Positions 1-64,000 of a DNA stretch of 64,000 nt are shown piece after piece (the stretch's first letter is position 1; every line of letters starts with the position of its first letter). Both the position numbers and the translations under genes were made by a program. The stretch covers positions 5,330 through 69,329 of the forward strand of contig JBAZEZ010000009.1 of the NCBI GenBank assembly GCA_041653615.1, in the 5' to 3' direction. The notes under the pieces are model-generated. The model did no database searches, was not told where the DNA came from, and was given only the letters and a program-made list of their open reading frames with translations. Source of the stretch: Candidatus Ratteibacteria bacterium. GTDB taxonomy: Bacteria; Ratteibacteria; UBA8468; MWAK01.

Positions 1-2
1 TG

Positions 3-3000
3 GCCAAAAAATGGGGGATGCGGAGTCTGGCCATCACCGACCACGGAAAGATGTTCGGTGTAATTCCTTTCTACCAGGAAGCCCTCAAGAATGGCGTCAA
101 ACCGATTATCGGCAGCGAGTTCTATCTGGCGCCGGCCGGCCGCTCGGAAAAAAGAGGCGAGAAGACCGGAGACGCCTATTCCCACCTGACCCTGCTTGCC
201 AAAAATGATGAAGGCTACCGGAACCTGATGCGCCTTTCCACGCTCGCCCACACCGAAGGGTTTTACCACCGGCCACGCATCGACCGGGAACTGATTGAAA
301 AACACAACCAGGGCGTCGTCCTCTTAAGCGGCTGTCTGAAAGGCTCAATTAACTCCCTCCTGCTGCAAGACCGGGAAGAAGAAGCGGAAAAAACAGCGGC
401 CTATTACCGCAACATTTTCAAGGCCGATTTTTACCTGGAAATTCAGAATAACGGCCTTCCGGAACAGGAAAAAGTCCTGCCTAAGATTGTGGCGCTCGGC
501 AAAAAATTAGGAATCCCCCTGGTGGCAACCAACGACTGCCATTATCTCTCGCAACAGGACAGCGTGGCTCATGATGCTCTGCTCTGCATCCAAACCGGCA
601 GCCATCTGCAGGACGAAAAACGGCTCAAATTCTCCTCAGACCAGTTCTATTTCCGAAGCGGCCAGGAAATGGAAGCAATCTTCGGAGAACTACCCGAATC
701 CCTGAAAAACACCCTGGCCATTGCCGAAAAATGCAACCTGGAACTGGAATTCGGCCAGCCGAAGCTGCCCCACTACGTGCCGCCGACCGGAACAACCCTG
801 AGCCAGCGTTTGCGCCAGTTGGCGGAAATCGGGTTAAAAGAGCGCTACCAGATTGACCAAAAGAACTTTTCCGAAACACAAAAGCCGGTCATTGAGCGGG
901 TCGAAACAGAACTGAAAGTCATTGAAAACATGGGGTATCCCGGCTATTTTCTGGTTATCCAGGATATCGTCAATTTCGCGAAGCAAAACGGCATCGCGGT
1001 CGGTCCCGGACGCGGCTCCGCAGCCGGAAGCGTAGTCGCGTACCTGCTTGGAATAACCGACATTGACCCTTTAAAATACGGGCTTATCTTTGAACGTTTC
1101 CTCAACCCGAACCGAATTTCGCTGCCGGATATTGACATTGATTTTGAGGATAGCCGCCGCGATGAAATAATCACTTACGTCCGCAGCAAATACGGCGCCA
1201 CCCAGGTTGCCCAGATAGTTACCTTCGGAACCCTTTCCGCCCGCTCGGTAATCCGGGACGTGGGCCGCGTAATGGGTTTACCTTACGCCGAAGTGGATAA
1301 AGTCGCTAAACTGGTACCGGGAGAACTGCATATCAAGCTTGCCGAAGCGCTAAACCAGGAACCGGAGCTGGCCCGTCTGGTTTCCGGTAATGAAGAGATG
1401 CGGCGGCTTTTTGAAATTTCCAAAACCCTGGAGGGCCTGCCCCGGCATGCTTCCACCCACGCGGCCGGAATCGTCATCGGCGATAAACCCCTGGAAGAAT
1501 ACGCTCCGCTCTTCCTGGGCACCAACGACGCGGTTACCACCCAGTACGACATGAACGCGCTCAGCGAAATCGGCCTCCTGAAAATTGACCTGCTGGGTCT
1601 TAAAACATTAACCGTAATTGACCAGGCAAAAAAACTGATTGACCAGCGCTACCACCGGCCCATAACTTTCCCGCCGGATGACCGCCGCACCTACCAGATG
1701 CTCTCCGAAGGCAACAGTTTCGGCATCTTCCAACTGGAAAGCACCGGCATGCGCGACCTCCTGCGCAAAATCAGTCCCAACGTTTTTGAAGATATCATAG
1801 CCATCCTTGCTCTGTACCGTCCCGGCCCCCTGGGAAGCGGAATGGTGGAGAGTTTTATCACCGGTAAGAAACATCCGGGTAAAATCCACTACGACCATCC
1901 GGTCCTGAAAGAAATCCTGCTCTCAACCCATGGCATAATACTCTACCAGGAACAGGTAATGGAAGTCGTACATCGGCTGGGTAATTTTACGCTGGCGGAA
2001 AGCGACCTTTTCCGCAGAGCGATGGGTAAGAAAATTCCGGAAATAATGGAGGAGAACCAAGAACGTTTTGTGAAGGGCGGCCGGCAAAACGGACTTTCCG
2101 AGAAGATCGCGGAGAAAATTTTTAACCAGATCGTGAAGTTTGCCGGTTACGGATTCAACAAGAGCCACAGCGCCGGCTATGCCACCATCTCCTACCAGAC
2201 AGCCTACCTGAAAGCCAACTACCCCCTGGAATTCATGGCCGCGCTCTTGAACAGCGAAACCGGCAACAGCGACAAGATTGTGGAATATACCCAGGAATCC
2301 GAACGGATGCACATCTGGATTCTGCCGCCCTGCGTCGAAGAGAGTTTTGCCTATTTCACCGTCTTCGGCAACGATATCCGATTCGGTCTGGCCGCAATCA
2401 AAAACGTCGGCTTTTCCGCGATCGAATCAATCGTCAGCGCCCGGGAAAAAGACGGACCCTTCAAAGACCTTTTTGATTTCTGCCGTCGGGTGGACTTACG
2501 CCTGGTAAACCGAAAGGTCCTGGAAAGTCTGATTAAAGCAGGCGCCTTCGACCTTTTCCGCCTGCACCGCAGCCAATTAATGGCCCTGATTCCCTACACG
2601 CTCCAAACAGCCGGCAGTTATCAGGAAGACGAACGCCGCGGCCAGAACACACTCTTCGGTGATTCCAGCGCCACCGTCAAATTCCGGATGCCCGGGGAAG
2701 TTACGGCTTTGCCGGAGTGGACGGAACCGGAAATCCTGGCCGGTGAAAGAGAGGTGCTGGGTTTTTATCTCTCCGGACACCCACTCGGACACTACGAAAA
2801 GATTTTGACCCAATTTGCCAAAAACAACGTCAAGGAAGTCCTCGCCCTGAAATCCGGCGCGACGGTACGGTTAGGCGGCCTGATTGAAAAGGTCAAAAAA
2901 TTAGTAACCAAAAGAGAAGGGAAGCGCATGGCCAGTTTCACTTTCGAGGACCTGACCGCCAAAATTGAAGCGATGGTCTTTCCGGAAGCCTTCGAAAAAT

Positions 3001-3359
3001 TTGCCGGGTTCATCCACCCCGGCAGCATCGTCTTTTTGGAAGGAAGAGTTGACGTCAGGGAAGAAACCGCGCAGATACTGGTCAGTGAAATCGTACCCGT
3101 TTCTGAAGGAATAAAACGCTATACCCAAAAGGTGGAAGTCACTTTCTTTCCGGCCGGAACTGAAGAAAAGACCCTGAAAAAATTTCAAGACCTGGTTGCG
3201 AAATACCCGGGCACAACACCGCTCCACCTGAAACTGATGTTCACCGGTAAACGGGCCGCCCTGGTAAAATTGAACGGCGATTACCGAGTCGCTCCGGAAG
3301 AATCTTTCGTAAAAGCAGCCGAAGATATCTTCGGCCAATCTTCCGTAACTCTTTCGTAA
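3..3359 (+). CDS. dnaE: DNA polymerase III alpha subunit (5'-truncated by window edge)
   Basis: PHP-domain LAITDHG, GPGRGSAAGS, PDIDIDF catalytic motif, FAGYGFNKSH, C-terminal OB fold. The frame is open to the window start and the HLHxH N-terminus is missing. Confidence 0.97.
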   Translation, partial: AKKWGMRSLAITDHGKMFGVIPFYQEALKNGVKPIIGSEFYLAPAGRSEKRGEKTGDAYSHLTLLAKNDEGYRNLMRLSTLAHTEGFYHRPRIDRELIEKHNQGVVLLSGCLKGSINSLLLQDREEEAEKTAAYYRNIFKADFYLEIQNNGLPEQEKVLPKIVALGKKLGIPLVATNDCHYLSQQDSVAHDALLCIQTGSHLQDEKRLKFSSDQFYFRSGQEMEAIFGELPESLKNTLAIAEKCNLELEFGQPKLPHYVPPTGTTLSQRLRQLAEIGLKERYQIDQKNFSETQKPVIERVETELKVIENMGYPGYFLVIQDIVNFAKQNGIAVGPGRGSAAGSVVAYLLGITDIDPLKYGLIFERFLNPNRISLPDIDIDFEDSRRDEIITYVRSKYGATQVAQIVTFGTLSARSVIRDVGRVMGLPYAEVDKVAKLVPGELHIKLAEALNQEPELARLVSGNEEMRRLFEISKTLEGLPRHASTHAAGIVIGDKPLEEYAPLFLGTNDAVTTQYDMNALSEIGLLKIDLLGLKTLTVIDQAKKLIDQRYHRPITFPPDDRRTYQMLSEGNSFGIFQLESTGMRDLLRKISPNVFEDIIAILALYRPGPLGSGMVESFITGKKHPGKIHYDHPVLKEILLSTHGIILYQEQVMEVVHRLGNFTLAESDLFRRAMGKKIPEIMEENQERFVKGGRQNGLSEKIAEKIFNQIVKFAGYGFNKSHSAGYATISYQTAYLKANYPLEFMAALLNSETGNSDKIVEYTQESERMHIWILPPCVEESFAYFTVFGNDIRFGLAAIKNVGFSAIESIVSAREKDGPFKDLFDFCRRVDLRLVNRKVLESLIKAGAFDLFRLHRSQLMALIPYTLQTAGSYQEDERRGQNTLFGDSSATVKFRMPGEVTALPEWTEPEILAGEREVLGFYLSGHPLGHYEKILTQFAKNNVKEVLALKSGATVRLGGLIEKVKKLVTKREGKRMASFTFEDLTAKIEAMVFPEAFEKFAGFIHPGSIVFLEGRVDVREETAQILVSEIVPVSEGIKRYTQKVEVTFFPAGTEEKTLKKFQDLVAKYPGTTPLHLKLMFTGKRAALVKLNGDYRVAPEESFVKAAEDIFGQSSVTLS

Positions 3360-3499
3360 CACCCAACTGGTAGCGCTCCCCAATTCTTTCCCGGCCAAAA
3401 AAATAACCGCAGAGCAAAATCGGGCCTTTACCCTATAAAGCTCGTGCGGTTTGCGAAGCCCGCTTCAGCGGTTATGTCAGGCTTTGCCCGACGACCGCG

Positions 3500-3600
3500 T
3501 CCGCCGAAACTTTAGTGAAGGCGGAAGCCCGCGTTGTTTTGTTAAGCCCCCCTTCGCTAACCGCGCCATAGCCTTGGCGACGCCAAAGGCTTCGGCGGAC
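3500..3600. repeat. CCGCC/GGCGG hairpin repeat family, two units (3500-3525, 3564-3600)
   Basis: tccgccgaaactttagtgaaggcgga and cgccatagccttggcgacgccaaaggcttcggcggac; relatives at 20987, 22314, 22426 and inside rnpB. Confidence 0.75.
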
Positions 3601-3603
3601 ACG

Positions 3604-3787
3604 GTCGGGGCGACTGGATACGAACCACTTCGCTCCGGAAACAGGTCTTTAGCTGGTCGCTACAAGACCTGACGTTTCCTGCGCTCGTTTTAAGAGGGGG
3701 CAGGCCCCCTCTTAATTTTCTCCCCCAAACGTGAAGGGAACTTTCCCTTCACACATCCCTGGGTTCGAATCCTCCTTCAGGAAGAAT
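3604..3787. mobile_element. 184-bp ORF-less insert at the tRNA-Pro 3' end, starting with a duplicated tRNA 3' end (att-like)
   Basis: 3604-3627 gtcggggcgactggatacgaacca matches 3788-3811 gtcggggcgactggattcgaacca (1 mismatch in 24); three internal hairpins. Confidence 0.7.
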
Positions 3788-3788
3788 G

Positions 3789-3862
3789 TCGGGGCGACTG
3801 GATTCGAACCAGCGACCACCTGAACCCCATTCAGGTGCGCTACCAGGCTGCGCTACGCCCCG
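3789..3862 (-). tRNA. tRNA-Pro (anticodon GGG), CCA not encoded
   Basis: Reverse complement CGGGGCGTAGCGCAGCCTGGTAGCGCACCTGAATGGGGTTCAGGTGGTCGCTGGTTCGAATCCAGTCGCCCCGA: full cloverleaf, anticodon loop ATGGGGT, T-loop TTCGAAT. Confidence 0.96.
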
Positions 3863-3866
3863 AAAT

Positions 3867-3909
3867 AATCCTGTCATTCCCGCCTACCACATGCGGGAAT
3901 GACAGGATT
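3867..3909. repeat. ATTCCC/GGGAAT palindromic repeat, perfect 17-bp stem
   Basis: aatcctgtcattcccgc-N9-gcgggaatgacaggatt. Confidence 0.9.
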
Positions 3910-3910
3910 A

Positions 3911-4708
3911 TTACGCTTTGATTTTGCCTGCACGGAAAGCGGTTAAATACTCGACGCAATACTGGTCAAGTCCCATCAGCCCTTCCGCGGAAAGAGCGGC
4001 GGCAATCATCCCGGTATCGGTCGGGTCTATCAAAGCGGAATCAAGCCCATACCCGATTGCCAACGCCAGAAAATAACGGTTGAGCATTCTCCGCTCCGGA
4101 AGTCCGAAGGAAACGTTGGAAAGCCCGCAGGTTGTTTTGACGCCGGGAATCGCCTGCTTGATGGCTACAATCGCTTCCAGAAAAATCCGGCCGTTATTCG
4201 GGTCGGTCCCCACCGGCTGAGCCAGCGGGTCAAGGTAAATATCCTCAACCTTCACTTTCCGGGCAACAAGTCTGCTTACTATCTTCTCCGCGTTCTCCAC
4301 CCGGGTGGCCACATCGCAGGGAATGCCCCGGTCGTCCATGGTCAAGCCAACAACCTTGCCGGTATAACCTTCGAAGAGCGGGAGCATTGCTTCCAGTTTG
4401 GCTTTCTCCGCATTGATGGAATTAACCATAACCTTCCCTTTAACCAGGGGCAGACAGATTTTTAAAGCATTCGCGTCGGCGCTGTCCAGGCAAATATCGG
4501 TATAGCCGATTTCCTGAACCGTCTCCACCAGCCAGCGCAGACCCGCCGACTCGTCCCCGGAACCAAGACCGGCGTTAAGGTCAAGATAACCGGCGCCGGC
4601 TTCCATCTGGATGCGCGCCTCTTTCTGGATAAACACCTTGTCCCTTGCCCTTAAGGCTTCGGCAATCTTTTTACGGGTTGCGTTGATGCGTTCGCCAATA
4701 ATAAGCAT
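3911..4708 (-). CDS. acsE: Methyltetrahydrofolate:corrinoid methyltransferase (AcsE/MeTr-like pterin-binding protein)
   Basis: MLIIGERINATRK, LDLNAG, ICLDS, MVNSINAE, IYLDPL, TCGLSNVSFGLPERRMLN; SD ggaggt before ATG 4708. Confidence 0.8.
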   Translation of the reverse strand: MLIIGERINATRKKIAEALRARDKVFIQKEARIQMEAGAGYLDLNAGLGSGDESAGLRWLVETVQEIGYTDICLDSADANALKICLPLVKGKVMVNSINAEKAKLEAMLPLFEGYTGKVVGLTMDDRGIPCDVATRVENAEKIVSRLVARKVKVEDIYLDPLAQPVGTDPNNGRIFLEAIVAIKQAIPGVKTTCGLSNVSFGLPERRMLNRYFLALAIGYGLDSALIDPTDTGMIAAALSAEGLMGLDQYCVEYLTAFRAGKIKA

Positions 4709-4724
4709 AAAAACCTCCAAATTT

Positions 4725-4750
4725 GGGAGGGGGTGAAACCCCTCCCCTAC
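4725..4750 (-). repeat. GTAG-type REP (GTAGGGGAGGGG subfamily)
   Basis: Reverse complement gtaggggaggggtttcaccccctccc: GTAG followed by a hairpin. Confidence 0.8.
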
Positions 4751-4798
4751 AAAAACATTTTAAATTGTATATGATATAATATTTAAGGAAATTTAGCA

Positions 4799-6331
4799 AT
4801 GAAAAAAACGCTATTTTTAGGGATTGACGTCGGTACGACCGGCGTAAAAGCCTTGCTGGTCGATGAAACCGGAAAGGTCGTCGACCAGGCAACCAAAGAA
4901 TATCCGCTCCTGGCGCCGAAACCCTTGTGGCTGGAACAAAACCCGGCGGACTGGTGGAGCGCCGCGGTCAAAGCGCTGCGGCTGATTTCCGGACGGCAAA
5001 AGCTCAAGGGAAACCTCCTGGCAATTGGCCTGACCGGCCAGATGCACGGCTCGGTCTTCCTTGACCGGGAAGGCAAAGTCATACGACCGGCAATCCTCTG
5101 GTGCGACCAGCGGACCGGCGCGGAAGTAAAAGAGATTGAAAAACTGGTTGGCAAAAAGAGAATAAACCAAATTACCGGCAACCCGGTCTTTACCGGATTT
5201 ACCGCGCCCAAAATATTGTGGCTGCGCAATAACGAACCCGCCGCCTACCGAAAGATTGCCAAAATTCTCCTGCCCAAAGACTACCTTCGCTATAAATTAA
5301 CCGGAGATTTTGCCTCGGAGGTAACCGACAATTCCGGAACCAGTCTCTTTGACGTTGAAACTAGGAAATGGTCTCCGGAAATCTTGAAAAAACTTCAAAT
5401 CAAGCCTGACTGGTTGGCGCCGGTCTTCGAATCTCCGGATATCACCGGAAAAATTACCGCGGAAGCAGCCAACCTCACCGGACTTCCGGAAGGTCTGCCG
5501 GTGGCTGCCGGCGCGGGCGACCAGGCGGCCAGCGGATGCGGAAACGGGGCTGTCTCCCGGGGCATAGTTTCAACCACCCTGGGAACTTCCGGTGTAGTCT
5601 TCGCTTTTTCCAACAAGGTCTTAAAAGATTCCGCCGGCCGGATTCATACGATGTGCCACGCGGTTCCCGGAACGTGGCACCTGATGGCCGTAAGTCTCTC
5701 CTCCGGCGGTTCCCTGCGCTGGTTCCGGGATAGTTTCTGCCGGGAAGAAATATCCGAGGCAAAAAATAAACATCAAGACCCTTACGAAATAATGACCGCG
5801 TCGGCCGCAAAAATTACCGCCGGCTCCGAAGGTCTGCTCTTCCTGCCCTACTTGACCGGCGAGCGCACACCTCACCCCAACCCCCTGGCCCGGGCCGTCT
5901 TCTTCGGCGCCACCGGCCAACACACCAAACCCCACTTCATTCGGGCAATCCTGGAGGGTGTAACTTTTAGTCTGCGGAACGGAATGGAAATCATGAAAGA
6001 AATGGGATTGCCGATTCGCCAGGTGCGCGTTTCCGGCGGCGGAGCCCGCTCTGACCTCTGGTGCCAAATAATGGCCGACATCTTCGGGAAAAAACTGGTG
6101 CGGACCGAAAATCCGGACACTACCGCGTTGGGTGCGGCCATCCTGGCCGCGGCCGGCGTTAAATATTTTAAGGACGTACCGAAAGCCTGCAGCCGGATGG
6201 TACGGACAAAAGAGGTCTTCCATCCGAATAAAAAAGAAAAATTAATTTATAATCAGGCATACGAAATTTTCCGAAAACTCTACCCGGCGGTCGCCCCTTT
6301 TTTTGACTCGGTGGCCAAAATTAGGTTATAA
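4799..6331 (+). CDS. xylB: Xylulokinase (FGGY family)
   Basis: [55 protein letters not shown]. Confidence 0.9.
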
Positions 6332-6342
6332 TTTTAAGAATT

Positions 6343-6666
6343 ATGGATTTGGTGGACCAAAAAGAGATAAAATTTAATGAGCAGGGTCTGGTTCCGGTGG
6401 TAACACAGGCTGAAAACGGAGAAGTCCTGATGCTGGCTTACGCCAATAAAGAAGCGCTGCGCCTGACACTGCAAACCAAAAAAGCTCACTATTTTTCCCG
6501 TTCCCGCCAAAAGTTATGGCTTAAAGGCGAAACTAGCGGCAACATACAGAAAGTAAAAGAAGTTTTAATTGATTGCGACCAGGACGCGGTTCTTTACCAA
6601 ATAAAACAGAAGGGCGTGGCCTGCCATACCGGAAACCGCAGTTGTTTCTATCGAAAATTAAAATGA
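6343..6666 (+). CDS. hisI: Phosphoribosyl-AMP cyclohydrolase
   Basis: [40 protein letters not shown]. Confidence 0.95.
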
Positions 6667-7985
6667 AAACACTTTACGCTCGGGCTCTGGGAGTTCTGGT
6701 AGTCGCCGGCCTCTGTTTCTGGGCATTCTGGCCGCCTCAGCAAAAGGTGAAACTGGGCCTTGACCTGCGAGGCGGTATGCAGTTAGTCCTACAGGTTCAG
6801 CCGGCCGCGGAATTAGCCAATGTTTCCATTGCCGAACTGACCGACCGCACGATGGAAGTCATCCGGAACCGGGTGGACTCTCTGGGTATCACCGAACCGC
6901 TCCTGCAGAAAGTCGGACAAGACCGAATCATGGTCCAGATGCCCGGAATTGAAAACCCGGAAAGAGCTCTGGAAATTTTAGGAAAAACCGCCTTCCTTGA
7001 ATTCAAACTGGTAGAAGACAATCCGGACCTTTTGAAAGCGGCAATGGAAGGCAAAGTCCCGGATGGTTACCAGCTGATTTACGAATACGAAAAAGACGCC
7101 AAGGGAGTTTCCCTGCCCGGTACGCCGTATCTGGTACACGCGCAGCCAAATCTGACCGGCCAGGACTTGAGTAACGCCCGCCTTAGTTACAGCTCGGGCG
7201 CGATGCCGGTCGTTGACATGGAACTGAATTCCGAAGGCGCCAAAAAATTTGCCGAAGTAACCGGCGCAAACATAGGCAGGCGGCTGGCCATCGTGTTGGA
7301 CGGAATCGTCCAATCCGCGCCGGTCATCAAAGACAGGATTCCTTCGGGAAGGGCTCAAATCTCCGGAAAGTTCACCACCGCGGAAGCCAATGATTTAGCC
7401 CTGGTGTTACAAGCCGGCGCCCTGCCGGCCAAAATTGAAGTCATTGACCGGACTGTAGTCGGTCCGAGTTTGGGAAAAGATTCCATTAATAACGGTATTA
7501 AAGCATGCCTGTTGGGCGCAATTCTGGTAGTAGCTTTTATGATTGTCTATTATACCGCCGGCGGCCTGGTGGCAAACTTCGCCCTGGCCCTTAATATTCT
7601 CATCCTTTTGGGAGTTCTGTCTTACTTCCGATCCACCCTGACCCTGCCCGGCATCGCCGGTATCGCCCTGACCATCGGGATGGCGGTAGACGCCAACGTC
7701 CTTATCTTTGAACGTATCCGGGAAGAACTGCGCGCCGGCAAAACCATCCGGGCCGCCCTGGACCGTGGTTACGAACGGGCGATGGTGGCCATTATCGATT
7801 CCAACCTTACCACGGTAATTGCGGCCATCTCCCTCTTCATCTTCGGCCGCGGTTCAGTGAAAGGTTTCGGCCTGACCCTGACTATCGGCATTCTGGCAAA
7901 TATCTTCACCGCGGTGCTGGTAACACGATTAATTTACGATTTTGCGTTAAACAAATTCCCGATTAAGAAACTGAGGATTGGATAA
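6663..7985 (+). CDS. secD: Protein translocase subunit SecD
   Basis: [50 protein letters not shown]. The ATG overlaps the hisI stop (ATGA); the ORF-track start at 6573 is too long. Confidence 0.95.
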
Positions 7986-8000
7986 AACAACAAAAATCCT

Positions 8001-8894
8001 ATGAATATATTCCATCAAGTACCTAAATTTGATTTTATGGGCAAACGGGGCATCTTCTTCACCTTTTCGCTTTTGATTACAGTTGGCGGCTTAATCGTAA
8101 CCTTCTGGCGCGGACCCAACCTCCTTTCCGAAGATTTTACCGGCGGTTATCTTACCCAACTACAATTCAGCCAGCCGATTGATGTCGGAGAAATACGAAC
8201 CCTTCTGATTAGCCGCGGTTATTCTGACGTCGCGCTCCAGAAGGTCGGCGAACAAGGAACAAAAATCATCATCAAAACCAAAAAAGGCGGCTCCGAAATC
8301 ATCTCAATCATCAAAGAAACGTTTCCCAATCAAGCGGTTGAAGTGCTCGGCGAAGAACAGATAAGCCCGACGATGGGTGAAACAATACGCAAGCAGACTA
8401 TCCTGGGCTGCCTGGTCGCCCTGGTTGGTATCCTGATTTATATAGCGGCCCGTTTTGAATTTCGTTTCGCGGTCGGAGCCATTGTCGCAATTGTCCACGA
8501 CCTTTTGGTCGCCCTCGCCTTTCTGGCCCTAACCGGTCGGCAGATAGACAGCTTGGTCATCGCGGTTTTCCTGACCATCCTGGGTTATTCCGTAAACGAT
8601 ACGGTTATCATCTTTGACCGTATCCGGGAAAATCTCCGGGGCCTGCGCAAAATAGAAGACCCTACTGCCATCTTCAACCGCTCCATCAACGAAACGCTTT
8701 CCCGGACCACCATCACGGTTCTAACGGTTCTCCTAGTAACGCTCTGCCTCTTCATCTGGGGCGGACCGGTCCTCAATAACTTTTCCTTCGTCCTGCTGGT
8801 CGGTTTCATCACCGGAACCTACTCTTCTATTTTCATCGCCTCCGCCGTCGTCATCGCCTGGGAAAAAAAGTCTCCCCACCGCTTCCGAACTTAA
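8001..8894 (+). CDS. secF: Protein translocase subunit SecF
   Basis: DFTGG, RFEFRFA, AIVHD, LTILGYSVNDTVIIFDRIREN, SINETLSRT. Confidence 0.95.
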   Translation: MNIFHQVPKFDFMGKRGIFFTFSLLITVGGLIVTFWRGPNLLSEDFTGGYLTQLQFSQPIDVGEIRTLLISRGYSDVALQKVGEQGTKIIIKTKKGGSEIISIIKETFPNQAVEVLGEEQISPTMGETIRKQTILGCLVALVGILIYIAARFEFRFAVGAIVAIVHDLLVALAFLALTGRQIDSLVIAVFLTILGYSVNDTVIIFDRIRENLRGLRKIEDPTAIFNRSINETLSRTTITVLTVLLVTLCLFIWGGPVLNNFSFVLLVGFITGTYSSIFIASAVVIAWEKKSPHRFRT

Positions 8895-8903
8895 GAATTT
8901 TTT

Positions 8904-9003
8904 GGACGCAGCTATACGCAGAAACAGCCGGATAATGCTAAAAAATAATTCTTTAACTTAATCTTTAATCTGTATCTGCGATTATCTGCGAAAATCTGCG
9001 TCC
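8904..9003. repeat. GGACGCAG...CTGCGTCC inverted-arm element (10-nt periodic arms), copy 1
   Basis: Terminal inverted repeat ggacgcag/ctgcgtcc; right arm atctgcgatt atctgcgaaa atctgcgtcc; AT-rich core. Confidence 0.85.
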
Positions 9004-9023
9004 CAATAAGCACGCATTAATCT

Positions 9024-9671
9024 ATGTATATCTTCGCCGGACGTTTCAAAGGACGCCGTCTTTTCTTTCCGCCCATGCCCGTCATCGCGGGTAAAATCAG
9101 ACGCAAACCCGGCGAAAAAACGCTCCGTCCCACCACCGGTTTAGTCCGCCGGGCAATTTTTGACATCCTGGCTCCGATAATATCAGATAGTTCTTTTCTG
9201 GACCTTTACGCCGGAACCGGCGCGGTGGGCCTGGAAGCGGTGAGCCGGGGTGCCGAAAAAGTTATCCTGGTGGAAAGCAACCCAAAAACAGCCCTTTACC
9301 TGAAACAGAACCTGGAATTGATTAAGGCGGCCGCTAAAAAGGAGGGGGTTGAGATTGCGGAAGAAAATCTAATATTTTATCCGTATCAGGCGGAAAAAGC
9401 GATTTCGATTCTGGCCGAAAAAAAAGAGGGGTTTGACATCGTTTTCGCGGACCCGCCCTACGACTTCAGCGAACAAAAAATTACGGAATTAATCGCGCAA
9501 ATTTTTGAAGGGGGAATACTCCGACCCGACGGGAAACTTATCCTCCAGCATATTTCCGGCCTGGAAAAAAATCTGCTCTTTAAAGAAAGCATCGCTGCCC
9601 TGACGCTCACCGTTGAAACCCGCCGCTACGGTTACTCCTCCCTTTCGTTCTTCTGTCCGTCACCCTCCTAA
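9024..9671 (+). CDS. rsmD: 16S rRNA m2G966 methyltransferase RsmD
   Basis: LRPTT, FLDLYAGTGAVGLEAVSRGA, DIVFADPPY, RRYG. Confidence 0.9.
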   Translation: MYIFAGRFKGRRLFFPPMPVIAGKIRRKPGEKTLRPTTGLVRRAIFDILAPIISDSSFLDLYAGTGAVGLEAVSRGAEKVILVESNPKTALYLKQNLELIKAAAKKEGVEIAEENLIFYPYQAEKAISILAEKKEGFDIVFADPPYDFSEQKITELIAQIFEGGILRPDGKLILQHISGLEKNLLFKESIAALTLTVETRRYGYSSLSFFCPSPS

Positions 9672-9703
9672 ATATAGCGGTACGATTCATCCGACGTATT
9701 GTC

Positions 9704-9727
9704 GTAGTGCGACCCTTTCAGGGTCGC
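9704..9727 (+). repeat. GTAG-type REP (GCGACCCT subfamily), left island boundary
   Basis: gtagtgcgaccctttcagggtcgc; inverted copy at 17564-17587 (23/24) and a third copy at 61010-61033. Confidence 0.85.
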
Positions 9728-9735
9728 CGGGTTTT

Positions 9736-9789
9736 GTAGGGGCGGGGATGCATCCCCGCCCACGGAAGGGGGCACAGCCCCTCCCCTAC
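9736..9789. repeat. Inverted REP doublet (GTAGGGG...CCCCTAC)
   Basis: gtaggggcggggatgcatccccgcccac followed by gaagggggcacagcccctcccctac. Confidence 0.85.
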
Positions 9790-9852
9790 ACAAGCCATCT
9801 CTTGACTTATACAACAATGTTTGGTATAATATCTGCAAAATAGGAGACGATT

Positions 9853-10251
9853 TTGAGTATCGTGATTAAAACCATAGGGAATAAAAAGTACGCCTATCAT
9901 GCCTATCGCACCGGCAGTAAGGTAGTGCACCGGTATCTTGGAAGCGTTTCCGACAAGAACGTGGCGGCAAAAATCAAGGTACTGAAAACGGAGAAGCGGA
10001 TACCGAGTCAATTCCACCCTTTATTCTGGGACACGAATCCCGATAAAATAAACATCCGTAAAAACGCAAGGTACATCGTTGAGCGTGTCCTGGAAATCGG
10101 CGGCCTTGAGGCTTTCCAATGGATACAAAAACTCTACCCGACAAGACTGATTACCGAAACGTGCGACACGAGCAGAAAAATATCGGAAAAATCGAAAATA
10201 TTCTGGAAAATCTGGACTGGAGACCGCGATGCATTCCGAATGTTTCCCTAA
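9853..10251 (+). CDS. Putative antitoxin: DUF6922-like C-terminal domain with an N-terminal basic beta-sheet domain
   Basis: LFWDTNPDKI...YIVERVLEIGGLEAFQWIQKLY resembles DUF6922; directly upstream of and overlapping an AbiEii-like gene; TTG start after aggag. Confidence 0.65.
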   Translation: MSIVIKTIGNKKYAYHAYRTGSKVVHRYLGSVSDKNVAAKIKVLKTEKRIPSQFHPLFWDTNPDKINIRKNARYIVERVLEIGGLEAFQWIQKLYPTRLITETCDTSRKISEKSKIFWKIWTGDRDAFRMFP

Positions 10252-10885
10252 GGAAGGATTATTGGTTTTAACCCGGTTGAAACACATCGTTCGCCCGCAT
10301 CACTTCCTCCTGGCCGGCGGTACCGCAGCGGCGATTCAAATCGGGCACAGGATATCTGAAGACCTTGATTTTTTCACAAACCAACCCTTCGCAACCGAAG
10401 AAATTTTTCGCGAACTTCAGCGCCGGAAACTCGCTCCTTTGCTTTTACAGGAAGAAAAACACACGCTGACCGTAATTATCAAACAAACTAAGGTATCCCT
10501 GTTTTATTATCCCTACCCGTTTATTGAGAAGTATCTTGAATGGAAAGGCATCGCGGTTTCACAAATTACGGATATTGCCGCTATGAAAATTATCGCCATA
10601 AATCAAAGGGGAGCAAAAAGAGATTTCGTTGACCTGTATTTTATGCTCCAAACGGTCCCGTTTTGGAAAATCTCCGAAAACATGGTGAAGCGGTTTGGCG
10701 CAAACCGGGTCAATCCCGTGCATATCGGTAAATCACTGGTTTACTTTCACGAAGCGGACTCCGACCCGGAACCCCGGTATTGCAAGGGAAAAGAAACCGA
10801 TTGGCAAATTATCAAAGCATTTTTTGCCAATCATGTTCCGCAAATGGTTCTCGCCCTTCAAAACGCAACAGAGGTAAGAACTTGA
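10229..10885 (+). CDS. Nucleotidyltransferase of the AbiEii/AbiGii toxin family
   Basis: FLLAGGTAAAIQIGHRISEDLDFF, DIAAMKIIAINQRGAKRDFVDLY. Confidence 0.85.
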   Translation: MHSECFPKEGLLVLTRLKHIVRPHHFLLAGGTAAAIQIGHRISEDLDFFTNQPFATEEIFRELQRRKLAPLLLQEEKHTLTVIIKQTKVSLFYYPYPFIEKYLEWKGIAVSQITDIAAMKIIAINQRGAKRDFVDLYFMLQTVPFWKISENMVKRFGANRVNPVHIGKSLVYFHEADSDPEPRYCKGKETDWQIIKAFFANHVPQMVLALQNATEVRT

Positions 10886-10892
10886 CAAATCT

Positions 10893-11249
10893 TTACTTAC
10901 CCTTCTCTTCATCCGCCAAGTAATTAGCCATCTTCCAAAGCATCTTCTTGAAATTATCCCCTTTATCCCTGACCAGACTTTCCAGCCGACGGGTAAAAAG
11001 ATCCTGATTGCTCTTCAGATAGGCAACCGGTTCTTTCGGCGGATAAAAAAGGCCCTGGACGGGCACCCCCAGAGCATCGGCGATTCTCTTCATCGTCTCC
11101 AGGCTTGCTTTCTTGGTTCCCCGCTCCACGTGGCTTAAAAAACTGGGGCTTATTTTTGCCTTAAAAGCCACCTTCTCCTGGGTTACTCCAATCTTTTCCC
11201 TGATTTCCCTGATACGTTTGCCCAATATGCGGTAGATGTTTTTTTCCAT
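10893..11249 (-). CDS. XRE/Cro-C1 helix-turn-helix regulator
   Basis: LGKRIREIREKIGVTQEKVAFKAKISPSFLSHVERG. Confidence 0.9.
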   Translation of the reverse strand: MEKNIYRILGKRIREIREKIGVTQEKVAFKAKISPSFLSHVERGTKKASLETMKRIADALGVPVQGLFYPPKEPVAYLKSNQDLFTRRLESLVRDKGDNFKKMLWKMANYLADEEKGK

Positions 11250-11311
11250 TAGGGAATATTATCGCCTATTATTCCTTTATTCTTAAATAGTCCATAGGAA
11301 ATATAAATAAT

Positions 11312-11340
11312 TTGACTTATGGATATAGTTGTGATAATAT
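11312..11340 (+). promoter_or_regulatory. Candidate sigma70 promoter for the lipoprotein cluster
   Basis: TTGACT-N17-TAATAT in the AT-rich divergent intergenic region. Confidence 0.55.
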
Positions 11341-11395
11341 TCATAAATAAACGTTTCCCAGGATCTGTCAAAATTTTTCTGTAAAAGGGAGGAGG

Positions 11396-11923
11396 ATGGA
11401 AAAGATAAAAAGATTGGTTTGGTTAGGCATAGCTATCGGTGTAATAGGCGTCTTGGCAGGTTGCGCCACCGGCCCTATGGTAGGTAAAGCCAACGTTCCT
11501 GCTCCGGAAAAGATTGAGACCCTTCAAATGTCCCCGTTATCTCTCGAAGTTTTGGACGAAACCAAGCAGGAAAAGAACCAGACGTTCATTCAGTCATTAG
11601 AGAATGATTTAAAACTGGAACTCTCCAACAACAGAATCCAGATGGATACAGAAGCGGACAAAACATTAAAGGTTTCCGTTAAGAGCGTCCATCAGACCGG
11701 GTACGCAAAAGAGTTCATAACCGGTCCTTTCCACGGACCCTCTTACCTTAAACTCAGCGTTACTTTAACCGATAAAACCGGAACTTCTCTGGCCGAATTC
11801 CCGGTGGCGCCGTTTTACGGCAACACCAAAGCTATATCCAACTTGTTAAAATCTCCGGGAAAAATTACCAAAAAACTGGCTCAGGAGATCGTGAGTAGTC
11901 TAATATCGTTGAAGAAGCGTTAA
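11396..11923 (+). CDS. Putative lipoprotein (DUF4410-like)
   Basis: Signal peptide with lipobox LAGC; SD ggagga. Confidence 0.65.
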   Translation: MEKIKRLVWLGIAIGVIGVLAGCATGPMVGKANVPAPEKIETLQMSPLSLEVLDETKQEKNQTFIQSLENDLKLELSNNRIQMDTEADKTLKVSVKSVHQTGYAKEFITGPFHGPSYLKLSVTLTDKTGTSLAEFPVAPFYGNTKAISNLLKSPGKITKKLAQEIVSSLISLKKR

Positions 11924-11944
11924 TAAAACACGAGGAGAATAAAG

Positions 11945-12514
11945 ATGGGGGAATTAGGAGCAAACGCAAAAGTTTTAATGTTGTTAACATTGGGGTCTTT
12001 ATTGCTCGCAGGCTGCGTAACCTTTGGATCGGAAAGCGATACGAATAGTCCAACATCTGAGCAAAAAGTCTTAAGCGGAGCGCAGACATGCAGTGCGGTC
12101 TTTGAAGAATTGATTCCCGAACACAAACCTGACTTCCAAACATTTAAAGAATCTTATGAAAAATCGTGGTCGGTAACTGTGGGGGTGCTTAAAACACTTG
12201 AAAATCCAATTACTTCAGCAGATAAGGAAAATGGCGTTATCGTAACCGATTACCTGGAAAAACCGAAAGGCATGTTCAAAGGGCCTTGGAGAGATAAATA
12301 CTACGTAACAGTCAGCAAAACAGACGCTTCAACAACCCAAATAAAAATCAAACGAACGGTTGAAGAATTGGAGGCGCTCGAGAGAGTGCAGGGAAGTCGT
12401 CTTGTCGGTAAAGTCTGGCGGGAAAAGACCGGTGGCGTGGAATGGATGAAAAAACAGTCAAATGGCGCTTATGAAAAATACATCCTTGGTCTCATAGGAA
12501 AAAACTTGAAATGA
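11945..12514 (+). CDS. Putative lipoprotein (alpha/beta BamC/DUF3568-like fold suspected)
   Basis: Lipobox LLAGC; WSVTVGVLK...ITSADKENGVIVTDY pattern. Confidence 0.6.
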   Translation: MGELGANAKVLMLLTLGSLLLAGCVTFGSESDTNSPTSEQKVLSGAQTCSAVFEELIPEHKPDFQTFKESYEKSWSVTVGVLKTLENPITSADKENGVIVTDYLEKPKGMFKGPWRDKYYVTVSKTDASTTQIKIKRTVEELEALERVQGSRLVGKVWREKTGGVEWMKKQSNGAYEKYILGLIGKNLK

Positions 12515-12563
12515 AATAAGAAAACGGAAGACTCCAATTAACGATAGGTAACGGAGGTGTAAA

Positions 12564-12962
12564 ATGGCGCAAAAGGTTACCAACGTCACAACGAAACTGT
12601 CTGCAGAAGACGTAATCGTTAGATCGGTCCAGTTTTTTACCAACGAGAAATGGAGAACGCAAACTCAAAGTTCAAGAGCGGTGACGTTTAGGACCAATCT
12701 GCCAGTGCCGCGAGTAATTACCGGTTTTCTTCTTTTTATCGGTGGTATTTTTTTATCTTTTACGATAGTGCTGCTAATAATCGGAATTCCCATGGTTATT
12801 GCCGGATTTTTAATACTTTTCTCTGCTGGAGTACGCTTGCTCGGTTCACAAGACCTGGTGGTAACAGCCACGCAGTCAGGAAACGGTTCTGAAGTTATAA
12901 TTACGCATGCATATCAAGCCGCGCGTTCCGTAAATCAATTTGTTGAAGCTCTTCCTCAGTAA
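12564..12962 (+). CDS. Hypothetical membrane protein (two TM helices)
   Basis: Central hydrophobic hairpin ITGFLLFIGG...GFLILFSAG; SD ggagg. Confidence 0.65.
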   Translation: MAQKVTNVTTKLSAEDVIVRSVQFFTNEKWRTQTQSSRAVTFRTNLPVPRVITGFLLFIGGIFLSFTIVLLIIGIPMVIAGFLILFSAGVRLLGSQDLVVTATQSGNGSEVIITHAYQAARSVNQFVEALPQ

Positions 12963-12978
12963 CCTTTTATTAAAAGTT

Positions 12979-13242
12979 ATGATCGATGTATCCGGAAAAC
13001 CGGAACAAGAATGGATAGAGGAATTAAAACATAGGGAAAGCGACCGAAATTACACAACCGCGCTTATTCTATCGGTTTTGTTCGGCGCCTTTGGCGCGGA
13101 CCGTTTCTATTTGGGATATACCGGACACGGTTATTGGAAACTTGTTACACTTGGCGGTTTTGGCATATGGTGGTTAATTGATATATTTCTAATCGCTTCC
13201 GGTAAATTGCTGGATGCGGATGGGTACTTAATAAAAAAATAA
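12979..13242 (+). CDS. TM2-domain membrane protein
   Basis: ALILSVLFGAFGADRFYLGYTGHGYWKLVTLGGFGIWWLID. Confidence 0.85.
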   Translation: MIDVSGKPEQEWIEELKHRESDRNYTTALILSVLFGAFGADRFYLGYTGHGYWKLVTLGGFGIWWLIDIFLIASGKLLDADGYLIKK

Positions 13243-13299
13243 ACTCCGAATAATGAATGTATCCCGTAGCACTTAAAAACAACTTTTAGAGGAAAAAAC

Positions 13300-14343
13300 A
13301 TGATTAGAATTAATATGAAGTTTTTGTTAATGGGGCTTATTGTGTTGTTTGTTTATAATGTACAGGTGAGTCTTGTTTCTTCATCGGGGGCTCAAAATAT
13401 TGTTTCAATTAAACAAGATGAGCCAACAGTTCAAAAAGTCAGGATACTTATTGACCAGATAAGAGTAATTTCTACGAAAAGTGACGATTTGGAAGCTATA
13501 GGATGGGGCGTAATGACGCAGATGGAGAAAATTGGAAAAATTGGAAATCCTGCTTTACCCCCAATAATAGAAACACTCAACGATGCCAAGGAAAGCTGGA
13601 AGGTCAGATTTTTTATGGCCGTAATCCTAGGAGAAGTTATTCCGGATAAAATGACTGTTCCATCTTTGGTCAGGGTTGTGTCCAATAGAAAAGAACCTAC
13701 ACCACTTCGAACAGAATGTATCCAAGCGATGAGTTACATTGGCGATATCAGCGTAGTGACAACTCTTATCTCTACCCTTCGGGAATCAAATATTAACATA
13801 AAAATCACGGCAATGAATACCTTGGGAAACTTGAAGGATAGCAGGAGTGTTCCTTACCTGATTACTCAATTAGATGATCCCGACTGGAATATCCAAATGG
13901 TGGCTTCGAGATCGCTTGGGCGCATCGGAGACTCACGGGCAATCAGCCCCCTAATCAAAAAAATCAAGGGGAATAAACTACCCAAAGACAATTCAAGAAT
14001 AATGCAAACCGTCACTATTGACGCGTTATCTAACTTCAACACCCCTGAGGTCGAACAATATTTCATATCCATTCTTGAAGAAAATGAAACTGAAGACAAT
14101 GTTAGGATGGCGACAATTGATGGTTTGGGCAGAATGAAGAGCGAAAAGTCTATAGATTTACTCTCGAAATTATTGCTCAGCAAGAAGGAGATTTTTAGAA
14201 AGCATGCAGCTGCAGCACTTGCTGAAATTGGTAATAAGAAAGCACTCAAATCAATTCAGCAGTCTATAGAAAGCACGGACAGTGAATATGTAAAGAATTC
14301 ATTGGAACATTCAGCCAAAAAACTTTCCGAAAGCGGGAAATAG
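13300..14343 (+). CDS. Exported HEAT/PBS-lyase repeat protein
   Basis: N-terminal signal/TM, then about 8 HEAT units (e.g. AMNTLGNLKDSRSVPYLITQLDD, ASRSLGRIGDSRAISPLI). Confidence 0.85.
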   Translation: MIRINMKFLLMGLIVLFVYNVQVSLVSSSGAQNIVSIKQDEPTVQKVRILIDQIRVISTKSDDLEAIGWGVMTQMEKIGKIGNPALPPIIETLNDAKESWKVRFFMAVILGEVIPDKMTVPSLVRVVSNRKEPTPLRTECIQAMSYIGDISVVTTLISTLRESNINIKITAMNTLGNLKDSRSVPYLITQLDDPDWNIQMVASRSLGRIGDSRAISPLIKKIKGNKLPKDNSRIMQTVTIDALSNFNTPEVEQYFISILEENETEDNVRMATIDGLGRMKSEKSIDLLSKLLLSKKEIFRKHAAAALAEIGNKKALKSIQQSIESTDSEYVKNSLEHSAKKLSESGK

Positions 14344-14372
14344 TAAGTAATCATTTGTCGAAGGAGAAGGTT

Positions 14373-17300
14373 ATGAATATTATGATTAAGAAATATCTCC
14401 TTACTATATTGTCGATACCTGTTCTGTCGATTCTTCTGTCTATCCAATACTGCAATGCGTACGTTTCCTGGGCCTCTACTAATCAAAACCAATATCCTGG
14501 GGCCGCAGATGCTGTTTTCAAAGATCTCGGACCCAATGCTTGGGGTATTCCCGTATCTTTTCAGGTAGGTCACGCCGCTATTTTTTACCAGTATGGCACG
14601 GATGGTTCTCGACAGGTAATTCAAGCAAATGGATATAGTGCACCCAGCAGTATAGCATCATGGAGTGATTTCCTGGGAGGCTTGGAATATTGGGGAGCCT
14701 ATTCACAGTCGCGGATTGATGCTTCCGCAAGAGAAGAGATTCTATACATTGCCACTACCTATTGTCTTAATATTCCTTATGCGTTGAATCGTGGACACTA
14801 TAAGGATCCACCGAACAGCTTAAGGTGCGACGGTCTTGTTGAATATTGCTATGAACGGGCTTTTGGTGAAGAGAATTCACCAGCATATACCCAGCCAAAT
14901 CAAGGGATAGTGCCCAATGATCAGTATGATGGAAACGCTCTTCGGCTGTGGTCATTTGCTTTGGATTCAGATAGTTCCGAACATTACATGACTCCTGAAA
15001 TAGTGATGGAATGGATTAACAACCAATCTACTGTAGATGATCCAACCACGGATGATCATGATTGGGGCAGTGGAAATTCAAGACAGGGCAAGAACTCTAT
15101 TAACCATAATCCGGCATTAACGAGTGGAACTGTTAGTCCGTCTTCAGGATATGCCAATTCGACGAGTTTTACGTATTCGGTAAGTTACTCTGATGCCGAC
15201 TTGGATGTGCCAGTCACAGCTTACGTCTATATTGACGGCAACCCACACACAATGACATTTGTCAGCGGTAAAGCATACAATGGGATATATCAATATATAA
15301 CGACTTTATCAAGTGGGTCGCACAGCTACTACTTTTATTTCATTGATAATCAGAATAAATCGGGTTCGTGTAGATTGCCTTCCTCTGGTAATTACTCTGG
15401 GCCGATTATTACCATCCCACCAGCTATCTCCGTATCCCCGTCAGACGGATTGACCTCTTCGGGCAACCAAGGTGGACCGTTCAGCCCCTCAAGCAAACAG
15501 TACTCTGTTTCTAACAGCGGCGGAGGAACCTTAAACTGGACAGCTTCGGCAAACCAGAACTGGGTAACTGTCTCACCAACAAGTGGCACCAACTCCGGGA
15601 CAGCGACAGTTTCAATCAACAGTAACGCCAACAGCCTCTCCGGTGGTGCTACCTACATCGCCACCGTGACCTTTGGCGGAAATGGTGGTAGCACTGCCCG
15701 GCAAGTCAGTCTGACTGTGCAGAATCAGACCGCTATAATCAACATGACTATTGGGCCTCTCCCGGTAGATTTTGGTACCGTTTCGGTCGGCCAATCAGTC
15801 CAGCAAAACCTTACGATTACGAACGGTTCTAATTCAACCGGTGCATTAATAGGTTCCGTTGGCACACCACCTGTTCCTTTTTCCCTTGTGAGCGATAATG
15901 CTTTTAATCTTGCGCCAGGACAATCCAAAATATTCACTTTTCGGTTCTCACCAACAACAAACGATACATTTAACAATAGTTTTGCCGTTACAAGTAATGC
16001 CACCAACCAGGTGAGCCCAGTGAACCTTTCTATGTGCGGTGTTGGCTTCGGCGGACCCAGCTATGGCATGACAATAACTTCGTGCGCAATCAGTAACACC
16101 AACCCAAATACCGGACAAGCGGTAACCCTGACCGGCATGGGTGGTCAGGTACACGGAGTCACAAGTGGGGACTTAATCAAAGTGGTCGTTGGCTTCCGCG
16201 ATGGTTCAGGAAACTGGAGGGGCGGCGAACCGGTTTTGGTTTCGAGCACAGTTCCGGGGCAGAGTTTTCAACCGTGGTCGTACAGCAGCGGTGTTTCCGT
16301 CAACGCACCTTCGAGCTCCGGCACATACTACGTTTGGGTACGTTCAGTGCCAACAGTTACTAATGCCACGGCCATCCAGGATTTTAAAAATGCTGCCCCA
16401 ACCAGTGCTGATCAACAACGGGACGATAAGTGGAGCACACCGCTGACAGTCAACGGCAATGACCCGCTTTTCGGAAATCTACTTTTGTACAAACAGGATG
16501 GAACCCAAATTCTTGGAAACGTCCCTATAGATAATCCTGTTAGGGCTAACGGAACTTATACTGTGGGCAGCGACGGAAGCAACCAAGCATTAAGCCGATG
16601 GGAAATAATTTCGGGAAGTGATGTAGTGTTTACCGATACCTGTCTCTCGGGCGATTTGACTTCTTGCTGGCTACCGGGCAATGCCCTGAACCCTGGAACT
16701 GCTTACACTTTAAAAGTCAGAGCTAAAAACTCCAACAGTATTTGGTCGGAATGGGTTTCCCTGGATTTCAACACGATTCCACAAATACAATCTAATGATT
16801 CAAATGGTGACGGTGTTCCGGATGACCAGACACCAACTAATGCCGATTTAATATCGTATGGTTTCGTTCCTTATAATCCTGGCATTCCTGATTCCGGCCT
16901 TCCCGATACTGCTTTGATCGTAAAGTTCAACAACGAGCCCATCTTGGTTGAGTCCACCGGCAACGATACAATTTCTTATTTTGCCGGCATCACACCTTCG
17001 GAGGTGCCACCGTCAGATTACAGTAATCCTTATGGTGTTTTTACTACCCGGATAGAAGTTCCGGTGGGAACATCCATAACACTCACATACACGTTCCCCG
17101 CAACATTGCCTTCCGGTACTTTATGGTACAAATATGATGAATCTGCCACGGCCGGAAACAAATGGGTTGAATATCCAGATGCATTCCTTGGTCCGGGTTC
17201 AAATCAATTTACGATACAGGTTACCGATGGAGGTGAAGGTGATGCTGACGGAGTTGCCAATGGTATCATCATAGACCCATCCGGACCTATTTCGCCCCCA

Positions 17301-17417
17301 CCAACCCCTCCTCCTAACGGCGGTGGAGACAAAGGCGGTGGAGGAGGAGCCGCTGGTCCTCTTGCCGTGGGTATCTCCACCCTTCTGGGCTGGTGGAAAC
17401 GTAGGAAGCGGGGATAG
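14373..17417 (+). CDS. Large surface protein: permuted papain-like (YiiX/YaeF-type NlpC/P60) domain, Ig/BACON/ASH-like repeats, choice-of-anchor U-like domain, GlyGly-CTERM-like tail
   Basis: Signal peptide; VGHAAIF precedes RCDGLVEYCY; QYSVSNSGGGTLNWTASANQNWV; DFGTVSVGQ; VTDGGEGDADGVANGIIIDPSG; tail GGGGAAGPLAVGISTLLGWWKRRKRG. Start taken at ATG 14373 after aggag. Confidence 0.75.
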   Translation: MNIMIKKYLLTILSIPVLSILLSIQYCNAYVSWASTNQNQYPGAADAVFKDLGPNAWGIPVSFQVGHAAIFYQYGTDGSRQVIQANGYSAPSSIASWSDFLGGLEYWGAYSQSRIDASAREEILYIATTYCLNIPYALNRGHYKDPPNSLRCDGLVEYCYERAFGEENSPAYTQPNQGIVPNDQYDGNALRLWSFALDSDSSEHYMTPEIVMEWINNQSTVDDPTTDDHDWGSGNSRQGKNSINHNPALTSGTVSPSSGYANSTSFTYSVSYSDADLDVPVTAYVYIDGNPHTMTFVSGKAYNGIYQYITTLSSGSHSYYFYFIDNQNKSGSCRLPSSGNYSGPIITIPPAISVSPSDGLTSSGNQGGPFSPSSKQYSVSNSGGGTLNWTASANQNWVTVSPTSGTNSGTATVSINSNANSLSGGATYIATVTFGGNGGSTARQVSLTVQNQTAIINMTIGPLPVDFGTVSVGQSVQQNLTITNGSNSTGALIGSVGTPPVPFSLVSDNAFNLAPGQSKIFTFRFSPTTNDTFNNSFAVTSNATNQVSPVNLSMCGVGFGGPSYGMTITSCAISNTNPNTGQAVTLTGMGGQVHGVTSGDLIKVVVGFRDGSGNWRGGEPVLVSSTVPGQSFQPWSYSSGVSVNAPSSSGTYYVWVRSVPTVTNATAIQDFKNAAPTSADQQRDDKWSTPLTVNGNDPLFGNLLLYKQDGTQILGNVPIDNPVRANGTYTVGSDGSNQALSRWEIISGSDVVFTDTCLSGDLTSCWLPGNALNPGTAYTLKVRAKNSNSIWSEWVSLDFNTIPQIQSNDSNGDGVPDDQTPTNADLISYGFVPYNPGIPDSGLPDTALIVKFNNEPILVESTGNDTISYFAGITPSEVPPSDYSNPYGVFTTRIEVPVGTSITLTYTFPATLPSGTLWYKYDESATAGNKWVEYPDAFLGPGSNQFTIQVTDGGEGDADGVANGIIIDPSGPISPPPTPPPNGGGDKGGGGGAAGPLAVGISTLLGWWKRRKRG

Positions 17418-17458
17418 GCACTGGCCGGACAAGAACAAGTGAGTTTTGATTGTAGAAA

Positions 17459-17500
17459 CAGCCCCGGGACAGAAAAAAGGTTTCGGGGCTGCTCTATTTT
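17459..17500 (+). terminator. Possible intrinsic terminator after the surface-protein gene
   Basis: cagccccg...cggggctg stem with a long loop, then ctctatttt. Confidence 0.35.
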
Positions 17501-17529
17501 AGGCAGTCTCCTTTGACAACTGCAAATAC

Positions 17530-17557
17530 GAGATTCTTCGCTACGCTCAGAATGACA
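17530..17557. repeat. GTCATTCTGAGC/GAAGAATCTC-type palindromic repeat (single copy here)
   Basis: gagattcttcgctacgctcagaatgaca. Confidence 0.55.
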
Positions 17558-17563
17558 CAACAA

Positions 17564-17587
17564 GCGACCCTGAAAGGGTCGCGCTAC
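17564..17587 (-). repeat. GTAG-type REP (GCGACCCT subfamily), right island boundary
   Basis: Reverse complement gtagcgcgaccctttcagggtcgc; 23/24 identical to 9704-9727. Confidence 0.85.
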
Positions 17588-17666
17588 GAAAGAGACTACG
17601 GCCTCCTATCCACCCCCACCTTGCCTCCCCCGTCAAGGAGGAAACAAGAGGAAACAATTAGTGGAT

Positions 17667-20417
17667 TTACCTCTCCCGCAAGGAAGAAGATGTGGATTTC
17701 CGGTGGGAGAGTTTGACCAGTTCTACGGCCCAGAGCGGGAAGGAAGAGAGCAAAAGAACCAGGACGATGTCCGCAAATCCCAGGGGCTGGGTCCGGAATA
17801 TCCGGTTGACGAATGGCGTATAAACTGCTACAACCTGCAATAGAAAGGAAATGGCGCAGGCGATAATTAGTTTTGGGTTAGTAAACAGACCGATTTTAAA
17901 AATTGATTCCCGGCTGTTCCGACAGTTGAACGAATGGAATAATTGGGAGCAGGCCAGAACCACAAAGGCACCGGTCCGGGCCCGGACAATGCCGCCTTTT
18001 TCCCCAAAAAGGATAACGGCAAACGCCAGGAGACTGCAGAAGGCAATTAAAGCACCCTGACCTAAAATCACCAGCATCTTGTGTTTGTCGATAACCCCTT
18101 CGCTTGTTTTGCGCGGGGGCCGCTCCATAATTCCGGGGTCAACCGGGTCAACACCCAGGGCGAGCGCCGGCAGACCGTCGGTAACCAGGTTTACCCAGAG
18201 TATCTGAACCGGCAATAAGGGCGCCGGCACACCCGCCAGCGAAGCGGTAAACATCACCAGTATCTCTCCGCTGTTACAGGAAAGCAAATAGTGGATAAAC
18301 TTCCGGATATTGTCGTAGATGCCCCGGCCTTCCTCGACCGCGGCGACGATGGAAGCAAAATTATCGTCGGTGATAACCATGTCCGAAACTTCTTTGGTAA
18401 CATCGGTTCCGGAGATACCCATCGCCACGCCGATATCTGCCTCCTTAATGGCCGGCGCGTCGTTTACGCCGTCACCGGTCATAGCCACGATTTCGCCTTT
18501 TTTACGCCAGGCGCTGACGATTCGGAATTTATGCTCCGGCGAAACCCGGGCGTAGACGGAAATCCGGGGCGCCATCTCCAGAAATTCCCGGTCGTCCAGC
18601 CGGTCCAATTCCAATCCGGTCAACGCCAGGGAACCCTCTTCAAAAAACCCCAGCTCTTTAGCGATGGCAATCGCGGTGTTCTTGTGGTCACCGGTAATCA
18701 TCACCGTCCGGATACCGGCGCCCTTGCACTTGGTTATCGCTGCCCTGGCCTCTGCCCGCGGCGGGTCCATCATCGCAATCAGTCCGGCAAAAATAAGGTC
18801 TTTTTCGATATTATCCGCCTCGTACTGTTTTGGAACCTCGTCCAAGTAACGGTAAGCGACCGCGATGACCCGCAAAGCCTGGTTGGCCAACGTAAGATTC
18901 TGTTCGAGGATTTGTTTTTTACGGGCTTCGGTAAGTATAACCCCCTCACCCTTGCCCTCTCCCTGCAGGGGAGAGGGAATATATTCGCGTGTACAATCGT
19001 TCAGCAGGATGTCCGGAGCGCCCTTGACGTAAATCACCGGCCGCGCTCCCTCCCGTCCTCCTTCGGCGGAATAACGGATTATGGTCATCTTTTTACGCTC
19101 GGAATCAAAGGGTATTTCCTGAAGAAACGGCATCGATACCTCAAGCTCTTCCTTCCGAATATCCGCCTTGGCCGCCGCGGTTAAAATGGCACCTTCGGTA
19201 GGGTCGCCGACAATCCGGTAGGTACGATTTTCCGAAACCAGGCTGGCCGAATTACACAGAACACCGCAAAGAAGGTTCTGTTTCAATGCCGGGTATTCCT
19301 GCAATTTTATTGCCCTTCCGTCAATCAGAAATTCTCCGGTCGGTTCATACCCAACGCCGGTGACCTGAAACGAAGTCCCTCCGGCGTAAATGGCCTTAAC
19401 GGTCATTTCATTCCTGGTCAGGGTTCCGGTCTTATCGGTGCAGATAACAGTGGCACAGCCCAACGTCTCAACCGATGGCAATTTACGAATTAAAGCATTC
19501 CGCTTCACCATCCGCTGCACGCCCAAAGCCAGAGCGATGGTCACCACCGCCGGCAAACCTTCGGGAATAGCGGCCACGGCCAGGCTTACCGCAGTGAGAA
19601 AAAGGTCGATAACCTTTCCACCCCTCACTAACCCAATCAAGAAAATCAAACCGACCAGCAGCAGACACAAGTAAACCAGCCACTTGCCGAATTGTTCCAG
19701 CTTTTTTTGCAGAGGGGTCGGTTCCCGGGTGGCTTGTTGAATCATACCGGCAATCTTACCCAATTCCGTGTCCATGCCGGTTTCCACTACCAGCGCCCTT
19801 CCTTTACCGGAAGAGACCGAAGTACCGAGGTAAACCGTATTGCCCCTTTCCGCGAGCGGAACCTCTTTTTCAGCCAGGGCGAGAGTGGTCTTAACCACCG
19901 GTAGGGACTCGCCGGTCAAACTGGCTTCCTGAACGCTGAAGTTTGGGGTAAGATAGACCAGACGGCTATCCGCCGGAACGTTGTCTCCGGCTTCCAGTTC
20001 AATAATATCACCGGGGACCAGTTGGGAAGCAGGCAGTACAACCGGCTTGCCTTCACGAATTATTTTCGAAGCCGGACTGGAAAGTTTCTTGAGAGCGGAC
20101 AAGGATTTTTCGGCGCGAAACTCCTGGATAAAACCTAAAATGGCGTTCAGAACGACAATCCCGATAATCGCGAAAGCATCAACCCATTCCTTTAAAAAAC
20201 CGGAAACCAGTGCGGCGCCGATTAAAACCCAGACGATGAAACCCTGAAATTGCTCCAGAAATATCCCCGGAAGGCTCCGGCCTTTCTTATCCTTTAATTG
20301 GTTCAATCCGTATTTTTCCAGCCGCAGAACGGCTTCCGGAACGGAAAGACCGTTGGAAAGGTCGGTTAAGAGGGTTTTCGCTAAATCCTGGACATCTGAT
20401 TGCCAGTATTTTTCCAT
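17667..20417 (-). CDS. P-type cation (Ca2+, type IIA-like) transporting ATPase
   Basis: [38 protein letters not shown]. Confidence 0.95.
18941..18978. repeat. CCCTCTCCC/GGGAGAGGG palindromic repeat in frame within the ATPase
   Basis: ccccctcacccttgccctctccctgcaggggagaggga encodes [13 protein letters not shown]. Confidence 0.75.
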
Positions 20418-20490
20418 TATTTATCAATTTATATTATAACCCTTCAATTACGCATTCACAAAATACGTTTTCTGTGGTAAAATATAAAAA

Positions 20491-20976
20491 ATGAAAAAAG
20501 GGGTGGTTTATCCGGGCAGTTTTGACCCGGTTACCCTGGGTCATCTGGATTTAATCAAACAAGCTCTTACTATTTTTGACCGGGTAATCGTGGCCGTAGC
20601 GGACAATTCGGAAAAAAATCCGGCTTTTACCCGCAAAGAAAGAATTCGGATACTGAAAGATGTGACCGGAAAAATGCCCGGAGTGGAAGTAGACTATTTT
20701 TCGGGCCTGCTGGTTAATTACCTCCGGGGAAAAAAGGTCAATGTCATCCTGCGGGGCTTGCGCGCAGTTTCAGATTTTGATTACGAATTCCAGATGGTTT
20801 TGACCAACCGTCGCCTGGCACCGGAAGTGGAAACGGTCTTTTTGATGCCCCAGGAAGATTATTTCTTCCTGAGTTCCAGCATGGTTAAGGAACTGGCCGT
20901 CTTGGGCGCCAACCTCTCCGCTTTCGTCCCGGCAAAGGTGGAAAAGGAATTAAAAATAAAATTAGGTAGGAAATGA
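20491..20976 (+). CDS. coaD: Phosphopantetheine adenylyltransferase
   Basis: YPGSFDPVTLGHLD, RGLRAVSDFDYEFQM, LSSSMVKE. Confidence 0.97.
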   Translation: MKKGVVYPGSFDPVTLGHLDLIKQALTIFDRVIVAVADNSEKNPAFTRKERIRILKDVTGKMPGVEVDYFSGLLVNYLRGKKVNVILRGLRAVSDFDYEFQMVLTNRRLAPEVETVFLMPQEDYFFLSSSMVKELAVLGANLSAFVPAKVEKELKIKLGRK

Positions 20977-20986
20977 CAGGCGAGAC

Positions 20987-21059
20987 TTGTCCGCCAAAGC
21001 TTTAGCGAAGGCAGACACCTATCCTACTACACTAGTGCGGGGCTTTAGCCCCGCACTAC
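20987..21059. repeat. CCGCC-family hairpin (20987-21015) plus GTAG REP (21033-21059)
   Basis: ttgtccgccaaagctttagcgaaggcaga; tagtgcggggctttagccccgcactac. Confidence 0.75.
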
Positions 21060-21097
21060 AAGAAAGATACAAAAAATATCAAAACATAGGGGGAAAA

Positions 21098-21292
21098 ATG
21101 CCAAATCCTTTCCGGCGACATTCACATTCCCGGGGCGCCAAAAGACGGTCTGCGAACCGCCTGGAACTACCCGGACTCGCCAAATGCAGCAACTGTCAGT
21201 CAATCATTCTTTCCCACCGGGTCTGTCCGGATTGCGGGTACTATGACGGCCGGCCGGTGGTGGTAATCAAGACCAAAGGGAAAGAAAAATGA
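21098..21292 (+). CDS. rpmF: 50S ribosomal protein L32
   Basis: MPNP..RHS..R..KRR, CSNC...HRVCPDCGYY; ATG 21098 after ggggg. The ORF-track start at 20987 reads through repeats. Confidence 0.93.
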   Translation: MPNPFRRHSHSRGAKRRSANRLELPGLAKCSNCQSIILSHRVCPDCGYYDGRPVVVIKTKGKEK

Positions 21293-21353
21293 GCCCCATC
21301 TTAGGGCTGATCAGCAAGTGAGAAGAAAAACAGGAAGGGGAAGTGAGATTGAA

Positions 21354-22322
21354 ATGTCTACTCTTATACGCGTCGCGGTTGACCTGTCCGGCAGTGAAAA
21401 AGGCCCGGCGGAAGTCTTGGAAGGCGCGATACTCGCCCGACAAGAAGGAAACCTGGAAATAATCCTGGTCGGACAAAGTTCCGCGGTGGCCGGAAAAGAC
21501 CTGGCGGGGTGTTCGTTCCTGGAAGCGCCGCTGGCCATTCCGATGTCAGAAAAGATAAGCCGGGAATTATTGCGCAACCAGGACAGTTCCCTCTTTAAAA
21601 TCGTACGGCTGGTGCAAGAAGGCAAGGCGGACGCGGCGGTAAGCGGTGGAAACACCGCCTGCTTTGTGGCGCTGGCCACAACGCTTCTGGGAACTATTCC
21701 CGACGTGGAACGGTCCGGCATCGCTATCTTTCTGCCTAAAATGAGCGGAACCACAATCCTGATTGACGCCGGCGCCAACACCGCCACCACTCCCAAACAC
21801 CTGGTCTCTTACGCGATAATGGGCAGTTACCTCCACCAGGCCCTTTTTAGTTCGGAAAAACCCAGGATTGGCCTGCTCAACGTAGGCGAGGAAGAGACCA
21901 AAGGCAGTGACCTCTATCGCGAAACCCACCTTCTTTTAAAACAGGACCAGCGAATTAATTTTATCGGAAACGTTGAAGGCCATAATATCTTCGACCCGCA
22001 GGTTGACGTGGTTGTGACTGACGGATTTACCGGAAACTGCATCCTGAAAACAATTGAAGGCGTAACCGGAGATTTTGCCTCGTTTCTTAAAGAAGAAATT
22101 GTCAAAAAAGGGCTGGAACATGAACCGGCTGTTACCGAGATACTGGGTAATTTTCTTCGCCGGGGCGATTTCGCCGAATACAGCGGCGGCTTCCTGATGG
22201 GTGTCTCCGGACTCTGCGTTATCATCCACGGACGGTCAGGCGCGGAAGCCCATCGGAAAGCAATTCTGCGCGCCCGGGACGCGGCAGCCGGTAAACTGAT
22301 GTCCCGCCTTCGCTCGCCATAG
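21354..22322 (+). CDS. plsX: Phosphate acyltransferase PlsX
   Basis: VAVDLSGSE, AVSGGNT, LIDAGAN, GLLNVGEEETKG, FIGNVEG, VVTDGFTGN, IIHGRS. Confidence 0.93.
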   Translation: MSTLIRVAVDLSGSEKGPAEVLEGAILARQEGNLEIILVGQSSAVAGKDLAGCSFLEAPLAIPMSEKISRELLRNQDSSLFKIVRLVQEGKADAAVSGGNTACFVALATTLLGTIPDVERSGIAIFLPKMSGTTILIDAGANTATTPKHLVSYAIMGSYLHQALFSSEKPRIGLLNVGEEETKGSDLYRETHLLLKQDQRINFIGNVEGHNIFDPQVDVVVTDGFTGNCILKTIEGVTGDFASFLKEEIVKKGLEHEPAVTEILGNFLRRGDFAEYSGGFLMGVSGLCVIIHGRSGAEAHRKAILRARDAAAGKLMSRLRSP

Positions 22323-22352
22323 CGGGCTTCGGCGGGCAAAGCCCGCCAGAAA
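22314..22352. repeat. CCGCC-family hairpin overlapping the plsX stop
   Basis: tcgccatagcgggcttcggcgggcaaagcccgcca. Confidence 0.7.
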
Positions 22353-22405
22353 ACATCCGAAATATTTCGCCGTAGCCCGCCAAAATTCACCTTTTGATTA
22401 CATCA

Positions 22406-22473
22406 CTGGATTCCCGCGCCTACTATCCGCCTTCGCCAAGGCTACGGCGGACACAGTCCGCGGGAATGACAGG
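22406..22473. repeat. ATTCCC/GGGAAT element with a nested CCGCC-family hairpin
   Basis: ctggattcccgcg [tccgccttcgccaaggctacggcggac] cgcgggaatgacagg. Confidence 0.8.
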
Positions 22474-22479
22474 CATTAG

Positions 22480-22998
22480 ATGGAAGACCTAAAAATACAT
22501 CATTTCCCGGACAAGATTCTCCGACAAAAAACCAAAAAGGTAACCAGGATAGACAACACCGTCAGAGAACTTTCCGAGAAGATGCTCGCGACAATGAAGG
22601 ATGCGTCCGGAATAGGCCTGGCTTCCAACCAGGTGGGGAAACTCATCCGAATAGCGGTAATCGGCAATCTCCCGGACATCCTGAACGAACCCTTGGTTCT
22701 GATTAACCCGGAAATCAATGATTCCGAAGGCTGGACCACCCAGGAAGAAGGTTGCCTTTCTTTTCCCGGAGTTTACGCGGCGGTGCGGCGCCAAGTTAAA
22801 ATTTACGCCACTTTTTGGAACTTAAAAGAAGAAGAGATGCGGATTGAAGCCCAGGGGTTTCTGGCCCGCGCCATCCAGCACGAATTGGATCACTTGGACG
22901 GCATCCTTTTTCCGGACCATCTCTCTTTCCTCTCCCGGCAGTTATTCCTGAAAAAATATAAAAACAGAAAAAAAGAACGCCTTCTTTTTGACCGATAA
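22480..22998 (+). CDS. def: Peptide deformylase
   Basis: GIGLASNQVG, EGCLSFP, QHELDHLDG. Confidence 0.97.
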   Translation: MEDLKIHHFPDKILRQKTKKVTRIDNTVRELSEKMLATMKDASGIGLASNQVGKLIRIAVIGNLPDILNEPLVLINPEINDSEGWTTQEEGCLSFPGVYAAVRRQVKIYATFWNLKEEEMRIEAQGFLARAIQHELDHLDGILFPDHLSFLSRQLFLKKYKNRKKERLLFDR

Positions 22999-23048
22999 GG
23001 CAAATTTATAGTAAAATAATGTTTTATCAATACAAATATAAAGTAAGT

Positions 23049-23127
23049 TGTCATTCCTGTGGATTATAAGCAGGAATCTACAACCTTAAAGGAATTGAAT
23101 TCCCGCTAAAAACATGCGGGAACGACA
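23049..23127. repeat. ATTCCC/GGGAAT doublet (REPIN-like)
   Basis: tgtcattcctg...caggaatc spacer gaattcccgc...gcgggaacgaca. Confidence 0.8.
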
Positions 23128-23149
23128 TCGTTAATCTGGAGGAATTACC

Positions 23150-23887
23150 ATGGCTGAAACAATCAATTGTCAAACCCGGACCGAAAAAGGAACCAGTGCG
23201 GTCAAGAAACTGCGTCGGCAAGGTCTGATACCCGGAACCGTATACGGACATAAAACAAAACCGATTTCAATTTCCGTTTCCGAAACCGAATTCCTGAAAA
23301 TCTGGCGGAAAATTACCGGAAAACAGGTACTGCTTGACTTGATTGTTCATAAAAATGACAAGGAAACCAAGATGCACGGGTTTCTTAAAGATTACCAGCA
23401 CGACCTGGTCGACCGAAAGTTCTTGCACCTTGATTTTCATAAAGTCAGCACCTCGGAAAAAATCCGCATGGCCATCCCGATTGAACTGACCGGGGAAGCG
23501 CCCGGCGAAAAAGAGGGCGGAATCGTTGACCAGATTCTAAGGGAACTTGAGGTTGAGGGATTGGCGGGAAAACTTCCGGAAAAGATTATCGTTGATGTCA
23601 GCGCGTTAAAAATCGGCGATTCCATTTTTGTCTCGGCCTTGAAACTGGCCGATGAGATTGAAATTTTAAAACACGGGGAAGAACCAATCGTTTCGGTATT
23701 GGCTCCCAAAAAGGTGGAGGAAGAAGTAGTGGCGCCGGTGGCATTGGATGAAGCGGCGGCAACGGAACCGGAAGTCATCAGTGAAAAAACGTCCGAAGAA
23801 AGACGCAAGAAGAAGGAAGAGAACAAACCCAAGGAAGAAGGAAAAACCAAGGAAGAGGGTAAGCCCAAGGAAGAAAAAAAGAAATAA
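23150..23887 (+). CDS. rplY: 50S ribosomal protein L25 (long CTC form)
   Basis: LRRQGLIPGTVYG, HLDFHKV, GGIVDQ, LPEKIIVDVSALKIGDSI. Confidence 0.95.
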   Translation: MAETINCQTRTEKGTSAVKKLRRQGLIPGTVYGHKTKPISISVSETEFLKIWRKITGKQVLLDLIVHKNDKETKMHGFLKDYQHDLVDRKFLHLDFHKVSTSEKIRMAIPIELTGEAPGEKEGGIVDQILRELEVEGLAGKLPEKIIVDVSALKIGDSIFVSALKLADEIEILKHGEEPIVSVLAPKKVEEEVVAPVALDEAAATEPEVISEKTSEERRKKKEENKPKEEGKTKEEGKPKEEKKK

Positions 23888-23905
23888 CGGTTCCGCGTAT
23901 TTATT

Positions 23906-24469
23906 ATGTTTCCTTACGTAGTGGTGGGGTTAGGCAACCCCGGCTCCGGCTACCAGAAAAACAGGCATAATTTAGGATTTCGCGTTATAGACGAATTATC
24001 CCGCCAAGACGAAAACTCATCCTTATCCGGCGCGGTATCTTTTCGAAAGAACGGCAAGGCATTTGTGGCGAAGGTAAAAATTGCAGACCGAAACCTGATT
24101 CTCACTAAACCGCACACTTACGTAAACCGCAGCGGCGAAGCGGTCTTAAGCATTCTGACACGCAACCGAATCCCTAAAGAAAATATTCTGATCGTTTGCG
24201 ATGACCTGTCTTTGCCCTTGGGAACTTCGCGGCTGCGCTTTAAAGGCAGTTCCGGCGGACACAACGGTTTGCAATCAATCATTGAGGCAATCGGAAACGA
24301 GTTTGCCCGTCTCCGGCTTGGCATCGGAACACCGGGGTCTTCGGCGGAATGGGCTGATTATGTTTTGAAAGATTTTACGCCGACCGAAGAAGAAAAACTT
24401 CCGGAAATAATAGACCAGGCGGTTGAGGAAATCATAAACTTCATAAAAAGCCAAACGAAAAATAGCTAA
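23906..24469 (+). CDS. pth: Peptidyl-tRNA hydrolase
   Basis: VVGLGNPG, RHNLGF, KPHTYVNRSG, GSSGGHNGL, RLRLGIG. Confidence 0.96.
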   Translation: MFPYVVVGLGNPGSGYQKNRHNLGFRVIDELSRQDENSSLSGAVSFRKNGKAFVAKVKIADRNLILTKPHTYVNRSGEAVLSILTRNRIPKENILIVCDDLSLPLGTSRLRFKGSSGGHNGLQSIIEAIGNEFARLRLGIGTPGSSAEWADYVLKDFTPTEEEKLPEIIDQAVEEIINFIKSQTKNS

Positions 24470-24472
24470 ATA

Positions 24473-24587
24473 GGACGCAGATATACGCAGAAAAAACGGG
24501 ATAATACTAAATGATAATCTTTATTAGAGCGTTTCCTGGCAATTCTTTAAGGTAATTTTTAATCCGTATCTGCGGTAATCTGCGTCC
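24473..24587. repeat. GGACGCAG inverted-arm element, copy 2
   Basis: ggacgcagatatacgcag...atctgcggtaatctgcgtcc. Confidence 0.85.
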
Positions 24588-24594
24588 AAAAAAT

Positions 24595-25755
24595 ATGGAC
24601 TACTTTCAAGAATCGCTCGCCCTGCACCTGAAACACCGGGGAAAGATTGAAGTGTGCAGCAAGGTTGCGCTAAAAGACAAGACTGACTTGTCCCTTGCTT
24701 ACACGCCCGGCGTAGCCGCGCCCTGCAAGGAAATTGAACAGGACCCAAAACGTCTCTACGACTACACCAGCAAGGGAAACATGGTAGCGGTGGTAACCGA
24801 CGGCAGCGCAGTACTGGGCCTGGGCAACATCGGACCGGAAGCCAGCCTGCCGGTAATGGAGGGAAAAGCAATTCTCTTCAAAGAATTCGGCGGGATTGAC
24901 GCCTTTCCCATCGCCATCGCCAGCCAGGATGTAGACGAGATTGTCCGCACCGTCGTCTTAATTTCACCCGTATTTGGCGGCATAAATCTGGAGGATATTT
25001 CCGCCCCCCGATGCTTCCTGATTGAAGAACGACTAAAAAAAGAACTGAAAATTCCGGTCTTTCACGACGACCAGCATGGAACCGCGGTGGTAACATACGC
25101 GGCCCTGTTAAATGGCTTAAAAATAGTAAGGAAAAAGAAGGAAGATATTAAAGTGGTCATCTCCGGGGCAGGCGCCGCCGGTATTGCGATTGCCAAATTC
25201 CTTTTGGCGGCCGGCGTTACCGAAATCATTGTCTGTGACCGCCGCGGAACCATATATGAAGGCAGGAACGGCGAAACCAATACCGCCAAAGAAAAGATAG
25301 CCCTGCTCACCAACCGGAAAAAACTCTCCGGAAGTTTATCTTCCGCGCTGGCCGGCGCGGATGTTTTTGTCGGAGTTTCGGTGCCGGGCCTGATTACCGC
25401 GGAAGACGTGAAGAAAATGGCCGCCCGAGCCATCGTCCTGGCGATGGCCAACCCGATTCCGGAAATTTCACCGGAAGAAGCCAAGGGCGCCGGCGCCGCA
25501 ATCGTGGCAACCGGACGAAGCGACTACTCCAACCAAGTCAACAACCTGTTAGCTTTTCCGGGAATTTTCAAAGGCGCTTTTCAGGCAAAAGCGGTGAGTA
25601 TTACCGAAGAAATGAAAATTGCGGCCAGCTTGGCGATTGCCTCGCTGGTTTCCAACAAAGAACTCTCGCCGAATTATATTATCCCCTCGCCCCTGGACCG
25701 CCGCGTGGCCGATTCTGTCGCGGAATCGGTAAAGACCGCCGCGCTTCAGCGGTAG
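24595..25755 (+). CDS. NAD(P)-dependent malic enzyme (short form, no PTA domain)
   Basis: [62 protein letters not shown]. Confidence 0.93.
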
Positions 25756-26444
25756 GAAGCACCCCAATCGCTGTACTCGGAAAGATAGACGTTATAATCC
25801 TCGGAAGCAATATTCAAAACCGGCCCGAACCCCTTGTTCTTGTGCCAGAGACAGCGCACCACCGGTGTATGCCCCCTGTACGGGGATGAAGTAAGCATAT
25901 ATTGGGAATACTCCCGCCAAGTAACATCAGAACCCGGCACCCCGCCGGCAGTTACTTCACCCGTATCGGCCGGATCCGGATTAAACATTAAAAGGTAGGA
26001 ACAATTACGGGGATTATCAGGATCGTTAATCCGGCCGCTCTTTGGGTTGGCCTCGTCGTACCTGTCACATCCGTTCCAGTTATCGGCCGCGGAAGCGCCC
26101 CAAGCCTCAAATCCGTGTCCAAACGCTCCATTATCCCTATCGGTCAGACAAGTCAGGACTTTCGGGTTGGTGCCCAGGTAATTCGGTTGCAGATTGGACA
26201 ACCAGTACGGAAATTGATACTCCCAATCCTGGCGATACATTTCAATCGCGGCAGAAAACTGCCTCAGATTATTAATGCAGTTAGCCTGACGACCTTTTTC
26301 CCGCGCGCTGGAAAAAGCCGGTAATAATTGACTGGCTAAAATATTGATAATGGCAATTACTACTAAAAGTTCAATTAAAGTAAACCCCTTAGAAGACAAT
26401 CGCCGCCTACACGGGGTAAATCCGAAACGCTTGTTACCGTTCAT
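25746..26444 (-). CDS. Prepilin-type N-terminal methylation protein (PVC/DUF1559-like)
   Basis: [14 protein letters not shown]...[23 protein letters not shown]. Confidence 0.85.
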
Positions 26445-27145
26445 TTTCCCGTTACCGCCTCTTCTCTGAATTTAACCTCTTTAGCCGCGTCGGCCGCGGC
26501 AGCCCTCACCGTAAAATCAGTTTCGCTGCCAGCCAAATTATTTAAGCGATTCAGGGTATCCGGGCCGCCTCTGCGGCTTAAGAAAGAAAGGGCTTCGACC
26601 CGTAGAGAACTATCTTCCGTGGTCTTCTCCGCCAAACGCAAAATAAGACCGGTTGCTTCCGAACCGGGAATCCGCGCGAAAAGAACCAGGGCGGCATGTC
26701 TCACTGCGGGCAGGGGGTCAGAAAGACCTTTTTCCAGATAGGGATACGCCTTTTCTTTTTCCTTGCGGCTAATCGTTTCCAGACCAATCATCCGGATCTT
26801 GGCATCCGGCGAATTTAGGAGATTGAGAAATTTTATCCGGTCTAAAATCAGGATGGAATAAGCGGCGGCCCGGCGTACTCTTTCATCCGAGTCTAAAGTA
26901 AGGACTTTTTCCAGGTCAGATACCGCGCCTTTTGCGTTAATGCGTCCTAAACCAAGCGCGGCGTCAAGACGGGTTTCCGGAATCACGCTGACAAGACCCT
27001 GTAAATATTTTGTCGAACTTTCCCCTTCCGGCCTGCGGCAGGAACGGACGATTAAAACCAAAAAAAAGGCAAGAATTAAAAAGAGAATGATGCCGACGGC
27101 GATTTTTTTCTTTTCTGGAATATTCCAAAAATCGCTTGTAGGCAT
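26441..27145 (-). CDS. Membrane-anchored HEAT-repeat protein
   Basis: N-terminal TM; [38 protein letters not shown]. Confidence 0.8.
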
Positions 27146-27540
27146 TACCGTTCCATAGACTTTGATTCTTTAACCTTTATTTTTACCGGTGGGGCTGACT
27201 GTTTTTTTACGGTTCCCTGGCTCCCACTTTGTCCCCGAAGAACCGAAGGAATCATTTCTCCCGTCGGAATTGACGAAGGTAAAATTACAGACGGAGGAAT
27301 TGACGTCTCCGCGGAAACCTTCAGAATAGAATTGAGAACGTTGGGATTGGCAACACCTTGTTCCGCCTGGCCGACAACGTAATAGTAATAACCGCCGAGG
27401 CCGACAATGAGCAAGGAAAGGATCAACGCAACCGCAAATTTCGGCTTACTTACTTCCAAAACAATCAAAGCCAGGATAATTCCCAGCAAGCCCACCGCTA
27501 TTACAATCAGCGCCGAAAGGTAGCCCATCACATATTCCAT
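27145..27540 (-). CDS. Hypothetical membrane protein
   Basis: Two N-terminal TM helices and a Pro/Ser-rich basic tail; its stop overlaps the next start. Confidence 0.6.
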   Translation of the reverse strand: MEYVMGYLSALIVIAVGLLGIILALIVLEVSKPKFAVALILSLLIVGLGGYYYYVVGQAEQGVANPNVLNSILKVSAETSIPPSVILPSSIPTGEMIPSVLRGQSGSQGTVKKQSAPPVKIKVKESKSMER

Positions 27541-27627
27541 TCTTTGCCTCCGTTAAAAAATAAAATGTATTGGAATGTTTGCCAATTTCTTTTATATTAC
27601 ACTCTTTTCGCTTTCTCTGTCAATTTT

Positions 27628-28692
27628 TTAACGAATTTTAAGGGTCACCAGCGAAAAGAGCGCAAAAATAATAGCCAGAATCCAGAAACGAATGACTATT
27701 TTTGATTCCGGCCAGCCGTGCAGTTCAAAATGGTGGTGAAGCGGCGTCATGGCAAAAACCCGTTTCTTGCGGGTTTTAAAAGAAACAACTTGGATAATTA
27801 CCGAAAGCGCTTCAATCACAAAAACTCCGCCGGCAAAAAACAAGGCGAACTCCTGTTTGGTAAGGATGGCCACCACACCCAGACTGCCGCCTAAACTGAG
27901 GCTCCCGGTGTCACCCATAAAAATTTCGGCCGGATAGGCATTAAACCAGAGAAAACCAAGGCTGGCTCCGATAAGACTGGCACAAAAAACCGATAGTTCA
28001 CCCACGCCCCGGATAAAAGCAAGACCTAAATAATTGGCAAAAACATAATTACCCACAACATAACTGATAAAGGTAAAGGTTATCGCCACCATCAACACCG
28101 AACCGATGGCCAGACCGTCCAAACCATCTGTGATATTAACCGCGTTGGAACTGGCCGTCAAAACAAAGATTACCAGCAAGAGATACCAGATACCCATATT
28201 CCAGATAATTTCCTTAAAAAAAGGCGGGTAGATGGTTGTTCCAAACTGAAAGGGACCCAGAAAAAGGGCTAAACCGATAACCAGGCCCAGGCTAACCTGG
28301 CTGGCTATCTTCACCAGGGGCCTGATTCCTTCTGCCTTTTTTCGAATGTATTTGGTGTAATCATCGTAAAAACCGGTTACGGCGAGCCAGACCAGGGAAA
28401 GGAGCGTCAGCAGAAGATATTTATTGGAAAGGTCCGCCCATAAAATTACGGAAATGATAACAGCGCCGACTATTAAAATACCTCCCATCGTCGGAGTGCC
28501 GTACTTGGAAGCATGGAATTCCAACAGGTCTGGATGCTTCAAATGCTGCATGGTCTTAATAAAGCGCGGACCAAAATAAAGAACCAGGAAGAGACTGGTA
28601 AACGCAGCCAGAACCATCCTAACCGTCAGGTAACGAAAAACATTAAGCCCGGACCAGTAAACACTCAGGATATAAAGTAGTTTATAGAGCAT
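27628..28692 (-). CDS. mraY: Phospho-N-acetylmuramoyl-pentapeptide transferase
   Basis: KYGTPTMGG, GFYDDY, NAVNITDGLDGLA, WFNAYPAEIFMGDTGS, MTPLHHHFE; start at ATG 28692. Confidence 0.97.
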   Translation of the reverse strand: MLYKLLYILSVYWSGLNVFRYLTVRMVLAAFTSLFLVLYFGPRFIKTMQHLKHPDLLEFHASKYGTPTMGGILIVGAVIISVILWADLSNKYLLLTLLSLVWLAVTGFYDDYTKYIRKKAEGIRPLVKIASQVSLGLVIGLALFLGPFQFGTTIYPPFFKEIIWNMGIWYLLLVIFVLTASSNAVNITDGLDGLAIGSVLMVAITFTFISYVVGNYVFANYLGLAFIRGVGELSVFCASLIGASLGFLWFNAYPAEIFMGDTGSLSLGGSLGVVAILTKQEFALFFAGGVFVIEALSVIIQVVSFKTRKKRVFAMTPLHHHFELHGWPESKIVIRFWILAIIFALFSLVTLKIR

Positions 28693-28708
28693 TACGTTAA
28701 AAGTTTGT

Positions 28709-28794
28709 GTAGGGGCGCGGAGTTGCATCCCCACCCGATAAGACTAAGGCTTTCAGCCCACGTGATACAGGAGGGGACGCAGCCCCTCCCCTAC
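28709..28794. repeat. Inverted GTAG REP doublet upstream of mraY
   Basis: gtaggggcgcggagttgcatcccc ... ggaggggacgcagcccctcccctac. Confidence 0.8.
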
Positions 28795-28798
28795 ATTA

Positions 28799-30529
28799 CT
28801 ACCTGATGACTACAATTGTCCAATCGTAAGCAAGTCCGGTCTTCTTGTCTTTAACCATCAGAACCTGCTTTCCCGGCGTACCGAATATAACCGAAGGTTC
28901 CCGGGAAGACCGAAAATTATGATCGGAAGACATAAACTCAAGTTCACCGGCGTATTCCGAAACTTCATTCCCGTAACGGTCGCTGAAAAGAACCTTAAAT
29001 TTGTATTCCTGGCCCAGAACCGCCACCATGGGAATGCCATCCAACCTGATATCAGCCGAAACAGCCGGTTTTACCTCAAACGGATTAGACTTTCCGGAAT
29101 GGTTATTTCCGTCTTCCACCACCAGGCAGGTCTCTTTGGACGCCTTAGTAACCAGAACCTCCTCCACTCTGGCTCCGGAAATATAACTTTCCCGGGAAAC
29201 TATCAAAGTACCGGTGGTGTCGCTCAAATAAGGACCTTTGACCGTGTTTCCCCATCGGTCTTCGGAATGAATGATAACGCTAAAGGGTTCGCCGGCAATC
29301 TTCGGCGAATTAATCCGGTCAATCGTGAAATGGTCAACAGCGCCTGGATTTACCACAAAGGCCTTTTCTCCGGTAATGTCACCGTTTAAATCCCTTTGGA
29401 GGGTTGCTTTTATCTTTTGGTTTCCGGCCTTAAAAAAAGCGAGCCGGAATTTCCCAATCTGATCCGGATCTTGACTTCCGGTTAATAGTATTGGCTGCAT
29501 CTTTTGCATCTGGGCGGTGGGGTCAGAACATTCCAACTTCATCTTTCCCTCGTAAACCAGGCAGATATTCCCAAACTTGTCCTGAACCAGAACTTCCAGC
29601 TCAAAACCTTTCCCGGCTTTTAAATCATTTTTCGGCAATAAGATTTCAATCTTTTCCGGCAGCCCAGGGACCACATCAACCTTCGCGGGGAAAAAAGCAC
29701 CCTCTTCGTCCACCACCAGGACAGTATCTACCCCAACGCTCCGGGAAAAGGACATGTCGCCTTCCCAGACGCCTTTGGAAAGCACAACCGTTTCTGGTTG
29801 AATACTGCCGTTTACACTCGCGATACTTACCGTTTTGTCAACCGGAGCCATCTTTCCGGATTCATCATAGCCGACAATCTTCACCCGTAATTCTCCGACA
29901 ACGATCTTCTCCGGCAAATTTTCCACCCGAACCTTAACCGGTCTCTTCACCTGACCCGCTGCTGCTTCCGGCTCCGGCTTCTGCTTCGTAAAGCTGGACT
30001 CCGGCTGTTTGGTAGAAGGCGCTGCTACCACCGGAAAATTTATTCTGGGACCAACACTAACCGTGCCGTCCGCGCGCAGAATCTGATAACCCCTGCTGTG
30101 CGGAGACGGCACATCGGGACTAATTGAAGTTACTTCGGTCATCAACCAGGTAGAACCGGGGATTCCATCCAAACTTTTACCGCTTACGGTATCGTTCCAG
30201 AGATAGTTTGTACCGCGTTTATTAAGTTCGGAAGGAATTAACGGGCAGAAAAAGACGGCTTTGTTACCGCTGAGACTATCCTTAAGTAAATTATTGATTC
30301 CTTTTATATCGTCCGGAGAACTCGGAAAAAAAACAGCGTTGGGCAAAGAGCCGTTGTCCATCTGAAAATTAACCAGCGCCAGATAAATTTGGTGCAGATT
30401 ATTCTGACAAGCGGCTTCGTTCCCCTTGCGCACAACCTGGTAGGCGGTAAAAGAAATCGAAGAAACAAAAGCGGCAACCACCGCTAATTCCAAAAGCGCG
30501 AACCCGGATTTCCGCCACATTCCCTTCAT
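28799..30529 (-). CDS. Prepilin-like protein with an internal H-X9-DG motif followed by Ig-like (invasin-type) repeats
   Basis: SGFALLEL, ACQNNLHQI, HSRGYQILRADG; repeated V.PG...F.V...D..GN units. Confidence 0.7.
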   Translation of the reverse strand: MKGMWRKSGFALLELAVVAAFVSSISFTAYQVVRKGNEAACQNNLHQIYLALVNFQMDNGSLPNAVFFPSSPDDIKGINNLLKDSLSGNKAVFFCPLIPSELNKRGTNYLWNDTVSGKSLDGIPGSTWLMTEVTSISPDVPSPHSRGYQILRADGTVSVGPRINFPVVAAPSTKQPESSFTKQKPEPEAAAGQVKRPVKVRVENLPEKIVVGELRVKIVGYDESGKMAPVDKTVSIASVNGSIQPETVVLSKGVWEGDMSFSRSVGVDTVLVVDEEGAFFPAKVDVVPGLPEKIEILLPKNDLKAGKGFELEVLVQDKFGNICLVYEGKMKLECSDPTAQMQKMQPILLTGSQDPDQIGKFRLAFFKAGNQKIKATLQRDLNGDITGEKAFVVNPGAVDHFTIDRINSPKIAGEPFSVIIHSEDRWGNTVKGPYLSDTTGTLIVSRESYISGARVEEVLVTKASKETCLVVEDGNNHSGKSNPFEVKPAVSADIRLDGIPMVAVLGQEYKFKVLFSDRYGNEVSEYAGELEFMSSDHNFRSSREPSVIFGTPGKQVLMVKDKKTGLAYDWTIVVIR

Positions 30530-30536
30530 ATTGCAG

Positions 30537-31952
30537 CTATTTTAGCATAAAATGCTCAACGATTTCCTCTAACTTAAGGAAACGGGAACCCTTGAGAAAA
30601 ACGAAAACGCCGGGTTGCAGATTTTTCTGTAAAAAAGAACCGGCGGCTTGATTATCTTCCGCCCGCAAAATCCTACTTTCGGGAAAACCAAACGAACAGG
30701 CGCCTTCTCTGACTGATTCCTTTTCCGGACCGACCAGAATCAAGCGGTCCGGGTTTACCCGCGCCAGGAACCTTCCCAGGCTAAAGTGACTCCTTTGAGA
30801 AAAACGCCCCAGTTCCCCCATAGAACCGGCTACAATTATCTTACGGTTATTTCCGGCCAGGCGCCGAAAAGTAGACAGCGACTCCCGGAACGAAGCGGGG
30901 TTGGCGTTGTAAGTATCGTCAACGATATAAACTCCGGACTTTTCCAAAACCTGAAAACGGTGTTCCGCCGGTTTGAATTTCGCCAATTGTTCGGTCAGAA
31001 CATCTTCCGAAATTCCAAACCGCAGGGTCAGGGCTGAAGCCGCCAGAACATTCTTGATATTGAAAAGACCGAAAAGAGGAACAGAAAGCGGGAGGAATGT
31101 TCCTTCTTTCCGGCCGAGCAGAAAATGAGTACCCTCCGGCGTGAACCTGATATTTTTTGGGAAATAATCGGCTTCCTTCTTCAAACCGAAAGTAATGCGC
31201 TCCCGCACCGGAAAAGAGGCCAGGAAAGAAAAAAAACGGTCGTCGGCCGGAAGAACAGCGCAACCACGTTTCAGGTAAACCAATAATTCCGCTTTGGCGG
31301 CGGCTATCCGGCTTTTGCTGCGCAAGAAACCCAGGTGCGCGGAACCGATATTGGTAATCAAACCGAAATTCGGAGACGCGGTCCGGCTCAAATTCGCAAT
31401 TTCTCCGGGATGGTTCATGCCCATCTCCAAAACCGCCGTCCGGTCAGCCATGCTCAGTTTAAGAATAGAAAGGGGAAGACCGATTTCGTTATTAAAGTTT
31501 CCGGCATTAGCTATTACGCGATAAGAAGCGGAAAGAATATGCGCGATAAGCTCCTTAGTTGTAGTCTTGCCGCTGCTTCCGGTTATGGCGACAACCGGTA
31601 TCTTGAATTTTCGGCGGTAATTTTCGGCGATGGCCAAAAGCGCTTTTTTGGTGTCGGGAACTTCGATTAAAATAAATCCCCCTTCACCTCGCCTCTCCCC
31701 GTTGGGGAGAGGATAAAGGTGAGAGGGACTAAATTTTCCCAAAGCAAACAAAGAACCGGAAGCACCTTTAGCGACGGCCGCGGCTATAAAGTTATGCCCG
31801 TCAAAATTCTCTCCGGCAACCGGGATAAAAAAATCCCCGCGTTTCAGGCTGCGGCTATTAATTGAAACGGAACGAATCACGGAATCCTGTCGTCCCTGCT
31901 TAAGCAATCCGCCGGTCCAATCCAGAAGTTCTTTTACGGTTATCTTTTCCAT
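30537..31952 (-). CDS. murF: UDP-MurNAc-tripeptide:D-Ala-D-Ala ligase
   Basis: INSRSL, DGHNFI, AITGSSGKTTTKE, NFNNEIGLP, DDTYNANPAS, GSMGELG, KGSR; start at ATG 31952. Confidence 0.95.
   Translation of the reverse strand: MEKITVKELLDWTGGLLKQGRQDSVIRSVSINSRSLKRGDFFIPVAGENFDGHNFIAAAVAKGASGSLFALGKFSPSHLYPLPNGERRGEGGFILIEVPDTKKALLAIAENYRRKFKIPVVAITGSSGKTTTKELIAHILSASYRVIANAGNFNNEIGLPLSILKLSMADRTAVLEMGMNHPGEIANLSRTASPNFGLITNIGSAHLGFLRSKSRIAAAKAELLVYLKRGCAVLPADDRFFSFLASFPVRERITFGLKKEADYFPKNIRFTPEGTHFLLGRKEGTFLPLSVPLFGLFNIKNVLAASALTLRFGISEDVLTEQLAKFKPAEHRFQVLEKSGVYIVDDTYNANPASFRESLSTFRRLAGNNRKIIVAGSMGELGRFSQRSHFSLGRFLARVNPDRLILVGPEKESVREGACSFGFPESRILRAEDNQAAGSFLQKNLQPGVFVFLKGSRFLKLEEIVEHFMLK
31678..31727. 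repeat. CCTCTCCCC/GGGGAGAGG palindromic repeat in frame within murF
   Basis: cccccttcacctcgcctctccccgttggggagaggataaaggtgagaggg encodes PSHLYPLPNGERRGEGG. Confidence 0.8.
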
Positions 31953-31983
31953 CCGCTCTTTTGTCGTTCCCGTATGTTTTAGA

Positions 31984-32039
31984 CGGGAATCCATACCTTA
32001 AATATTTAGATTCCCGCTTACTATCCGCGGGAATGACAG
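31984..32039. repeat. ATTCCC/GGGAAT element (partial doublet)
   Basis: cgggaatcc...agattcccgc...gcgggaatgaca. Confidence 0.75.
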
Positions 32040-32044
32040 TTTAT

Positions 32045-33550
32045 TCATCGTTGTTCGGACAGCGCTTTGCCGGCAACCAACCGGTCGTCAAAAGGAATAA
32101 CGGTATCCTTCATGACCTGATAGGTTTCGTGACCTTTACCGGCAATTAACACAACGTCCCCTTTTCCCGCTAAAGAAATAATCCGGTGAATCGCCTCGGC
32201 GCGGTCCGGAATTATTTCGTACCGGCTGCGCCGGGAAGACAGGATGCCGGCTACAATATCATTAATAATAGCAGACGGTTCCTCGTTGCGCGGATTATCA
32301 GAGGTAATAATAAAATAATCGGCGTAAGCAGAAGCAATCCGGCCCATCTTGGGCCGCTTGCTCTTATCCCGGTCTCCGCCGCAACCGAAAACCAAAAGAA
32401 CGCGACCCTGTTTTTCCCCGGATGCTTTCCTGACCGCGCGCGCGGTCATAAGAAGATTCTTCAAAGCGATATCTTTGTGGGCATAGTCAACCACAACCCG
32501 GAATCCCCGGTCCGTCTTAATCTCTTCAAAGCGGCCCGGTACTGTTTTCAATTCCTCAATGCCCTGCCGAATTGTCTGAAGCGGAATTCCTTCACCGACC
32601 CCGAAGGCAAGAGCGGCCAGAGCATTGTAAGCGTTGTGCCGACCCGGAAGATTGACCGTAATCTCAATTTCGCCCATGGGCGTCCGGGCACGAAAAGAAA
32701 CGCCCTTTTCCTTCATGGTCAGCCCAAAACCCCGCACCATTGCGCCGCGACGGAACCCGTAACTGATAAACCGGACGCCTCCGGGAACCGAACGATAAAA
32801 ATAACGGGCGGCCCGATCGTCGCGATTGATAATAGCCACCCGTTTTTCTTTATTGCTCTTAGCCAGGTAACGCGAAAATAAGCTGGCTTTCGCGACCAGG
32901 TAGTTACGGAAGGTACCGTGGTAATCAAGGTGTTCGTGAGGCGTAGCATTGGTAAAGAGACAAACATCAAAAGGAAGGCCTCTGACCCTTCCCTGGGCAA
33001 GCCCGTGTGAAGAAACTTCAATAACCGCATATTGGCATTTCGCTTCTACAATCTGACTGAAAATCTCCTGGAGTTCCAACGGTCCCGGCGTGGTGTTGAG
33101 AGCCGGCACCTGGCGACCGGCCACCCGGTAATTAATGGTGCCGATTACACCGGCCTTTTTTTCGGCGGCCGCGACGACACTTTCAATCAAGTAGGTTGTG
33201 GTGGTCTTACCGTTGGTACCGGTCACTCCGACTATCCGCAGCTTCTGCGCCGGATAGCGATAAAAACGCCCGGCCAATTCCGGCAGAACCTCCCCGGTAT
33301 TTTCCATAACCACAGTTACCGCCCGGCCGGCTGACTCAAAATCGGCCTGAGTCAAAACCACCCTGGCTCCGCGTTCTAACGCTTCCGGAAGATACCGGTG
33401 GCCATCATCTTTTTCACCGATAATCGCGGCGTAAAGATAGCCGGGTCTGACTTTTCGGCTATCGGTAGCCAAACCGGTGATTTCCGGATTTTCAGAAGGC
33501 GGAAAAATCTTCTTTACCGGTAAACCTTCAAGCAAATCGCGTAGTTTCAT
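32045..33550 (-). CDS. murE: UDP-MurNAc-Ala-Glu:diaminopimelate ligase
   Basis: DSRKV, GVTGTNGKTTT, EVSSHGL, HLDYH, VPGRFE, VVVDYAH, TSDNPRNE (DNPR = meso-DAP type), AGKGHE. Confidence 0.96.
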   Translation of the reverse strand: MKLRDLLEGLPVKKIFPPSENPEITGLATDSRKVRPGYLYAAIIGEKDDGHRYLPEALERGARVVLTQADFESAGRAVTVVMENTGEVLPELAGRFYRYPAQKLRIVGVTGTNGKTTTTYLIESVVAAAEKKAGVIGTINYRVAGRQVPALNTTPGPLELQEIFSQIVEAKCQYAVIEVSSHGLAQGRVRGLPFDVCLFTNATPHEHLDYHGTFRNYLVAKASLFSRYLAKSNKEKRVAIINRDDRAARYFYRSVPGGVRFISYGFRRGAMVRGFGLTMKEKGVSFRARTPMGEIEITVNLPGRHNAYNALAALAFGVGEGIPLQTIRQGIEELKTVPGRFEEIKTDRGFRVVVDYAHKDIALKNLLMTARAVRKASGEKQGRVLLVFGCGGDRDKSKRPKMGRIASAYADYFIITSDNPRNEEPSAIINDIVAGILSSRRSRYEIIPDRAEAIHRIISLAGKGDVVLIAGKGHETYQVMKDTVIPFDDRLVAGKALSEQR

Positions 33551-33557
33551 CTTATAT

Positions 33558-35249
33558 TTATTTTGTTTGTTTTATTTCCTGGTCAGGCGCGATACCCAGA
33601 GCCAAAAGGGTTCGCTGCCCGATGCGGTTGAAAACCGGACCGGCAACCACCCCGCCGTAATAAGCGCCCCTGGGTTCATCCACCATGACGTAAATAACTA
33701 AATTCCGCTCCGGAGTTTTAATGAAACCGGCAAAAGAAGCAAAATACTTGGTATGGGAGTACCGGCCGTTTTCCACTTTCGTGGCGGTTCCGGTTTTGCC
33801 GCCTACGCGATAACCGGGAATTGCGGCCCACTGCGCGGTTCCCTCTCCGGAAGCAACATCCTCTAAAATTGAAATCAGGGTGTCCGACGTCGCCTTAGAA
33901 ATAACGCGACGGACCAAAACGGGCTTGCAGCCCGGAGTAAACCGGCCGCGGTTATCACGTACCCATTTCAAAAGATACGGTTGATAAAGATTGCCTCCGT
34001 TGACAATGGCGCCGAGAGCTGCGGCGCACTGGACAACCGTAGCGCTGACTTCCTGGCCGAAAGGAATCGCAGTCATGGAATAATCGGACCACCGGGAAAC
34101 AGGTCTTAAAATTCCGGATACTTCCCCGGGAAGATTGATACCGGTTTTTTTGCCAAAACCAAAAGCGGTGGCGTATTGGTACATCCGTTCTTCTCCCAGT
34201 TTAAAACCAACCTTGACGGCGCCGATATTACTGCTTTTGGCGATGACTTCCCGGAAAGTAAGCATACCATAGGGGTGCGTATCGTGAATAATGTGATTCC
34301 GCACGAAATATTTTCCGTTTTCACAAAAAATGTTGTCTTCCTGTTTAACCACCCCTTCATTCAACCCGGCAGCCGCGGTAACCATTTTAAAGACCGACCC
34401 CGGCTCAAAAATATCGGTGACCGAACGATTGCGGCGACAATCAAGAGAGGATGTTACCGGCGGATTCGGGTCATACGTGGGACGGTTCGCCAAGGCCAGA
34501 ACCTCTCCGTTATTCGCATCCAGGACAATCCCCACCGCGCCCCGGGCGGAATATTCTTTAAAAACTTTCTCAATCTCCTCTTCCAGGATGCGCTGAACTT
34601 TGATATCTATCGTCAAAAAAATGTCCTGGCCGGCCCGGGCGGAAATACCTTCGTTTGCCGACGGAATAGGATTCCCCTTTCCGTCCCGCAAAATAAAAAT
34701 TTTCCCGTCCTGACCGGACAAAAAACTGTTGTATTGTTTCTCGATACCTTCCAATCCTTTACCATCCGTGTTCACCAAACCGATAACGTGGCTGGCTATT
34801 TTCCCCTCCGGGAAAGACCGGAAAAAAGTTTCCTGAAAACCAACCCCCTCAATGTCCAGCTTCTTAATAGCAATGTAATCATCGTAAGGAAGCCGACGGT
34901 TCAACCAGATAAACCCCTTGCCGGATGAAAAATCAGCGGTTAATTTCGCCGAAGATTCGCGGATAATGGGCACAACTTTCCCGGCTACCTCAAACGGCGT
35001 TTCCTTGAGATACTTCGGCTCCGCGTAAAGTTCGTAGTAAGGGATAGATATCGCCAGCGGCCTGCCTTCACGGTCATAAATCGCGCCGCGGGACGCCGGT
35101 TGGGAAATCGACTGGTAATTTTTCGCTCGCGCCTTCCGCTTTAGTTCCGGCGCTTGCTTAACCTGGAGAAACGCCAGCCGTAAAAAAATCAGGCCAAAAC
35201 AAACGAAAAAAATCCAACCCACGGTTTCCAGGCGTTTTCCCCGTTCCAT
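33558..35249 (-). CDS. ftsI: Penicillin-binding protein 3 / FtsI
   Basis: RGAIYDR, GLEGIE, EPGSVFK (SxxK), SSN, KTGT. Confidence 0.93.
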   Translation of the reverse strand: MERGKRLETVGWIFFVCFGLIFLRLAFLQVKQAPELKRKARAKNYQSISQPASRGAIYDREGRPLAISIPYYELYAEPKYLKETPFEVAGKVVPIIRESSAKLTADFSSGKGFIWLNRRLPYDDYIAIKKLDIEGVGFQETFFRSFPEGKIASHVIGLVNTDGKGLEGIEKQYNSFLSGQDGKIFILRDGKGNPIPSANEGISARAGQDIFLTIDIKVQRILEEEIEKVFKEYSARGAVGIVLDANNGEVLALANRPTYDPNPPVTSSLDCRRNRSVTDIFEPGSVFKMVTAAAGLNEGVVKQEDNIFCENGKYFVRNHIIHDTHPYGMLTFREVIAKSSNIGAVKVGFKLGEERMYQYATAFGFGKKTGINLPGEVSGILRPVSRWSDYSMTAIPFGQEVSATVVQCAAALGAIVNGGNLYQPYLLKWVRDNRGRFTPGCKPVLVRRVISKATSDTLISILEDVASGEGTAQWAAIPGYRVGGKTGTATKVENGRYSHTKYFASFAGFIKTPERNLVIYVMVDEPRGAYYGGVVAGPVFNRIGQRTLLALGIAPDQEIKQTK

Positions 35250-35250
35250 T

Positions 35251-35544
35251 TTATTTTACTTTATTAAAATCAAACCGATAGACGTTCCAGGACTTCGGTT
35301 CCACCAGAGGCAGACCGAATTTCTGCAACCTGGACCGGATGGCGGAAGTACTTTTTAACGAAAGCGCCTGGGCCTGCAGCTGCCGGTTTTCCGTCAGGAG
35401 TTCCTTGTACCTGATTTCCGCCGTCCCAATCCGATATCCCTGGTTGACAATCAGTCCCTGTTGCCAGACATAGGCAAGTATGGCAATAAGAAATAAAGTG
35501 ACGATGTGCCAGAATTCAAACCCTTGTTTCTTCTTCCTGCGCAT
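35251..35544 (-). CDS. ftsL: Cell division protein FtsL-like
   Basis: Single TM plus coiled coil; lies between rsmH and ftsI. Confidence 0.7.
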   Translation of the reverse strand: MRRKKKQGFEFWHIVTLFLIAILAYVWQQGLIVNQGYRIGTAEIRYKELLTENRQLQAQALSLKSTSAIRSRLQKFGLPLVEPKSWNVYRFDFNKVK

Positions 35545-35554
35545 AAAACTCTTT

Positions 35555-35652
35555 GGACGCCGATTACCGCAGATAATCGCGGATACAGATTAAAAATACT
35601 TTATAGAAATATCATTTAGCATTATCCGCAATTTCTGTGAAAATCTGCGTCC
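35555..35652. repeat. GGACGCAG inverted-arm element, copy 3
   Basis: ggacgccgattaccgcagataatcgcggat...aaaatctgcgtcc. Confidence 0.85.
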
Positions 35653-35655
35653 TAT

Positions 35656-36522
35656 TTAAATCTTTTCCGCGGCGCGCAATTTCGCGCTGCGGCTGGCCGG
35701 GTTGACAACCACTTCTTCCCGGCCGGACCGAACCGGCTTTCTGGTAATAACCCGCAGCTGTTCATTTTGCTTCAGGAAGTTTTTAACAATACGGTCTTCC
35801 AGGGAATGGTAGGAAATTATGGCCAGTCGGCCGCCGGGCTTGAGAATTTCCACGGCCTGGGGAAGCGAAATCTCCAAACTTTCCAGTTCCCGATTAACCG
35901 CTATTCTCAGGGCCTGGAAAACACGGGTAGCCGGGTCAGACTTTCCGTGCCGGCGTATCACCCGTCGGCTGATTTCCGCCAGTTGGATCGTGGTATTCGC
36001 AGCGTTACAATTTACCGCTTCTTTTATCCTGACGGCCAACCGTCTGCTCTCCCGGATTTCACCGTATTGGTAAAGAACATCGGCCAGTTCCTCGGCCGAC
36101 AAATCCTTCAGCAACCGCGAGACCGGTTCACCTTCCGCCCGATTGAACCTCATATCCAACGGCCCTTCCCTTTGAAACGAAAAACCTCTTTCGGCCTCAT
36201 TCAGCAAATAGCTGGAAAGACCCAAATCGTAAATTATTCCGTCCGGCGCGTTAAAGCCGGCGCTGCCGGCCAGTAATTTCAAATCCCGAAAATCCCCTTC
36301 CCGAAAAGTGGCTTGACCGGAAAAATCCTTTAACCGGTTGCGGGCTTCTTCCAGCGAACTTACGTCCCGGTCCAGACAGAGTAATTTTACCTCACTTCCA
36401 GAAACCGCCAACATCGCCACGCTGTGCCCGGCAGTACCGGTGGTGGCGTCAATAAAAAAACCACCTTTTTCCGGTTGGAGTATAGTCAGAACTTCCGCAG
36501 TTAAAACAGGTATGTGTAACAT
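35656..36522 (-). CDS. rsmH: 16S rRNA m4C1402 methyltransferase
   Basis: HIPVL, DATTGTAGHS, DLGLSS, GPLDMR, RVFQALRIAVNREL, ISYHSLEDRIVK, SRSAKLR. Confidence 0.96.
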   Translation of the reverse strand: MLHIPVLTAEVLTILQPEKGGFFIDATTGTAGHSVAMLAVSGSEVKLLCLDRDVSSLEEARNRLKDFSGQATFREGDFRDLKLLAGSAGFNAPDGIIYDLGLSSYLLNEAERGFSFQREGPLDMRFNRAEGEPVSRLLKDLSAEELADVLYQYGEIRESRRLAVRIKEAVNCNAANTTIQLAEISRRVIRRHGKSDPATRVFQALRIAVNRELESLEISLPQAVEILKPGGRLAIISYHSLEDRIVKNFLKQNEQLRVITRKPVRSGREEVVVNPASRSAKLRAAEKI

Positions 36523-36611
36523 CAGTGAACGGTGAATGGTTAACGGTGAATGGTAAAAGATTCAAGAATTAAATCAGTTACCGTTTACGATTTACGATTC
36601 ACCGTTTACTG
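36523..36611. repeat. Heptamer-arm inverted element (CAGTGAA...TTACTG), copy 1
   Basis: Arms of GGTGAAT/GGTAAAT-like 7-mers and their complement around the core aaaagattcaagaattaaa. Confidence 0.85.
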
Positions 36612-36616
36612 TTGTT

Positions 36617-37027
36617 GGGGGGCGATAAGCCGGGTTCTGTTTAGATAGCCATTTCTCTTGGCCCTGTCTTACGACAGGGCTCAAGCAGCCTACCCGGGGT
36701 ATTTGCGGAGCGGGCGTCCATCCCCCTGCTCGGCCTTGCTCCAGAGAGGTGTTTGCCAAACGGCAATCTTACGATTGCCGCCGGTGAGCTCTTACCTCAC
36801 CTTTGCACCCTTACTCGTCTACGCAAAACTATGGCGGGCTTTGCCCGCAGTAGCCTTGGCGAAAACGGGCGGTTTATTTTCTGTGGCACTTTCCGTTTCC
36901 TTGCGGAACCTGGGTGTTACCCAGTCCCGGCCCGACCGGAGCCCGGACTTTCCTCAGTTACCGACTTTGTCCGCCGAAGCCAGCTTCGGCATAGGCGGAT
37001 GCAGTAACTGCAGCTATCTCGCCCCCC
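36617..37027 (-). ncRNA. rnpB: RNase P RNA (type A) with expanded P3 and P12
   Basis: Minus strand has GAGGAAAGTCCGGGCT, AGTGCCACAGAAAA and ACAGAACCCGGCTTA; P1 GGGGGGCGA/TCGCCCCCC. Confidence 0.95.
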
Positions 37028-37035
37028 CCTAAATA

Positions 37036-37110
37036 CGGTGAACGGTGAATGGTAAATGGTAAAAGATTCAAGAATTAAAGCGGTTACCATTCACTATTCA
37101 CCATTCACTG
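37036..37110. repeat. Heptamer-arm inverted element, copy 2
   Basis: Shares atggtaaaagattcaagaattaaa with copy 1; contains the rnhA stop codon. Confidence 0.85.
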
Positions 37111-37530
37111 CTTTTTATCCAACGCCTTATTCGCCAGCTGGTCGGCGGTTTTGTTTTCGTCGTGACTTAGTTTTTCAAAAGAGACTTTCCCCAACCCGGA
37201 AACAAGGCGCTGCGCCAAAAGATGAAACCGCTTGATATCTTCGTTCTTGACCTGGTAACGACCGGTCATCTGATTTATCAGAAGTTCGCTATCGCTATAA
37301 ATCGTTAATTCCAATACATCGGTTTTTGTCGGTAAATTATGCGCATATAAAAGTGTTTCTCCCAATCCGTAAAGAAGCGCGGTATATTCAGCGATGTTAT
37401 TGGTGGTAATTCCAATTTCAAGGCCAACCTCTTTCAGCGATTGGCCTTCCGGGTCATAAAGAGCGACTCCAATGGCAGACCGGCCCGGATTACCCCGGCT
37501 TGCTCCATCAATGAAAATGGTTAGTTTCAT
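37105..37530 (-). CDS. rnhA: Ribonuclease HI family protein
   Basis: IFIDGASRGNPG, TNNIAEY, SDSELLINQM, ADQLANKALD. Confidence 0.9.
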   Translation of the reverse strand: MKLTIFIDGASRGNPGRSAIGVALYDPEGQSLKEVGLEIGITTNNIAEYTALLYGLGETLLYAHNLPTKTDVLELTIYSDSELLINQMTGRYQVKNEDIKRFHLLAQRLVSGLGKVSFEKLSHDENKTADQLANKALDKKQ

Positions 37531-37534
37531 GGTT

Positions 37535-38239
37535 TTATTCTAAATACAAAAGCCGATTACAGCCTTCGCAGGAAACCAGGTCGTTTCCTTTATGCAATTG
37601 GTCCAGGGTACCGGTGGGCAGCCGCGTCTGACATCCGGTGCAGATATTGTCTTTCACCCCGGCCAGAGCTTTACGATTCGCTTTTGCTTTCAAAACCCGT
37701 TCGTAAGAAATCAACATTTCTCTGGGAATCGCTCCGGCCAAAATCGGCCGCCGTTTTTCCTCTTCGGCAAGTTCAGTCCGCAACGCCTCGTCTTCCCGGG
37801 CCAGCACCTTCAATTTTTCGTCCAAAATGCTTTTTTCCTTCTCCAGGCGCTTCTCTTCCTCCTTGCGTATCTTTTTAACCCGGCCCACATTGTCCATCAG
37901 CAAAAGCACGTGTTCTTCTAAATTGGAAATCTTTTTTTTAAAACCTTCAATTTCGGACGTCAACGCCGTATATTCCCGATTGGTTTTAACATCCATTAAC
38001 TGCCGCTGCGCCTTCTTTACGTCTTCCTCCAGCCCGCTTACCTCCGATTCTGTTTCCCTCAAACTTACTTCTTCTTTTTTAACCCCTCCATCCAGAATAA
38101 CCAGCGCTTCGGTTTCCTGCTTAAATTTATCGCTTAGTTTTTCGGTTTCAATCGGTATTTCGGCAACTCGTTTCTTCAAGCGGTAAATTATTCGGTCAGA
38201 ATTTTGTAAATCCCGCAATCGTTCAATTGTCGTGGCCAT
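37535..38239 (-). CDS. C4-type zinc-ribbon coiled-coil protein (CT398-like)
   Basis: Long coiled coil; CTGC...CEGCNRLLY. Confidence 0.88.
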   Translation of the reverse strand: MATTIERLRDLQNSDRIIYRLKKRVAEIPIETEKLSDKFKQETEALVILDGGVKKEEVSLRETESEVSGLEEDVKKAQRQLMDVKTNREYTALTSEIEGFKKKISNLEEHVLLLMDNVGRVKKIRKEEEKRLEKEKSILDEKLKVLAREDEALRTELAEEEKRRPILAGAIPREMLISYERVLKAKANRKALAGVKDNICTGCQTRLPTGTLDQLHKGNDLVSCEGCNRLLYLE

Positions 38240-38257
38240 AGTTTTATAGAACCAGCC

Positions 38258-38533
38258 TCATTTAACTACCCATTCCCCTTCCCGAATCAAACCCAGTTCC
38301 CGCCGGGCTAACTTTTCCGTAAGGAAAGGATTCGTCTTCAACGCTACTATCTCTTCCCTTAACTTCCGGTTTTGCACGGACAATTGAACTTCCTGTTGTC
38401 GGTAAAAACGCAAGGTGGTGCTTAAATGGTTCATCCGCCAAAACCCGGGCAGGTAAACAACTACCGCCAACAGCCAGATTAAGACCGTTACTAATCTCAC
38501 GCGCATCAGTTCAATCCCCCAATCCGGACGCAC
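38258..38533 (-). CDS. Septum formation initiator (FtsB/DivIC-like)
   Basis: TM, coiled coil, EKLARRELGLIREGE. Confidence 0.8.
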   Translation of the reverse strand: MRPDWGIELMRVRLVTVLIWLLAVVVYLPGFWRMNHLSTTLRFYRQQEVQLSVQNRKLREEIVALKTNPFLTEKLARRELGLIREGEWVVK

Positions 38534-38679
38534 GATTCTTGCGGGGGAAAAATTAAGAAATCTTAAACCGCCGAAATTTACTAAAACCCGCAGAAATACA
38601 TCTAAAATATACTACTTAAAGCGCTGTTTTGTCAACTTCAATTGTTGTTTTGCCGTTAAGTACCAATTTATCAAGATTT

Positions 38680-38782
38680 CACCGCGGAGCACGCGGAGTT
38701 CGCAGAGAAATACTTTTAAAGACTATTTTAAAGTTGCCCTTTCGCTCCATACTACTCTACGGTCTCTACGACCTCTGCGATG
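38680..38782. repeat. Nonamer-arm inverted element
   Basis: caccgcggagcacgcggagttcgcagag, AT-rich core, ctctacggtctctacgacctctgcgatg. Confidence 0.7.
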
Positions 38783-38829
38783 CATCTTTCAATTGTCCTG
38801 TTGTCCAAAATCTGATATGATATTATTCA

Positions 38830-40713
38830 GTGAACAAAATGAGCGAGTTTGACTTATATCTCTTTTCGGAAGGTACCCTCTACCGGGCCTACGAAAAATT
38901 GGGCAGCCATCCGAAAACTATAAACGAAAAATCCGGTGTCTCGTTTGCCGTCTGGGCTCCCAACGCGAACAGCGTTAGCGTGGTCGGAGACTTCAACCAC
39001 TGGGACGGTCGGAAAAATCAGATGAACCCGGTCGGTTCTTCCGGAATTTGGGAAATATTCGTCCCGGACCTGACGGAAAAAACGCTCTACAAGTACGAAA
39101 TCAAAACCAGAAATAACACACTCCTGCTTAAGACAGACCCCTACGCCTTCTATTCGGAGGTCAGACCGAAAACCGCCTCGATCGTCTGGAATATCAACCG
39201 GTATGTCTGGCAGGACGACGATTGGATGAAAAAACGTAAAGAAAGACAACACCTGGCCGCGCCGTTGAACATTTACGAAATCCACCTGGGTTCCTGGATG
39301 CGCGGGGAAGGGAACACCTTATTGAGTTACCGGGATTTAGCACCCAAACTGGCTGAATACGTGTTGCGGATGGGCTTTTCCCACGTGGAATTTATGCCGT
39401 TCACCGAACACCCCCTGGATGAATCCTGGGGCTACCAGACTACCGGCTACTTTGCGCCGACCAGCCGATTCGGAACACCGGATGATTTCGCTTACCTGGT
39501 TGACCATCTTCACCAAAATGGAATCGGCGTCATCGCCGACTGGGTGCCGGCTCACTTTCCAAAGGACGGACACAGTCTCGCCCGATTTGACGGAACCGCT
39601 TTATACGAACACACAGACCCCAGACAGGCCGAACATAAGGACTGGGGAACACTCATATTCAACTACGGTCGTTACGAAGTTGCCAACTTCCTGATTAACA
39701 GCGCCTTATTCTGGCTGGATAAATACCACATCGACGGCCTGCGGGTGGACGCGGTCGCTTCCATGCTTTACCTGGATTACTCCAAAAAACCCGGCGAATG
39801 GATTCCCAACCGTTTCGGCGGTAATGAAAACCTGGAAGCGGTTGCCTTTTTGAAAAGACTCAACCAGGTCGTTTACGGCTATCACCCGGATGTTTTCACC
39901 GCGGCCGAAGAATCCACTTCCTGGCCGATGGTTTCCCGACCCACCTACGCCGGCGGTCTGGGTTTCGGATATAAATGGAATATGGGCTGGATGCATGATT
40001 CACTCCACTACATTTCCCGAGATGCCGTCTACCGAAAATTCCACCAACAGAACCTGACCTTTGCCCTCCTTTACGCGTTCAGTGAAAATTTTATCCTGCC
40101 GCTTTCACACGACGAGGTCGTACATGGTAAGGCTTCGCTTCTGGCCAGGATGCCGGGTGATGATTGGCAGAAATTTGCCACCCTGCGTCTCCTGTTGGGT
40201 TATATGTACACTCATCCGGGTAAAAAATTGCTCTTTATGGGCGCGGAAATAGGTCAGTGGCGGGAATGGGATTTTCTCTCAAGCATAGACTGGCATCTCC
40301 TGCAGTATGAACCGCACCGGAAACTGCAGCGGTTTGTCCGGGACTTAAACCTGTTTTACCGGAACCAGCCGCCGCTCTACCAGTTGGATTCAAGCCCGGC
40401 CGGATTTGAATGGATTGATTTCAACGATACGGAAGGAAGTATCGTCTCCTACCAGCGTTACGGACAGGACAAAAATGATTCACTAGTAGTAATCTGCAAC
40501 TTTACGCCGGTACCCCGTTTTAATTACTGCGTCGGCGTCCGCCAACCCGGTTTTTACCGGGAACTCCTCAACAGCGATTCCGAATACTACGGCGGAGGCA
40601 ATCTGGGCAACAGCGGCGGCCTGGAAACTCAAAAAATTCCCTGTCACAACAGGCCTTTCTCCCTTTCCCTAACCATTCCACCCCTGGCTGCCCTCATTCT
40701 GAAACATATTTAG
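38830..40713 (+). CDS. glgB: 1,4-alpha-glucan branching enzyme
   Basis: [68 protein letters not shown]. Confidence 0.97.
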
Positions 40714-41640
40714 AATCCGGCAACCGCCGCCGCAATTGCTGAATTTCTTGCAGTCAGGACAATTTTTCTTAAGGTTATTTGCCTGAAAATATTTTACCTT
40801 TTCCAGTTCTGTCAACTTTAAAAAGCTATCTTCAAAAAGACTTCCCAGGATTTCGGGATTCTGCTCGCAGGTTCTCAAGTTGCCGGATGAATCAATAACC
40901 CATTTATTCCGGCCGCAGACGCAGGTACCGAAATTAAGGTTCGGATATTGCTCCTGGTCAATGAGGCAGGACTCAACCGGAACCGTAACGTTTATCGGAA
41001 AATTATATTCCCGGGCTTTTCGGTCCGAGGCAAACAAGGCCTTTCCCAATTCCTCTTCGGTCAGCGTTAATCCGGGAAGGTTATTCAGGCCTTCCCCTCC
41101 CGGCACAAACCGGTTTAGGGAAACGCTGTCCGCCGAAAAAGCAAAACAGAGGTCAATGACATCCGCCACTTCTAATAAGTTCTGCTTTGTAATTACGACG
41201 GAAACATTCAATTTTGCCCGGTATTTTTTTACCAGTAAAATTGCATTTCTTACTTTCTGCAACTGGTCGTTTCGACTTAAATAAGAATACGCCTCTTGTT
41301 TTATGCTCGGAAGCGAAATTTCAAAATAACCGACACCGTTACTAACTAAAGCCGAAACCTTCTCTTCATCCAAAAGGATACCGTTGGTGGCGATTCCCAG
41401 TTTGATTTTCCTCTGGTTGAAAAAAGACGCGATTTCTACAATATCCCGATGCAGCAACGGCTCCCCGCCCGCGAAGGTTACTGAATCCGGTGAAACTTCC
41501 TTGAGAACCCTATCAAATAATTCCCTGATTTCTGAAAGTGTGAGTTCTTTCCGGGGATAACCGCTCTTTTCTTTCCAGACATTATAACAGTAACGGCAGT
41601 TATTGTTGCAGCGGGAAGTTACCTCGTAAATAAAAAACAT
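40669..41640 (-). CDS. Radical SAM protein with SPASM domain
   Basis: [20 protein letters not shown]; SPASM cysteines CVCG...CE...CPDC...CGGGC. Confidence 0.92.
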
Positions 41641-42611
41641 TACCGGCTTGCCCCAAAGTAAATTCGCCAGATTGCCGACTCCAAATCCGCAATCAATTCA
41701 TTCATTCCGGAAAAGGACTCCTTAAAATCCGCGAACGCTTTCTTGGTTGCCAGGTATTCTTTCTCGGGTAGTTCCGGATAGCCTATTTCTTTTTGACTGG
41801 CTTGGTAATCAGCAAAATCTTTGTTAAAAACCGACGCAAGTTTATCTACTTCCTGCGCCGTTGAAGGCCTTGGAAATGGTATACGATAGGAACCGGGTTG
41901 ACCGGAAAACACATCCAAAATGCAAAATGCCTTTATATCCTGTTGGATGTTGGAAAGGGCTTGGCGATATTCCGACGCATTAATAACCTTTGCCTTCTTC
42001 AAAACCAGAAGCCGGTCAATCTTCAATTCCAAGTCAGCGAGAAAATCCGGTTTCGCCATAATTACCGAATCTGTCGGAATAGCCATCCGCGTCAGCGCAA
42101 GATAAAACGTACCCCGGCCAATGTAATCAATTCTGGCATTACAAATTTTTTTCAGAAGGCCGGTTTCCGCCGCGGCTATCTTTTCTCCGGTAATTTTGTT
42201 TAAACCGGAGAATACTTCATCCGATTCTTTTCGCAGGCTACTACATTCGTCCGGGGAAATTGAACCGCTGTACACTCCGTATTTATCCGGCTCCGGTTTT
42301 TTCGTTTCTATTTGGTCTAACTTCTTCCAAAACGCTTTGAGATTTCTCCATTCCGGGGTACTGTTCAAGGCGGCTATTCTCTGCGCTGAAACGAGGCGCG
42401 TATCTTTTGATTGTCCGGAAACCGTTGGTTTATCCTCCTGAGCGTAACTTATTCTGCCAAAAGAAAGAAAAACGAGGAAGAGGAAAAAAGTACTCAGGAA
42501 GAGGTTTCGGCGATTAATCCGGTTCAGTTTCGCCGGACGAATGCCCAGAAAAAAGACGAGATAGGCGACCAGCACCGCAAATACAACTACAACTGCTTGA
42601 ATGGGTTTCAT
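41640..42611 (-). CDS. Hypothetical exported/membrane helical protein coupled to the radical SAM gene
   Basis: Hydrophobic N-terminus, RRNLF, second hydrophobic stretch, SYA|QE; its TAA overlaps the radical SAM ATG; SD aaaggag. Confidence 0.7.
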   Translation of the reverse strand: MKPIQAVVVVFAVLVAYLVFFLGIRPAKLNRINRRNLFLSTFFLFLVFLSFGRISYAQEDKPTVSGQSKDTRLVSAQRIAALNSTPEWRNLKAFWKKLDQIETKKPEPDKYGVYSGSISPDECSSLRKESDEVFSGLNKITGEKIAAAETGLLKKICNARIDYIGRGTFYLALTRMAIPTDSVIMAKPDFLADLELKIDRLLVLKKAKVINASEYRQALSNIQQDIKAFCILDVFSGQPGSYRIPFPRPSTAQEVDKLASVFNKDFADYQASQKEIGYPELPEKEYLATKKAFADFKESFSGMNELIADLESAIWRIYFGASR

Positions 42612-42613
42612 AA

Positions 42614-42697
42614 ACTCTCCTTTGCCCGCCGTAACATGGACGCCAAGTGACGACGAAACCGTCTGGTAACGAGACGCCCGCTTTGCGAAGGCGGACT
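42614..42697 (-). promoter_or_regulatory. Structured leader motif containing the SD, copy A
   Basis: Homologous to 49534-49618; the closing stem pairs only on the minus strand (G-U). Confidence 0.55.
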
Positions 42698-42816
42698 TTT
42701 TGGGGATTTGCGCTTTTTAAATTTAGACACCGAAATCACCAAAAAGTTCCTTGACGCGCTATTTTTCATAATTTTACCCCTATCTGTTACCAAATGTCTA
42801 TTGGTTTTAGATATAC

Positions 42817-42845
42817 TTGACATAATGTAATGTATATGTTACAAT
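42817..42845 (+). promoter_or_regulatory. Near-consensus sigma70 promoter overlapped by a TGTAA-N8-TTACA palindrome
   Basis: TTGACA-N17-TACAAT with an extended TG; palindrome at 42826-42843. Confidence 0.7.
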
Positions 42846-42877
42846 ATGTACTGTAAACAATACCAAAGGAGGAAAAG

Positions 42878-43498
42878 ATGACGCGGTTGCAGAAAGACGC
42901 GGTGAAAGAACTTGCGGTTTTGTTGTTGGCTGTTATTGCGGTCGGCACAGCATACGTACTGACTCATGATTTGATACACAGTTTATGCTGGCTGGGATTA
43001 ATAGGGTTCCTGGGAATTCTGGCACTGTTTCCTACGGTCGGGCCTGAACCGGAAATGAAACCCGAGGATGATTTTTCATTGCGCCGGGGACATAAAACAT
43101 TAAGCATCGTAATATTTACAGCCGTATGGGCGGTGCTGCAGGGGGTATATTTTACCGCATATCCCAAAAATGGAATTGCCTGGACACCCACACTGGCATT
43201 CGCCGCTTTCGCACTCCTGATAGCCTGGAGGAACCGGAAGGTCATCCGGTTGAGATACCGTATGCCGAAATATGACGAGCGGGAAATGCTTGTCCAAAAG
43301 AACGCGGCGCGCGTATCACTTGGTATTTTCTGGGTCGCGTTCGCTCTGTGGGGCGTCGTGGCGGGAATACTTTCCGATTCTCGCACCTGGCATCTGCCTG
43401 GGGCCACTTACGCATTCCAAGTAGCAATTGGCTTGTGGCTGGTAAAAACGGTCTACGCGATTGCAGTAATATTGCAAGAAAGGAGAGCGGGCGAATGA
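42878..43498 (+). CDS. Hypothetical membrane protein (about 6 TM; YDERE motif typical of XRE-operon membrane proteins)
   Basis: Hydrophobic segments; [15 protein letters not shown]; SD aaaggagg. Confidence 0.7.
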
Positions 43499-43704
43499 AA
43501 AACCGCATTGAGAATAAAATCAGGCGGCTTAGATTCGAACACGGGGAGATGACGCAGGAAGAACTGGCCGGCAAGACCGGCGTCACGCGCCAGACAATCA
43601 TCGCCCTGGAAGCCCAAAAATATTATCCGTCTCTGGAACTCGCCTTCCGGATTGCGCATGTTTTCGGCGTCCGGCTGGAAGATGTCTTTCAATACGAAGA
43701 ATAA
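43495..43704 (+). CDS. XRE helix-turn-helix regulator
   Basis: [13 protein letters not shown]...[21 protein letters not shown]...[11 protein letters not shown]; ATGA overlap with the upstream gene. Confidence 0.93.
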
Positions 43705-43726
43705 CGGTATTCAATTGGGGGTGTCT

Positions 43727-44272
43727 ATGAAAAAGTTACTGCTTCTTATCGGCACGTTGGCGCTGTCGTATCCACTGTTTGCGGCGCCGGTTAATAAAGC
43801 TATGACAGTTCCGAAAACTACGATTGCGCGGGTGGGAACATATGACTCACGCGCCGTAGCGGCGGCATACGTCGGCACAACGGCTTTCAACAAAGACATG
43901 AAAGAACTGACGACGAAGTATGAAAAGGCGAAAAACGAAGGAAACAAAAAGCGAATGGCGGAATTGGAGGCGCAGGGAAAAGCGCAACAGGTGCTGCTGC
44001 ACAAACAGGGCTTCAGTACGGCTCCGGTGGATAACATCCTTGAACACATCAAGGGCAAGTTACCTGAAATCGCCAGAAAGTCCGGCGTTGAAGTAATCGT
44101 GTCAAAATGGGATAAAAAGACGCTTGCCAAATACAAATCGGCGGAGTTCGTGGACGTTACCATGGCGCTGGTGGATGCTCTACAACCAAACGACCGCCAG
44201 CGTAAATCTGCCATCGAGATTCAGAAGCATAAGCCAATTTCGTTAAGGCAGGCGGGAAATATAAATGATTGA
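43727..44272 (+). CDS. Exported hypothetical protein (helical, possibly OmpH/Skp-like)
   Basis: Signal peptide MKKLLLLIGTLALSYPLFA; RVGTYDSRAVAAAY followed by coiled coil. Confidence 0.6.
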   Translation: MKKLLLLIGTLALSYPLFAAPVNKAMTVPKTTIARVGTYDSRAVAAAYVGTTAFNKDMKELTTKYEKAKNEGNKKRMAELEAQGKAQQVLLHKQGFSTAPVDNILEHIKGKLPEIARKSGVEVIVSKWDKKTLAKYKSAEFVDVTMALVDALQPNDRQRKSAIEIQKHKPISLRQAGNIND

Positions 44273-44334
44273 GTTGGATAAATTTTTAAGCGCTTAGAAA
44301 AAGGCTGAACGGAAAAGTTATTTGTATTTTTTCA

Positions 44335-44525
44335 AACGAGGGTGTTTGGTTAAGTAAAATTTCACGTAGTGTCAGGAACAAAACAAGCAGAACGGAGAGG
44401 TGAGTATCCGGGGCTCACCCGAACCACGGGTGAGAACACGGAGAGGCTCGCCTCGGAGTTACGTAGTTTTGTCTGACACGCAGGGTGTTTTACAAACCAA
44501 ACATCCGAGTTATTCAGTGGCACGG
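44335..44525. repeat. Structured ~190-bp repeat, copy 1 (3' of the MFS gene)
   Basis: Colinear with 45750-45990; closing stem gtgtcag..acaaaac/gttttgtctgacac. Confidence 0.8.
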
Positions 44526-45703
44526 AGGGGAATTTTGATTTTCAGGACGGAGAAAAAGTTGACGACCGCAATAAGCGCGCCGAGCACAAAAACATACTGA
44601 TAGCCAAGTTTAAACCAGATTATCCCGCTCAACAAAGCAACGGAAATGGAAAAAAAGTGGTCAATCGTCACACCCATATTCAGGGTCGGCGCAACGTGTT
44701 CCGGGTCCACCGCGATTTTTTTCAAATAAGTTGCCCGCGCCATGCTGACCGAGATGAGCATACCGTCCAGAATAAAACACGCAGCCGCCACCAAAAAAGC
44801 GGCGTTACCGGGAAAAAGTATTTTAGAAAACCCGTAGCCCAGGCAGACAAAAACCAGAACTATCGCTTCCGCCGCCAGAACCATCTTTTCACCCAGCCGG
44901 TCTATCGCACGCCCTAAAATAGGTTGAAAAACGATACCGATAACCCCGGTGATGGTCAGGAGCGTTGCCAGCATCCGGGTCGGCGCTTTAAAAATGGTGA
45001 CCAGGACCCAAGGAGCAAAGGTAAGAAATATCTGTTTCCTGGTTCCGTACAGGATATTCAACCAATAAAAAAGCCGGTATTCCTTATGCAGTTTAAGCCG
45101 GAGTTTGGGATGCTGCGGCTTGTCCGGTTTCATAAAAAAGAGCAAGCCGGCCGCGCCGAAAGAAACACAGGCCGCGATTAAAAAAGCGCTGGCGAATTTA
45201 AAATGAAAATAACTGAATCCCAGAAAAACCGTAAAACTGCCCAAGATTGCGGCAAAATTACCGACACCGCTGAACTGACCCAGCCGTTTACCGACCGCTC
45301 CTTCCCTCGCCAATTCCATCCCGATACTAAAGTTCAAAGGAAGAAAGATATGCTGTCCCAGGCTGAAAATAAAAAGCCAGGCAAGCATAAAGGAGAGCTG
45401 CGGGGAAAAAGAACCGATAAGGATAAGACCTAAACCCTGAAGCAGGAGGGCCAGGACCGCCAGGCGCCGGCCGCACATAAAAAAGAGGAAGGCGGAAACA
45501 AATATCACCAGAAAACCGGGCAGTTCCCGCGGCAACTCCAGAATCGACCTCTGCAAGCTGCTGATTCCAAAAGTGTCGTTCAGGAAATTGTTGAAGACGG
45601 AATTGAAAACCGCCTGGCTGAAACCGATAAGCGCAATCGCCCCCAGAAAAAGACGCACGTCCGGCGATATATTCAAAAAACGTTGTTTGAATTTTTTAAT
45701 CAT
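44510..45703 (-). CDS. Major facilitator superfamily transporter
   Basis: About 12 TM segments; GRRLA and GRAIDRLGEK loop motifs; start at ATG 45703. Confidence 0.85.
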   Translation of the reverse strand: MIKKFKQRFLNISPDVRLFLGAIALIGFSQAVFNSVFNNFLNDTFGISSLQRSILELPRELPGFLVIFVSAFLFFMCGRRLAVLALLLQGLGLILIGSFSPQLSFMLAWLFIFSLGQHIFLPLNFSIGMELAREGAVGKRLGQFSGVGNFAAILGSFTVFLGFSYFHFKFASAFLIAACVSFGAAGLLFFMKPDKPQHPKLRLKLHKEYRLFYWLNILYGTRKQIFLTFAPWVLVTIFKAPTRMLATLLTITGVIGIVFQPILGRAIDRLGEKMVLAAEAIVLVFVCLGYGFSKILFPGNAAFLVAAACFILDGMLISVSMARATYLKKIAVDPEHVAPTLNMGVTIDHFFSISVALLSGIIWFKLGYQYVFVLGALIAVVNFFSVLKIKIPLRATE

Positions 45704-45749
45704 TGAAATCAGCGATCCTAAAATAGTCGCGCTACATTTTTTGACTTGC

Positions 45750-45990
45750 AACGAGGGTGTCCGGTGAACGGCATTTCGCAGAGTTGTTTGTTTTTACCCC
45801 AAATGAGGATTGTTTCTTTTGCAACACTTCGCGGAGTGACAGTTACAAAACAAGCAATACGGAGGCTTGAGTAGCCGGGGCTCGCCTTGTAATATAGGCA
45901 AGAACACGGAGAGGCTCAAGCCGGAGTTGCGTAGTTTTGTCTGACACGTAACGTGTGGAGCAAAAGAAAAATCCGAGTTACTCAATGGAG
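45750..45990. repeat. Structured repeat, copy 2 (3' of galT, 5' of MFS)
   Basis: Shares aacgagggtgt, acaaaacaagca, ccggggctc, agaacacggagaggctc, cgtagttttgtctgacacg and atccgagtta with copy 1. Confidence 0.8.
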
Positions 45991-46997
45991 CGCAAATACT
46001 CCGCCGCGTCCTCCGGCGGCGTGGGATTAATGTAGAAACCGGTTCCCCACTCAAAACCGGCGATTCCGGTAACCCGGGGAATAATCTCCAGGTGCCAGTG
46101 ATAATCTTTGTCTATCGTCTGCCAGTATCCGGACCGGGGTACCCGGTTCGGCGCAGTGTGGATAAGATAGTTGTAGGGCGGTTTATCCAGCGCCTGGTTA
46201 ATCCGGTAAAGTGTCTTTTTTAGAGTTGCGGCCAGGTCCTTTCGTTCCGCCTCGGTCATCTGGTCGAAATCCGGATGGTGCCTTTTGGGCACAATCCAGG
46301 TTTCAAAAGGAAAACAAGCGGCGAACGGAGAGAGAACCATGAAATCGCGACTTTCCTGAATAAGCCGCTTTCCGGAATCAAGCTCCTGCTCAATAATATC
46401 ACAAAAAACGCAGCGCTCTTTCAATTGATAATGCTGCGCCGCTCCGAGTAATTCCTCCCGGACCCTTTTGGGAGTTATCGGTGTGGCAATAATCTGAGAA
46501 TGACTGTGCTCCAGCGAGGCGCCGGCGCCTTCCCCGCAGTTCTTAAAAATAAGAACGTAACGAAAACGAGGGTCCTTCTTCAAATCGAGGGAACGCATCT
46601 GATAAGATAGAATCACTTCCGCAATCTCGCTTTCCGAAAGTTCCGCAATGTCGGTAATATGCCGGGTGGTCTCCACGATTACTTCGTGCGCGCCAACGCC
46701 GTTCATCTGGTCAAACATTCCGATGCCTTTGCGGCTCAAGTCGCCTTCAATGGCCAGGGCCGGATACTTGTTCGGAATCACCCTCAACCACCAGCCGGGC
46801 TCATTTTCCTTGGTACCGGCCTTACGGAAAGAAATAATTTCCGGCGGTGTTTTGGATTCATTTCCCTCGCAAAAAGGACAAAACCCTCCCTTTGCCTCGC
46901 TTCTTTTGTCAAAAACAAAATCCTGGGGGCGGCGGGCCCGCTCGGTGGAAATTATCACCCAGCGGTTAAAAATCGGGTCTTTTCGTAATTGAGGCAT
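45978..46997 (-). CDS. galT: Galactose-1-phosphate uridylyltransferase family (GalT/ADP-glucose phosphorylase-like)
   Basis: MPQLRKDP, CPFCEGNE, VIPNKYPAL, GASLEHSHSQI, CVFCDII, HWHLEIIPR, GFEWGTG. Confidence 0.9.
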   Translation of the reverse strand: MPQLRKDPIFNRWVIISTERARRPQDFVFDKRSEAKGGFCPFCEGNESKTPPEIISFRKAGTKENEPGWWLRVIPNKYPALAIEGDLSRKGIGMFDQMNGVGAHEVIVETTRHITDIAELSESEIAEVILSYQMRSLDLKKDPRFRYVLIFKNCGEGAGASLEHSHSQIIATPITPKRVREELLGAAQHYQLKERCVFCDIIEQELDSGKRLIQESRDFMVLSPFAACFPFETWIVPKRHHPDFDQMTEAERKDLAATLKKTLYRINQALDKPPYNYLIHTAPNRVPRSGYWQTIDKDYHWHLEIIPRVTGIAGFEWGTGFYINPTPPEDAAEYLRSIE

Positions 46998-47016
46998 AAT
47001 AGTCTCCTTCGGAAAC

Positions 47017-47073
47017 GGGAGGGGACGTAGCCCCTCCCCTACATTAACAACGCCGAGCAAGCTCGGCAACTAC
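47017..47073 (-). repeat. Two tandem GTAG REPs (47017-47042, 47052-47073)
   Basis: Reverse complements gtaggggaggggctacgtcccctccc and gtagttgccgagcttgctcggc. Confidence 0.8.
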
Positions 47074-47082
47074 AAATTGCCT

Positions 47083-48510
47083 TCATGACAAACCTAACGC
47101 TTGCTCCAGGTGATGAGCAAAACACAAAACCCGTTCTTCGGCAAAGGCCGGACCCAGTATCTGCAAACCGACCGGCAGGTTATCGCGTACACATCCCACC
47201 GGCAGGCTTAAACCCGGAATCCCGGCCAAATTGGCGGAAACGGTAAAGATATCCGACAGATACATCTGCAAAGGGTCGATAACTTTCTCGCCGATTTTAA
47301 AAGGCGGCGTCGGCGAAGTAGGCGTTAATATCAAATCCACTTCTTGAAAAGCCTGTTCAAAATCCCGTCGAATAAGCGTGCGTACCTTCTGGGCTTTGCG
47401 GTAGTAAGCCTCGTAATAACCGGAGGAAAGAACAAACGTTCCCAGAATTATGCGGCGCTTGGTCTCCCGGCCAAAACCTTCGTTACGGCTCTCTTCATAT
47501 AACTGGCGCATCGTCCGGGCCCCTACCTTACGCTTTCCATAGCGGACGCCGTCAAAACGGGCCAAGTTGGCGCTTGCTTCCGCGGTCGCCAGAACATAAT
47601 ACGCGGCAATCGCATAGGTGGTGTGCGGCAGGGAAATCTCCCTGATTTCCGCACCTAATTTTTTAGCTGTTTTGATGGCTTCGTCAATTTTTTGGGCTAC
47701 ACCACTCTCCAGGCCTTTCCCAAAATATTCCCTGGGCAGACCAACCTTCAATCCGGAGACCGGTTCCGAAAGAAGCGCCGGATAATCCGGCACGGCAACT
47801 TCAGCGCAGGTAGAATCAGCCGGGTCAAAACCGGCAATTTCTTTCAGAATAATGGCGGCGTCTTCTACGGTTCCGGCAAACGGGCCAATCTGGTCCAGGG
47901 AAGAGGCAAAAGCAACCAATCCGTAACGAGACACCCGACCATAAGTAGGTTTCAGGCCGACCACGCCGCAAAAAGAAGCCGGCTGACGAATGGAACCGCC
48001 GGTATCCGAACCAAGGCTGGCGCAGGCAAAATCGGCCGCTACCGCGGCCGCGGACCCCCCGCTGCTCCCGCCCGGAACGCAATCCGGATTTGCCGGATTG
48101 CGGGTTATCCCAAAAGCGGAATTTTCGGTGGAAGAACCAAAGGCGAATTCATCCAAATTGGTCTTGCCCAAAAAAATCGCGTCATTTTTTCTTAATTTTT
48201 TAATAACAGTGGCGTCGTACGGAGAGACAAAACTTTCCAGAATGCGGGAGGCACAGGTGGTTTTTGTTCCTTCCTGGCAAATGTTATCCTTGATGGCCAA
48301 CGGAATTCCGGCCAGAACAGAAAGGTCTTCACCTTCGGAAATCCGCCGGTCGACGCTCTTCGCCTGCCGGAGCGCCTCTGACTCATTCAGGGAGAGAAAA
48401 GCGTGAATCAAACCGTCTTTCTCTTTTATCCTGCCGTAAAAATCGGTTACGGATTCAACCGCCGAAACCTTTTTTTTCCGGTAAAGTTCGGCCAGTTTTT
48501 TGATGGTCAT
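47083..48510 (-). CDS. gatA: Asp/Glu-tRNA amidotransferase subunit A
   Basis: AIKDNI, GKTNLDEFAFGSSTE, PGGSSGGS, GSDTGGSIRQPA, LARFDGVRYG; start at ATG 48510. Confidence 0.95.
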   Translation of the reverse strand: MTIKKLAELYRKKKVSAVESVTDFYGRIKEKDGLIHAFLSLNESEALRQAKSVDRRISEGEDLSVLAGIPLAIKDNICQEGTKTTCASRILESFVSPYDATVIKKLRKNDAIFLGKTNLDEFAFGSSTENSAFGITRNPANPDCVPGGSSGGSAAAVAADFACASLGSDTGGSIRQPASFCGVVGLKPTYGRVSRYGLVAFASSLDQIGPFAGTVEDAAIILKEIAGFDPADSTCAEVAVPDYPALLSEPVSGLKVGLPREYFGKGLESGVAQKIDEAIKTAKKLGAEIREISLPHTTYAIAAYYVLATAEASANLARFDGVRYGKRKVGARTMRQLYEESRNEGFGRETKRRIILGTFVLSSGYYEAYYRKAQKVRTLIRRDFEQAFQEVDLILTPTSPTPPFKIGEKVIDPLQMYLSDIFTVSANLAGIPGLSLPVGCVRDNLPVGLQILGPAFAEERVLCFAHHLEQALGLS

Positions 48511-49177
48511 ATTTCTTCCATAAATCAGGACGTAATTTCTTCGTTCTTTCTTCAGCCGTCTTCTGCCTCCAAGCAGCAATTTTTTTATGGTCTCCGGAAA
48601 GCAGAACTTCCGGTACCCCAACTCCCCGCCACCGGGCCGGCCTGGTATAATGCGGCCAATCCAAAAGATTACCGCTGAACGAGTCCTGCTCGGCCGCGCC
48701 TTCCGGCAGAACTCCCGGTAAAAGACGCGTCACCGCGTCAATCACCACCAGGGCTGCCGTTTCTCCGGCGGAAAGAACGTAATCACCAATTGAAAGTTGC
48801 CGATCACACAACTCTACAACTCGCTCATCCATTCCTTCGTAATGACCGCAAATCAGAATAAGCCCTTTCTTTCGGGAAAATTTTCTCGCTAAAGGCTGGT
48901 CTAAAACCCTCCCGGCCGGTGAAAGCATAATTATTTCTGCTTTCGGATTATCTTTTCGTATTTTTCCAAGCGCTTTCGCAACCGGACCGACCATCATCAC
49001 CATTCCCACGCCGCCGCCGAATGATTTATCATCAACTTTCCGGTGACGGTCAGTCGTAAAATCGCGCAGGTTATGAACCCGAAGGTCCAGAAATCCCGCT
49101 TCCCGGGCCCGACCGATAATGCTTAAATCAAGAGGTAAAAACGCCTCCGGGAATATGGTAATAACGTCTATGCGCAT
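48455..49177 (-). CDS. trmD: tRNA (guanine-N1)-methyltransferase
   Basis: VDDKSFGGGVGM, LICGHYEG, SIGDYVLSAGE, PHYTRP, VPEVLLSGDH. Confidence 0.96.
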   Translation of the reverse strand: MRIDVITIFPEAFLPLDLSIIGRAREAGFLDLRVHNLRDFTTDRHRKVDDKSFGGGVGMVMMVGPVAKALGKIRKDNPKAEIIMLSPAGRVLDQPLARKFSRKKGLILICGHYEGMDERVVELCDRQLSIGDYVLSAGETAALVVIDAVTRLLPGVLPEGAAEQDSFSGNLLDWPHYTRPARWRGVGVPEVLLSGDHKKIAAWRQKTAEERTKKLRPDLWKKYDHQKTGRTLPEKKGFGG

Positions 49178-49188
49178 GTAACTTAAGC

Positions 49189-49267
49189 TGTCATTCCTGC
49201 AGATTTTTAGCAGGAATCTACGCTTTTAAAAATACTGGATTCCCGCTTGATACACGCGGGAATGACA
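49189..49267. repeat. ATTCCC/GGGAAT doublet (REPIN-like)
   Basis: tgtcattcctgc...gcaggaatc spacer ggattcccgc...gcgggaatgaca. Confidence 0.82.
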
Positions 49268-49285
49268 TAAGGAATTAATACATTT

Positions 49286-49528
49286 TTACAGTATGCCCTT
49301 TTGCTTAAAAAGGCTTCGGACCGTATCCGACGGTTGGGCGCCGACTCCTAACCAATATTTTGCCCGCTCCGCGTTCACTTCCAGAACTTTCGGCTGCAAC
49401 CGGTTATTGTAATTTCCCAACAACTCCAGATAGTCGCCTCTGCCATCTTTACGGCTGTCAACCACCACGATACGATAACTGGGCTGATTTCTCTTGCCGA
49501 CTCTCCTTAATCTGATTTTTGCTGCCAT
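49286..49528 (-). CDS. rpsP: 30S ribosomal protein S16
   Basis: KIRLRRVGKRNQPSYRIVVVDSR...LGNYN...WLGVGAQPSDTV. Confidence 0.97.
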   Translation of the reverse strand: MAAKIRLRRVGKRNQPSYRIVVVDSRKDGRGDYLELLGNYNNRLQPKVLEVNAERAKYWLGVGAQPSDTVRSLFKQKGIL

Positions 49529-49533
49529 ATTTT

Positions 49534-49618
49534 TTCTCCTTTACCTGCCATAGCATGGACGCCTTGTAGCGCCTAAGGCGCCTGTTCACGAGGCGTCCGC
49601 CCTGCGAAAGCAGGCCCG
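49534..49618 (-). promoter_or_regulatory. Structured leader motif containing the SD, copy B
   Basis: Homologous to 42614-42697; ggacgcc/ggcgtcc stem with an internal gcgcc-taa-ggcgc hairpin. Confidence 0.55.
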
Positions 49619-49630
49619 CCGCCTCCTATC

Positions 49631-50896
49631 TTAATTCTCGTTTATTCGCGTTATTCTCGCACCGACTGCGTTCAGTTTCCCTTCCATGTCCTGATACCCC
49701 CGGTCCAGGTGATAGATTCTGCCCACAACCGTTTCCCCGTCCGCAGCCAACCCGGCCAACACAAGCGCGGCGCTGGCGCGCAAGTCGGAGGCCATTACCC
49801 TGGTTCCGGCCAACCGCTCCCTGCCCCGAATAATGGCTGTTCCCTCTTGCAGCGTAATATCGGCTCCCAAGCGCTTCAACTCCGCGGCGTGCATAAATCT
49901 TTCCGGGAAAATCTTCTCCGTAATCACGCCGGTTCCTTCCGCCAAACACATCAAAGACATAAATTGCGCCTGCAGATCAGTCGGAAATCCGGGATAGGGA
50001 AGAGTCACGATATCAACACCTTTAAGTTTCCCTTTAGCTTTGATTGAAACCTTGTTTTTCCCTTTTTTGATTTCCACTCCGGCCTCAACCAATTTTTCCA
50101 GAAGCGCAAAAAGATGCTCCGGCACGCAGTCGCGAACCTCAACTTCGCCGGCGGTAATCGCGCCGGCCAGAAGATGGGTTCCGGCTTCAATCCGGTCGGG
50201 AATGACGCGATAATCGGTTGGTTTCAATTTTTTAACCCCTTTTATCCGAATCAGGTGACTTCCGGCCCCGTAAATTTTGGCGCCCATCTTATTCAAAAAA
50301 TTAGCAAGGTCAACTATTTCCGGCTCACAGGCGGCAAATTCAATAACCGTTTCCCCGCTCGCGAAACAAGCGGCCATCAATAAATTGGCCGTTGCCAAAA
50401 CGCTGGAACCGAAATTACCGCCCAGAAAAATTTCCGTTCCGGCCAACCGCTTGGTCTCTCCCTCAACATAACCTTCAACCAGTTTAAAACCCACACCCAA
50501 CTTCTCTAAACCCTTAAGATGAATATCCACCGGTCGGTCGCCGATAACGCACCCGCCCGGCAGAGAAATACGCGCCTTTCCAAAACAAGCCAAAAGCGGA
50601 CCCAGCAGGCAGATGGAAGCACGCATCTCTTTAACCAATTCGTAGGGCGCGGTACAACTGACAATCCCCGAAGAATCCACGGTAATGCAGTCACCTTCCC
50701 ACTGCACTCGCGCTCCGACCGCGGAAAGAATTTTAAGCATCGTCCGGATGTCCCTCAAGTGCGGAACTCCGTATATTCTGCTCCTGCCCCCAGAAAGCAA
50801 GGTCGCGGCCAGAATGGGAAGGCTGGCATTCTTGGAACCACTCGTTGAAATACTACCCTTAAGCCTTCGCCCGCCAAGAATTTTAAGCGCTTCCAT
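49631..50896 (-). CDS. murA: UDP-N-acetylglucosamine 1-carboxyvinyltransferase
   Basis: GSKNASLP, MRASICLLGP, LPGGCVIGDRPVDIH, IPDRIEAGT, YPGFPTDLQ, SDLRASAAL; start at ATG 50896. Confidence 0.97.
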   Translation of the reverse strand: MEALKILGGRRLKGSISTSGSKNASLPILAATLLSGGRSRIYGVPHLRDIRTMLKILSAVGARVQWEGDCITVDSSGIVSCTAPYELVKEMRASICLLGPLLACFGKARISLPGGCVIGDRPVDIHLKGLEKLGVGFKLVEGYVEGETKRLAGTEIFLGGNFGSSVLATANLLMAACFASGETVIEFAACEPEIVDLANFLNKMGAKIYGAGSHLIRIKGVKKLKPTDYRVIPDRIEAGTHLLAGAITAGEVEVRDCVPEHLFALLEKLVEAGVEIKKGKNKVSIKAKGKLKGVDIVTLPYPGFPTDLQAQFMSLMCLAEGTGVITEKIFPERFMHAAELKRLGADITLQEGTAIIRGRERLAGTRVMASDLRASAALVLAGLAADGETVVGRIYHLDRGYQDMEGKLNAVGARITRINEN

Positions 50897-51749
50897 GTTT
50901 TTGACAAACCACCACCCGGTCAATACCGGCAAAATCTTTGATTACTTTCTCCAATTTAAAACCGGCCTTTTCAAGCAGGGAAACAATTTTTTCCGCCTGG
51001 CCGTATCCAATTTCAAATATCAGGTAACCACCGCCCGCCAAAATCCCGTAACTTCCGGTTATCAAAATACGAATGAAATTCAGGCCGTCCGGTCCGCCGA
51101 AAAGCGCTCCTTCCGGTTCCCGTCTCACTTCTTTTGACAGATTCCTCCTTTCCGTCAACGGAATGTAAGGCGGATTAGAAACAATCACTTCAAATTTTTT
51201 ACCGGTTCTGCCGGAAAAAACACTAAAATCTTCCCGTTGTATCCTGGTCCGGTTGCTTTTAATTCGCAACCGGCGCCTGTTACCCCGGGCCATCTTTACG
51301 GCCGGCAGGCTTTTATCGATTAAAAAAAACTCAGCGTCGGATATAGGGGCCATCGCCAGAGTCAAACCAACCACCCCGCAACCGGTCCCGACCTCCAAAA
51401 TCCGTTTTTTGCCCCTAAAACCGGAAATCCTTTCCCGGACCGCTTGTACCAATAGTTCTGTTTCCGGCCGAGGAATAAACACTCCTCTTCCCACCCGAAA
51501 AATCTCTCCGCAAAAAGTAACTTCCCCGGTCAAGTATTGAAGCGGTTCCCCCCGCCCGCGCCGGCGCAGAAGATATTCAAACAAAACTCTTTTGGATTTC
51601 GCGACTTCTTTCTCCGGATAAAGATACAGGTCTATCCGCCGTAAATTCAACAGATGGGCCAGAATAATTTCAGCGCAAAGACGCGGTTCTTCAACCACTT
51701 TGCTTTCAAGATAAGCACTACCTTCTCTTAGAACCGCGGATAGAACCAC
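50883..51749 (-). CDS. prmC: Release factor glutamine methyltransferase
   Basis: GEPLQYL, VFIPRPETE, LEVGTGCG, VSNPPYI, FEIGYGQ; likely GTG start overlapping the upstream TAG. Confidence 0.93.
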   Translation of the reverse strand: MVLSAVLREGSAYLESKVVEEPRLCAEIILAHLLNLRRIDLYLYPEKEVAKSKRVLFEYLLRRRGRGEPLQYLTGEVTFCGEIFRVGRGVFIPRPETELLVQAVRERISGFRGKKRILEVGTGCGVVGLTLAMAPISDAEFFLIDKSLPAVKMARGNRRRLRIKSNRTRIQREDFSVFSGRTGKKFEVIVSNPPYIPLTERRNLSKEVRREPEGALFGGPDGLNFIRILITGSYGILAGGGYLIFEIGYGQAEKIVSLLEKAGFKLEKVIKDFAGIDRVVVCQKHGSA

Positions 51750-52012
51750 TACTGTTTTGAAACCGTACGCGTATTGGCTTCGATATCCAGCACCACCAAA
51801 ATTAGCTGGCTCGCGCCGTAAAGATAAAGAAAACCGAAAACACCATAAACCAAAGAAGCTAAACACACAATACCGCTGGTCTCCGGCTTACGCGCAAGCA
51901 AGCCCAGTCCCACCAAAAGGCCGATGCCGCAAAGAATAACCACCACCCAGGCAAGCGTACACAAAGCGTCCGAAACCTTCCTTAAACCCGCGTATTTAAG
52001 AACTTCTTCCAT
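51749..52012 (-). CDS. Small membrane protein (two TM)
   Basis: Two hydrophobic helices; VLDIEANTR; SD ggagg. Confidence 0.7.
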   Translation of the reverse strand: MEEVLKYAGLRKVSDALCTLAWVVVILCGIGLLVGLGLLARKPETSGIVCLASLVYGVFGFLYLYGASQLILVVLDIEANTRTVSKQ

Positions 52013-52021
52013 CTTAACCTC

Positions 52022-52095
52022 CGTGGATGGTCAACGGTAAATAGTAAATGGTAAAATCTTTAAACCATTCACGATTCACAATTCACCATTTACTG
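52022..52095. repeat. Heptamer-arm inverted element, copy 3
   Basis: Core aaaatctttaaacc; ends tttactg. Confidence 0.8.
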
Positions 52096-52446
52096 CTTTA
52101 TGTCCGAATTGTCCATGGCCATTTTACCGAGCACCGGTAAAAGAAAATATTCGCCCCGATATGCCTTGACCATTAGGACAATCCAAAAAACGACTCCCGC
52201 TAAATTAATCAAGTAACGAAAGATTTTCAACAGCGGCGGTGCAAAAGAAAAAACGGCGGTAATCACCGATAACAAAACAAGCCAGACGACTGAAAAAAAT
52301 ATCGCCTGCAGGCTGTGAAAACGAATAAACTTATTCTTCTTTTCTGTCAGGAAAAAGAAGAGGCCGGTAATTACGCTGAAAATACCCAGCACATAACAAA
52401 GCAATCCGGCCATATTTTCCTTCAATCCGCTGCTTGTCTCTTCCAT
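52090..52446 (-). CDS. DUF4870-like membrane protein
   Basis: SSGLKENMAGLLCY, FIRFHSLQAI, MVKAYRGE..LPVLG. Confidence 0.8.
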   Translation of the reverse strand: MEETSSGLKENMAGLLCYVLGIFSVITGLFFFLTEKKNKFIRFHSLQAIFFSVVWLVLLSVITAVFSFAPPLLKIFRYLINLAGVVFWIVLMVKAYRGEYFLLPVLGKMAMDNSDIKQ

Positions 52447-52455
52447 GCTTACCTC

Positions 52456-52515
52456 CGTGAATGGTGAATGGTGAATGGTTTAAAGATTTCACTATTCATC
52501 GTTTACTGTTCACTG
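52456..52515. repeat. Heptamer-arm inverted element, copy 4
   Basis: gtgaatggtgaatggtgaatgg; core ggtttaaagatttc is the near reverse complement of the copy 3 core. Confidence 0.8.
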
Positions 52516-53414
52516 TTTTTCAACGCCTCGATAACCGGGGCCAAACCTCCGTCCATAATCTCCTTAAGATTGCGGCTGGTAAAACCGATGCGGTGGTCAG
52601 TCAGGCGATTCTGGGGAAAGTTATAGGTTCTAATCTTTTCGCTGCGGTCGCCGGTTTTTATTTTTGCCCGGCGCTCCGCGCCCATTGCTTCTTCCTGCTC
52701 TCTTTCCTGCTGTTCAGCCAAACGGGCCGCCATCACCTTCAAGGCGCGTTCCTTGTTTTGCAACTGACTGCGCTCATCCTGGCAACTGACCACAATTCCG
52801 GTGGGAAGGTGAGTCACGCGGACCGCCGAATAGGTCGTATTGACCGATTGACCTCCGGCTCCGGAAGAACAGAAGGTGTCAATTTTAACCTCTTTCGGGT
52901 CAATTTTTACTTCCCTGACTTCGGTTTCCGGAAAAGCCGCTACCGTAGCGGCCGAAGTATGGATACGGCCGCTGGATTCCGTTTCCGGAATACGCTGCAC
53001 CCGATGCACGCCGCTTTCGTATTTCAAAAAACCGTAAGCGCCCTTTCCTTTAACCAGAAAAATGATTGACCTTATTCCGTTTTTTTCGCTGAAATTACTG
53101 TCAAAAATTTCGGTTTTCAAACCCTTCCGTTCCGTGAAGCGGGTATACATCCGAAAGAGGTCCCGGGCAAAAAGAGCGGCTTCTTCGCCGCCGGTTCCGG
53201 CTCTCACCTCAACGATGGCATTACGGCTGTCCCGACCATCCAAACTTTTTTTCGCTGAATCTTTCTCCAGCCGGCTCACCTCTGCCCGCAGCCGAACAAC
53301 TTCTTCCCGGGCCAACTCCGCCATCCCCGAATCCTTTTCGCTTCGGGCCAACTCCTCTGCTTCGGCCAGCTCTTTTTTTATTCTCTCGAGAATATAATTA
53401 TTCCTTTTTACCAT
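52503..53414 (-). CDS. prfA: Peptide chain release factor 1, apparently N-terminally shortened
   Basis: [29 protein letters not shown] (PxT), [20 protein letters not shown]; probable ATG at 53414 inside the rpmE 3' end. Confidence 0.85.
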
Positions 53415-53601
53415 ACTTCTTCCGGAACTTCTCCACCCGACCGGCAGAATCGACAAACTTCGATTTTCCGGTAAAAAACGGATGACAAGCGGCACATATT
53501 TCCACGTGCATTTCCTTTTTGGTAGAACCCGTTTCCACCACACTCCCGCAAGCGCAGATAACCTTGCTGGGGGAATAGGCGGGATGAATATCCTTCTTCA
53601 T
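53398..53601 (-). CDS. rpmE: 50S ribosomal protein L31 (zinc-binding type)
   Basis: [34 protein letters not shown]. Confidence 0.97.
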
Positions 53602-54152
53602 TTTTCCTCCATCTCCAATTCGGCGCGACCGATCGGATGTTCCACTTCAGTCAGACCCTCGCTGCTGAAGTATTTAATCGGCTGTCCGTCAATTAAAAAC
53701 CTGACTTTATTCACCCCGGAAAATTGGGTGGCGGTATAAACAATTTGACGCAACCTGGCCAGCATCATTTCCGTTCCGCCGCCCTCGCCAATCTGCTTGG
53801 AAAAATTTAAAAAAACCGTGTCTTCCTCTATGAAAAGACTCAAAAGCTGCGCTTCCTGGAGCAAAGCAGAATCGTAACCGGCTGCTTTCTCCGCCTCATT
53901 CGGACCCTGTAAAAGAAGGGTTATCGCGTTCTGAATTTTTCCGTCAGCAGACCGAAACCGGGGCACCTTCCGTACCACCGGAACAATCATTCCGTGCTGG
54001 GTAAAATAAAGGTTGATTTCCCCGGCACGACCCACCCGTAGCACCCGGTAGAAAATTTCAAAATTGGCCGAAGGCACAAATGCCTTATAAATAAAAAACC
54101 CGGCCACCACCAGGAGCAGAAAAAGAACCGCGTAACCGACCGTCTTTTTCAT
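53598..54152 (-). CDS. GerMN-domain protein
   Basis: N-terminal TM; [36 protein letters not shown]. Confidence 0.85.
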
Positions 54153-54162
54153 ATTAATTTTT

Positions 54163-54279
54163 GGACGCAGATTACCGCTGATTACCGCAGATAAAGTATA
54201 ATAAAAATTTCTTATAGAAATACTTTTAAAAAATTATCGTTTAGTATATTATCCGCAGTTTCTGCGAAAATCTGCGTCC
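54163..54279. repeat. GGACGCAG inverted-arm element, copy 4
   Basis: ggacgcagattaccgctgattaccgcagat...aaaatctgcgtcc. Confidence 0.87.
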
Positions 54280-54285
54280 TCTTGC

Positions 54286-56058
54286 TCATAGCGCTGCGGA
54301 AAGTTCATTAAACTCATCCCAAATTTCTCCGGGCATCCGGTCTCCGAATTTCTTCAAAAAGATTTCTACGTCGGCAAGTTCTGCTTTCCATTCCCCGGGA
54401 TTTACGGCCAACGCCTTTTCCAAATTCGCCTCGGAAATGTCCAGGCCGGAGAGGTCCAGACCGTTCCGGCCGGGCAGAATTCCGGCCGGCGTCTCCCGAA
54501 AATTCGTGGAACCGGAATCGAGGGAACGCTCAATAATCCATTTCAAAACCCGGATATTATCGCCGAAACCGGGCCAGAGAAATTTTCCGTCTTCATCTTT
54601 GCGGAACCAGTTGATACAAAATATTTCCGGCGGACTGGTCATTCGTTTCCCCATATCCAACCAGTGTTGAAAATAATCACCCATATTATAGCCGCAAAAA
54701 GGCAGCATTGCCATCGGGTCCCGGCGCAAAACCCCAACCTTAAGAGCCGCGGCGGCCGTAGTCTCCGAACCCATCGCAGCCGCCATAAATACGCCGTGCT
54801 GCCAGTTAAAACCTTGCATGACCAGCGGTCTGGTATCGCTCCTGCGCCCGCCGAAAATTATGGCAGAAATCGGAACTCCTTGCGGATTATCGGCTTCCGG
54901 TGAAAGCGTGGGACACTGCCTGATATCGACCGTAAACCGGGAATTGGGATGGGCCGCCGGCGTTTTGGATTCCGGTTGCCAGGGATTCCCCTGCCAATCC
55001 AATAAATTTTCCGGCCGGGCGCCATCCATCCCCTCCCACCACGGTTCGTTGGTTTCGGTGTTCAAGGCAGTATTCGTATAAAGGGTAGGATAAGAAGTAC
55101 CCGCTTTCAGGGTCCTCATCATGTTAGGATTGGTCGCCAGAGAAGTCCCGGGCGCTACTCCAAAAAACCCGGTTTCCGGGTTAAGCGCGTAAAGCCGGCC
55201 ATCCTTTCCGATATGCAGCCAGGCAATGTCGTCACCCAGGGTCCATATTTTGTATTCGGGCAAGGCTGATTCCATCATTGCCCGGTTGGTCTTCCCGCAG
55301 GCGGAAGGAAGCGCCGCAACCAGGTAAGTAACGTTTCCTTTCGGGTCTTCCACGCCGATAATAACCATGTGCTCAGCCAACCAGCCTTCCTTTAAACCCA
55401 ACCAGGAAGCAATCCTTAAAGAAAAACATTTTTTACCCAGAAGCGCGTTTCCGCCGTAACCGGAACCGATACTCCAGACCAGGTTCTCTTCGGGGAAATG
55501 CATGATAAAACGGCGGCTGGGGTCAAAATCACCTACCGAATGAATGCCCTTTACGAAATCTTCCGAGGCGCCTATCTTATTCACAGCCTCTTTTCCCAGA
55601 CGGGTCATTATCCGCATGCTAACCGCAACGTAAGAAATGTCTGTAATCTGGACGCAGGCCTTGGCATACGGGGAAAGGGGATTACCCATCACGTAGGGAA
55701 GCACGTACATCGTCCGTCCGGTCATGCATCCTTCGGAGAGCGCGCGCATTTTCGCTTTGGCTTCCGCCGGGTCCATCCAGTTGTTGTTGGGTCCGACCGT
55801 CTCTCGGTCCGGGTGACATACAAACGTCAGTTGTTCGGTCCGGGCAACATCGGTCGGGTGGCTTCGGTGCAGGTATGAAAAAGGAAATGTTTCCTGATTA
55901 AGTTTATAAAACACGTTCTGACTGCCGATACGCTCTTCTTTTTCACCGATTTCAACCAGGCGGCGCGCTTCTTCCTCGGAACCGTCGCACCAATATACCC
56001 GGGCCGGCTTGGTCAGCCGCGCCTGTTCCTCAACCCATTTTTCTAAAGGTGTCGCCAT
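54286..56058 (-). CDS. pckG: GTP-dependent phosphoenolpyruvate carboxykinase
   Basis: DVARTE, SGYGGNALLGKKCF, WLAEHM, PSACGKTN, GDDIAW, NPETGFFGVAPG, HPNSRF, FGGRR, DPMAMLPFCGY. Confidence 0.96.
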   Translation of the reverse strand: MATPLEKWVEEQARLTKPARVYWCDGSEEEARRLVEIGEKEERIGSQNVFYKLNQETFPFSYLHRSHPTDVARTEQLTFVCHPDRETVGPNNNWMDPAEAKAKMRALSEGCMTGRTMYVLPYVMGNPLSPYAKACVQITDISYVAVSMRIMTRLGKEAVNKIGASEDFVKGIHSVGDFDPSRRFIMHFPEENLVWSIGSGYGGNALLGKKCFSLRIASWLGLKEGWLAEHMVIIGVEDPKGNVTYLVAALPSACGKTNRAMMESALPEYKIWTLGDDIAWLHIGKDGRLYALNPETGFFGVAPGTSLATNPNMMRTLKAGTSYPTLYTNTALNTETNEPWWEGMDGARPENLLDWQGNPWQPESKTPAAHPNSRFTVDIRQCPTLSPEADNPQGVPISAIIFGGRRSDTRPLVMQGFNWQHGVFMAAAMGSETTAAAALKVGVLRRDPMAMLPFCGYNMGDYFQHWLDMGKRMTSPPEIFCINWFRKDEDGKFLWPGFGDNIRVLKWIIERSLDSGSTNFRETPAGILPGRNGLDLSGLDISEANLEKALAVNPGEWKAELADVEIFLKKFGDRMPGEIWDEFNELSAAL

Positions 56059-56063
56059 AAATT

Positions 56064-56096
56064 CAGTGAATAGTAAACGGTGAATAGTGAATGGTA
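56064..56096. repeat. Heptamer-arm element, single arm
   Basis: cagtgaatagtaaacggtgaatagtgaatggta. Confidence 0.65.
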
Positions 56097-56186
56097 ATCG
56101 ACTACTAAAAACTTAACTTTATATTTTACTACAACGGCGGGAATTCGGCAAACGCAGAAAATGGGGTCACCTGACTAACGAAAATA

Positions 56187-57800
56187 CTAATTTCCGCCGG
56201 CTTCCTTGTATTTCAAACAAGCGGAAATAAACGCAGTCAGGAGCGGATGAGGCGATGACAGGCGGGATTGAAATTCCGGGTGAAACTGGGTGGCGACAAA
56301 AAACGGGTGGTCTTTCAATTCCACTATTTCTACCAGCCGACGGTCCGGTGAAAGTCCGGCAGTCAGCAACCCCTTCTTCCTGATTTCCGGTAAAAATTCC
56401 GGGTTGACTTCAAACCGGTGCCGGTGTCTTTCGTTAATGCGATTCTTGCCATAGGCGCGGCGGCTGATGCTTTTAGCGGCCAAAACGCAGGGATAACCAC
56501 CCAACCGCATCGTCCCGCCCAGATTTTTTAAATCTTTCTGGGAAGGCAGGAGAGCGATAACCGGGTGCGCGGTCTGCGGATTAAATTCCGTACTGTGAGC
56601 GTTTTTCCAACCACAAACGTTCCGGGCAAATTCCACCACCGCAATCTGAAGTCCCAGACAAATTCCAAAACAGGGAATCCGGTTTTCCCGGGCATACCGG
56701 ATGGCAAAAATCATTCCCTCCACTCCGCGCACGCCAAAACCGCCGGGAACCAAAATACCGGAAACTCCCTTCAAGTGTTTTGCCAGGTCCTCCTCCTTCT
56801 CTAAAACCTCTGAATCCACTTTCCGAATTTTAACGCAAACCCGGTTGGGGAGACCGGCGTGATGCAAGGACTCATCCAAAGACTTGTAGGAATCCTGGAG
56901 CCGTACGTACTTTCCCACCATCGCAATTTCTACCTCGGCCTTAGGCTGCTGCATAATGTTAACCAGCTTCTCCCACTTTACTAGACGGGAAGGCCTTAAC
57001 CTCATCCGGAGCCGCCTTAAAATAACGGTGTCCAGCCGTTCCTGATGAAAAACAAGCGGGATGCTGTAAATACAGCTGGTATCCAACGCTTCCACCACCG
57101 CTTCCGAACGAACGTTGCAGTATAGGCTAATTTTTTCGCGGGCTTCCGCGGAAATCGGCCTTTCCGTCCGGCAGATTATTATATCCGGCTGGATGCCGAT
57201 TTCACGCAGGCGTTCCACCGAATGCTGGGTGGGCTTGGTCTTCAGTTCCGCGGCCGCGTGAATATAAGGCACGTAGGTAAGATGGATACAGCAGGTATCT
57301 TCCGGATTGACATCCTGGCGAAACTGCCGAATCGCTTCCAGAAAAGGCAGGCTTTCGATATCACCGACGGTTCCGCCAATTTCCGTTATCACAATTTCAA
57401 CCTTCCCCTGATGCGCCTTTTTTATCCGGCGCTTAATTTCATCGGTAATGTGCGGCACCACCTGGATGGTCCGCCCCAAAAAATCACCGCGGCGTTCCTT
57501 TTCGATGACATCATGGTAAACCTGACCGGCGGTCGTGTTGTTAATCTTGCCCAAGGTCAGGGTGGTAAAACGTTCGTAGTGCCCCAGGTCAAGGTCCGTC
57601 TCCGCGCCATCCCTGGTAACAAACACCTCTCCGTGCTGATAAGGGGTAAGCGTGCCCGGGTCAACGTTAAGGTAGGGGTCAAATTTCTGCAGCGTAATCC
57701 GGTAGCCGCGTGCCTCAAGCAATGTACCGATGGAAGCGGAAGCCACGCCCTTGCCTAAAGAAGAAAGCACCCCGCCGGTTACAAAAATATATTTGACCAT
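56187..57800 (-). CDS. pyrG: CTP synthase
   Basis: FVTGGVLSSLGKG, DPYLNVDPG, ETDLDLGHYERF, KTKPTQHSV, GICLGLQ, HRHRFE, QFHPEF. Confidence 0.98.
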   Translation of the reverse strand: MVKYIFVTGGVLSSLGKGVASASIGTLLEARGYRITLQKFDPYLNVDPGTLTPYQHGEVFVTRDGAETDLDLGHYERFTTLTLGKINNTTAGQVYHDVIEKERRGDFLGRTIQVVPHITDEIKRRIKKAHQGKVEIVITEIGGTVGDIESLPFLEAIRQFRQDVNPEDTCCIHLTYVPYIHAAAELKTKPTQHSVERLREIGIQPDIIICRTERPISAEAREKISLYCNVRSEAVVEALDTSCIYSIPLVFHQERLDTVILRRLRMRLRPSRLVKWEKLVNIMQQPKAEVEIAMVGKYVRLQDSYKSLDESLHHAGLPNRVCVKIRKVDSEVLEKEEDLAKHLKGVSGILVPGGFGVRGVEGMIFAIRYARENRIPCFGICLGLQIAVVEFARNVCGWKNAHSTEFNPQTAHPVIALLPSQKDLKNLGGTMRLGGYPCVLAAKSISRRAYGKNRINERHRHRFEVNPEFLPEIRKKGLLTAGLSPDRRLVEIVELKDHPFFVATQFHPEFQSRLSSPHPLLTAFISACLKYKEAGGN

Positions 57801-57810
57801 TTTTCTCCGC

Positions 57811-58362
57811 CTAATTTAAGAAAAGTATTTTAAAGCCGATGCCGATTATAACGGCCCCTCCGGCAATTTCAATTTTTCCGGCAAACAAACGACCGAATTT
57901 ATGCCCGGTGAAAACCCCGAAAAATGAAAGCAGAAAGGTTACCGTCCCGATAATAATGGCCGGCAGAGCAATCGCCACTTTTAAAAATGAAAGGCTTAAG
58001 CCCACCGCCAGGGCATCAATACTGGTGGCGAGCGCCAATCCCAACAAAACCACCGTATTTACACCCGATTCTTTTTTCTCGGGTTTATCTATTTTGAAAG
58101 ATTCGTAAATCATTTTACACCCAATCAGGAACAAAAGTCCAAAAGCAATCCAGTGGTCAATCCCGGAGATAAAATTTTTCAAAGTCAACCCGGATAACCA
58201 GCCAACCACCGGCATCACCAACTGAAAAGCCCCGAAGAAAAAAGCCATTTTAAGAGCATCTCCGGAATTAAAATATTTCATGACGGCGCCGGCGGAGATG
58301 GAAATCGCAAACGCATCCAGCGAAAGCCCGACCGCAATAAAAAAGATTGTCAGTAAATCCAT
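57811..58362 (-). CDS. mntP: Manganese efflux pump MntP family
   Basis: AVGLSLDAFAIS, IDHWIAF, ATSIDALAVG. Confidence 0.9.
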   Translation of the reverse strand: MDLLTIFFIAVGLSLDAFAISISAGAVMKYFNSGDALKMAFFFGAFQLVMPVVGWLSGLTLKNFISGIDHWIAFGLLFLIGCKMIYESFKIDKPEKKESGVNTVVLLGLALATSIDALAVGLSLSFLKVAIALPAIIIGTVTFLLSFFGVFTGHKFGRLFAGKIEIAGGAVIIGIGFKILFLN

Positions 58363-58373
58363 CAAAATAATTT

Positions 58374-58484
58374 GGACGCAGATAAACGCAGAAACGACAG
58401 GATAAAGATTAAAATAATTTTAAATTACTTTTAAGAATTTTTTCGTTATGTTTTATCTGCGGTTATCTGCGAAAATCAGCGTCC
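58374..58484. repeat. GGACGCAG inverted-arm element, copy 5
   Basis: ggacgcagataaacgcag...atctgcgaaaatcagcgtcc. Confidence 0.85.
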
Positions 58485-59209
58485 TAAAAACTTGCGTTCA
58501 GCCGCGCCAAGTCCTCCGGCGTATCCACGCACTGGCTGTCAAAAGGGGTGATGACCACCCGGATTTTGGCGCCGTTTTCCTGCGCGCGCAATTGTTCCAG
58601 TTGCTCAATCTCTTCCAGAACACCGGTTGGCCAGGAAGCGAATTTCAGCAAAAAATCCCGCCGGAATCCGTAAATACCCAGGTGCTTGTAAGCGGCGGTC
58701 TTCGGCAATCTCCCCTGATTATCGCGCTCATAGGGAATTGAGGCCCGGGTGAAATAAAGCGCGTCGCCGAACCGGTCCACCACTACCTTGACCGCGTTGG
58801 TATCAACCCATTCCGTTTCACTTAACACCGGCGTCGCCGCAGTCGTCATCAAAACACCCGGCGTTTGAAAAGGTTCTGCCACTTCGATGATAACTTCCGG
58901 CGCGATAAACGGCTCGTCCGCCTGGATATTGATAAATATATCGGCTTCAATTTCGCGGGCCAGATAAGCCGCCCGATCGGAACCGGAGGAAAACTTTCCA
59001 ACCACCATGCGCGCCGAACCGCCGAAAGCCCGCACCGCCTTTAATACCCTCTCGTCGTCGGTGGCCACGATAATTTCGTCCAAAACTTTTGCCTTTTGCG
59101 CCTGGCGGTAAACGTGCTCAATCAAAGGCTTGCCTTTCAAAACCGCCAGCACTTTCCCGGGAAAACGGCTGGACTGGTAACGCGCCGGAATAACTCCGAT
59201 TATTTTCAT
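58484..59209 (-). CDS. kdsB: 3-deoxy-manno-octulosonate cytidylyltransferase
   Basis: IPARYQSSRFPGKVL, SGSDR, NIQADEP, NAVKVV, ALYFTRASIP, KHLGIYGFR, LEQLRAQENG. Confidence 0.94.
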   Translation of the reverse strand: MKIIGVIPARYQSSRFPGKVLAVLKGKPLIEHVYRQAQKAKVLDEIIVATDDERVLKAVRAFGGSARMVVGKFSSGSDRAAYLAREIEADIFINIQADEPFIAPEVIIEVAEPFQTPGVLMTTAATPVLSETEWVDTNAVKVVVDRFGDALYFTRASIPYERDNQGRLPKTAAYKHLGIYGFRRDFLLKFASWPTGVLEEIEQLEQLRAQENGAKIRVVITPFDSQCVDTPEDLARLNASF

Positions 59210-59736
59210 ATTTTTATTATTTCAATTATCTCCCGCGCTACAACCCGCGGAGTTTTACCGTCTGTATCCACGCAGATGTCCGCCTTCCGGTAAAGAGGCA
59301 GGCGCTGCGATAAAAGGTTTTTAATTGTTTTTTCTTTCGGGAGGGGACAGAGCCCCTCCCCTACATTTTTAGGGGCATTCAAAAGCGGACGACCGTTATC
59401 CCCGGCAACCCGTTTTTTAATTTCGCCCGGAGAAACCATCAGAAAAATAACAATACCGTTCTTTTTAAGGTTCTTCCGGTTCGCGGAATCAACGATTGAC
59501 CCGCCTCCGGCGGCGATTACCACGCCTTCTTTCCGGGAAACATCCGCAACCACTTTCTTTTCCAAAGAACGAAAAAACGGTTCGCCCTGACGCCGGAAGA
59601 TTTCCTTAATCGATTGACCGGACTTCCCTTCGATAATAGAGTCGGTATCAATGAATTCGAGATTTAGTTTCCGGGCCAGAATCTTTCCGGTTGAACTCTT
59701 GCCGGCCCCCATGAATCCGGTCAGGACAATTTTCAT
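59206..59736 (-). CDS. aroK: Shikimate kinase with an in-frame REP insertion
   Basis: LTGFMGAGKS, GEPFFRSLE, AAGGG, RPLL, RLPLY. Confidence 0.93.
   Translation of the reverse strand: MKIVLTGFMGAGKSSTGKILARKLNLEFIDTDSIIEGKSGQSIKEIFRRQGEPFFRSLEKKVVADVSRKEGVVIAAGGGSIVDSANRKNLKKNGIVIFLMVSPGEIKKRVAGDNGRPLLNAPKNVGEGLCPLPKEKTIKNLLSQRLPLYRKADICVDTDGKTPRVVAREIIEIIKI
59339..59364 (-). repeat. GTAG REP in frame within aroK
   Basis: gtaggggaggggctctgtcccctccc encodes VGEGLCPLP. Confidence 0.87.
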
Positions 59737-59765
59737 AAATTCAAAATATAGGAATTTCCTTCTTG

Positions 59766-59848
59766 GGACGCAGATACACGCGGAAACAACAGGATAATAA
59801 TTTCAGAGTATTTCTTTAATCTGTGGTTATCTGCGAAAATCAGCGTCC
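59766..59848. repeat. GGACGCAG inverted-arm element, copy 6 (overlaps the aroC 3' end)
   Basis: ggacgcagatacacgcgg...atctgcgaaaatcagcgtcc. Confidence 0.85.
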
Positions 59849-60990
59849 AAATGCTTCAGGTCTTTATTTTTTTTAATCTCCTCAATACTGTCGCCGCCAA
59901 ACTTTTCCAGGAAAGCGTCGGCCAGCACAAAAGCGGTCATTGCTTCCCCTACAATTCCGGCGGCCGGTACCGCGCAAACATCGGAACGTTCTTTAATGGC
60001 CGTAGCCGGTTTCCGGCTTATTATATCCACGGTTGTCAGCGGCTGACCCAGAGTGGAAATCGGTTTCATCGCCGCCCGGATAACCAGCGGCTGGCCGTTA
60101 GTGACACCGGCCTCCAGACCGCCGGCGCGGTTTGTTTTCCGATAAAAACCTTTTTTTGATTCGTGAAAAATTTCATCATGCGCCTTAGAACCAAAAAGAG
60201 ACGCCAGCCGAAAGCCTTCGCCGACTTCAACACCTTTTACGCCCGGTATGCTCATCAGCGCCTGCGCCAGAAGCCCGTCCAACCGGATATCCCACTGCGT
60301 ATAGGTACCCAATCCAACCGGCAGTCCGGTGGCTTTCACTTCAAAAATCCCGCCCAGCGTATCTCCATTCTCTCTCGCCTGGTTGATTAAATCAACCATC
60401 TTCGCTTCCGCGACAGAAGAAAGACAGCGCAAACGGGAATTTTCAATAACGTCGCAGCCTTCCGGCGGATGAAACTCGGAATGGTCGCAGACCGTACCGA
60501 TTTGAACTACCCGGCTGTAAATACTTATTCCGAAAACAAAAAGCAGCTTTTTTACGATCGCGGCCGCGGCTACCCGGGCAGCGGTCTCCCGGGCGCTGGC
60601 ACGTTCTATCACGTTGCGGATATCCTGAAAACCAAATTTAAGCGCCCCGGAAAGGTCGGCGTGTCCGGGCCGGGGAGTGGTAACCGGCTTGGTTTCCAAA
60701 CCACCCGGTTCCACCGCCATCACCTCCTTCCAATTCTCCCAGTCCCGATTGCGGACCAGAAGACCGACCGGCGTACCGAGAGTAAAACCCCTCCTTAAAC
60801 CGGAAAGAATTTCCACCTCATCCTTCTCAATCGCCATCCGGCCGCCCCGGCCAAAACCCTGTTGCCGCCGGAACAGGTCCAGGTCAATCTCCTCCTTCGT
60901 AAGGGGAAGCCCGGCCGGAATCCCTTCCAGAATAACCGTTAGCGCCGGACCGTGACTTTCTCCAGCAGTCAAAAATCTGATTTTTTTCAT
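59827..60990 (-). CDS. aroC: Chorismate synthase
   Basis: TAGESHG, RRQQGFGRGGRM, PRPGHAD, ERASARET, AGGLEAG, MKPISTL, RSDVCAVPAA. Confidence 0.97.
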   Translation of the reverse strand: MKKIRFLTAGESHGPALTVILEGIPAGLPLTKEEIDLDLFRRQQGFGRGGRMAIEKDEVEILSGLRRGFTLGTPVGLLVRNRDWENWKEVMAVEPGGLETKPVTTPRPGHADLSGALKFGFQDIRNVIERASARETAARVAAAAIVKKLLFVFGISIYSRVVQIGTVCDHSEFHPPEGCDVIENSRLRCLSSVAEAKMVDLINQARENGDTLGGIFEVKATGLPVGLGTYTQWDIRLDGLLAQALMSIPGVKGVEVGEGFRLASLFGSKAHDEIFHESKKGFYRKTNRAGGLEAGVTNGQPLVIRAAMKPISTLGQPLTTVDIISRKPATAIKERSDVCAVPAAGIVGEAMTAFVLADAFLEKFGGDSIEEIKKNKDLKHLDADFRR

Positions 60991-61009
60991 TTTTTACCTC
61001 TCGGAAATG

Positions 61010-61080
61010 GCGACCCTGAAAGGGGCGCACTACATTTAACTACAAACATCTATGTTTTGTAGTTACCCAGCTTGCTGGGC
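61010..61080. repeat. Two GTAG REPs (61010-61033 minus, 61059-61080 plus)
   Basis: gcgaccctgaaaggggcgcactac; gtagttacccagcttgctgggc. Confidence 0.78.
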
Positions 61081-61109
61081 TCTTTAACAGAGCCAACCAA
61101 GGTTGGCAA

Positions 61110-62552
61110 CTACTTTTTTACGATGGAAAATTGAACGCTGCCGGTAACCACCCCCTGAAACGACCCGGTGTCCCAGGAAAAGATTGCGCTGTAAAGAGCG
61201 CCCGCATCGGGAATAACGATTTTGCTTGGTATCCGCCAGGTAAACTGATAGCGGTCCGGTAATTCCAATACCGCGTCTCCCTCGGTAACAACATTACCGT
61301 CCGGGTCCTTAATTATCAGGTGCGGTTTACTTTCCGCGAATACAATTTTATTGAGTTCATTGCTTGGCGGCTGGGTTTGCCGTGACGCGTCCCCCAACGC
61401 GAAATAGGTATACGTCTCCTTTGCCTGACCTACCAGTTGCATTGAAACCACAACGTTCTCCGCCGGGCGATACTCCTTTTTGTCCGTTTCCAAGTTTTGC
61501 TCGAACGGAAACCCTATGCTGAATTGTGACGGAAAAGAGGTCAGAACCGCGGCCGGCGTCAAAGAATTGCCGACAAACCTTGCTTTAGACGGCCGGTTAT
61601 AAGAATCATAGATGGTCAGTTCGCCGTTTTTAATAAATACCCTGGAACTACCGCCCCTGCGAAACGCGGCCGGACCGACGGCGCAGACAACCTGAAAACT
61701 ACCGTTATTGAAAACAGATTCCCTTTCCCCAGATTGAGTCCTGTCCTTATTGTCAAGTTTGGTCACATACGTTATCTCCACAATGCCGGACGGCTGCTTC
61801 CCGGACGGATGCTGCCGGATGTCCATGTATTCTCCGGAATCCATAACCTCAATCGCGTAGACACCTCCGGCCAAGTTCACCATCTTCGCCAACGGAACTT
61901 TTTCCGAACTACCCGGGCTGACATCAAACTCTCCGTCCCGGTTCAAATCAACCAACATGATGTCTTTACCGAAATCGTTAAAGGTTCCGTTCGGAGGATT
62001 TGCGTCGTAAATTGCCACCCCTAAATTTTTCTCCGGAGGCAAAAAAACAACTGTGCCGGCACGGTAGCCAAGATTAGCAAAACTAAAAGCCCTCTTCTCA
62101 AGATCGCAGGTAAAGGCCAGGCGATATTCCTGCAAAGTGTCATCCGGATAATTCAACTGCATTAAAATCGGCGGAAAAGAAAACAGCGTTTTGCGGAAAA
62201 GACCTTTTACCGCGGTTCGGCTGACCACCGGCTGATTGTTGCTCAAATCTCCGTCATGGTCAGAATCAAAATAGAGAGTATTGCCGTCAAGACTGAATAT
62301 AAATCTGCTGCCGGCGCCTTCCCCCAAAACAACGGCGCCGTAGAGCGGCGCGGAATCATACGAAGGCTCGCTTTTCAGCGACTCCGCCGGAAAATCGGTG
62401 AGTTCTCCGGAAACTCTGTTATCCGCCAAAGGCAGCAGGTTTTCCGGCAGGAACGCAAAATTAAGCATAACCGACTGCGCGGAGAAAGAGGCGCCGCCTA
62501 AAAAAACAACCGCCGGAATCAAAAACAACAACGGTACAATTCTCCGCTTCAT
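61110..62552 (-). CDS. Exported hypothetical protein with DxDxDG-type putative Ca-binding loops
   Basis: Signal peptide; DSDHDGDLSN, DANPPNG, DLNRDGEFD; beta-rich C-terminal domain. Confidence 0.7.
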   Translation of the reverse strand: MKRRIVPLLFLIPAVVFLGGASFSAQSVMLNFAFLPENLLPLADNRVSGELTDFPAESLKSEPSYDSAPLYGAVVLGEGAGSRFIFSLDGNTLYFDSDHDGDLSNNQPVVSRTAVKGLFRKTLFSFPPILMQLNYPDDTLQEYRLAFTCDLEKRAFSFANLGYRAGTVVFLPPEKNLGVAIYDANPPNGTFNDFGKDIMLVDLNRDGEFDVSPGSSEKVPLAKMVNLAGGVYAIEVMDSGEYMDIRQHPSGKQPSGIVEITYVTKLDNKDRTQSGERESVFNNGSFQVVCAVGPAAFRRGGSSRVFIKNGELTIYDSYNRPSKARFVGNSLTPAAVLTSFPSQFSIGFPFEQNLETDKKEYRPAENVVVSMQLVGQAKETYTYFALGDASRQTQPPSNELNKIVFAESKPHLIIKDPDGNVVTEGDAVLELPDRYQFTWRIPSKIVIPDAGALYSAIFSWDTGSFQGVVTGSVQFSIVKK

Positions 62553-62574
62553 AAACTCAATCCCCTTATATTCA

Positions 62575-62687
62575 GGCCGCAGATTACCGCAGATACAGAT
62601 AAAAATTGTTTTATAGAATTACTAATTTTTTCCCTAAGGAATTGCTGTTCTTGTATTATCCTGCTGTTTCTGCGTATATCCGCGTCC
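62575..62687. repeat. GGACGCAG inverted-arm element, copy 7
   Basis: ggccgcagattaccgcagata...tctgcgtatatccgcgtcc. Confidence 0.8.
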
Positions 62688-62697
62688 AATTTCTTTT

Positions 62698-63909
62698 TTA
62701 GATAACCATACGCTCCGGTACAACGACGATTCCGGTGTCGGTAACCGTAAAACGCTTGCGGTCTTCTTCCGGGTTATAACCGATCCGGAAACCCTCCGGA
62801 ACTTTCACGTGTTTATCAATGATGGCCCTTCGAATTTTCGCGTGACGGCCAATATCTACCCCCTCCATGATAACCGAATCCTCTATTTCGCTATAACTGT
62901 GAATAAAAACACCGGCCGAAATAATGGAGTGGACAACCTTCGCGCCGCTCACAATAGAACCGTCTCCGATGAGAGAGTCCAGAACCTGACCGCAGCGGTC
63001 CGAATCTCGAAAGACGGTCTTGGCCGGAGGCAGAGGAGGCTGATAGGTCCGAATCGGCCAGGTTGATTCGTAAAGATCAAGCTGCGGCGTCACCGAAACA
63101 AGATCCATACTGGCTTCGTAATACGCCTCTAATGTTCCGACGTCTCGCCAGTACTTTCCTTTTCCTTCACACCAATCCTGGAAAGGAAAGACCCAGACCG
63201 GTTGACCTTCCTGGATTAAGCGCGGCAGAATATCGCGGCCAAAATCGTGGGAACTGTTCTTTAGCTTCGTGTCGGCAATCACCTCCCGCACCAGGGCGTC
63301 GGTCTGAAAAAGATAGATTCCCATTGAAATCAAAGCCCGACCCGGAACACCGGGTATTGCTCTGGGCGCTTTCGGTTTTTCCTCAAACGAAACAATCCGG
63401 TTGTCCCGGTCAATTTCCAGGACGCCAAAACGATGGGCTTCTGAAATGGGAATATCCATAACCGCCACGGTTATTTCCGCGTTCCGTGACCGGTGGAACT
63501 CAATCATCGGCCGGTAGTCCATTTTATAGATGTGGTCACCGGCTAAAATCAAAACCAATTCACTTTTCTCCCTCTCCAGGGTATAGATGTTCTGAAAAAT
63601 CGCATCCGCGGTCCCCCGGTACCAATCATCGCTGACACGCTGCTGGGCAGGCAGAATGGTAACATACTCTCCCAATTCCGGATTCAAAATATTCCAACCC
63701 AACCGGATGTGCCGGTCCAAAGAAATAGATTTGTACTGGGTAAGCATGAATATCTGACGCAGGCCCGAATTAATGCAGTTACTCAAAGGAAAGTCGACAA
63801 TACGGTAATTGCCCCCGAACGGCACCGCCGGTTTCGCCCGGTCCTTGGTAAGCGGATAAAGCCGTTCCCCTTTTCCTCCGGCCAACAGAAAAACAAGCGT
63901 CTTAACCAT
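62698..63909 (-). CDS. glgC: Glucose-1-phosphate adenylyltransferase
   Basis: LAGGKGERLYPLTKDRAKPAVPFGG, WYRGTADA, LAGDHIYKMDY, FEEKP, SMGIY, YWRDVGT. Confidence 0.97.
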   Translation of the reverse strand: MVKTLVFLLAGGKGERLYPLTKDRAKPAVPFGGNYRIVDFPLSNCINSGLRQIFMLTQYKSISLDRHIRLGWNILNPELGEYVTILPAQQRVSDDWYRGTADAIFQNIYTLEREKSELVLILAGDHIYKMDYRPMIEFHRSRNAEITVAVMDIPISEAHRFGVLEIDRDNRIVSFEEKPKAPRAIPGVPGRALISMGIYLFQTDALVREVIADTKLKNSSHDFGRDILPRLIQEGQPVWVFPFQDWCEGKGKYWRDVGTLEAYYEASMDLVSVTPQLDLYESTWPIRTYQPPLPPAKTVFRDSDRCGQVLDSLIGDGSIVSGAKVVHSIISAGVFIHSYSEIEDSVIMEGVDIGRHAKIRRAIIDKHVKVPEGFRIGYNPEEDRKRFTVTDTGIVVVPERMVI

Positions 63910-63920
63910 GTAGGAGTTAT

Positions 63921-64000
63921 TTAAATGTAAACCTCAACCTTGGCCTTTTTTCTTAACTGCTGATACCAGTTTTCAAAAAAATCACTTGCTTTTTGACTGA
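63921..64000 (-). CDS. C-terminal fragment of a gene entering from the right edge (SurA/PrsA-like ending)
   Basis: Minus frame reads ...SQKASDFFENWYQQLRKKAKVEVYI*; W..LRKKAKVEV is typical of parvulin/SurA C-termini. Confidence 0.45.
   Translation of the reverse strand, partial: SQKASDFFENWYQQLRKKAKVEVYI

Follow-up and report, generated by a model that had tools for sequence, protein, structure and literature searches.

A stalked, exported protein with a permuted NlpC/P60 catalytic domain and a proposed HEAT-repeat partner in Candidatus Ratteibacteria

A gene of Candidatus Ratteibacteria encodes an exported protein of 1,014 residues, and the available evidence supports its N-terminal domain being a permuted papain-like NlpC/P60 domain that arose by true circular permutation. 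Sequence, profiles and structural models show that this Sec-exported protein begins, after its signal peptide, with a catalytic head. Beta-sandwich modules then extend over approximately 660 residues, and a choice-of-anchor U domain leads via a proline spacer into a tail with glycine-rich, transmembrane and basic parts. The best overall explanation, to which we assign a probability of about 0.6, is an exported, stalked permuted NlpC/P60 acyl-enzyme that is sorted or anchored by its tail and works with a HEAT-repeat partner encoded directly upstream. In the following, the window is the whole stretch of 64,000 nucleotides that was analysed, and residue numbers of the enzyme are counted from the ATG at 14373. 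The genes and their boundaries are as follows.

13300..14343, + strand: HEAT partner gene, whose exported product of 347 aa has HEAT_2/PBS-lyase-type repeats and starts with a hydrophobic signal sequence
14373 (ATG) or 14355 (TTG) to 17417, + strand: enzyme ORF from the ORF listing, 1,014 aa from the ATG
14373..14459, + strand: signal peptide MNIMIKKYLLTILSIPVLSILLSIQYCNA, residues 1-29, read from the sequence, with a putative cleavage site
17457..17500, + strand: possible intrinsic terminator of the two-gene unit, read as AGCCCCGGG...CGGGGCT and then CTCTATTTT

The genes at 13300-14343 and 14373-17417 are one two-gene unit, with a gap of 29 nt and no terminator between them. The candidate terminator downstream is absent from the output of the consensus scan, probably owing to its long loop. 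An AAGGAG box is located about 8 nt 5' of the ATG at 14373, and this favours the start that had been chosen originally. The signal peptide contains no lipobox. The gene pair was found with 0 differences in contigs of two independent metagenomes, one from a landfill (2018) and one from groundwater (2022).

All sequence motifs quoted in the original prediction are present in the exported 1,014-aa product. In the catalytic domain these are VGHAAIF (residues 65-71), VIQANG (residues 82-87), LNIPY (residues 132-136) and RCDGLVEYCY (residues 151-160). The domain and its key residues are located at these positions:

14481..15020, + strand: permuted NlpC/P60 catalytic domain, residues 37-216, supported by conservation, profiles and AF2 models
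14571-14573, + strand: His67
14622-14624, + strand: Gln84
14778-14780, + strand: Tyr136, 16 residues ahead of Cys152
14826-14828, + strand: Cys152
14847-14849, + strand: Cys159, a second cysteine seven residues after Cys152

The enzyme family comprises 166 representative clusters among 1.84 billion proteins that were searched exhaustively. In an alignment of 40 homologues, the histidine and the R-C-D-x-L-V signature are invariant, and the tyrosine of LNIPY is at least 90% conserved. This invariance argues that the histidine and cysteine motifs are not chance occurrences. The catalytic position following the histidine, Gln84 in this protein, is always polar (Q, E, H or D), and the histidine and this polar third residue precede the cysteine in 40 of 40 aligned homologues. 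A cysteine at +7 from the catalytic cysteine is found in 114 of 154 family members (74%). As judged from its sequence, the catalytic domain is intact, with all four catalytic positions present and invariant or nearly so throughout the family.

Evidence for the permutation comes from profile comparisons with canonical NlpC/P60 enzymes. In its native order, the family profile matches 9ubf and 4hpe in two pieces of swapped order, with E values of 0.021 and 0.094. After re-permutation in silico, it matches 9ubf, 4hpe and 4fdy in a single stretch (E 1.2e-4, 7e-4 and 3e-3), a gain of about 175-fold for the best match (0.021 to 1.2e-4). The re-permuted alignment pairs the tyrosine, the cysteine, the GD strand and the histidine with those of the canonical enzymes. 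Colinear matches to PF05708 (Peptidase_C92) were obtained for 9 of 40 family members, with a best E value of 8e-6. A few relatives reach approximately the cut-off of this model, and one (P0035) has a precomputed PF05708 label. The catalytic domain described here scores 15.6 bits as a fragment (E 0.017, fragment residues 29-129) against a gathering cut-off of 27, and no PF05708 match appears in the whole-protein scan. Over the catalytic domain, every Pfam and NCBIfam model stays below its cut-off, so that the architecture does not correspond to a curated family.

The AF2 models of the catalytic domain have pLDDT values of 81-85 and pTM values of 0.81-0.85. Cys152 starts a helix in these models, while His67 is placed on a strand and Gln84 ends the next strand. 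This placement is that of papain-like folds and, together with homology, suggests that Cys152 and His67 would share one active site. A Foldseek search against BFVD returned G6R/OPG091 homologues with a probability of 1.0, TM scores of 0.46-0.53 and 137-176 aligned columns. Against the PDB nothing significant was retrieved with either model, despite the solved permuted structures of YiiX (2IF6), BcPPNE (3KW0) and TseH (6V98), of which TseH appeared at an E value of 0.88 only. The reading as a permuted NlpC/P60 domain, which had been proposed from the order of the motifs, is supported by the swapped-order match that becomes contiguous after re-permutation, the colinear sub-threshold PF05708 matches and, more tentatively, a model resembling predicted G6R-type structures.

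Several known systems share parts of this design. Members of the YaeF/YiiX family (MEROPS C92, PF05708), such as YiiX of E. coli and BcPPNE of B. cereus, have the same order of histidine, polar residue, tyrosine and cysteine (PMC3142127). The predicted order of secondary structure is also the same, with the beta-sheet subdomain first and the cysteine helix later, and it is to this family that the colinear profile matches belong. However, the enzyme stays below the PF05708 cut-off, and the solved members were retrieved neither by sequence nor by Foldseek. The third catalytic residue is glutamine in the enzyme and glutamate in YiiX and BcPPNE. The enzyme family is further distinguished by the signature RCDGLVEYCYE, the HEAT partner and large surface-display extensions.

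The best structural matches are G6R (OPG091) homologues of poxviruses and giant viruses, with Foldseek probabilities of 0.96-1.0. They include MSV039 of the Melanoplus entomopoxvirus (TM 0.49, rmsd 3.5 A, 150 columns), OPG091 of Yasminevirus, and proteins of Harvfovirus and Pandoravirus. Sequence identities are 9-17% with E values of 4e-3 to 2e-2, and the targets are predicted rather than solved structures. In contrast to the enzyme, G6R-type proteins are small cytoplasmic viral proteins without stalk, anchor or HEAT partner. The LRAT/PLAAT (H-RAS-like suppressor) acyltransferase-phospholipases have the permuted NlpC/P60 core in common with the enzyme and likewise contain a second cysteine seven residues after the catalytic one. 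Both cysteines are reported to matter for the activity of LRAT (Xu 2011, PMC3142127). Pfam LRAT gives no match on the enzyme at E values up to 1, and LRAT/PLAAT proteins are eukaryotic, cytosolic and membrane-tethered, unlike the exported enzyme. The resemblance is treated as a lead and not as evidence of membership.

The T6SS effectors Tox-Act1 and TseH use a permuted NlpC/P60 core outside the cytoplasm, as is proposed for the enzyme. Tox-Act1, a phospholipase whose activity depends on His and Cys, comes with its own dedicated immunity gene (PMC12994826). These effectors differ in being delivered by a T6SS, of which there is no context around the enzyme, and in having a two-TM immunity protein encoded downstream. 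LnsAB, the lipoprotein N-acyltransferase of Staphylococcus aureus, is a precedent by description: LnsA is an exported permuted NlpC/P60 protein that needs an unrelated second protein (PMC7387801). Its partner LnsB, however, is a CPBP-type integral membrane protein without a HEAT solenoid, and the genes for LnsA and LnsB lie apart from each other. By sequence, the nearest solved structures are canonical NlpC/P60 enzymes of conjugative transposons (Tn916 Orf16-like; 9ubf, 4hpe, 4fdy). Here sFDCSGL aligns with slRCDGL at the cysteine and HVGIY with HaGlY at the histidine, in addition to the tyrosine and the GD strand. These peptidoglycan hydrolases have the reverse segment order and align contiguously only after artificial re-permutation.

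The stalk and the C-terminal region contain the following units.

15021..15491, + strand: acidic low-complexity linker (residues ~217-255) and first beta-rich unit (~256-373), without a curated match
15492..15713, + strand: BACON_2, residues 374-447 (Pfam PF19190, 30 bits against a cut-off of 25)
15720..16046, + strand: ASH/choice-of-anchor D Ig-like unit, residues 450-558 (Pfam, NCBIfam)
16047..17009, + strand: rest of the stalk, residues 559-879, rich in Ser, Gly, Thr and Asn and in beta structure
16797-16826, + strand: acidic motif DSNGDGVPDD, residues 809-818, read from the sequence
17010..17288, + strand: choice-of-anchor U, residues 880-972 (NCBIfam NF041766, 83.4 bits against 32)
17289..17417, + strand: proline-rich spacer PPPTPPP, tripartite tail and stop codon

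In the ASH region, Pfam ASH matches residues 465-546 with 33.8 bits (cut-off 27) and HYDIN_VesB_CFA65-like_Ig reaches 29.2 bits (cut-off 25.5), while NCBIfam choice-of-anchor D (NF012200, choice_anch_D) is borderline at residues 450-545 (46.1 bits against 45). The motif TDGGEGDADGVANGIIIDP (residues 951-969) is located inside the choice-of-anchor U domain. This domain sits right before the C-terminal sorting region, and the tail starts about ten residues on. The BACON-like, ASH-like and choice-of-anchor U assignments of the original prediction thus hold at curated cut-offs, whereas its first Ig-like and its FN3-like units stay below threshold. The first beta-rich unit yields a sub-threshold DUF7743 match (14.7 bits, residues 296-331), which leaves the label "Ig-like" unconfirmed. 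Residues 729-798 resemble an Ig/Y_Y_Y-like unit, also at sub-threshold scores (Ig_Rha78A_N 19 bits, Y_Y_Y 16 bits).

The tail consists of the glycine-rich motif GGGDKGGGGG without cysteine (residues 983-992), the hydrophobic 16-residue stretch AAGPLAVGISTLLGWW (residues 993-1008) and the terminal basic cluster KRRKRG (residues 1009-1014). It is kept in a 71%-identical relative (P0196), where it reads GGGGGGGVPVSPLAAGISAFLVWWKRRKQRQG. A GlyGly-CTERM-like tail had been predicted, and its architecture agrees in every respect by which such signals are curated (PMC3237569). Like GlyGly-CTERM/rhombosortase substrates, e.g., VesB of Vibrio cholerae, the enzyme begins with a signal peptide and has no TM segment besides this one and the tail. 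The tripartite C-terminus of a cysteine-free glycine-rich motif, a hydrophobic helix and a terminal basic cluster is shared, as are Gly, Pro and aromatic residues in the helix and the lack of anything beyond the basic cluster. Leucine makes up 19% of the hydrophobic stretch, compared with 34% in the GlyGly-CTERM family. The signal is known beyond Proteobacteria, in Planctomycetes and Verrucomicrobia (PMC3237569). The curated models do not recognise this tail, however. TIGR03501 is not among the matches listed at E values up to 10, although HMMER filters may drop short weak matches of this kind. A weak match covers the last 30 positions of NF038115 (SVAGG GlyGly-CTERM; 15.9 bits, E 0.005), and others are to Loki-CTERM (12.6 against 19.9 bits) and to the tail of a MYXO-CTERM family; no curated sorting-signal model passes. 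The original prediction had also called for a search for rhombosortase, and the scan of membrane-protein ORFs within the 64-kb window found no rhombosortase, exosortase or T9SS sorting enzyme.

A T9SS sorting domain (Por_Secre_tail, TIGR04183) is absent from the 1,014-aa enzyme. Its homologues P0047, P0081 and L011 carry a T9SS C-terminal domain, as does P0126 (Pfam Por_Secre_tail), and a home-made profile detected T9SS tails in 13 representatives. Within the family, the catalytic head occurs on alternative devices, namely T9SS tails, a GlyGly-like tail and short Big_7 forms. The tail of the enzyme would anchor or sort it, with the head at the far end of the stalk. Since close homologues carry a T9SS sorting domain at the same position, the cell surface is the most likely location.

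The HEAT partner gene lies outside the coordinates of the original prediction and was missed there. Its product matches Pfam HEAT_2 with 126 bits and shares 38% identity (E 9e-66) with the protein at the same position beside homologue P0047. A HEAT gene is found directly upstream of the enzyme gene in all eight inspected loci. Of 52 species-representative loci, 20 have it next to the enzyme gene, about five have it fused and eight have it nearby, which amounts to about 33 of the 37 non-Firmicutes loci. N-terminal fusions to the enzyme occur in L025, L045, L048 and L054, and in eight representatives by another count; some fusions also bear a T9SS tail. No published description of a HEAT protein paired with a permuted NlpC/P60 enzyme was found. 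From this gene linkage we infer that the exported HEAT protein works with the catalytic domain, likely as a bound subunit with a regulatory, inhibitory or chaperone function, or as a substrate adaptor.

The NlpC/P60 superfamily serves as the model for the catalytic chemistry. From its position at the helix start, Cys152 would attack an ester or amide carbonyl to give an acyl-thioester. His67 would act as the base, oriented by Gln84, and Tyr136 would stabilise the oxyanion. Passing the acyl group on to water would make the enzyme a hydrolase, and passing it to an acceptor would make it an acyltransferase. Its place in the permuted branch and the LRAT-like second cysteine at +7 suggest lipid or lipoprotein acyl groups as candidate substrates rather than peptidoglycan. 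Conversely, the head may cleave peptidoglycan as a peptidase or amidase, as canonical NlpC/P60 enzymes do, the permutation being uninformative on substrate. It could then remodel the wall of the producer itself or cleave the walls of attached prey cells or hosts. A cell-wall substrate is retained as an unlikely alternative because the solved structures reached by sequence (9ubf, 4hpe and 4fdy) are all cell-wall hydrolases. It would also suit the proposal that Omnitrophota are predators or parasites (PMC10066038) and the link of giant Omnitrophota proteins to cell-wall degradation (bioRxiv 10.1101/2023.11.21.568195). However, characterised permuted members use acyl or lipid substrates via a hydrophobic S1 pocket (PMC3142127, PMC12994826, PMC7387801), the colinear family matches are to PF05708, and the Pfam scan of the enzyme found no LysM, SH3b or PG_binding module. 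The long Ig-type stalk with its adhesin-like modules could further suggest a pure adhesin with a catalytically dead head, but with four intact catalytic positions that are invariant or nearly so in the family, this is highly improbable.

Two further alternatives concern location and the role of the HEAT protein. The tail could be a plain, unprocessed membrane anchor, so that the enzyme stays in the inner membrane with its stalk spanning the periplasm, and head and periplasmic HEAT protein act on the outer membrane, lipoproteins or wall of the same cell. The HEAT partner, having a signal peptide alone, is expected to be periplasmic, and this arrangement also agrees with a tail unmatched by curated sorting models and a window without a sortase-type gene. 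We regard it as doubtful, as the tail has every feature used in GlyGly-CTERM curation (PMC3237569) and directly follows choice-of-anchor U, a domain defined by preceding alternative sorting signals, and the closest homologues have T9SS surface-sorting domains in the same place. A toxin-antidote type of module departs from the best explanation in the HEAT role only: the enzyme would be an envelope-damaging effector, and the HEAT protein, exported as well, would silence it until it is outside the producer, either as its immunity protein or as an inhibitor that acts in trans like a pro-domain. The two genes are tightly linked, overlapping or separated by short gaps, and both proteins have signal peptides. 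Tox-Act1 offers a parallel, being toxic only in the periplasm and having a dedicated immunity protein (PMC12994826), and in one locus (L009) a Tle1-like lipase gene follows the pair. Nevertheless, fusions in several lineages, some with a T9SS tail, indicate that the HEAT protein travels with the enzyme, which is unusual for immunity proteins yet fits a cleavable pro-domain. An immunity gene upstream is atypical. The genomic surroundings are of housekeeping type, and the window shows no effector context of a secretion system. This module is accordingly considered improbable, and the stalked acyl-enzyme assisted by its HEAT partner remains the preferred explanation.

A more far-reaching version of this explanation is considered unlikely. 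HEAT protein and head would constitute an obligate, previously undescribed two-component extracytoplasmic acyl-hydrolase or -transferase that is used against the partner-cell envelope in Omnitrophota. Such a system may extend over uncultivated phyla including Omnitrophota, WOR-3, Ratteibacteria, Desantisbacteria, Elusimicrobia, TA06, KSB1 and Kiritimatiellia, with the head placed on interchangeable stalks and anchors. The HEAT solenoid may be a safety catch in export or a substrate-presenting subunit, and ultra-small episymbiotic or predatory Omnitrophota may use the enzyme to edit or breach envelope lipids or lipoproteins of partner cells.

Bacterial permuted NlpC/P60 enzymes are poorly understood, and few activities are known, namely those of the phospholipases Tox-Act1 and TseH and the lipoprotein N-acylation by LnsA. 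The locus defines a small, sharply conserved branch without a curated model, which is set apart by an almost constant and at times fused HEAT-repeat companion. It raises the questions of whether the HEAT protein inhibits, activates or targets the enzyme, and whether a lipid is the substrate. Interest would be modest if the enzyme proves to be a housekeeping protein that processes wall or lipoproteins. Given the predatory or parasitic life proposed for Omnitrophota, an enzyme that acts on envelopes from the end of a stalk is a concrete candidate for contact-dependent interaction.

The enzyme is encoded by a reading frame that is open without interruption on the plus strand from TTG at 14355 or ATG at 14373 to the stop codon at 17415-17417. 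The ATG, with an AAGGAG box some 8 nt ahead of it, is the likely start, as originally predicted, and gives a protein of 1,014 amino acids. Its sequence shows what is predicted to be an exported protein with an intact permuted NlpC/P60 head, a modular beta-sandwich stalk, a choice-of-anchor U domain and a tripartite tail, accompanied by a conserved HEAT partner gene. By eye, the N-terminus MNIMIKKYLLTILSIPVLSILLSIQYCNA looks like a Sec-type signal peptide without a lipobox. All strings quoted in the original prediction were recovered from the translation and assigned to residues.

Motifs and curated domains of the enzyme, by residue (domain scores in bits against the cut-off, Pfam/NCBIfam scan)
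65-71, VGHAAIF
82-87, VIQANG
132-136, LNIPY
151-160, RCDGLVEYCY
374-447, BACON_2 domain (30 against 25)
450-545, choice-of-anchor D domain (46.1 against 45)
465-546, ASH domain (33.8 against 27)
809-818, DSNGDGVPDD
880-972, choice-of-anchor U domain (83.4 against 32)
951-969, TDGGEGDADGVANGIIIDP
975-981, PPPTPPP
983-992, GGGDKGGGGG
993-1008, AAGPLAVGISTLLGWW
1009-1014, KRRKRG, at the C-terminus

The BACON-like, ASH-like and choice-of-anchor U domains expected in the stalk and anchor exceed their cut-offs, whereas the FN3-like and the first Ig-like units stayed below threshold. The architecture had been described as unrecognised, and this holds for the catalytic region: no Pfam or NCBIfam model reaches its cut-off in residues 1-260.

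An identical protein is deposited, nameless, in NCBI, JGI and ENA assemblies, and its 90% cluster holds just two truncated copies. The enzyme and HEAT genes are covered with 0 differences by contigs of two independent metagenomes, one from a landfill (2018) and one from groundwater (2022), which rules out an assembly artefact as the source of the enzyme gene. The 90%-identity clusters of the housekeeping neighbours CoaD, CTP synthase, PEP carboxykinase and malic enzyme are labelled Candidatus Omnitrophota. The assembly graphs of both metagenomes are interrupted in the stalk region, where 16217-16452 forms a separate 236-nt unitig of slightly lower depth, which suggests strain-level variation in the stalk. 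Scans for promoter and terminator consensus sequences gave counts no higher than in shuffled sequence. A short GC-rich hairpin, GCGACCCTGAAAGGGTCGC, occurs in three intergenic copies (9709-9727, 17564-17582 and 61010-61028; 0.01 expected). At the copy 3' of the enzyme gene, which lies in a wider stretch at 17525-17590, contig depth in two metagenomes is raised 6- to 20-fold and loose ends are numerous, and the hairpin is on these grounds a multi-copy REP-like element. It also creates a spurious minus-strand ORF at 17204-17563.

The family of the catalytic domain is small. As a single sequence, the catalytic region had 0 matches among PDB sequences with phmmer and retrieved one relative only, P0001, from a collection of 5.8 billion proteins. 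A two-sequence profile extended this to 44 relatives, and exhaustive searching with HMMER across 1.84 billion representatives to 166 at E <= 1e-3. Across an alignment of 40 sequences the His never varies, nor do the R, C and D of R-C-D-G-L-V-E; in an alignment of 99, conservation of these four residues is at least 90%. In both alignments the Tyr of LNIPY is conserved to at least 90%, and the polar third position, Gln84 of VIQA in the enzyme, is always Q, E, H or D. The catalytic positions of NlpC/P60 enzymes are Cys, His, a polar residue and Tyr (Xu et al. 2011, PMC3142127); in the enzyme, the four predicted counterparts are Cys152, His67, Gln84 and Tyr136. A second Cys is found at +7 from the catalytic Cys in 114 of 154 family members. 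LRAT has the same arrangement, with both Cys important for acyl transfer (PMC3142127), which is a resemblance only.

The predicted circular permutation of a papain-like NlpC/P60 head is borne out by three lines of evidence. Against the canonical cell-wall hydrolases 9ubf and 4hpe, the family profile aligns as two pieces of swapped order, its Cys piece covering the front of the chain and its His piece the back (E 0.021 and 0.094, respectively). In a re-permutation test, 24 members were cut, the Cys-helix segment was moved ahead of the His segment, and a new profile was built. This profile gave a single contiguous match to 9ubf, 4hpe and a third canonical hydrolase, 4fdy, with E-values of 1.2e-4, 7e-4 and 3e-3. 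The alignment spans the Tyr, the Cys (slRCDGL against sFDCSGL), the GD strand and the His (HaGlY against HVGIY). Finally, nine of 40 members match PF05708 (Peptidase_C92, YaeF/YiiX) colinearly, with a best E-value of 8e-6.

In confident AlphaFold2 models of the catalytic domain (pLDDT 81 and 85, pTM 0.81 and 0.85), a helix begins with Cys152, His67 belongs to a strand and the strand that follows ends with Gln84, in a papain-like arrangement. By homology, Cys152 and His67 would share one active site. A Foldseek search of predicted viral structures returned top matches at a probability of 0.96-1.0. These include two annotated homologues of G6R/OPG091 (TM 0.49-0.53 over 150-176 columns), G6R being a member of the permuted YaeF/G6R family (PMC3142127). 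Foldseek searches of the PDB with two models gave nothing significant, YiiX, BcPPNE and TseH included. Partial PDB matches, such as those to CcbD, CHAP domains, TseH and SH3-like barrels, were non-significant and not counted as evidence. The PDB match obtained with phmmer for P0035, a member labelled PF05708, comes from its Ig domain alone and was likewise set aside. The enzyme's own domain scores 15.6 bits against PF05708, below the cut-off of 27, and is not retrieved with the solved members; the head is thus filed as a divergent, uncurated branch, not as a member of the YiiX family.

Directly upstream of the enzyme gene, 13300-14343 on the plus strand encodes a 347-residue HEAT_2/PBS-lyase-type repeat protein whose N-terminus is a hydrophobic signal sequence. 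Its stop codon precedes the enzyme ATG by 29 nt, with no terminator in the gap. Both genes lie inside a block at about 10000-16000 with a G+C content of 0.41-0.44, against 0.47-0.54 elsewhere in the window. The block may be an acquired island and also holds the following genes.

9853-10251, small ORF upstream of the AbiEii gene
10229-10885, AbiEii toxin gene
11396-12514, two lipoprotein-like ORFs
12940-13242, TM2-domain ORF

Seven relatives were looked up individually (P0047, P0052, P0054, P0126, P0001, P0046 and P0008), and in each the gene immediately upstream, with the same orientation, encodes a HEAT_2 protein of 324-506 residues. The two genes overlap in the tightest case and are 36 nt apart in the widest, and the other neighbours are unrelated. 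The HEAT protein of the window is 38% identical (E 9e-66) to that adjoining P0047. For a broader view, 52 species-representative loci of GTDB genomes were classified with a partner-derived profile and Pfam.

Position of the HEAT gene at the 52 loci
20 of 52, adjacent and upstream
about 5 of 52, fused to the enzyme in one ORF, HEAT first (L025, L045, L048 and L054 above the Pfam HEAT_2 cut-off)
8 of 52, 0.2-2 kb off (7 upstream; downstream in L020)
2 of 52, upstream sequence absent
13 of 52, no HEAT detected, Firmicutes-labelled
4 of 52, no HEAT detected, other (one, L044, with a sub-threshold HEAT_2 match)

A HEAT gene is thus adjacent, fused or nearby in about 33 of the 37 non-Firmicutes loci having upstream sequence. 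The HEAT profile found no partner in the 13 Firmicutes-labelled loci. Upstream of the enzyme, some of these encode an exported helical protein with a distant relationship to a HEAT_2 partner: the upstream ORFs of L018, L036 and L060 form a related group, in which that of L018 has a direct BLAST match to the HEAT_2 protein of L050 (E 2e-10) and that of L036 is linked via L060 (E 2e-12). In view of these ORFs, confinement of the HEAT partner to diderm bacteria was softened as a claim. Fusions with a single N-terminal signal peptide account for eight of the 166 representatives, three of which also carry a T9SS tail.

Adjacency, spacing of the translational-coupling type and recurrent fusion, taken together, make a functional and probably physical partnership of the HEAT protein and the enzyme very likely. 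The fusion argues against the HEAT protein being a classical immunity protein, and is compatible with a cleavable inhibitory pro-domain, a chaperone or a substrate-binding subunit. A search of the HEAT alignment for an inhibitory loop returned the generic repeat pattern only, so the sequence reveals no role. Among the extracellular domains of giant Omnitrophota proteins, HEAT_2 is reported to be the commonest (bioRxiv 10.1101/2023.11.21.568195). [quoted passage not shown]

Further genes were observed around the pair in relatives. In four of the loci with a nearby HEAT gene, a PD40 (TolB-like) beta-propeller gene, which may encode a third component, lies between the HEAT and enzyme genes (L014:4991-5866, L030:4911-5876 and L034:4905-5882, scanned directly; L026:920-1780, assigned by cluster membership). 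A gene with a T6SS Tle1-like lipase domain directly follows the pair at L009:5990-6961 and L010:4920-5891. Type IV pilus/T2SS genes (T2SSE, T2SSF and N_methyl pilins) precede it at L007:1-3404 and L008:530-1027. The window itself holds two prepilin-type ORFs and a second HEAT-like ORF at the following positions, all within an mraY/mur/ftsI cell-wall gene cluster.

25746-26444, minus strand
26441-27145, minus strand
28799-30529, minus strand

One prepilin-type ORF is GspG-like; the other has no family match and was judged by eye from its N-terminus. The second HEAT-like ORF matches NblB weakly and the partner-derived HEAT profile at E 6e-6. Elsewhere in the window, a radical SAM/SPASM maturase-like gene adjoins a 323-residue membrane-associated ORF without a family match (40669-41640 and 41640-42611, both minus strand), and the two could be a peptide-modification pair.

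The C-terminus had been described as a GlyGly-CTERM-like tail, which stands as far as its architecture is concerned. The last 32 residues show all architectural features by which Haft and Varghese curated GlyGly-CTERM (PMC3237569): a Gly motif lacking Cys, a hydrophobic stretch that includes aromatic and helix-breaking residues, and terminal basic residues with nothing beyond, in a protein that has a signal peptide but is otherwise free of TM segments. The tail is nearly unchanged in a 71%-identical relative. GlyGly-CTERM signals are also known from Planctomycetes and Verrucomicrobia (PMC3237569). No curated sorting model matches the tail. The C-terminal end of one GlyGly-CTERM family scores 15.9 bits, Loki-CTERM and a MYXO-CTERM family score lower, and Leu is less dominant in the tail than in the GlyGly-CTERM family. 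The multi-TM ORFs scanned in the window (MntP and several without a family match) include no rhombosortase or exosortase. A query of choice-of-anchor U plus tail retrieved three proteins, P0198 among them, too few to define a tail family. Two relatives, P0198 (related by its choice-of-anchor U domain) and P0070 (from the catalytic family), replace the Gly-only motif ahead of the hydrophobic stretch with one that contains Cys (GSMCFITATT and GGGGGCFITTIAS), which looks like a different class of sorting signal on related proteins.

The closest homologues end in a T9SS type A sorting domain (P0047, P0081 and L011; P0126 by Pfam), as do 13 representatives overall. The same head is thus carried by alternative sorting devices, and such a swap would agree with what choice-of-anchor domains imply. 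By parsimony, we infer that the enzyme is probably displayed at the cell surface. The architecture would place the head at the end of the stalk most distant from the membrane anchor.

By analogy with the superfamily, thiol catalysis would proceed through an acyl-Cys152 intermediate, with His67 as the base, Gln84 as the orienting residue and Tyr136 as the oxyanion stabiliser. The permuted branch would point to a lipid or lipoprotein as the substrate, in the form of its acyl ester or amide: YiiX binds a fatty acid (PMC3142127), Tox-Act1 and TseH are phospholipases (PMC12994826), and LnsA takes part in lipoprotein N-acylation, for which a second protein is required (PMC7387801). Peptidoglycan stays a serious rival, because the sole solved structures reachable by sequence are all wall hydrolases. 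A predatory or parasitic lifestyle has been proposed for Omnitrophota (PMC10066038), which would make a foreign envelope an attractive target for the enzyme. What is new is that the HEAT partner is constant and that the modules for display and sorting are interchangeable, and the substrate and the role of the HEAT partner are directly testable questions.

Follow-up and report, generated by a model that had tools for sequence, protein, structure and literature searches.

A short dispersed palindromic repeat lies in frame within murF and other core genes of uncultivated Omnitrophota

The DNA analysed here is a single stretch of 64,000 nucleotides, which we call the window. It holds two copies of a short repeat, each in frame inside a gene. 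One copy lies in murF and is a complete nested palindrome, and the other is a half-element in a gene for a P-type Ca-ATPase. The features on which the analysis is built are as follows.

30537..31994, minus strand: murF, encoding UDP-MurNAc-tripeptide--D-Ala-D-Ala ligase; longest ORF 485 aa; assigned by Pfam and structure similarity
31678..31727, minus strand: 50-bp nested palindromic repeat, in frame in murF, encoding (S)PSHLYPLPNGERRGEGG
31678-31689, plus-strand reading: left outer arm CCCCCTTCACCT
31692..31712, no strand assigned: perfectly paired inner hairpin CCTCTCCCC-GTT-GGGGAGAGG, which forms the core of the family, with arms at 31692-31700 and 31704-31712
31717-31727, plus-strand reading: right outer arm AGGTGAGAGGG
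17667..20417, minus strand: PMR1/SPCA-type P-type Ca-ATPase gene, host of the second copy; assigned by Pfam and alignments
18941..18977, minus strand: half-element CCCCCTCACCC-TTG-CCCTCTCCC-TGCA-GGGGAGAGGG, in frame in the Ca-ATPase gene, encoding 12 residues

The murF ORF contained the Pfam domains Mur_ligase, Mur_ligase_M and Mur_ligase_C, and its product resembled solved MurF structures (E 3e-64). Translation probably starts at MEKITV (position 31952), which gives a product of 471 aa and is the start used in the database product and in all orthologues. The palindrome encodes approximately residues 89-106 of the 485-aa ORF, equivalent to residues 75-92 of the 471-aa product. It is read there as SPSHLYPLPNGERRGEGG, between GASGSLFALGKF and FILIEVPDT, and the junction peptide expected from tryptic digestion is FSPSHLYPLPNGER.

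On the plus strand, the 50 bp are laid out as CCCCCTTCACCT-CG-CCTCTCCCC-GTT-GGGGAGAGG-ATAA-AGGTGAGAGGG. The inner stem is complementary at 9/9 positions and the outer arms are imperfect; these arms constitute terminal inverted repeats (CCCCTCACC / GGTGAGGGG), and the full form of the repeat can be written as CCCCTCACCC-N3-CCTCTCCCC-N3-GGGGAGAGG-CGA-GGTGAGGGG. We searched the window for the pattern CCTCTCCCCNNNGGGGAGAGG with up to two mismatches and obtained two matches, compared with an expectation of 0.00 from 100 shuffles. Folded on the transcript strand, the murF palindrome reached −38.7 kcal/mol (z −6.0), and none of 200 shuffled sequences folded as well. The first-pass annotation of this DNA had described a nested palindrome of about 50 bp in the murF frame, and the sequence, the stem, the shuffles and the fold all bear this out. 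The element is open in four of its six reading frames. Immediately after the composite hairpin, the gene strand reads UUUAUUUUAAU (UUUAUUUU after the stem), which forms the codons for F-I-L-I. A terminator scan did not flag the murF hairpin, and a scan of the whole window at Rfam gathering thresholds returned RNase P RNA and one tRNA only, with nothing at the palindrome. The flanks at the murF site are ATTTA-like and ambiguous as a target-site duplication.

The locus was found again in two metagenomes, one from a landfill (2018) and one from groundwater (2022), both of which contained all sampled words of the locus; it turned up in no RNA run. Contigs of 6.0 kb (landfill) and 7.5 kb (groundwater) spanned the palindrome with 0 differences. 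Misassembly, which had been raised in the first-pass annotation, was excluded by this identical assembly of two independent metagenomes. In both runs the word depth went up over 31694-31735, because other copies of the repeat share the core. A third copy of the same subfamily was present on a further contig of similar depth in each metagenome; it shares only the 32-bp core and has different flanks (...CCCTCTCACCCATC / core / GGGCGTTTTC...). At least three copies are known here, two within the window and one on that further metagenome contig. Short-read assemblers can be confused by palindromes and repeats, and the rise in depth might be read in this sense. The probability that the murF palindrome is an artefact of assembly or of chance is nevertheless negligible in our judgement: identical long contigs pass through the site in independent samples, palindrome-derived DNA occupies the same site in eight orthologous loci (from ENA, JGI, NCBI and Logan assemblies), the chance expectation is 0.00, and the depth is accounted for by the other copies.

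In HMMER alignments to solved MurF structures, 4QDI and 4ZIY showed a 16-residue gap exactly facing the insert. The net excess over the nearest insert-free orthologues in our alignment was lower, about 10-13 residues. The earlier estimate of about 17 extra residues therefore agrees with the comparison to solved structures but is too high for the nearest relatives without an insert. The length of this region of the N-terminal domain also varies among ordinary MurF proteins. Structure prediction, which had been proposed as a check, gave a low-confidence coil between two strands. An AlphaFold2 model of MurF built on the orthologue alignment had a mean pLDDT of 90.9 and placed the insert as coil flanked by strands 66-70 and 94-98 in the N-terminal domain, with pLDDT <50 at residues 82-91 (all in 471-aa numbering). 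The insert is thus predicted to form a disordered loop.

To describe the history of the site, we aligned 27 MurF proteins and extracted the site DNA of eight orthologous loci. The close homologues carry Omnitrophota source names, which puts the host in this phylum. Every orthologue of 59-88% identity had extra residues at the site, mostly derived from the palindrome, whereas MurF proteins of ≤55% identity had a short loop there. The palindrome is therefore an insertion, as the first-pass annotation had supposed: MurF proteins without the repeat have the shorter loop. The insert-bearing proteins (P0001-P0015) formed one clade in a neighbour-joining tree computed without the insert columns. Palindrome-derived DNA was found at the same murF codon position in eight loci from other assemblies and also in L325. 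In seven of the eight orthologous loci, the palindrome had the same outer arms (CCCCCTCACC ... GGTGAGGGGG) and a variable interior. The following forms occurred at the murF site.

One inner hairpin: the window, L085 and L086
One hairpin with a further insertion in the hairpin loop: L087
Two inner hairpins that make a three-way junction: L083, L084 and L088
Variant form: L089, the orthologue of 59% identity
Decayed remnant: L081

Fold z-scores lay between −4 and −5.9 in the one-hairpin forms and between −1.6 and −2.5 in the two-hairpin forms and L089; L081, whose insert folded no better than shuffled sequence, had a z-score of −0.6. Folds in five murF orthologues ranged from −36 to −51 kcal/mol (z −4 to −6). 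The inserts of P0009, P0011 and P0014 were truncated or degenerate. Among the one-hairpin orthologues, the identity of the element (0.80-0.94) tracked the third-codon-position identity of the flanking gene (0.69-0.88). This pattern fits vertical inheritance without strong extra constraint, and since the element diverged in step with third codon positions, we judge strong selection on the hairpin to be unnecessary. The insertion in murF is not recent: the whole clade shares it, and its present forms (one-hairpin, two-hairpin, nested and decayed) reflect remodelling. The extra residues throughout the clade point to a single old insertion that was inherited vertically and later remodelled. The insert is probably transcribed and translated as part of MurF; the main argument is that the frame has been kept intact through inserts that differ in length and sequence.

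The second copy in the window, in the Ca-ATPase gene, faces a 7-residue gap in human SPCA1, and the insert was absent from all aligned ATPase orthologues of ~70% identity. Five ATPase orthologues of 85-87% identity all had an insert at the same codon position, and these inserts were of differing kinds. In P0124/L292 it was CCCCCTCACCCTTTCCCTCTCCCCAACGGGGAGAGGCGAGGTGAGGGGG (49 bp), which encodes PPHPFPLPNGERRGEG and is 90% identical to the murF element of the window. In P0123/L293 it was a 108-nt GTAG...CTAC REP-like doublet, and in P0122/L294 it was of another kind and 102 nt long. The 49-bp element at the ATPase site of the sister genome confirms that the murF and ATPase inserts belong to the same family, a relationship that had been proposed from the window.

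We scanned species-representative genomes for the 17-mer GGGGAGAGGCGAGGTGA to find the full 49-bp element. The sister assembly CAZBFL01 carried at least five copies that were 88-96% alike, located in murF, in the ATPase gene, in valS, at the end of another ORF and at a contig end. The murF copy was the most divergent of them (0.88, versus 0.90-0.96 among the others), which fits an insertion in murF that is the oldest among the CAZBFL01 copies. JAHJUB01 had the 49-bp element within the valS zinc knuckle, and JAPLMK01 had the element in a UvrD_C-like protein, which contains two inserts. Two ValRS orthologues, 71% identical, differed at the zinc knuckle by a clean indel of 16 residues that the element accounts for, and the same pair also differed by a second element at another site. 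We conclude from the clean indel and the second site that the repeat was inserted independently into an essential gene. Three frames are used in real genes (GERRGEG, GRGEVRG and the antisense QRGEGKGEG), so that the filter acts on the open frame and not on one peptide. Taken together, frame-preserving invasion of core genes, as claimed in the first-pass annotation, is lineage-wide and extends over murF, the Ca-ATPase gene, valS (two sites) and a UvrD-like gene (two sites), in three frames.

A genome scan for the module CCCTCACC-N-CCTCTCCC-N-GGGAGAGG gave matches at ≥120 loci. The matches listed came from Proteobacteria, Planctomycetota, Chloroflexota, Cyanobacteria, Acidobacteriota, Verrucomicrobiota, Omnitrophota and others, and modules among them often lay in adjacent arrays. 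The repeat family is thus not private to this lineage; its motif is spread over many bacterial phyla. The first-pass annotation had spoken of a lineage and a repeat family unrelated to those of the RPEs of Rickettsia. This is correct for the host, which belongs to the Omnitrophota, and probably also for the repeat, and the other elements of that interpretation were supported too; as a refinement, the family is not lineage-specific and occurs in many phyla including in E. coli. At the 120 listed loci, 19% of the modules lay in frames that were stop-free for ≥80 codons on both sides, compared with 60% of random positions, which indicates that the family is normally intergenic. Modules in frame in other phyla were found in the adenylation domain of LigA (Planctomycetota), in the linker of an IcmF-like mutase and in MetRS.

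The ATPase copy of the window matched 5419 of 5426 complete E. coli genomes (80-90% identity; 82-84% over 45 nt). The median genome had 13 such places and the richest had 30, mostly in unannotated spacers, for example CCCCCTCACCCTAACCCTCTCCCTGAAGGGGCGAGGGGAC between ytfQ and ytfR. We take these matches to be boxC repeats, and they probably are, as their copy number, length and intergenic location agree as well. In the table given in PMC2267715, E. coli boxC has a length of 56 bp and about 22-32 copies. The elements of the window contain the boxC-type module CCCTCACCC-N-CCCTCTCCC-N-GGGAGAGGG, a GC-rich imperfect palindrome of ~50-56 bp, and share with boxC the module CCCCTCACCC-N3-CCCTCTCCC-N4-GGGAGAGGG. 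Unlike the E. coli copies examined, which were intergenic, both window copies are intragenic and in frame, and the murF form has a second outer arm that makes it a full nested palindrome.

DUF559 (PF04480) domains were present in the loci that had been selected for the element. Five of five adjoined a module and two of the five were bracketed by inverted modules; at L106, a whole DUF559-module unit lay in frame inside MetRS. For a reciprocal test we examined 80 DUF559 loci from many phyla for a hairpin of the type CCCTCTCC...GGAGAGGG no more than 250 bp from the ORF. Such a hairpin occurred at 60 of the 80 loci, and on both sides at 33; the background in the far flanks of the same loci was 0.024 per 270-bp window. 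The main architecture was (hairpin-GGGTGAGGG)-ORF-(CCCTCACCC-hairpin), with consistent orientation. In E. coli K-12, the DUF559 gene ycjD, beside fabI, ends inside a degenerate module (...RRSPSP, stop), and next to it lie a full module and what is left of the 3′ end of another DUF559 gene, in agreement with the pattern. The statistical association of DUF559 with the module is solid. DUF559 has been grouped with Vsr and a group I intron homing endonuclease in the PD-(D/E)XK superfamily (PMC3424549). By tblastn, we found no DUF559 gene in the window or in the Omnitrophota loci searched. In the literature on boxC, DUF559 and ycjD, we found no link of DUF559 or ycjD to repeats and nothing that ties the repeat to the nuclease or to in-frame insertions. 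We tentatively suggest that the module CCCTCACCC-N-CCCTCTCCC-N-GGGAGAGGG might be a non-autonomous partner of DUF559 genes, which characteristically lie between two inverted copies of it, in a manner similar to REP and RAYT, and that its short Omnitrophota derivatives might colonise permissive loops of essential proteins (murF, valS, Ca-ATPase) and be inherited there as parts of the protein. This association is the best lead on how the murF element may have been mobilised.

With regard to the origin of the murF insert, we consider it probable that a short dispersed non-coding repeat was inserted long ago into a permissive loop of MurF, was tolerated, and has since been inherited vertically and remodelled. 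A copy of the repeat would have entered the DNA for a surface loop of the N-terminal domain of MurF in the ancestor of an Omnitrophota clade, and purifying selection would have filtered for frame and for the absence of stops. The resulting peptide, rich in Pro, Gly, Glu and Arg, would form a disordered loop and leave the fold undisturbed. Vertical inheritance would then have been accompanied by the nesting or addition of hairpins, by partial deletions and by decay. The insert may have survived in the essential murF because its length keeps the frame, the frame used is free of stops and the loop spares the fold. Most likely, the repeat invasion is real, similar to that by RPEs and frame-preserving, and it is tolerated rather than functional; we infer neutrality or tolerance for the murF insert in particular. 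Several observations do not sit easily with a single tolerated insertion. The palindromic character persists over 59-88% protein identity, including the 59% orthologue L089, and nearly equidistant species have varied hairpin architectures, which could mean selection on the hairpin or re-insertion at a hotspot. Unrelated palindromes at the same ATPase codon, among them a GTAG-headed REP doublet, suggest targeting or turnover instead of one passive event. Moreover, a convincing target-site duplication was found neither at murF nor in the comparison of the filled with the empty valS site, and neither a mobilising gene within the 64-kb window nor a transposase-bearing parent with matching ends was found.

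Repeated independent insertions at a hotspot in murF (and in the ATPase gene), targeting pre-existing hairpins, would account for the differing architectures interspersed on a star-like tree, for the insertion nested in the hairpin loop of L087, for the three unrelated element types at the ATPase site in close relatives and for the adjacent arrays that modules often form elsewhere. We regard this explanation as rather unlikely; divergence among the one-hairpin murF copies keeps pace with that of the flanking gene, the murF copy of CAZBFL01 is the most divergent, as fits a greater age, and the types have the right-hand junction and the GEG-F(I/V)L motif in common. Selection for a functional hairpin in the mur operon appears improbable. 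It might act as a translation-dependent attenuator, as a site of RNase processing or stability, or as a place where ribosomes pause between the N-terminal and the central domain of MurF. The folds in the five orthologues are very stable, the symmetry has been kept despite sequence change in one-hairpin and two-hairpin forms and in the 59% orthologue, and by eye the hairpin resembles a terminator, with UUUAUUUUAAU right after the stem on the gene strand. However, the terminator scan did not flag it and the U-rich tail consists of conserved FILIEV codons. Structure has been lost in some orthologues (L081, z −0.6; two-hairpin forms, z −1.6 to −2.5), the element is also found in unrelated genes, where it lies in either orientation, uses three frames and has no U-tail, and its divergence tracks that of synonymous sites. 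An adaptive role of the new MurF loop, for example as a contact surface for divisome or Mur proteins, seems very improbable to us. Although the right half, G-E-R-R-G-E-G, is conserved in several orthologues and extra residues have been kept in every member of the clade of 79-88% identity, the sequence, length and source hairpins of the loop vary widely among species that are 80-88% identical elsewhere. The loop is predicted by the model to be disordered and is shortened or degraded in some lineages, and other genes read different peptides from the same DNA.

Insertions of this type have precedents. As summarised in PMC10969869, the RPEs of Rickettsia (Ogata et al. 2000/2002) are palindromic repeats of ~100-150 bp that lie in frame in genes, and the families RPE-1 to RPE-10 are confined to Rickettsia. 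The murF element is similar in being a dispersed palindromic repeat that lies in frame in unrelated housekeeping genes, encodes a fold-compatible surface segment and has hit several genes. It differs in its host, a free-living uncultivated member of the Omnitrophota, in a motif that extends across many phyla and in the use of several frames. By length, host and phylum range it falls outside the RPE families, and its sequence is probably unrelated as well. The comparison with RPEs in the first-pass annotation holds as a functional analogy but not for size, the element being ~50 bp and not ~150 bp long. REP/REPIN-RAYT systems are another parallel: they share short hairpin repeats, often as inverted doublets, and here a DUF559 gene is flanked by inverted copies. 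In contrast to REPs, the murF and ATPase elements have no GTAG head, and the associated gene encodes a PD-(D/E)XK Vsr-like nuclease and not a Y1 transposase. Separate GTAG-headed REP-like hairpins exist elsewhere in the window. In cyanobacteria, small dispersed repeats were reportedly described by Elhai et al. in 2008. Intragenic ERIC/RU and other bacterial MITEs are 100-170 bp long, have open frames and occasionally give in-frame fusions (Delihas 2007, PMC2759123; review PMC10969869). The murF element resembles MITEs and small dispersed repeats as a small mobile repeat with open frames and occasional in-frame fusion to a host gene. Those elements, however, are 100-170 bp long or lineage-restricted and have terminal inverted repeats and target-site duplications, whereas no duplication was seen here, and the murF-type element hits essential genes repeatedly. 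The phenomenon itself is known. What is new, judged by the literature that we searched, is the repeat family, the phylum of the host, the repeated insertion into essential genes, and an insert that has lasted throughout a clade while being remodelled.

For annotation, our findings carry a warning that extra loops rich in Pro, Gly and Glu in metagenomic proteins, such as "PLPxGERRGEG", are repeat-derived. The insertions also map, in nature, the loops at which MurF (an antibiotic target), ValRS and the Ca-ATPase tolerate extra residues. The modules flanking DUF559 genes, including ycjD, offer a testable origin for the unexplained boxC repeats; if the partnership with DUF559 were true, it would represent an unrecognised REP/RAYT-like system and would explain where boxC came from. 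Selfish palindromes that enter essential genes and preserve the frame have been known above all from the obligate intracellular Rickettsia; they also occur in a free-living uncultivated phylum, and the repeat involved there is far shorter than RPEs and taxonomically widespread.

Inverted boxC-like modules were found to flank DUF559 (Vsr-like endonuclease) genes in many phyla, both in five loci picked for containing the module (L103, L106, L136, L143 and L146) and in a set of 80 DUF559 loci (L212-L291). In the latter set, a hairpin lay within 250 bp of the DUF559 gene in 60 of the 80 loci and at both sides of the gene in 33 (background: 0.024 per 270-bp interval). In E. coli K-12, the 3' end of ycjD falls within a degenerate module, and a full module is located close by (fabI-ycjD, L211 3200-3430). 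From our analysis, the association of a DUF559 gene with inverted modules looks like a partnership of the REP/RAYT type; the literature that we searched yielded no description of a DUF559-module partnership.

In a betaproteobacterial assembly (L106 2112-2648), a unit of ~540 bp, consisting of a module in minus orientation, a DUF559 ORF and a module in plus orientation, is in frame within methionyl-tRNA synthetase, in the interval between the anticodon-binding and tRNA_bind domains. This unit is an endonuclease insertion without stop codons in an essential gene.

The 49-bp element was present in the ValRS orthologues of two Omnitrophota assemblies, at a different site in each (L305 31-150; L311 1228-1300 and 1756-1860). 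One is a clean 16-codon indel within a zinc knuckle, and the other is located ahead of the anticodon-binding domain. Other large housekeeping proteins, from different phyla or genomes, also carried the module in frame:

LigA, amino acid ~361 (L163, Planctomycetota)
IcmF-like mutase, amino acid ~509 (L098, Acidobacteriota)
UvrD_C-like protein, two sites (L359, Omnitrophota)

The window holds other repeats. A second family comprises intergenic, REP-like hairpins with a GTAG head, e.g. GTAGGGGAGGGG-N6-CCCCTCCC, at:

4725-4750
9703-9800, with an inverted doublet at ~9735-9800
17564-17588
21027-21062
47017-47042
59339-59364

An in-frame 108-nt insert of the GTAG-headed type (CNVGEGLRPLPN...) occupies the Ca-ATPase insertion site of the orthologue L293. 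Inverted repeats based on TGTCATTCCCGC / GCGGGAATGACA were located at 31962-32038 and 3861-3915, one of which fills the murE-murF spacer together with the 14 spurious codons that lengthen the murF ORF at its 5' end. Because the glycerate kinase gene that sits between murE and murF in relatives is absent here, this repeat may be a deletion scar or an additional repeat family. An inverted repeat at 37031-37115, with 41-nt arms of GGTGAAYGGTGAATGGTAAATGGTAAA-like units, lies directly upstream of the gene for RNase P RNA (minus strand, 36613-37027).

Outside the window, contigs of similar depth in both metagenomes (runs X1 and X2) carry the exact murF-type core a third time (CCTCTCCCCGTTGGGGAGAGGATAAAGGTGAGA, one mismatch), with different flanks. 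The 49-bp subfamily, including its CGA spacer, was almost unaltered in distant phyla:

Chloroflexota MAG180 (L300, L333, L334)
Nitrospira/Nitrospiraceae (L310, L354)
Bipolaricaulota (L328)

This near-identity points either to spread by horizontal transfer or to a recognition sequence under strong constraint.

Follow-up and report, generated by a model that had tools for sequence, protein, structure and literature searches.

The DNA analysed here, referred to as the window, is a stretch of 64,000 nt whose nearest public genomes are Candidatus Omnitrophota MAGs (86–90% identity of RsmH). In a cmscan search of the whole window against Rfam, one tRNA (3789–3862) and one RNase P RNA gene, rnpB, were detected. 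The latter was recognized as class A RNase P RNA (RF00010, RNaseP_bact_a) with 255 bits against a gathering score of 100 (E 6e-82), and the match covered the full length of the model (positions 1–367). Both P4 strands, GAGGAAAGUCCGGGC and ACAGAACCCGGCUUA, and the J11/12-J12/13 region, CACAGAAA...GUAAGGGUG, were aligned with high posterior probability. By its score and conserved core, the gene is a class A RNase P RNA, with predicted ribozyme activity. Its setting is conserved, the gene order being CT398-like zinc-ribbon protein, RNase H-like protein, rnpB, rsmH, and a division and cell-wall cluster. The features of the locus are as follows.

36613–37027, minus strand: rnpB, 415 nt
36955–37011, minus strand: helix P3 with its extension, stem GCAGUUACUG/CGGUAACUG (cmscan alignment)
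36809–36872, minus strand: helix P12 with its extension (cmscan alignment)
37030–37113: long hairpin directly upstream of rnpB, its arms made of tandem GGTGAAT-like heptamers (repeat search)
36517–36616: second copy of the heptamer-arm hairpin, directly downstream of rnpB and before rsmH (repeat search)

P3 and P12 are the length-variable helices of bacterial RNase P RNA. The initial annotation had proposed that genomic repeats are inserted in both, and the alignment to RF00010 placed the extra sequence inside these two helices: 32 nt in the terminal loop of P3 (RNA sense, uccgccuaugccgaagcuggcuucggcggaca) and 36 nt in P12 at 36826–36861 (RNA sense, cgccaaggcuacugcgggcaaagcccgccauaguuu). In RNAfold predictions, the window P3 forms one continuous hairpin (−27.1 kcal/mol, z −4.7) and P12 one long hairpin (−29.7 kcal/mol); likewise, all ten P3 and P12 variants of the window and of four related alleles (L001–L004) fold as single continuous extended hairpins. 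The window rnpB, together with both inserts and both flanking hairpins, was 100% identical in three independent assemblies, representing three samples and two pipelines.

The heptamer-arm hairpins at the flanks of rnpB belong to a repeat family other than that of the P3 and P12 hairpin. In relatives, the site of the upstream hairpin may hold this hairpin, one of another type or none, and the downstream hairpin has a clean empty site in L004. Hairpin repeats are evidently mobile in this clade, with those flanking rnpB varying in presence, absence and type.

The hairpin repeat family

Based on the alignment of the TCCGCC...GGCGGA hairpins of the window with the inserts of related rnpB alleles, we obtained the family consensus YCCGCC-TTCGCY-AA-RGCTWC-GGCGGR, followed by CAAG. 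The repeat unit of approximately 30 nt consists of a 6-bp outer stem (YCCGCC/GGCGGR), a 3x3 internal loop, a 3-bp inner stem (GCY/RGC) and a 2-nt tip. Its 3' flank is conserved as CAAG or CAGG (CTTG on the opposite strand for CAAG), and its 5' flank is unconserved. The window P3 copy reads UCCGCC-UAUGCC-GAAGCU-GGCUUC-GGCGGA with the tail CAAAG. The P12 copy reads CCCGUU-UUCGCC-AA-GGCUAC-UGCGGG and continues into the tail hairpin CAAAGCCCGCC; in the model alignment described below, two of its arm pairs are decayed and its 3' flank is CAAAG.

A covariance model, R1, was built from 115 copies of other phyla, including none from this clade and none from rnpB, and was run on both strands of the window with filters off. 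The model ranked four intergenic copies first, followed by P12 and then P3, and nothing else reached E < 1, these E-values being rough. The matches, with a partial core that accompanies one of them, are listed below.

22422–22462, plus strand: intergenic copy between plsX and def, 49.6 bits, E 1e-8
20979–21019, minus strand: intergenic copy downstream of coaD, 44.4 bits, E 2e-7
3489–3529, minus strand: intergenic copy, 39.7 bits, E 2e-6
22299–22347, plus strand: intergenic copy with 12 nt inserted at its tip and followed by the tail hairpin GGCGGGCAAAGCCCGCC, 34.8 bits, E 2e-5
36833–36873, minus strand, RNA-sense: hairpin copy in P12 with decayed outer arms, 27.0 bits, E 1e-3
36965–36999, minus strand, RNA-sense: hairpin copy in the P3 loop, long-loop variant (R1 match 36959–37003), 18.1 bits, E 0.08
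3568–3580: partial core near the copy at 3489–3529, 12 bits

The copy at 22422–22462 is itself nested in the loop of a ATTCCCGCG...CGCGGGAAT hairpin (22410–22470). The P12 insert, as the fifth-best match, is recognized as a family member by R1, while the score of the P3 insert, the sixth-best, is marginal when taken alone; the P3 insert is assigned to the family because its homologue in the related allele L004 scores 24.4 bits and because it shares the arms and the tail. Judged from these alignments, the P3 and P12 inserts are copies of one repeat family, not three.

The P12 extension had been traced by the initial annotation to two places in the window, with a 17-mer at 36832–36848 as the reverse complement of 22332–22348 and a 14-mer at 36850–36863 as the reverse complement of 22432–22445. 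Both matches are exact, and in dinucleotide shuffles only 0.02 (even with two mismatches) and 0.03 (with mismatches allowed) such matches, respectively, were expected. Their reading as two separate elements, to which their lack of colinearity with P12 had pointed, was rejected: the R1 alignment resolves them into one copy plus tail, and the matches are not colinear with P12 because they lie in two genomic copies of one family, those at 22299–22347 and 22422–22462. The 3' arm and tail of the P12 copy form GGCGGGCAAAGCCCGCC, exactly as in the copy at 22299–22347. The 33-mer noted in the P3 loop (36967–36999) was confirmed, as was its proposed kinship to 20987–21015, since R1 matches both.

Among the dispersed copies of other phyla, the base preceding the stem and its partner covary (U-A in 50, C-G in 44), as does the innermost pair (C-G in 67, U-A in 44, with only four exceptions). 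These two pairs vary independently, all four combinations being common. The positions left unconstrained by the search pattern are thus conserved, and so are the unpaired bases of the internal loop and the tail. No Rfam family corresponds to the hairpin, only chance matches below threshold being returned, and the hairpin strings have no occurrence in 8.3 million full texts of the literature. The window also contains a separate set of CTAC-tailed hairpins carrying a GTAG tag, and its other repeat families include the GGGAGGGG...CCCCTCCC-CTACA type.

Helix tips in related alleles and in other phyla

Eleven rnpB alleles were compared: the window allele, L001–L004, L261–L263 and the more distant L268, L269 and L271. 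The relatives are represented by a few kb each and the window genome by 64 kb. New alleles were found through their RsmH neighbour, and Rfam detected rnpB beside rsmH in every relative with enough upstream DNA; a core-pattern scan of the metagenome collection returned only duplicates of two known alleles and unrelated rnpB genes. Outside P3 and P12, the rnpB core is 93–96% identical among five alleles (the window and four relatives), the P3 and P12 tips of the same alleles are mostly unalignable, and the flanking coding DNA is 81–89% identical. Allele length ranges from 349 to 452 nt, and the tip-heavy alleles of this clade score approximately 245–262 bits, compared with at least 300 for other rnpB genes from the same scans. 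When R1 was applied to the DNA of the relatives, the top matches were again the rnpB tips, which are occupied as follows.

Window: P3, sense copy, long-loop variant; P12, sense copy plus tail with decayed arms
L261: P3, one antisense copy (40.3 bits); P12, intact sense copy plus tail (52.3 bits)
L001: P3, antisense copy of the L261 type, its loop holding a nested second copy (45 bits); P12, unrelated hairpin
L003: P3, degenerate antisense copy; P12, antisense copy plus tail (49.6 bits)
L004: P3, sense copy, long-loop variant (24.4 bits); P12, unrelated hairpin
L262: P3, antisense copy; P12, minimal, CCGCCCGCCUCAGGCGGG
L002: P3, empty, 10 bp with a GUA loop; P12, short
L263: P3, empty; P12, minimal
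L268 and L269 (more distant): P3, empty; P12, short, unrelated
L271 (more distant): P3, empty; P12, head-to-head dimer (44.6 bits)

The unrelated P12 hairpins of L001 and L004 may be members of the GGGAGGGG...CCCCTCCC-CTACA type of the window. In P3, the copies are in sense orientation in the window and L004 and in antisense orientation in L261, L262, L003 and L001. From the P3-empty relatives and the presence of both orientations among the alleles, we conclude that P3 was invaded at least twice, in addition to one nested event, and that P12 was invaded or replaced several times. The nested event is visible as a clean 30-nt pair of empty and filled sites, ...UCCGCCGAAGC/UUUAGCGUAGGCGGA... in L261 and ...UCCGCCGAAGC(AUGUCUGCCGAAGCCUUGGCGAAGGCAGAC)UUUAGCGUAGGCGGA... 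in L001. Here GAAGC/TTTAGCG of L261 is interrupted in L001 by exactly one family unit, the hairpin with the tail CATG, located in the apical loop of the older copy; no target duplication accompanies it, and in consensus orientation the nested unit is preceded by AAAG. For P3 as a whole, the closing bases of filled and empty sites differ, so the exchange is not a clean cut-and-paste. The tip types follow neither the tree of RsmH, a single-gene tree, nor the type of P3 stem, and recombination between rnpB alleles may therefore also be involved.

A comparable case outside rnpB was observed in L263, where a copy (622–663) is nested in a GGGCUCGA/UCGAGCCC-CTACA hairpin at a gene junction; this junction is uninterrupted in the window, L262, L268 and L271 and carries another hairpin in L261. 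The proposal that a dispersed hairpin repeat was inserted into rnpB is thus supported by the repeat elsewhere in the same window and by close relatives without the extensions: the repeat-free relatives do not carry the same extensions, and a P3 insert is lacking in L002, L263, L268, L269 and L271.

A scan of one genome per species with the core pattern identified at least 120 stretches carrying the hairpin in more than ten phyla, where approximately four matches would be expected by chance on a uniform-composition estimate rather than a matched control. As the scans of the collection used exact patterns only, these counts are lower bounds. The groups among the matches listed include Acidobacteriota, Verrucomicrobiota, Bacteroidota, Bradyrhizobium isolates and other Alphaproteobacteria, Patescibacteria, Nitrospirota, Elusimicrobia, Brocadiia, other Omnitrophota and Geobacter. 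The view of the hairpin as a clade-specific repeat was rejected on this result; of the genomic repeats postulated by the initial annotation, the dispersed family stands, but it is not specific to this genome and it recurs at P3 and P12 elsewhere. Near-identity of a 30-nt element in more than ten phyla is unusual for REPs.

Among the first 120 matches listed, one was found inside P12 of a Geobacter rnpB and one 25 nt downstream of a Patescibacteria-like rnpB. With a pattern that placed the core of the hairpin, sense or antisense, immediately 5' of GUAAGGGUGAAA, we identified the hairpin as the P12 tip in at least 69 species of at least six phyla, distributed among the matches listed as shown below.

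Desulfuromonadales and other 'delta' lineages: 23 species
Alphaproteobacteria, taxonomically scattered: 17 species
PVC, including Akkermansia, Kiritimatiellia and Victivallales: 13 species
Bacteroidota: 6 species
Actinomycetota: 2 species
Marinimicrobia: 2 species
Unclassified: 6 species

Across these species, the P12 hairpin is in antisense orientation in 57, in sense orientation in 8 and of another kind in 4. In many of them it makes up the whole of a P12 of normal length, and the PVC hairpins keep the tail, like those of L003 and L271. P3 is matched by R1 as well in several of these rnpB genes; in cmscan alignments, the hairpin occupies P3 as well as P12 in L190, L253 and L200, and L254 has a 30-nt P3 insert with tail. 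In several Desulfuromonadales, the hairpin constitutes both P3 and P12 at near-normal helix length.

The surroundings of the dispersed copies were also analysed. Among the 124 dispersed matches listed, a tRNA gene lies within 160 nt in 16 cases, two matches are inside or beside rnpB, one is just upstream of a tmRNA gene and one is upstream of a duplicated tmRNA 5' segment. Relative to neighbouring ORFs, the copies exhibited neither orientation bias (15 to 10) nor a preference for gene 3' ends, and 11 were located between divergent and 12 between convergent genes. Since orientation bias is lacking and divergent gaps are about as frequent as convergent ones, a terminator or strand-specific RNA role is unlikely for most copies; the terminator role was rejected on these grounds and because the copies lack a T-run. 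Outer stems around the copies were more frequent than expected across phyla (11 stems of 6 bp or longer, with 4.7 expected, and 4 of 8 bp or longer, with 0.4 expected), so that nesting in hairpin loops is an enriched tendency; with only about 5–10% of copies nested, nesting as a general rule was dropped. Head-to-head dimers occur in the P12 of L271 and at Acidobacteriota loci.

Origin of the tip hairpins

Family membership of the hairpins, their placement at the helix tips, the differences in presence, absence and orientation among alleles, and one clean 30-nt insertion are established. Taking these observations together, we consider it probable that the distal parts of P3 and P12 represent a REP-like DNA element that entered the apical loops repeatedly and in either orientation, its copies being tolerated at the periphery of the RNA. 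Such an element of approximately 30 nt would spread among intergenic regions, often into the loops of other hairpins, and would have entered the P3 and P12 loops as DNA in this Omnitrophota clade. The copies would persist since each extends a peripheral helix along its axis, with the catalytic core left intact, and their effect on the ribozyme would presumably be neutral.

The most likely mode of entry would be transposition of a single-stranded DNA hairpin into exposed hairpin loops, as in REP/RAYT or IS200/IS605 systems. No Y1/HUH transposase domain was detected by Pfam in the 28 window ORFs scanned, the 64 kb being a small part of the genome; no ORF was found between the inverted copies in L114, and neither a target-site duplication nor a clear target motif was seen. 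Alternatively, the copies could have arisen by template switching or gene conversion involving hairpins with a common CCGCC/GGCGG stem, which the native P12 also has. Copying of this kind would explain the P12 hairpins of normal length, and it fits the score of 17.8 bits that a native minimal P12 with its UAAG flank obtains with R1. The hairpins of near-normal length in P3 and P12 of Desulfuromonadales resemble the outcome of replacement, or an RNA module, more closely than that of insertion.

For the lineage of the window, we argue that the inserts are passengers, because close relatives lack them, both orientations occur in one clade and copies decay. The initial annotation had inferred an active hairpin element surviving only at tolerant helices. 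Entry of the element at these helices is supported; its activity is read from differences between species and not from observed movement, and tolerance alone may not explain the location, since the family recurs at P3 and P12 in other phyla and the P12 stem with its 3' flank, GGCGGG-UAAG, resembles the element end, GGCGGR-CAAG.

A broader reading, which we put forward only tentatively, is that one 30-nt hairpin, near-identical in more than ten phyla, is directed to apical hairpins of stable RNA genes, as at P3 and P12 of RNase P RNA, and to the immediate flanks of tmRNA and tRNA genes, as a pan-bacterial element linked to RNase P. In one version, the native P12 (CCGCC...GGCGGG-UAAG) would mimic the element end and serve as a decoy target for the mobilising enzyme; in the other, the hairpin would be an RNA module with a function common to RNase P and the transcripts of its substrates.

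A functional RNA module, such as a protein-binding site or a stable cap, might also have been recruited to P3, P12 and the flanks of stable RNA genes and kept there by selection, which appears rather unlikely. The skew of 57 antisense to 8 sense hairpins in P12 does imply some selection at the RNA level, and the antisense RNA would present a purine GAA/GAA or GUA/GAA internal loop; nevertheless, both orientations are found in P3 and P12, even inside this clade. Recurrence as the P12 tip in at least 69 species of at least six phyla, and in both P3 and P12 of several Desulfuromonadales at near-normal helix length, is what a selected module would produce, but the close relatives L002, L262 and L263 manage without it (L262 has a minimal P12 and an antisense copy in P3), and the P12 tips of L001 and L004 are unrelated hairpins. 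Strong stem covariation and the tolerance of G-U wobbles in P12 hairpins (seven cases, with C-A once) also speak for such a module, whereas the decay of the window P12 arms and of the L003 P3 copy, and the lack of an Rfam family match, speak against it. Similarly, the dispersed matches near tRNA (16 of the 124 listed), upstream of tmRNA or its segment (2), and in or beside rnpB (2) would suit recruitment to stable RNA genes and bring the hairpin near substrates of RNase P, but dispersed copies show no bias relative to transcription (15 to 10) and lie between divergent about as often as between convergent genes.

It is very unlikely that the direction was the reverse, with the hairpin native to P12 (CCGCC/GGCGG, then UAAG) and the dispersed copies derived from rnpB fragments. 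This reading draws on the likeness of GGCGGG-UAAG to GGCGGR-CAAG, by which the native minimal P12 of L262 reaches 17.8 bits with R1, and on the many species in which the hairpin is P12 itself at normal length. Against it, the similarity of the dispersed copies ends at the hairpin plus a tail of 4–6 nt, with none continuing into J12/13 or J11/12, and the two window loci matching P12 are not colinear with it. Within the group, the minimal P12 of L262 and L263 lacks the core; among the more distant alleles, L268 and L269 have no family copy at either tip and L271 has none in P3, though its P12 holds a dimer. Across phyla, Acidobacteriota have many dispersed copies but no P12 match among those listed, and Geobacteraceae have the P12 hairpin but a single dispersed-scan match among those listed, namely rnpB itself.

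Stable GC-rich hairpins share short words and P3 and P12 are length-variable in general, so the extensions could in principle be ordinary lineage-specific helix expansions that resemble the repeat by chance or convergence. This is highly improbable, as the 17-mer and 14-mer are exact against 0.02–0.03 expected, the two tips are the fifth- and sixth-best matches of an independent model on both strands of the 64 kb, conservation extends to the unpaired bases of the internal loop and to the tail, and the sister allele L261 carries consensus-perfect copies of 52 and 40 bits. Misjoining of repeats into rnpB during metagenome assembly has a negligible probability: contigs of short-read assemblies do end at the hairpins beside rnpB, as in L257, L259 and L260, but the window allele is base-identical in three assemblies from three samples and different assemblers, and the L001 and L004 alleles each turned up a second time independently, as L057 and L059.

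Few ribozymes are universal, RNase P RNA being one of them, and the variation of its P3 and P12 is commonly put down to slow drift. In the alleles compared here, these helices change by gaining, inverting, nesting or replacing a discrete repeat as a whole, while the core changes by only 4–7%. The insert-bearing and insert-free alleles of 349–452 nt provide a natural series for the tolerance of the ribozyme to peripheral load. Occupation of the same two tips in Desulfuromonadales, Alphaproteobacteria, PVC, Bacteroidota and others suggests that a small element or RNA module is very widespread, and this cross-phylum spread may matter more than the case of the window. If the hairpin does home to stable RNAs, it would represent a previously undescribed pan-bacterial element with a specific relation to the RNase P system.

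Comparison with known systems

The unit shares several properties with REPs: it is an imperfect GC-rich palindrome of 20–40 nt with a conserved tetranucleotide on one side; it occurs in many intergenic copies in both orientations, including head-to-head dimers (four intergenic copies per 64 kb on both strands in the window); and the covariation of its stem agrees with its being recognized as a single-stranded hairpin. In some cases, REPs have been found within other palindromes or within genes (PMC3733652). In contrast to REPs, the tag of the window hairpin is a 3' CAAG or CAGG rather than GTAG or CGTC, GTAG being found only in the internal loop of some copies; no RAYT gene for the hairpin was found within the 28 scanned window ORFs; and a REP family is usually restricted to one species or genus, whereas the window hairpin is near-identical across more than ten phyla. 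Assignment to MITEs (70–300 bp, with terminal inverted repeats and target-site duplication) was rejected, as the unit is 30 nt and the L261/L001 insertion is without duplication.

Rickettsia palindromic elements (RPEs) have been described as in-frame insertions in protein-coding genes (PMC1779305; PMC3733652). They are similar in being selfish palindromic repeats that survive in an essential gene where the product tolerates extra material, but they measure 100–150 bp, are confined to Rickettsia and affect proteins, compared with 30 nt in ribozyme helices. The IVS elements in helices 25 and 45 of 23S rRNA are at least 100 nt long and are excised by RNase III, leaving the rRNA fragmented. Like the present inserts, they add hairpins at variable helix tips of an essential structural RNA and occur sporadically among close relatives; they differ in their greater length. 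A passage in PMC2800124 describes repetitive hairpin-forming elements in sponge mitochondria. These are likewise short and GC-rich and repeatedly invade intergenic regions, but they are organellar and unrelated in sequence.

The closest parallel concerns the STRR repeats, which are not known outside cyanobacteria. Vioque 1997 (Nucleic Acids Res 25:3471) is said to have described STRRs in the rnpB P12 of heterocyst-forming cyanobacteria, where they are reportedly tandem heptamers that lengthen this peripheral helix, only P12 being affected, and vary between related strains, the ribozyme remaining functional. P12 is dispensable in cyanobacteria according to a passage in PMC2858038 that cites Vioque 1997. 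Apart from this citation of Vioque 1997, the literature searched for repeats in RNase P RNA yielded only helix extensions in CPR and papers on REPs and RPEs in general. The likeness lies in a repeat that extends a peripheral helix of rnpB and differs between relatives. The window inserts are, however, single discrete hairpin units with a tail and not tandem heptamers, they occupy both P3 and P12, where STRRs reportedly occupy P12 only, and their hairpin is common to many phyla, whereas STRRs are cyanobacterial. The heptamer-arm hairpins of the window (36517–36616 and 37030–37113) flank rnpB, unlike STRRs, which lie inside the gene. Thus, the general idea of repeats inside rnpB is not new, given the STRRs of cyanobacterial P12. 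What appears to be new is the occurrence of a discrete hairpin rather than tandem heptamers, the occupation of both P3 and P12, the documented series of closely related alleles in which the hairpin was gained, inverted or nested, and the cross-phylum identity of the hairpin with its recurrence at the same two helices.

Further hairpin families and the settings of the CCGCC hairpin

Besides the CCGCC hairpin, a repeat of approximately 30 nt, the following hairpins were located in the window.

Window 4725-4754, 9709-9727, 9740-9793, 17564-17587, 21033-21058, 28764-28798, 47012-47046 and 59334-59368: GC-rich hairpins with CTAC(A) on the 3' side
Window 3864-3912, 23098-23127, 32009-32038, 49238-49267 and 22410-22470: ATTCCCGC...GCGGGAATGACA hairpins, a separate repeat family

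The CTAC(A)-tailed hairpins constitute a second, REP-like family alongside the CCGCC hairpin, because their tail reads GTAG on the opposite strand and GTAG is the classical tag of repetitive extragenic palindromes (REPs). In L263, a related genome, the loop of one CTAC(A)-tailed hairpin holds a CCGCC copy, and the loop of the ATTCCCGC...GCGGGAATGACA hairpin at window 22410-22470 likewise contains a CCGCC element.

In other bacteria, the CCGCC hairpin was observed both next to tmRNA sequences and within tandem arrays.

L184 7440-7760 (-) and L164 6588-7216: CCGCC hairpin and tmRNA 5' end
L140 1-120 (Candidatus Tantalella remota): CCGCC-centred array

In two unrelated bacteria (L184 and L164), the hairpin lies 5-6 nt 5' of a tmRNA 5' end. 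In L184, this 5' end belongs to a duplicate of the promoter region and the first 20 nt of tmRNA, located approximately 255 nt upstream of the tmRNA gene, with three CCGCC hairpin copies within the duplicated stretch; the tmRNA gene of L164 contains a group I intron. The CCGCC hairpin can also occupy the centre of arrays, as at five loci (L140, L110, L157, L162 and L117). At L140, three repeats of the left half-unit CCGCCTTTGCCAAGGCTT precede the hairpin and four repeats of the right half-unit CGGCGGACAAGT follow it; at the other array loci the hairpin is flanked by unrelated tandem repeats, ranging from hexamer to octamer.

Other repeats and a low-GC stretch in the window

A pair of direct repeats is associated with two adjacent genes.

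Window 44333-44520 and 45800-45988: direct repeats (two copies) of approximately 190 nt each

These non-hairpin repeats, 1468 nt apart and 74-81% identical, lie at the 3' ends of two neighbouring (-) genes, one repeat per gene. The genes encode an MFS transporter and a GalT-like protein, and the repeats may represent a duplicated trailer, a terminator region or a small RNA. At window ~3601-3626, in surroundings rich in hairpin repeats, approximately 24 nt (gtcggggcgactggatacgaaccac) nearly duplicate the 3' end of the tRNA gene at 3789-3862 (-), approximately 190 nt away; this stretch is possibly what remains of an attachment site, or else a fragment of a tRNA. A low-GC stretch at ~10000-16000 (41-44% GC versus approximately 50% elsewhere) may be an acquired island, at the edge of which window 9853-10885 encodes a type IV toxin-antitoxin pair, consisting of a DUF6922 protein and a nucleotidyltransferase toxin of the AbiEii type.

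Long hairpins and the flanks of rnpB

Long hairpins were found on both flanks of rnpB, the RNase P RNA gene, and elsewhere in the window.

Window 36517-36616: heptamer-arm long hairpin, one flank of rnpB
Window 37030-37113: heptamer-arm long hairpin, opposite flank of rnpB
Window 52015-52098, 52449-52520 and 56058-56100: further heptamer-arm long hairpins
Window 8896-9009, 24465-24603, 35547-35656, 54155-54285, 58366-58490, 59758-59854 and 62566-62691: second family of long intergenic hairpins

The arms of the second family repeat GGACGCAGAT / CGCAGAT-type units, and a long hairpin of this type sits 5' of rnpB in the related genome L001. Among relatives, the rnpB-flank sites carry the heptamer-arm type, another hairpin type or none; L004 has a clean empty site 3' of rnpB where the window has a heptamer-arm hairpin. 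Directly 5' of rnpB, L004 ~2480-2580 is a run of N (masked, public MAG), and the upstream-hairpin comparison was made without this genome. Heptamer-arm hairpins also mark break points of short-read contigs. With a length of 80-100 nt and arms of tandem heptamers, such as GGTGAAT and GGTAAAC, they resemble the STRRs, the tandem heptamer repeats known from cyanobacteria.

Follow-up and report, generated by a model that had tools for sequence, protein, structure and literature searches.

Why does nearly the same structured sequence stand directly in front of the start codons of two unrelated genes, one of them rpsP? The two stretches, 42614-42697 and 49534-49618, lie in the window (the whole stretch of 64,000 nucleotides that was analysed, from a Candidatus Ratteibacteria genome), and the original prediction left two answers: a cis-regulatory RNA shared with rpsP, or a mobile element that delivers a ribosome-binding site. 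Our analysis makes it fairly probable that both belong to a small family of dispersed palindromic repeats, recently gained as units 5' of unrelated start codons and tied to the Shine-Dalgarno sequence (SD). The hosts of the family, on the best reading, are uncultivated bacteria of one narrow lineage that is allied to Candidatus Omnitrophota/Ratteibacteria.

Two copies of one structured unit in the window

Both stretches read as had been described. Copy A (42617-42696) and copy B (49536-49615), both on the minus strand, align without a gap and are identical at 58 of 80 positions (72%), and their flanks do not align on either side. A degenerate 20-mer taken from the shared 3' half matches the window twice, at A and at B, where shuffled sequences give an expectation of 0.08. 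Two covariance models were used, one built from the A+B pair (R1) and a further one (R2); R1 scores the two copies at 103 and 102.5 bits and its next match in the window at 18.6. The features of the two loci are as follows.

42624..42696 (-): copy A hairpin, 73 nt; minimum-free-energy fold of the same architecture as the other copies, R1 102.5 bits, R2 87.5 bits
42690-42696 with 42624-42630 (-): copy A, P1
42684-42686 with 42634-42636 (-): copy A, P2
42673-42679 with 42638-42644 (-): copy A, P3
42658-42663 with 42649-42654 (-): copy A, apical P4
42617..42623 (-): copy A SD, AAAGGAG, directly 3' of the hairpin, then a 5-nt spacer AGUUU and the ATG at 42609-42611
41640-42611 (-): gene after copy A, a 323-aa hypothetical membrane or secreted protein
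40669-41640: radical SAM/SPASM gene, next after the hypothetical gene
42771..42800 (-): sigma-70-like promoter match TAGACA-18-TAAAAT, a consensus match only, about 70 nt upstream of copy A and outside the repeat unit
49543..49615 (-): copy B hairpin, 73 nt, placed by folds, covariance-model scores and pair counts
49609-49615 with 49543-49549 (-): copy B, P1
49603-49605 with 49553-49555 (-): copy B, P2
49592-49598 with 49557-49563 (-): copy B, P3
49577-49582 with 49568-49573 (-): copy B, P4
49536..49542 (-): copy B SD, AAAGGAG, directly 3' of the hairpin, then a 7-nt spacer and the rpsP ATG at 49526-49528
49286-49528 (-): rpsP
49622..49627 (-): second SD-like AGGAGG, which closely follows the stop codon of murA (49631-49633) and precedes copy B by 6 nt

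The stem originally described, GGGCGUC or GGACGCC with GGCGUCC and arms that start 35 nt apart, corresponds to helix P3, and the two G-U pairs expected there in copy A are both present. The structure was described correctly as far as it went, but two outer helices, P1 (7 bp) and P2 (3 bp), had been overlooked. AAAGGAG likewise stands before the ATG in both copies as predicted; the spacer is 5 nt long in A, 7 nt in B.

Pairing on the mRNA strand

On the minus strand, A and B share one minimum-free-energy fold with four helices and 73 nt. It rises from a base of P1 (7 bp) through a 3x3 internal loop, UUC opposite UAY, to P2 (3 bp, GCA/UGY), and above P2 through a 4x1 internal loop to P3 (7-8 bp) and the closing apical P4 (6 bp); the 3' end of the hairpin stands 3 nt before the GGAG of AAAGGAG. 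Full-length copies form an irregular helix of about 25 bp, which is about two helical turns stacked with internal loops between, and the flanks are A-rich and single-stranded. The internal-loop features UUC/UAY and A60 are conserved, and the z-scores of the folds are modest (-1.5 and -1.8).

When six distinct sequences were aligned over the 25 pairs of this structure, 96% of the 124 pair cells held a standard pair, and sliding the register lowered the value to 31-47%. Compensatory changes on both sides occur in five pairs, three of these in the apical stem, so that the inner hairpin, which had been said to differ in sequence and yet persist, does persist, in register. Column shuffles equalled the observed pairing or compensation in only 3-4 of 500 trials, a figure to be read with the fact that the structure was derived from the same six sequences and that three of them were picked via a 3'-arm pattern; P1-P3 alone gave no significant signal, the observed value being reached in 167 of 500 shuffles. 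Covariation, which the original prediction had proposed as a test, is thus found only in a weak form, as five compensatory pairs among six sequences that also supplied the structure.

The prediction of strand-specific G-U compensation was borne out in one respect and not in another. The folding energy of copy A is -31.3 kcal/mol for the minus strand versus -21.3 kcal/mol for the plus strand, in agreement with the preference expected for it, but copy B folds equally well on either strand and no preference in folding energy was seen for copy C, L007 or L006, which are further copies introduced below. What extends to the whole family is a tendency in the pairs themselves: 13 cells hold G-U, which pairs on the mRNA strand only, versus 2 that hold A·C, which pairs on the other strand only (simple binomial p ~0.004, with cells that are not independent). 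This excess favours the mRNA strand, and it is a better strand measure than folding energy. Within a sample of six sequences it suggests that what counts is the hairpin in the RNA or in single-stranded DNA of the sense strand. Taken together, the compensatory changes and the sense-strand G-U bias suggest selection at the RNA level, and therefore the hairpin may do more than spread selfishly.

Copies elsewhere in the genome and in other genomes

Two metagenome runs contain the genome of the window, one from landfill (about 11x) and one from groundwater (about 19x), and their contigs were placed on the element at a likeness of at least 80%. In these two independent metagenomes the core shared by the copies is covered about six times as deeply as single-copy flanks (59 versus 10 and 117 versus 19), and six depth-matched contigs carry the element, giving copies A, B, C, E, F and G. 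The element is therefore a dispersed repeat with two copies in the window and six in the genome at non-homologous loci, all before unrelated genes: the 323-aa hypothetical gene, rpsP, a ferredoxin/oxidoreductase operon, a DUF2582 gene and two others. Copy C is 100% identical to a copy retrieved separately (L013). The 3' flank of copy E reads GGAGGGAGAG and then ATG AAA AAG, that of copy F AAAGGAGAAAAC and then ATG AGC AAA, and that of copy G, which is also the copy reconstructed from run X2, AAAGGAGGCGC and then ATG ATT ACC AAG, where the gene is the DUF2582 homologue.

A scan for the exact pattern GGCGTCCATGYTAYGGCRGG gave 6 matches in genome_contigs (596 Gb), 9 in metagenome_contigs (JGI) and 0 in viral_contigs. 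By our own estimate about 9 chance matches are expected per large collection, and the covariance model confirms only L006, L007, L011 and L013; most of the matches are due to chance. L007, from a Candidatus Omnitrophota MAG, is 78 nt long and stands before a gene for a secreted VWA protein beside an ECF sigma/anti-sigma pair. L006 and L011 are the same sequence, a 55-nt form without the apical part, before a gene for a DUF2582 winged-helix protein, and L013 (81 nt) precedes the ferredoxin gene that heads a 2-oxoacid:ferredoxin oxidoreductase operon. The MAG of L007 also has, on a different contig, a mini form of 34 nt (P1, loop and P2, then AAAGGAGG) that stands before a 107-aa ORF. Two further uncultivated Omnitrophota-allied genomes, then, carry versions of about 80, 55 and 34 nt. 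When the SD was included in the pattern, the viral collection gave 19 matches with one plausible mini form, at 8403-8447 of a contig classed as viral (L072, IMGVR_UViG_3300037264_007134), which reads ACCCGCC GAC GCCAAGGC UAU GGCGGGU, then AAAGGAGG, then the ATG of an ORF; a BLAST search of annotated phage and plasmid records gave no match to the element. The copy number is low (six), and few further genomes were found by these exact-pattern scans.

Empty sites in relatives

The S16 proteins closest to that of the window share 95%, 80% (from a Candidatus Ratteibacteria genome), 78% and 74% identity with it, and the contigs of these four relatives keep the gene order murA-rpsP-trmD-gatA-galT. 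The murA-rpsP spacer measures 102 nt in the window versus, in the same order of identity, 24 nt in L054 (the relative with 95% identity), 62 in L029, 11 in L039 and 57 in L019, and neither covariance model finds the element in any of these four spacers. Between L054 and the window the coding flanks align near-perfectly and the spacer is a different short sequence, with no clean alignment of the flanks at the empty site. Parsimony from the outgroups, which favours gain over loss, leads us to infer that copy B was gained after the split from L054. As a conserved leader, the cis-regulatory RNA that the original prediction shared out to rpsP is unsupported because four syntenic relatives do without it; a regulatory role of the repeat itself is possible.

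A second locus gives the same picture. The DUF2582 proteins of L051 and L006 are 93% identical; upstream of the gene in L051 a REP-like hairpin (GTAGTGCGACCC..GGGTCGC) runs straight into GAAGGAGG without the element, and at the same point in L006 GTTAG and a 48-nt hairpin are inserted. Six further DUF2582 loci (L045, L047, L048, L050, L052 and L053) also lack the element. A conserved DUF2582 leader was accordingly rejected, the element being present in the genome of the window and in L006 and absent from seven other DUF2582 loci. Close relatives thus differ by presence and absence of the element at the same locus in two cases, rpsP (window versus L054) and DUF2582 (L006 versus L051).

Geometry at gene starts

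The 3' flank is known for ten copies, and in every one of them the motif (A/G)AAGGAG follows with its GGAG 3 nt after P1, and an ATG comes 5-9 nt further on, in the orientation of the gene. The original prediction had asked whether further matches would always lie 5' of start codons or would turn out randomly oriented and unlinked to them, and the ten copies answer in its favour without exception. Gene starts of this genome do not usually look like this: a rough gene call in the window finds AAGGAG upstream of about 6 of 61 starts and AAAGGAG upstream of 2 of 61. Similarity between copies is limited to the stretch from the 5' end of P1 to just past GGAG.

This unit includes no shared promoter, as promoter-like sites vary between copies or are absent. 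Sigma-70-like matches lie upstream of copies A and C; none precedes copy B, which is intercistronic (murA-rpsP). About 45 nt upstream of the element in L007, at 6170-6205, lies GGAAC-N17-GTCTAA, which, going by the ECF promoter consensus, we take to be an ECF-like sigma promoter; the site is between the ECF sigma/anti-sigma gene pair and the VWA gene.

The SD may be carried by the element or may be the site at which it arrives. The spacing is invariant and the SD uniform, and a second AGGAGG stands upstream of copy B, which, from comparison with the empty L054 site, may be the displaced ancestral SD of rpsP; these observations speak for an SD that is carried. For a targeted SD speak the empty L051 site, which already has GAAGGAGG at the same place, and rpsP contigs of other species from the same samples, in which a similarity of about 85% reaches as far as the SD and ends exactly where the hairpin borders on it; both comparisons are compatible with a native rather than a carried SD. 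In three of six copies the left flank ends in AAAG, four bases that are also found right after P1, and the other three do not fit; AAAG might be the remnant of a target duplication, though an inconsistent one across copies. The idea of a mobile element that delivers a ribosome-binding site accordingly fits the data as to the element, with its six copies, unrelated genes, empty sites and (A/G)AAGGAG plus ATG, and has to be widened as to the delivery, since the SD is either carried or abutted.

Tests against known families

With Rfam 15 at the gathering threshold the whole window yields RNase P and a tRNA only, and around A and B a search with E up to 10 returned only chance matches of at most 20 bits. 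Sequestration of the SD, as in a riboswitch or thermometer, was not found in any fold, the SD being outside the helix every time, and the predicted unpaired probability of the stretch from SD to ATG is similar with the element present, deleted or shuffled; therefore neither sequestration nor insulation is supported. An insulator, in which the hairpin would keep the SD open, was rejected on the same unpaired probabilities, which show no consistent effect. Also rejected were an upstream ORF from an internal AUG (MLRRAKE-like peptides), for which frame and stop differ per copy and no SD precedes, and an intrinsic terminator, as the sense-strand hairpin is followed by AAAGGAG and a T-run occurs only at copy A, on the opposite strand. 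An integron attC site was rejected too, the GTTRRRY core being absent and the genes not being cassettes.

Neither terminal inverted repeats beyond the hairpin itself nor a target-site duplication was found in the flanks of the six copies, and no transposase or parent insertion sequence in about 64 kb of the genome and a few contigs of relatives. A MITE was rejected, given that the flanks of the six copies share no consistent direct repeat and that the hairpin is the only inverted repeat. The tetranucleotide expected of REPs varies, with GCUAC in copy C, L006 and the mini forms, GUUAC in A, and GCUAU in B and L007. As in REP2 repeats, all ten copies lie directly upstream of ORFs and contain or abut a ribosome-binding site; a promoter or ATG common to the copies, as REP2 has, was not found within the limits of similarity given above.

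Other small repeats in the window

Some mini hairpins built on the base of the element lack an SD and are found facing either way; two of them lie within RNase P RNA. Two in the window outside RNase P are listed here, together with the copies of a MITE-like family:

22425..22452 (+): mini relative of the element base, CCGCC UUC GCCAAGGC UAC GGCGG; R2 25.3 bits, E 0.004
20989..21016 (-): similar mini hairpin between coaD and rpmF, antisense to both; R2 21.3 bits, E 0.035
8896-9009, 24465-24603, 35547-35656, 54155-54285, 58366-58490, 59758-59854, 62566-62691: MITE-like copies

No SD adjoins the mini hairpin at 22425-22452, which sits just upstream of def inside the loop of a ATTCCCGC..GCGGGAATGACA hairpin (22400-22480); with TCCGC on both borders, it looks like one repeat inserted into another. 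The RNase P RNA (36613-37027, minus strand, 255 bits) has extra hairpins in its P3 and P12 regions (36843-36870 and 36962-37000) that resemble the mini form of the element, with CCGCC..GGCGG and UUC/UAC-type loops. Repeats of an ACGGTGA/ATGGTGA heptamer flank the RNase P RNA gene (36517-36607 and 37030-37113) and recur at 52015-52098, 52449-52488 and 56058-56097.

The MITE-like family has seven copies of 110-140 bp; their terminal inverted repeats are clear, GGACGCAGAT..CGCAGA on one side and TCTGCGAAAATCTGCGTCC on the other, and the centre is AT-rich. Two REP-like families are each followed by CTAC: GGGAGGGG..CCCCTCCCCTACA at 4720-4754, 9759-9793, 28764-28798, 47012-47046 and 59334-59368, and GCGACCCTGAAAGGGTCGCGCTAC at 17564-17587, 45712-45735 and 61010-61033, the latter also just upstream of the DUF2582 SD in L006 and L051. 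A 102-nt double hairpin, TGTCATTCCTG..CAGGAATCTAC plus ATTCCCGC..GCGGGAATGACA, occurs at 23027-23128 and 49167-49268 with 75% identity. The copy at 49167-49268 fills the spacer between rpsP and trmD; in three relatives this spacer measures 0-52 nt. A direct repeat of about 190 nt (44333-44520 and 45800-45988, 74-81% identity) flanks an MFS transporter gene between galT and glgB; relatives lack this region and have galT next to glgB. This crowding with MITE-like, REP-like and nested hairpin families counts for reading the element as a repeat.

Discussion

If the two stretches are young members of a dispersed repeat family, as we think probable, the unit that is gained would have three parts: a conserved hairpin base (the 7-bp P1, the UUC/UAY internal loop and the 3-bp P2), an optional variable top (P3 and the apical stem) whose presence or reduction would give the 34-, 55- and about 80-nt versions, and a strong SD, (A/G)AAGGAG, 3 nt after P1. 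Copies would have been gained recently and as whole units directly upstream of the start codons of unrelated genes, presumably by some form of transposition or recombination, and either the SD would travel with the hairpin or an AAGGAG already in place would be the precise target of the hairpin. After insertion, the element would be transcribed within the 5' UTR or intercistronic RNA and fold on the mRNA strand, and the downstream gene would then be translated from the SD at the 3' edge of the repeat. Any effect of the hairpin on the mRNA, be it on stability, processing or factor binding, would probably be secondary and modest.

[quoted passage not shown] In function the element seems to resemble these two most. 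Like them it is dispersed between genes in moderate copy number, has internal stem-loops and no terminal inverted repeats, lies directly upstream of unrelated ORFs, contributes a ribosome-binding site and joins the 5' UTR; unlike REP2 it is 34-81 nt long with one long hairpin, has no inter-copy promoter or ATG and shows no sequence similarity. With Correia elements and other bacterial MITEs it shares small size, non-autonomy, co-transcription and presence or absence between strains, and, just as Correia or MITE RNA hairpins can alter expression, it forms a predicted RNA hairpin; unlike Correia elements it is without defined terminal inverted repeats, a TA target duplication, promoters or an IHF site. 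Ribosomal-protein leaders and riboswitches are likewise structured 5' UTR RNAs beside an SD. The element departs from them in lacking conservation at orthologous loci, in standing before unrelated genes and in not sequestering the SD, and it has no Rfam match and can dispense with its upper half.

The alternative that survives best, possible though unlikely in our judgement, is a post-transcriptional regulon element whose base and 3' strand bind a trans-acting protein, a small RNA or a small ligand, and whose members were recruited by duplication of the module, a route that has been proposed for Neisseria REP2. It would account for the fixed hairpin geometry beside the SD, for compensatory and wobble changes that keep the pairing (13 G-U versus 2 A·C), for the conserved internal loops (UUC/UAY and A60) and for the occurrence of the module behind different promoter types, and REP2 offers a precedent for co-regulation. 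It has to contend with downstream genes that have no common theme, with the absence of the element from orthologous loci of close relatives, with an upper half that is wholly dispensable in the 55-nt and 34-nt forms, with a predicted SD accessibility that the element leaves unaffected, with the lack of an Rfam family match and with covariation drawn from six sequences only.

The element could also be a REP-type element at the DNA level, moved by a RAYT or an IS200/IS605-like single-strand transposase, so that the link to the SD would be a choice of target (CTCCTTT on the opposite strand). REP/BIME sequences are, like the element, GC-rich imperfect palindromes between genes, in multiple copies, without target-site duplication and with a CTAC-like tetranucleotide beside the palindrome, and the genome of the window has classical-looking REPs as well. 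The REP-like hairpins with a CTAC tail, the GCUAC after the inner palindrome of the element, which is the tail of the GCGACCC..GGGTCGCGCTAC family, the absence of a target-site duplication, as in that transposon family, and the hairpins nested within other hairpins all agree with this origin. The element nevertheless differs from REP/BIME in being fixed in orientation and position at start codons, in including or abutting the SD, and in being longer and in few copies, with a tetranucleotide that varies (UUAC in A, CUAU in B); REPs normally occur in both orientations and mostly 3' of genes, and it is the complement of the GTAG strand that the G-U bias favours. We therefore regard such an origin as rather doubtful.

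A further proposal is that the hairpin acts as a module for processing or stabilising mRNA; cleavage by RNase III, or a block to 5' exonucleases or RNase E, would then uncouple the downstream cistron. Phage T7 intercistronic sites and Correia elements uncouple a downstream cistron from upstream RNA in this way. The intercistronic position of copy B, full-length copies of about two helical turns with internal loops, and A-rich, single-stranded flanks would suit such a module, while the 34-nt mini form has only about 12 bp; since processing would moreover be a consequence of the repeat and not an alternative origin for it, we hold this explanation to be improbable. A vertically inherited autoregulatory rpsP leader (ribosomal-protein leader or riboswitch), for which one could cite that the element is structured and in front of rpsP, is refuted by the empty orthologous sites, that is by four syntenic relatives with S16 74-95% identical and spacers of 11-62 nt without the element, and with the same element before unrelated genes and no Rfam match we consider it extremely improbable.

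A bolder version of the repeat reading, which we put forward only as a speculation that is more likely wrong than right by a wide measure, is that insertion of the hairpin is aimed at translation-initiation regions, either because it carries a strong SD or because it recognises and restores AAGGAG, and that the base of the hairpin is a site for a trans-acting factor, so that the whole would be a mobile module that recruits genes into a regulon. If this were true, carriage of the SD would re-wire the translation of any gene before which the element lands.

Returning to the repeat family that we favour, a structured SD-adjacent sequence found in two leaders is easily mistaken for a riboswitch or a ribosomal-protein leader, and here it is the comparison with close relatives that reveals a young repeat. 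This is a warning for motif discovery on metagenome-assembled genomes, in which copies from the same genome can mimic conservation. The source is a barely studied candidate phylum whose genomes appear to be crowded with small hairpin repeats, and if the element truly carries or targets the SD, then a repeat that brings translation signals with it, or keeps them intact, when it inserts would be seen here in compact natural form.
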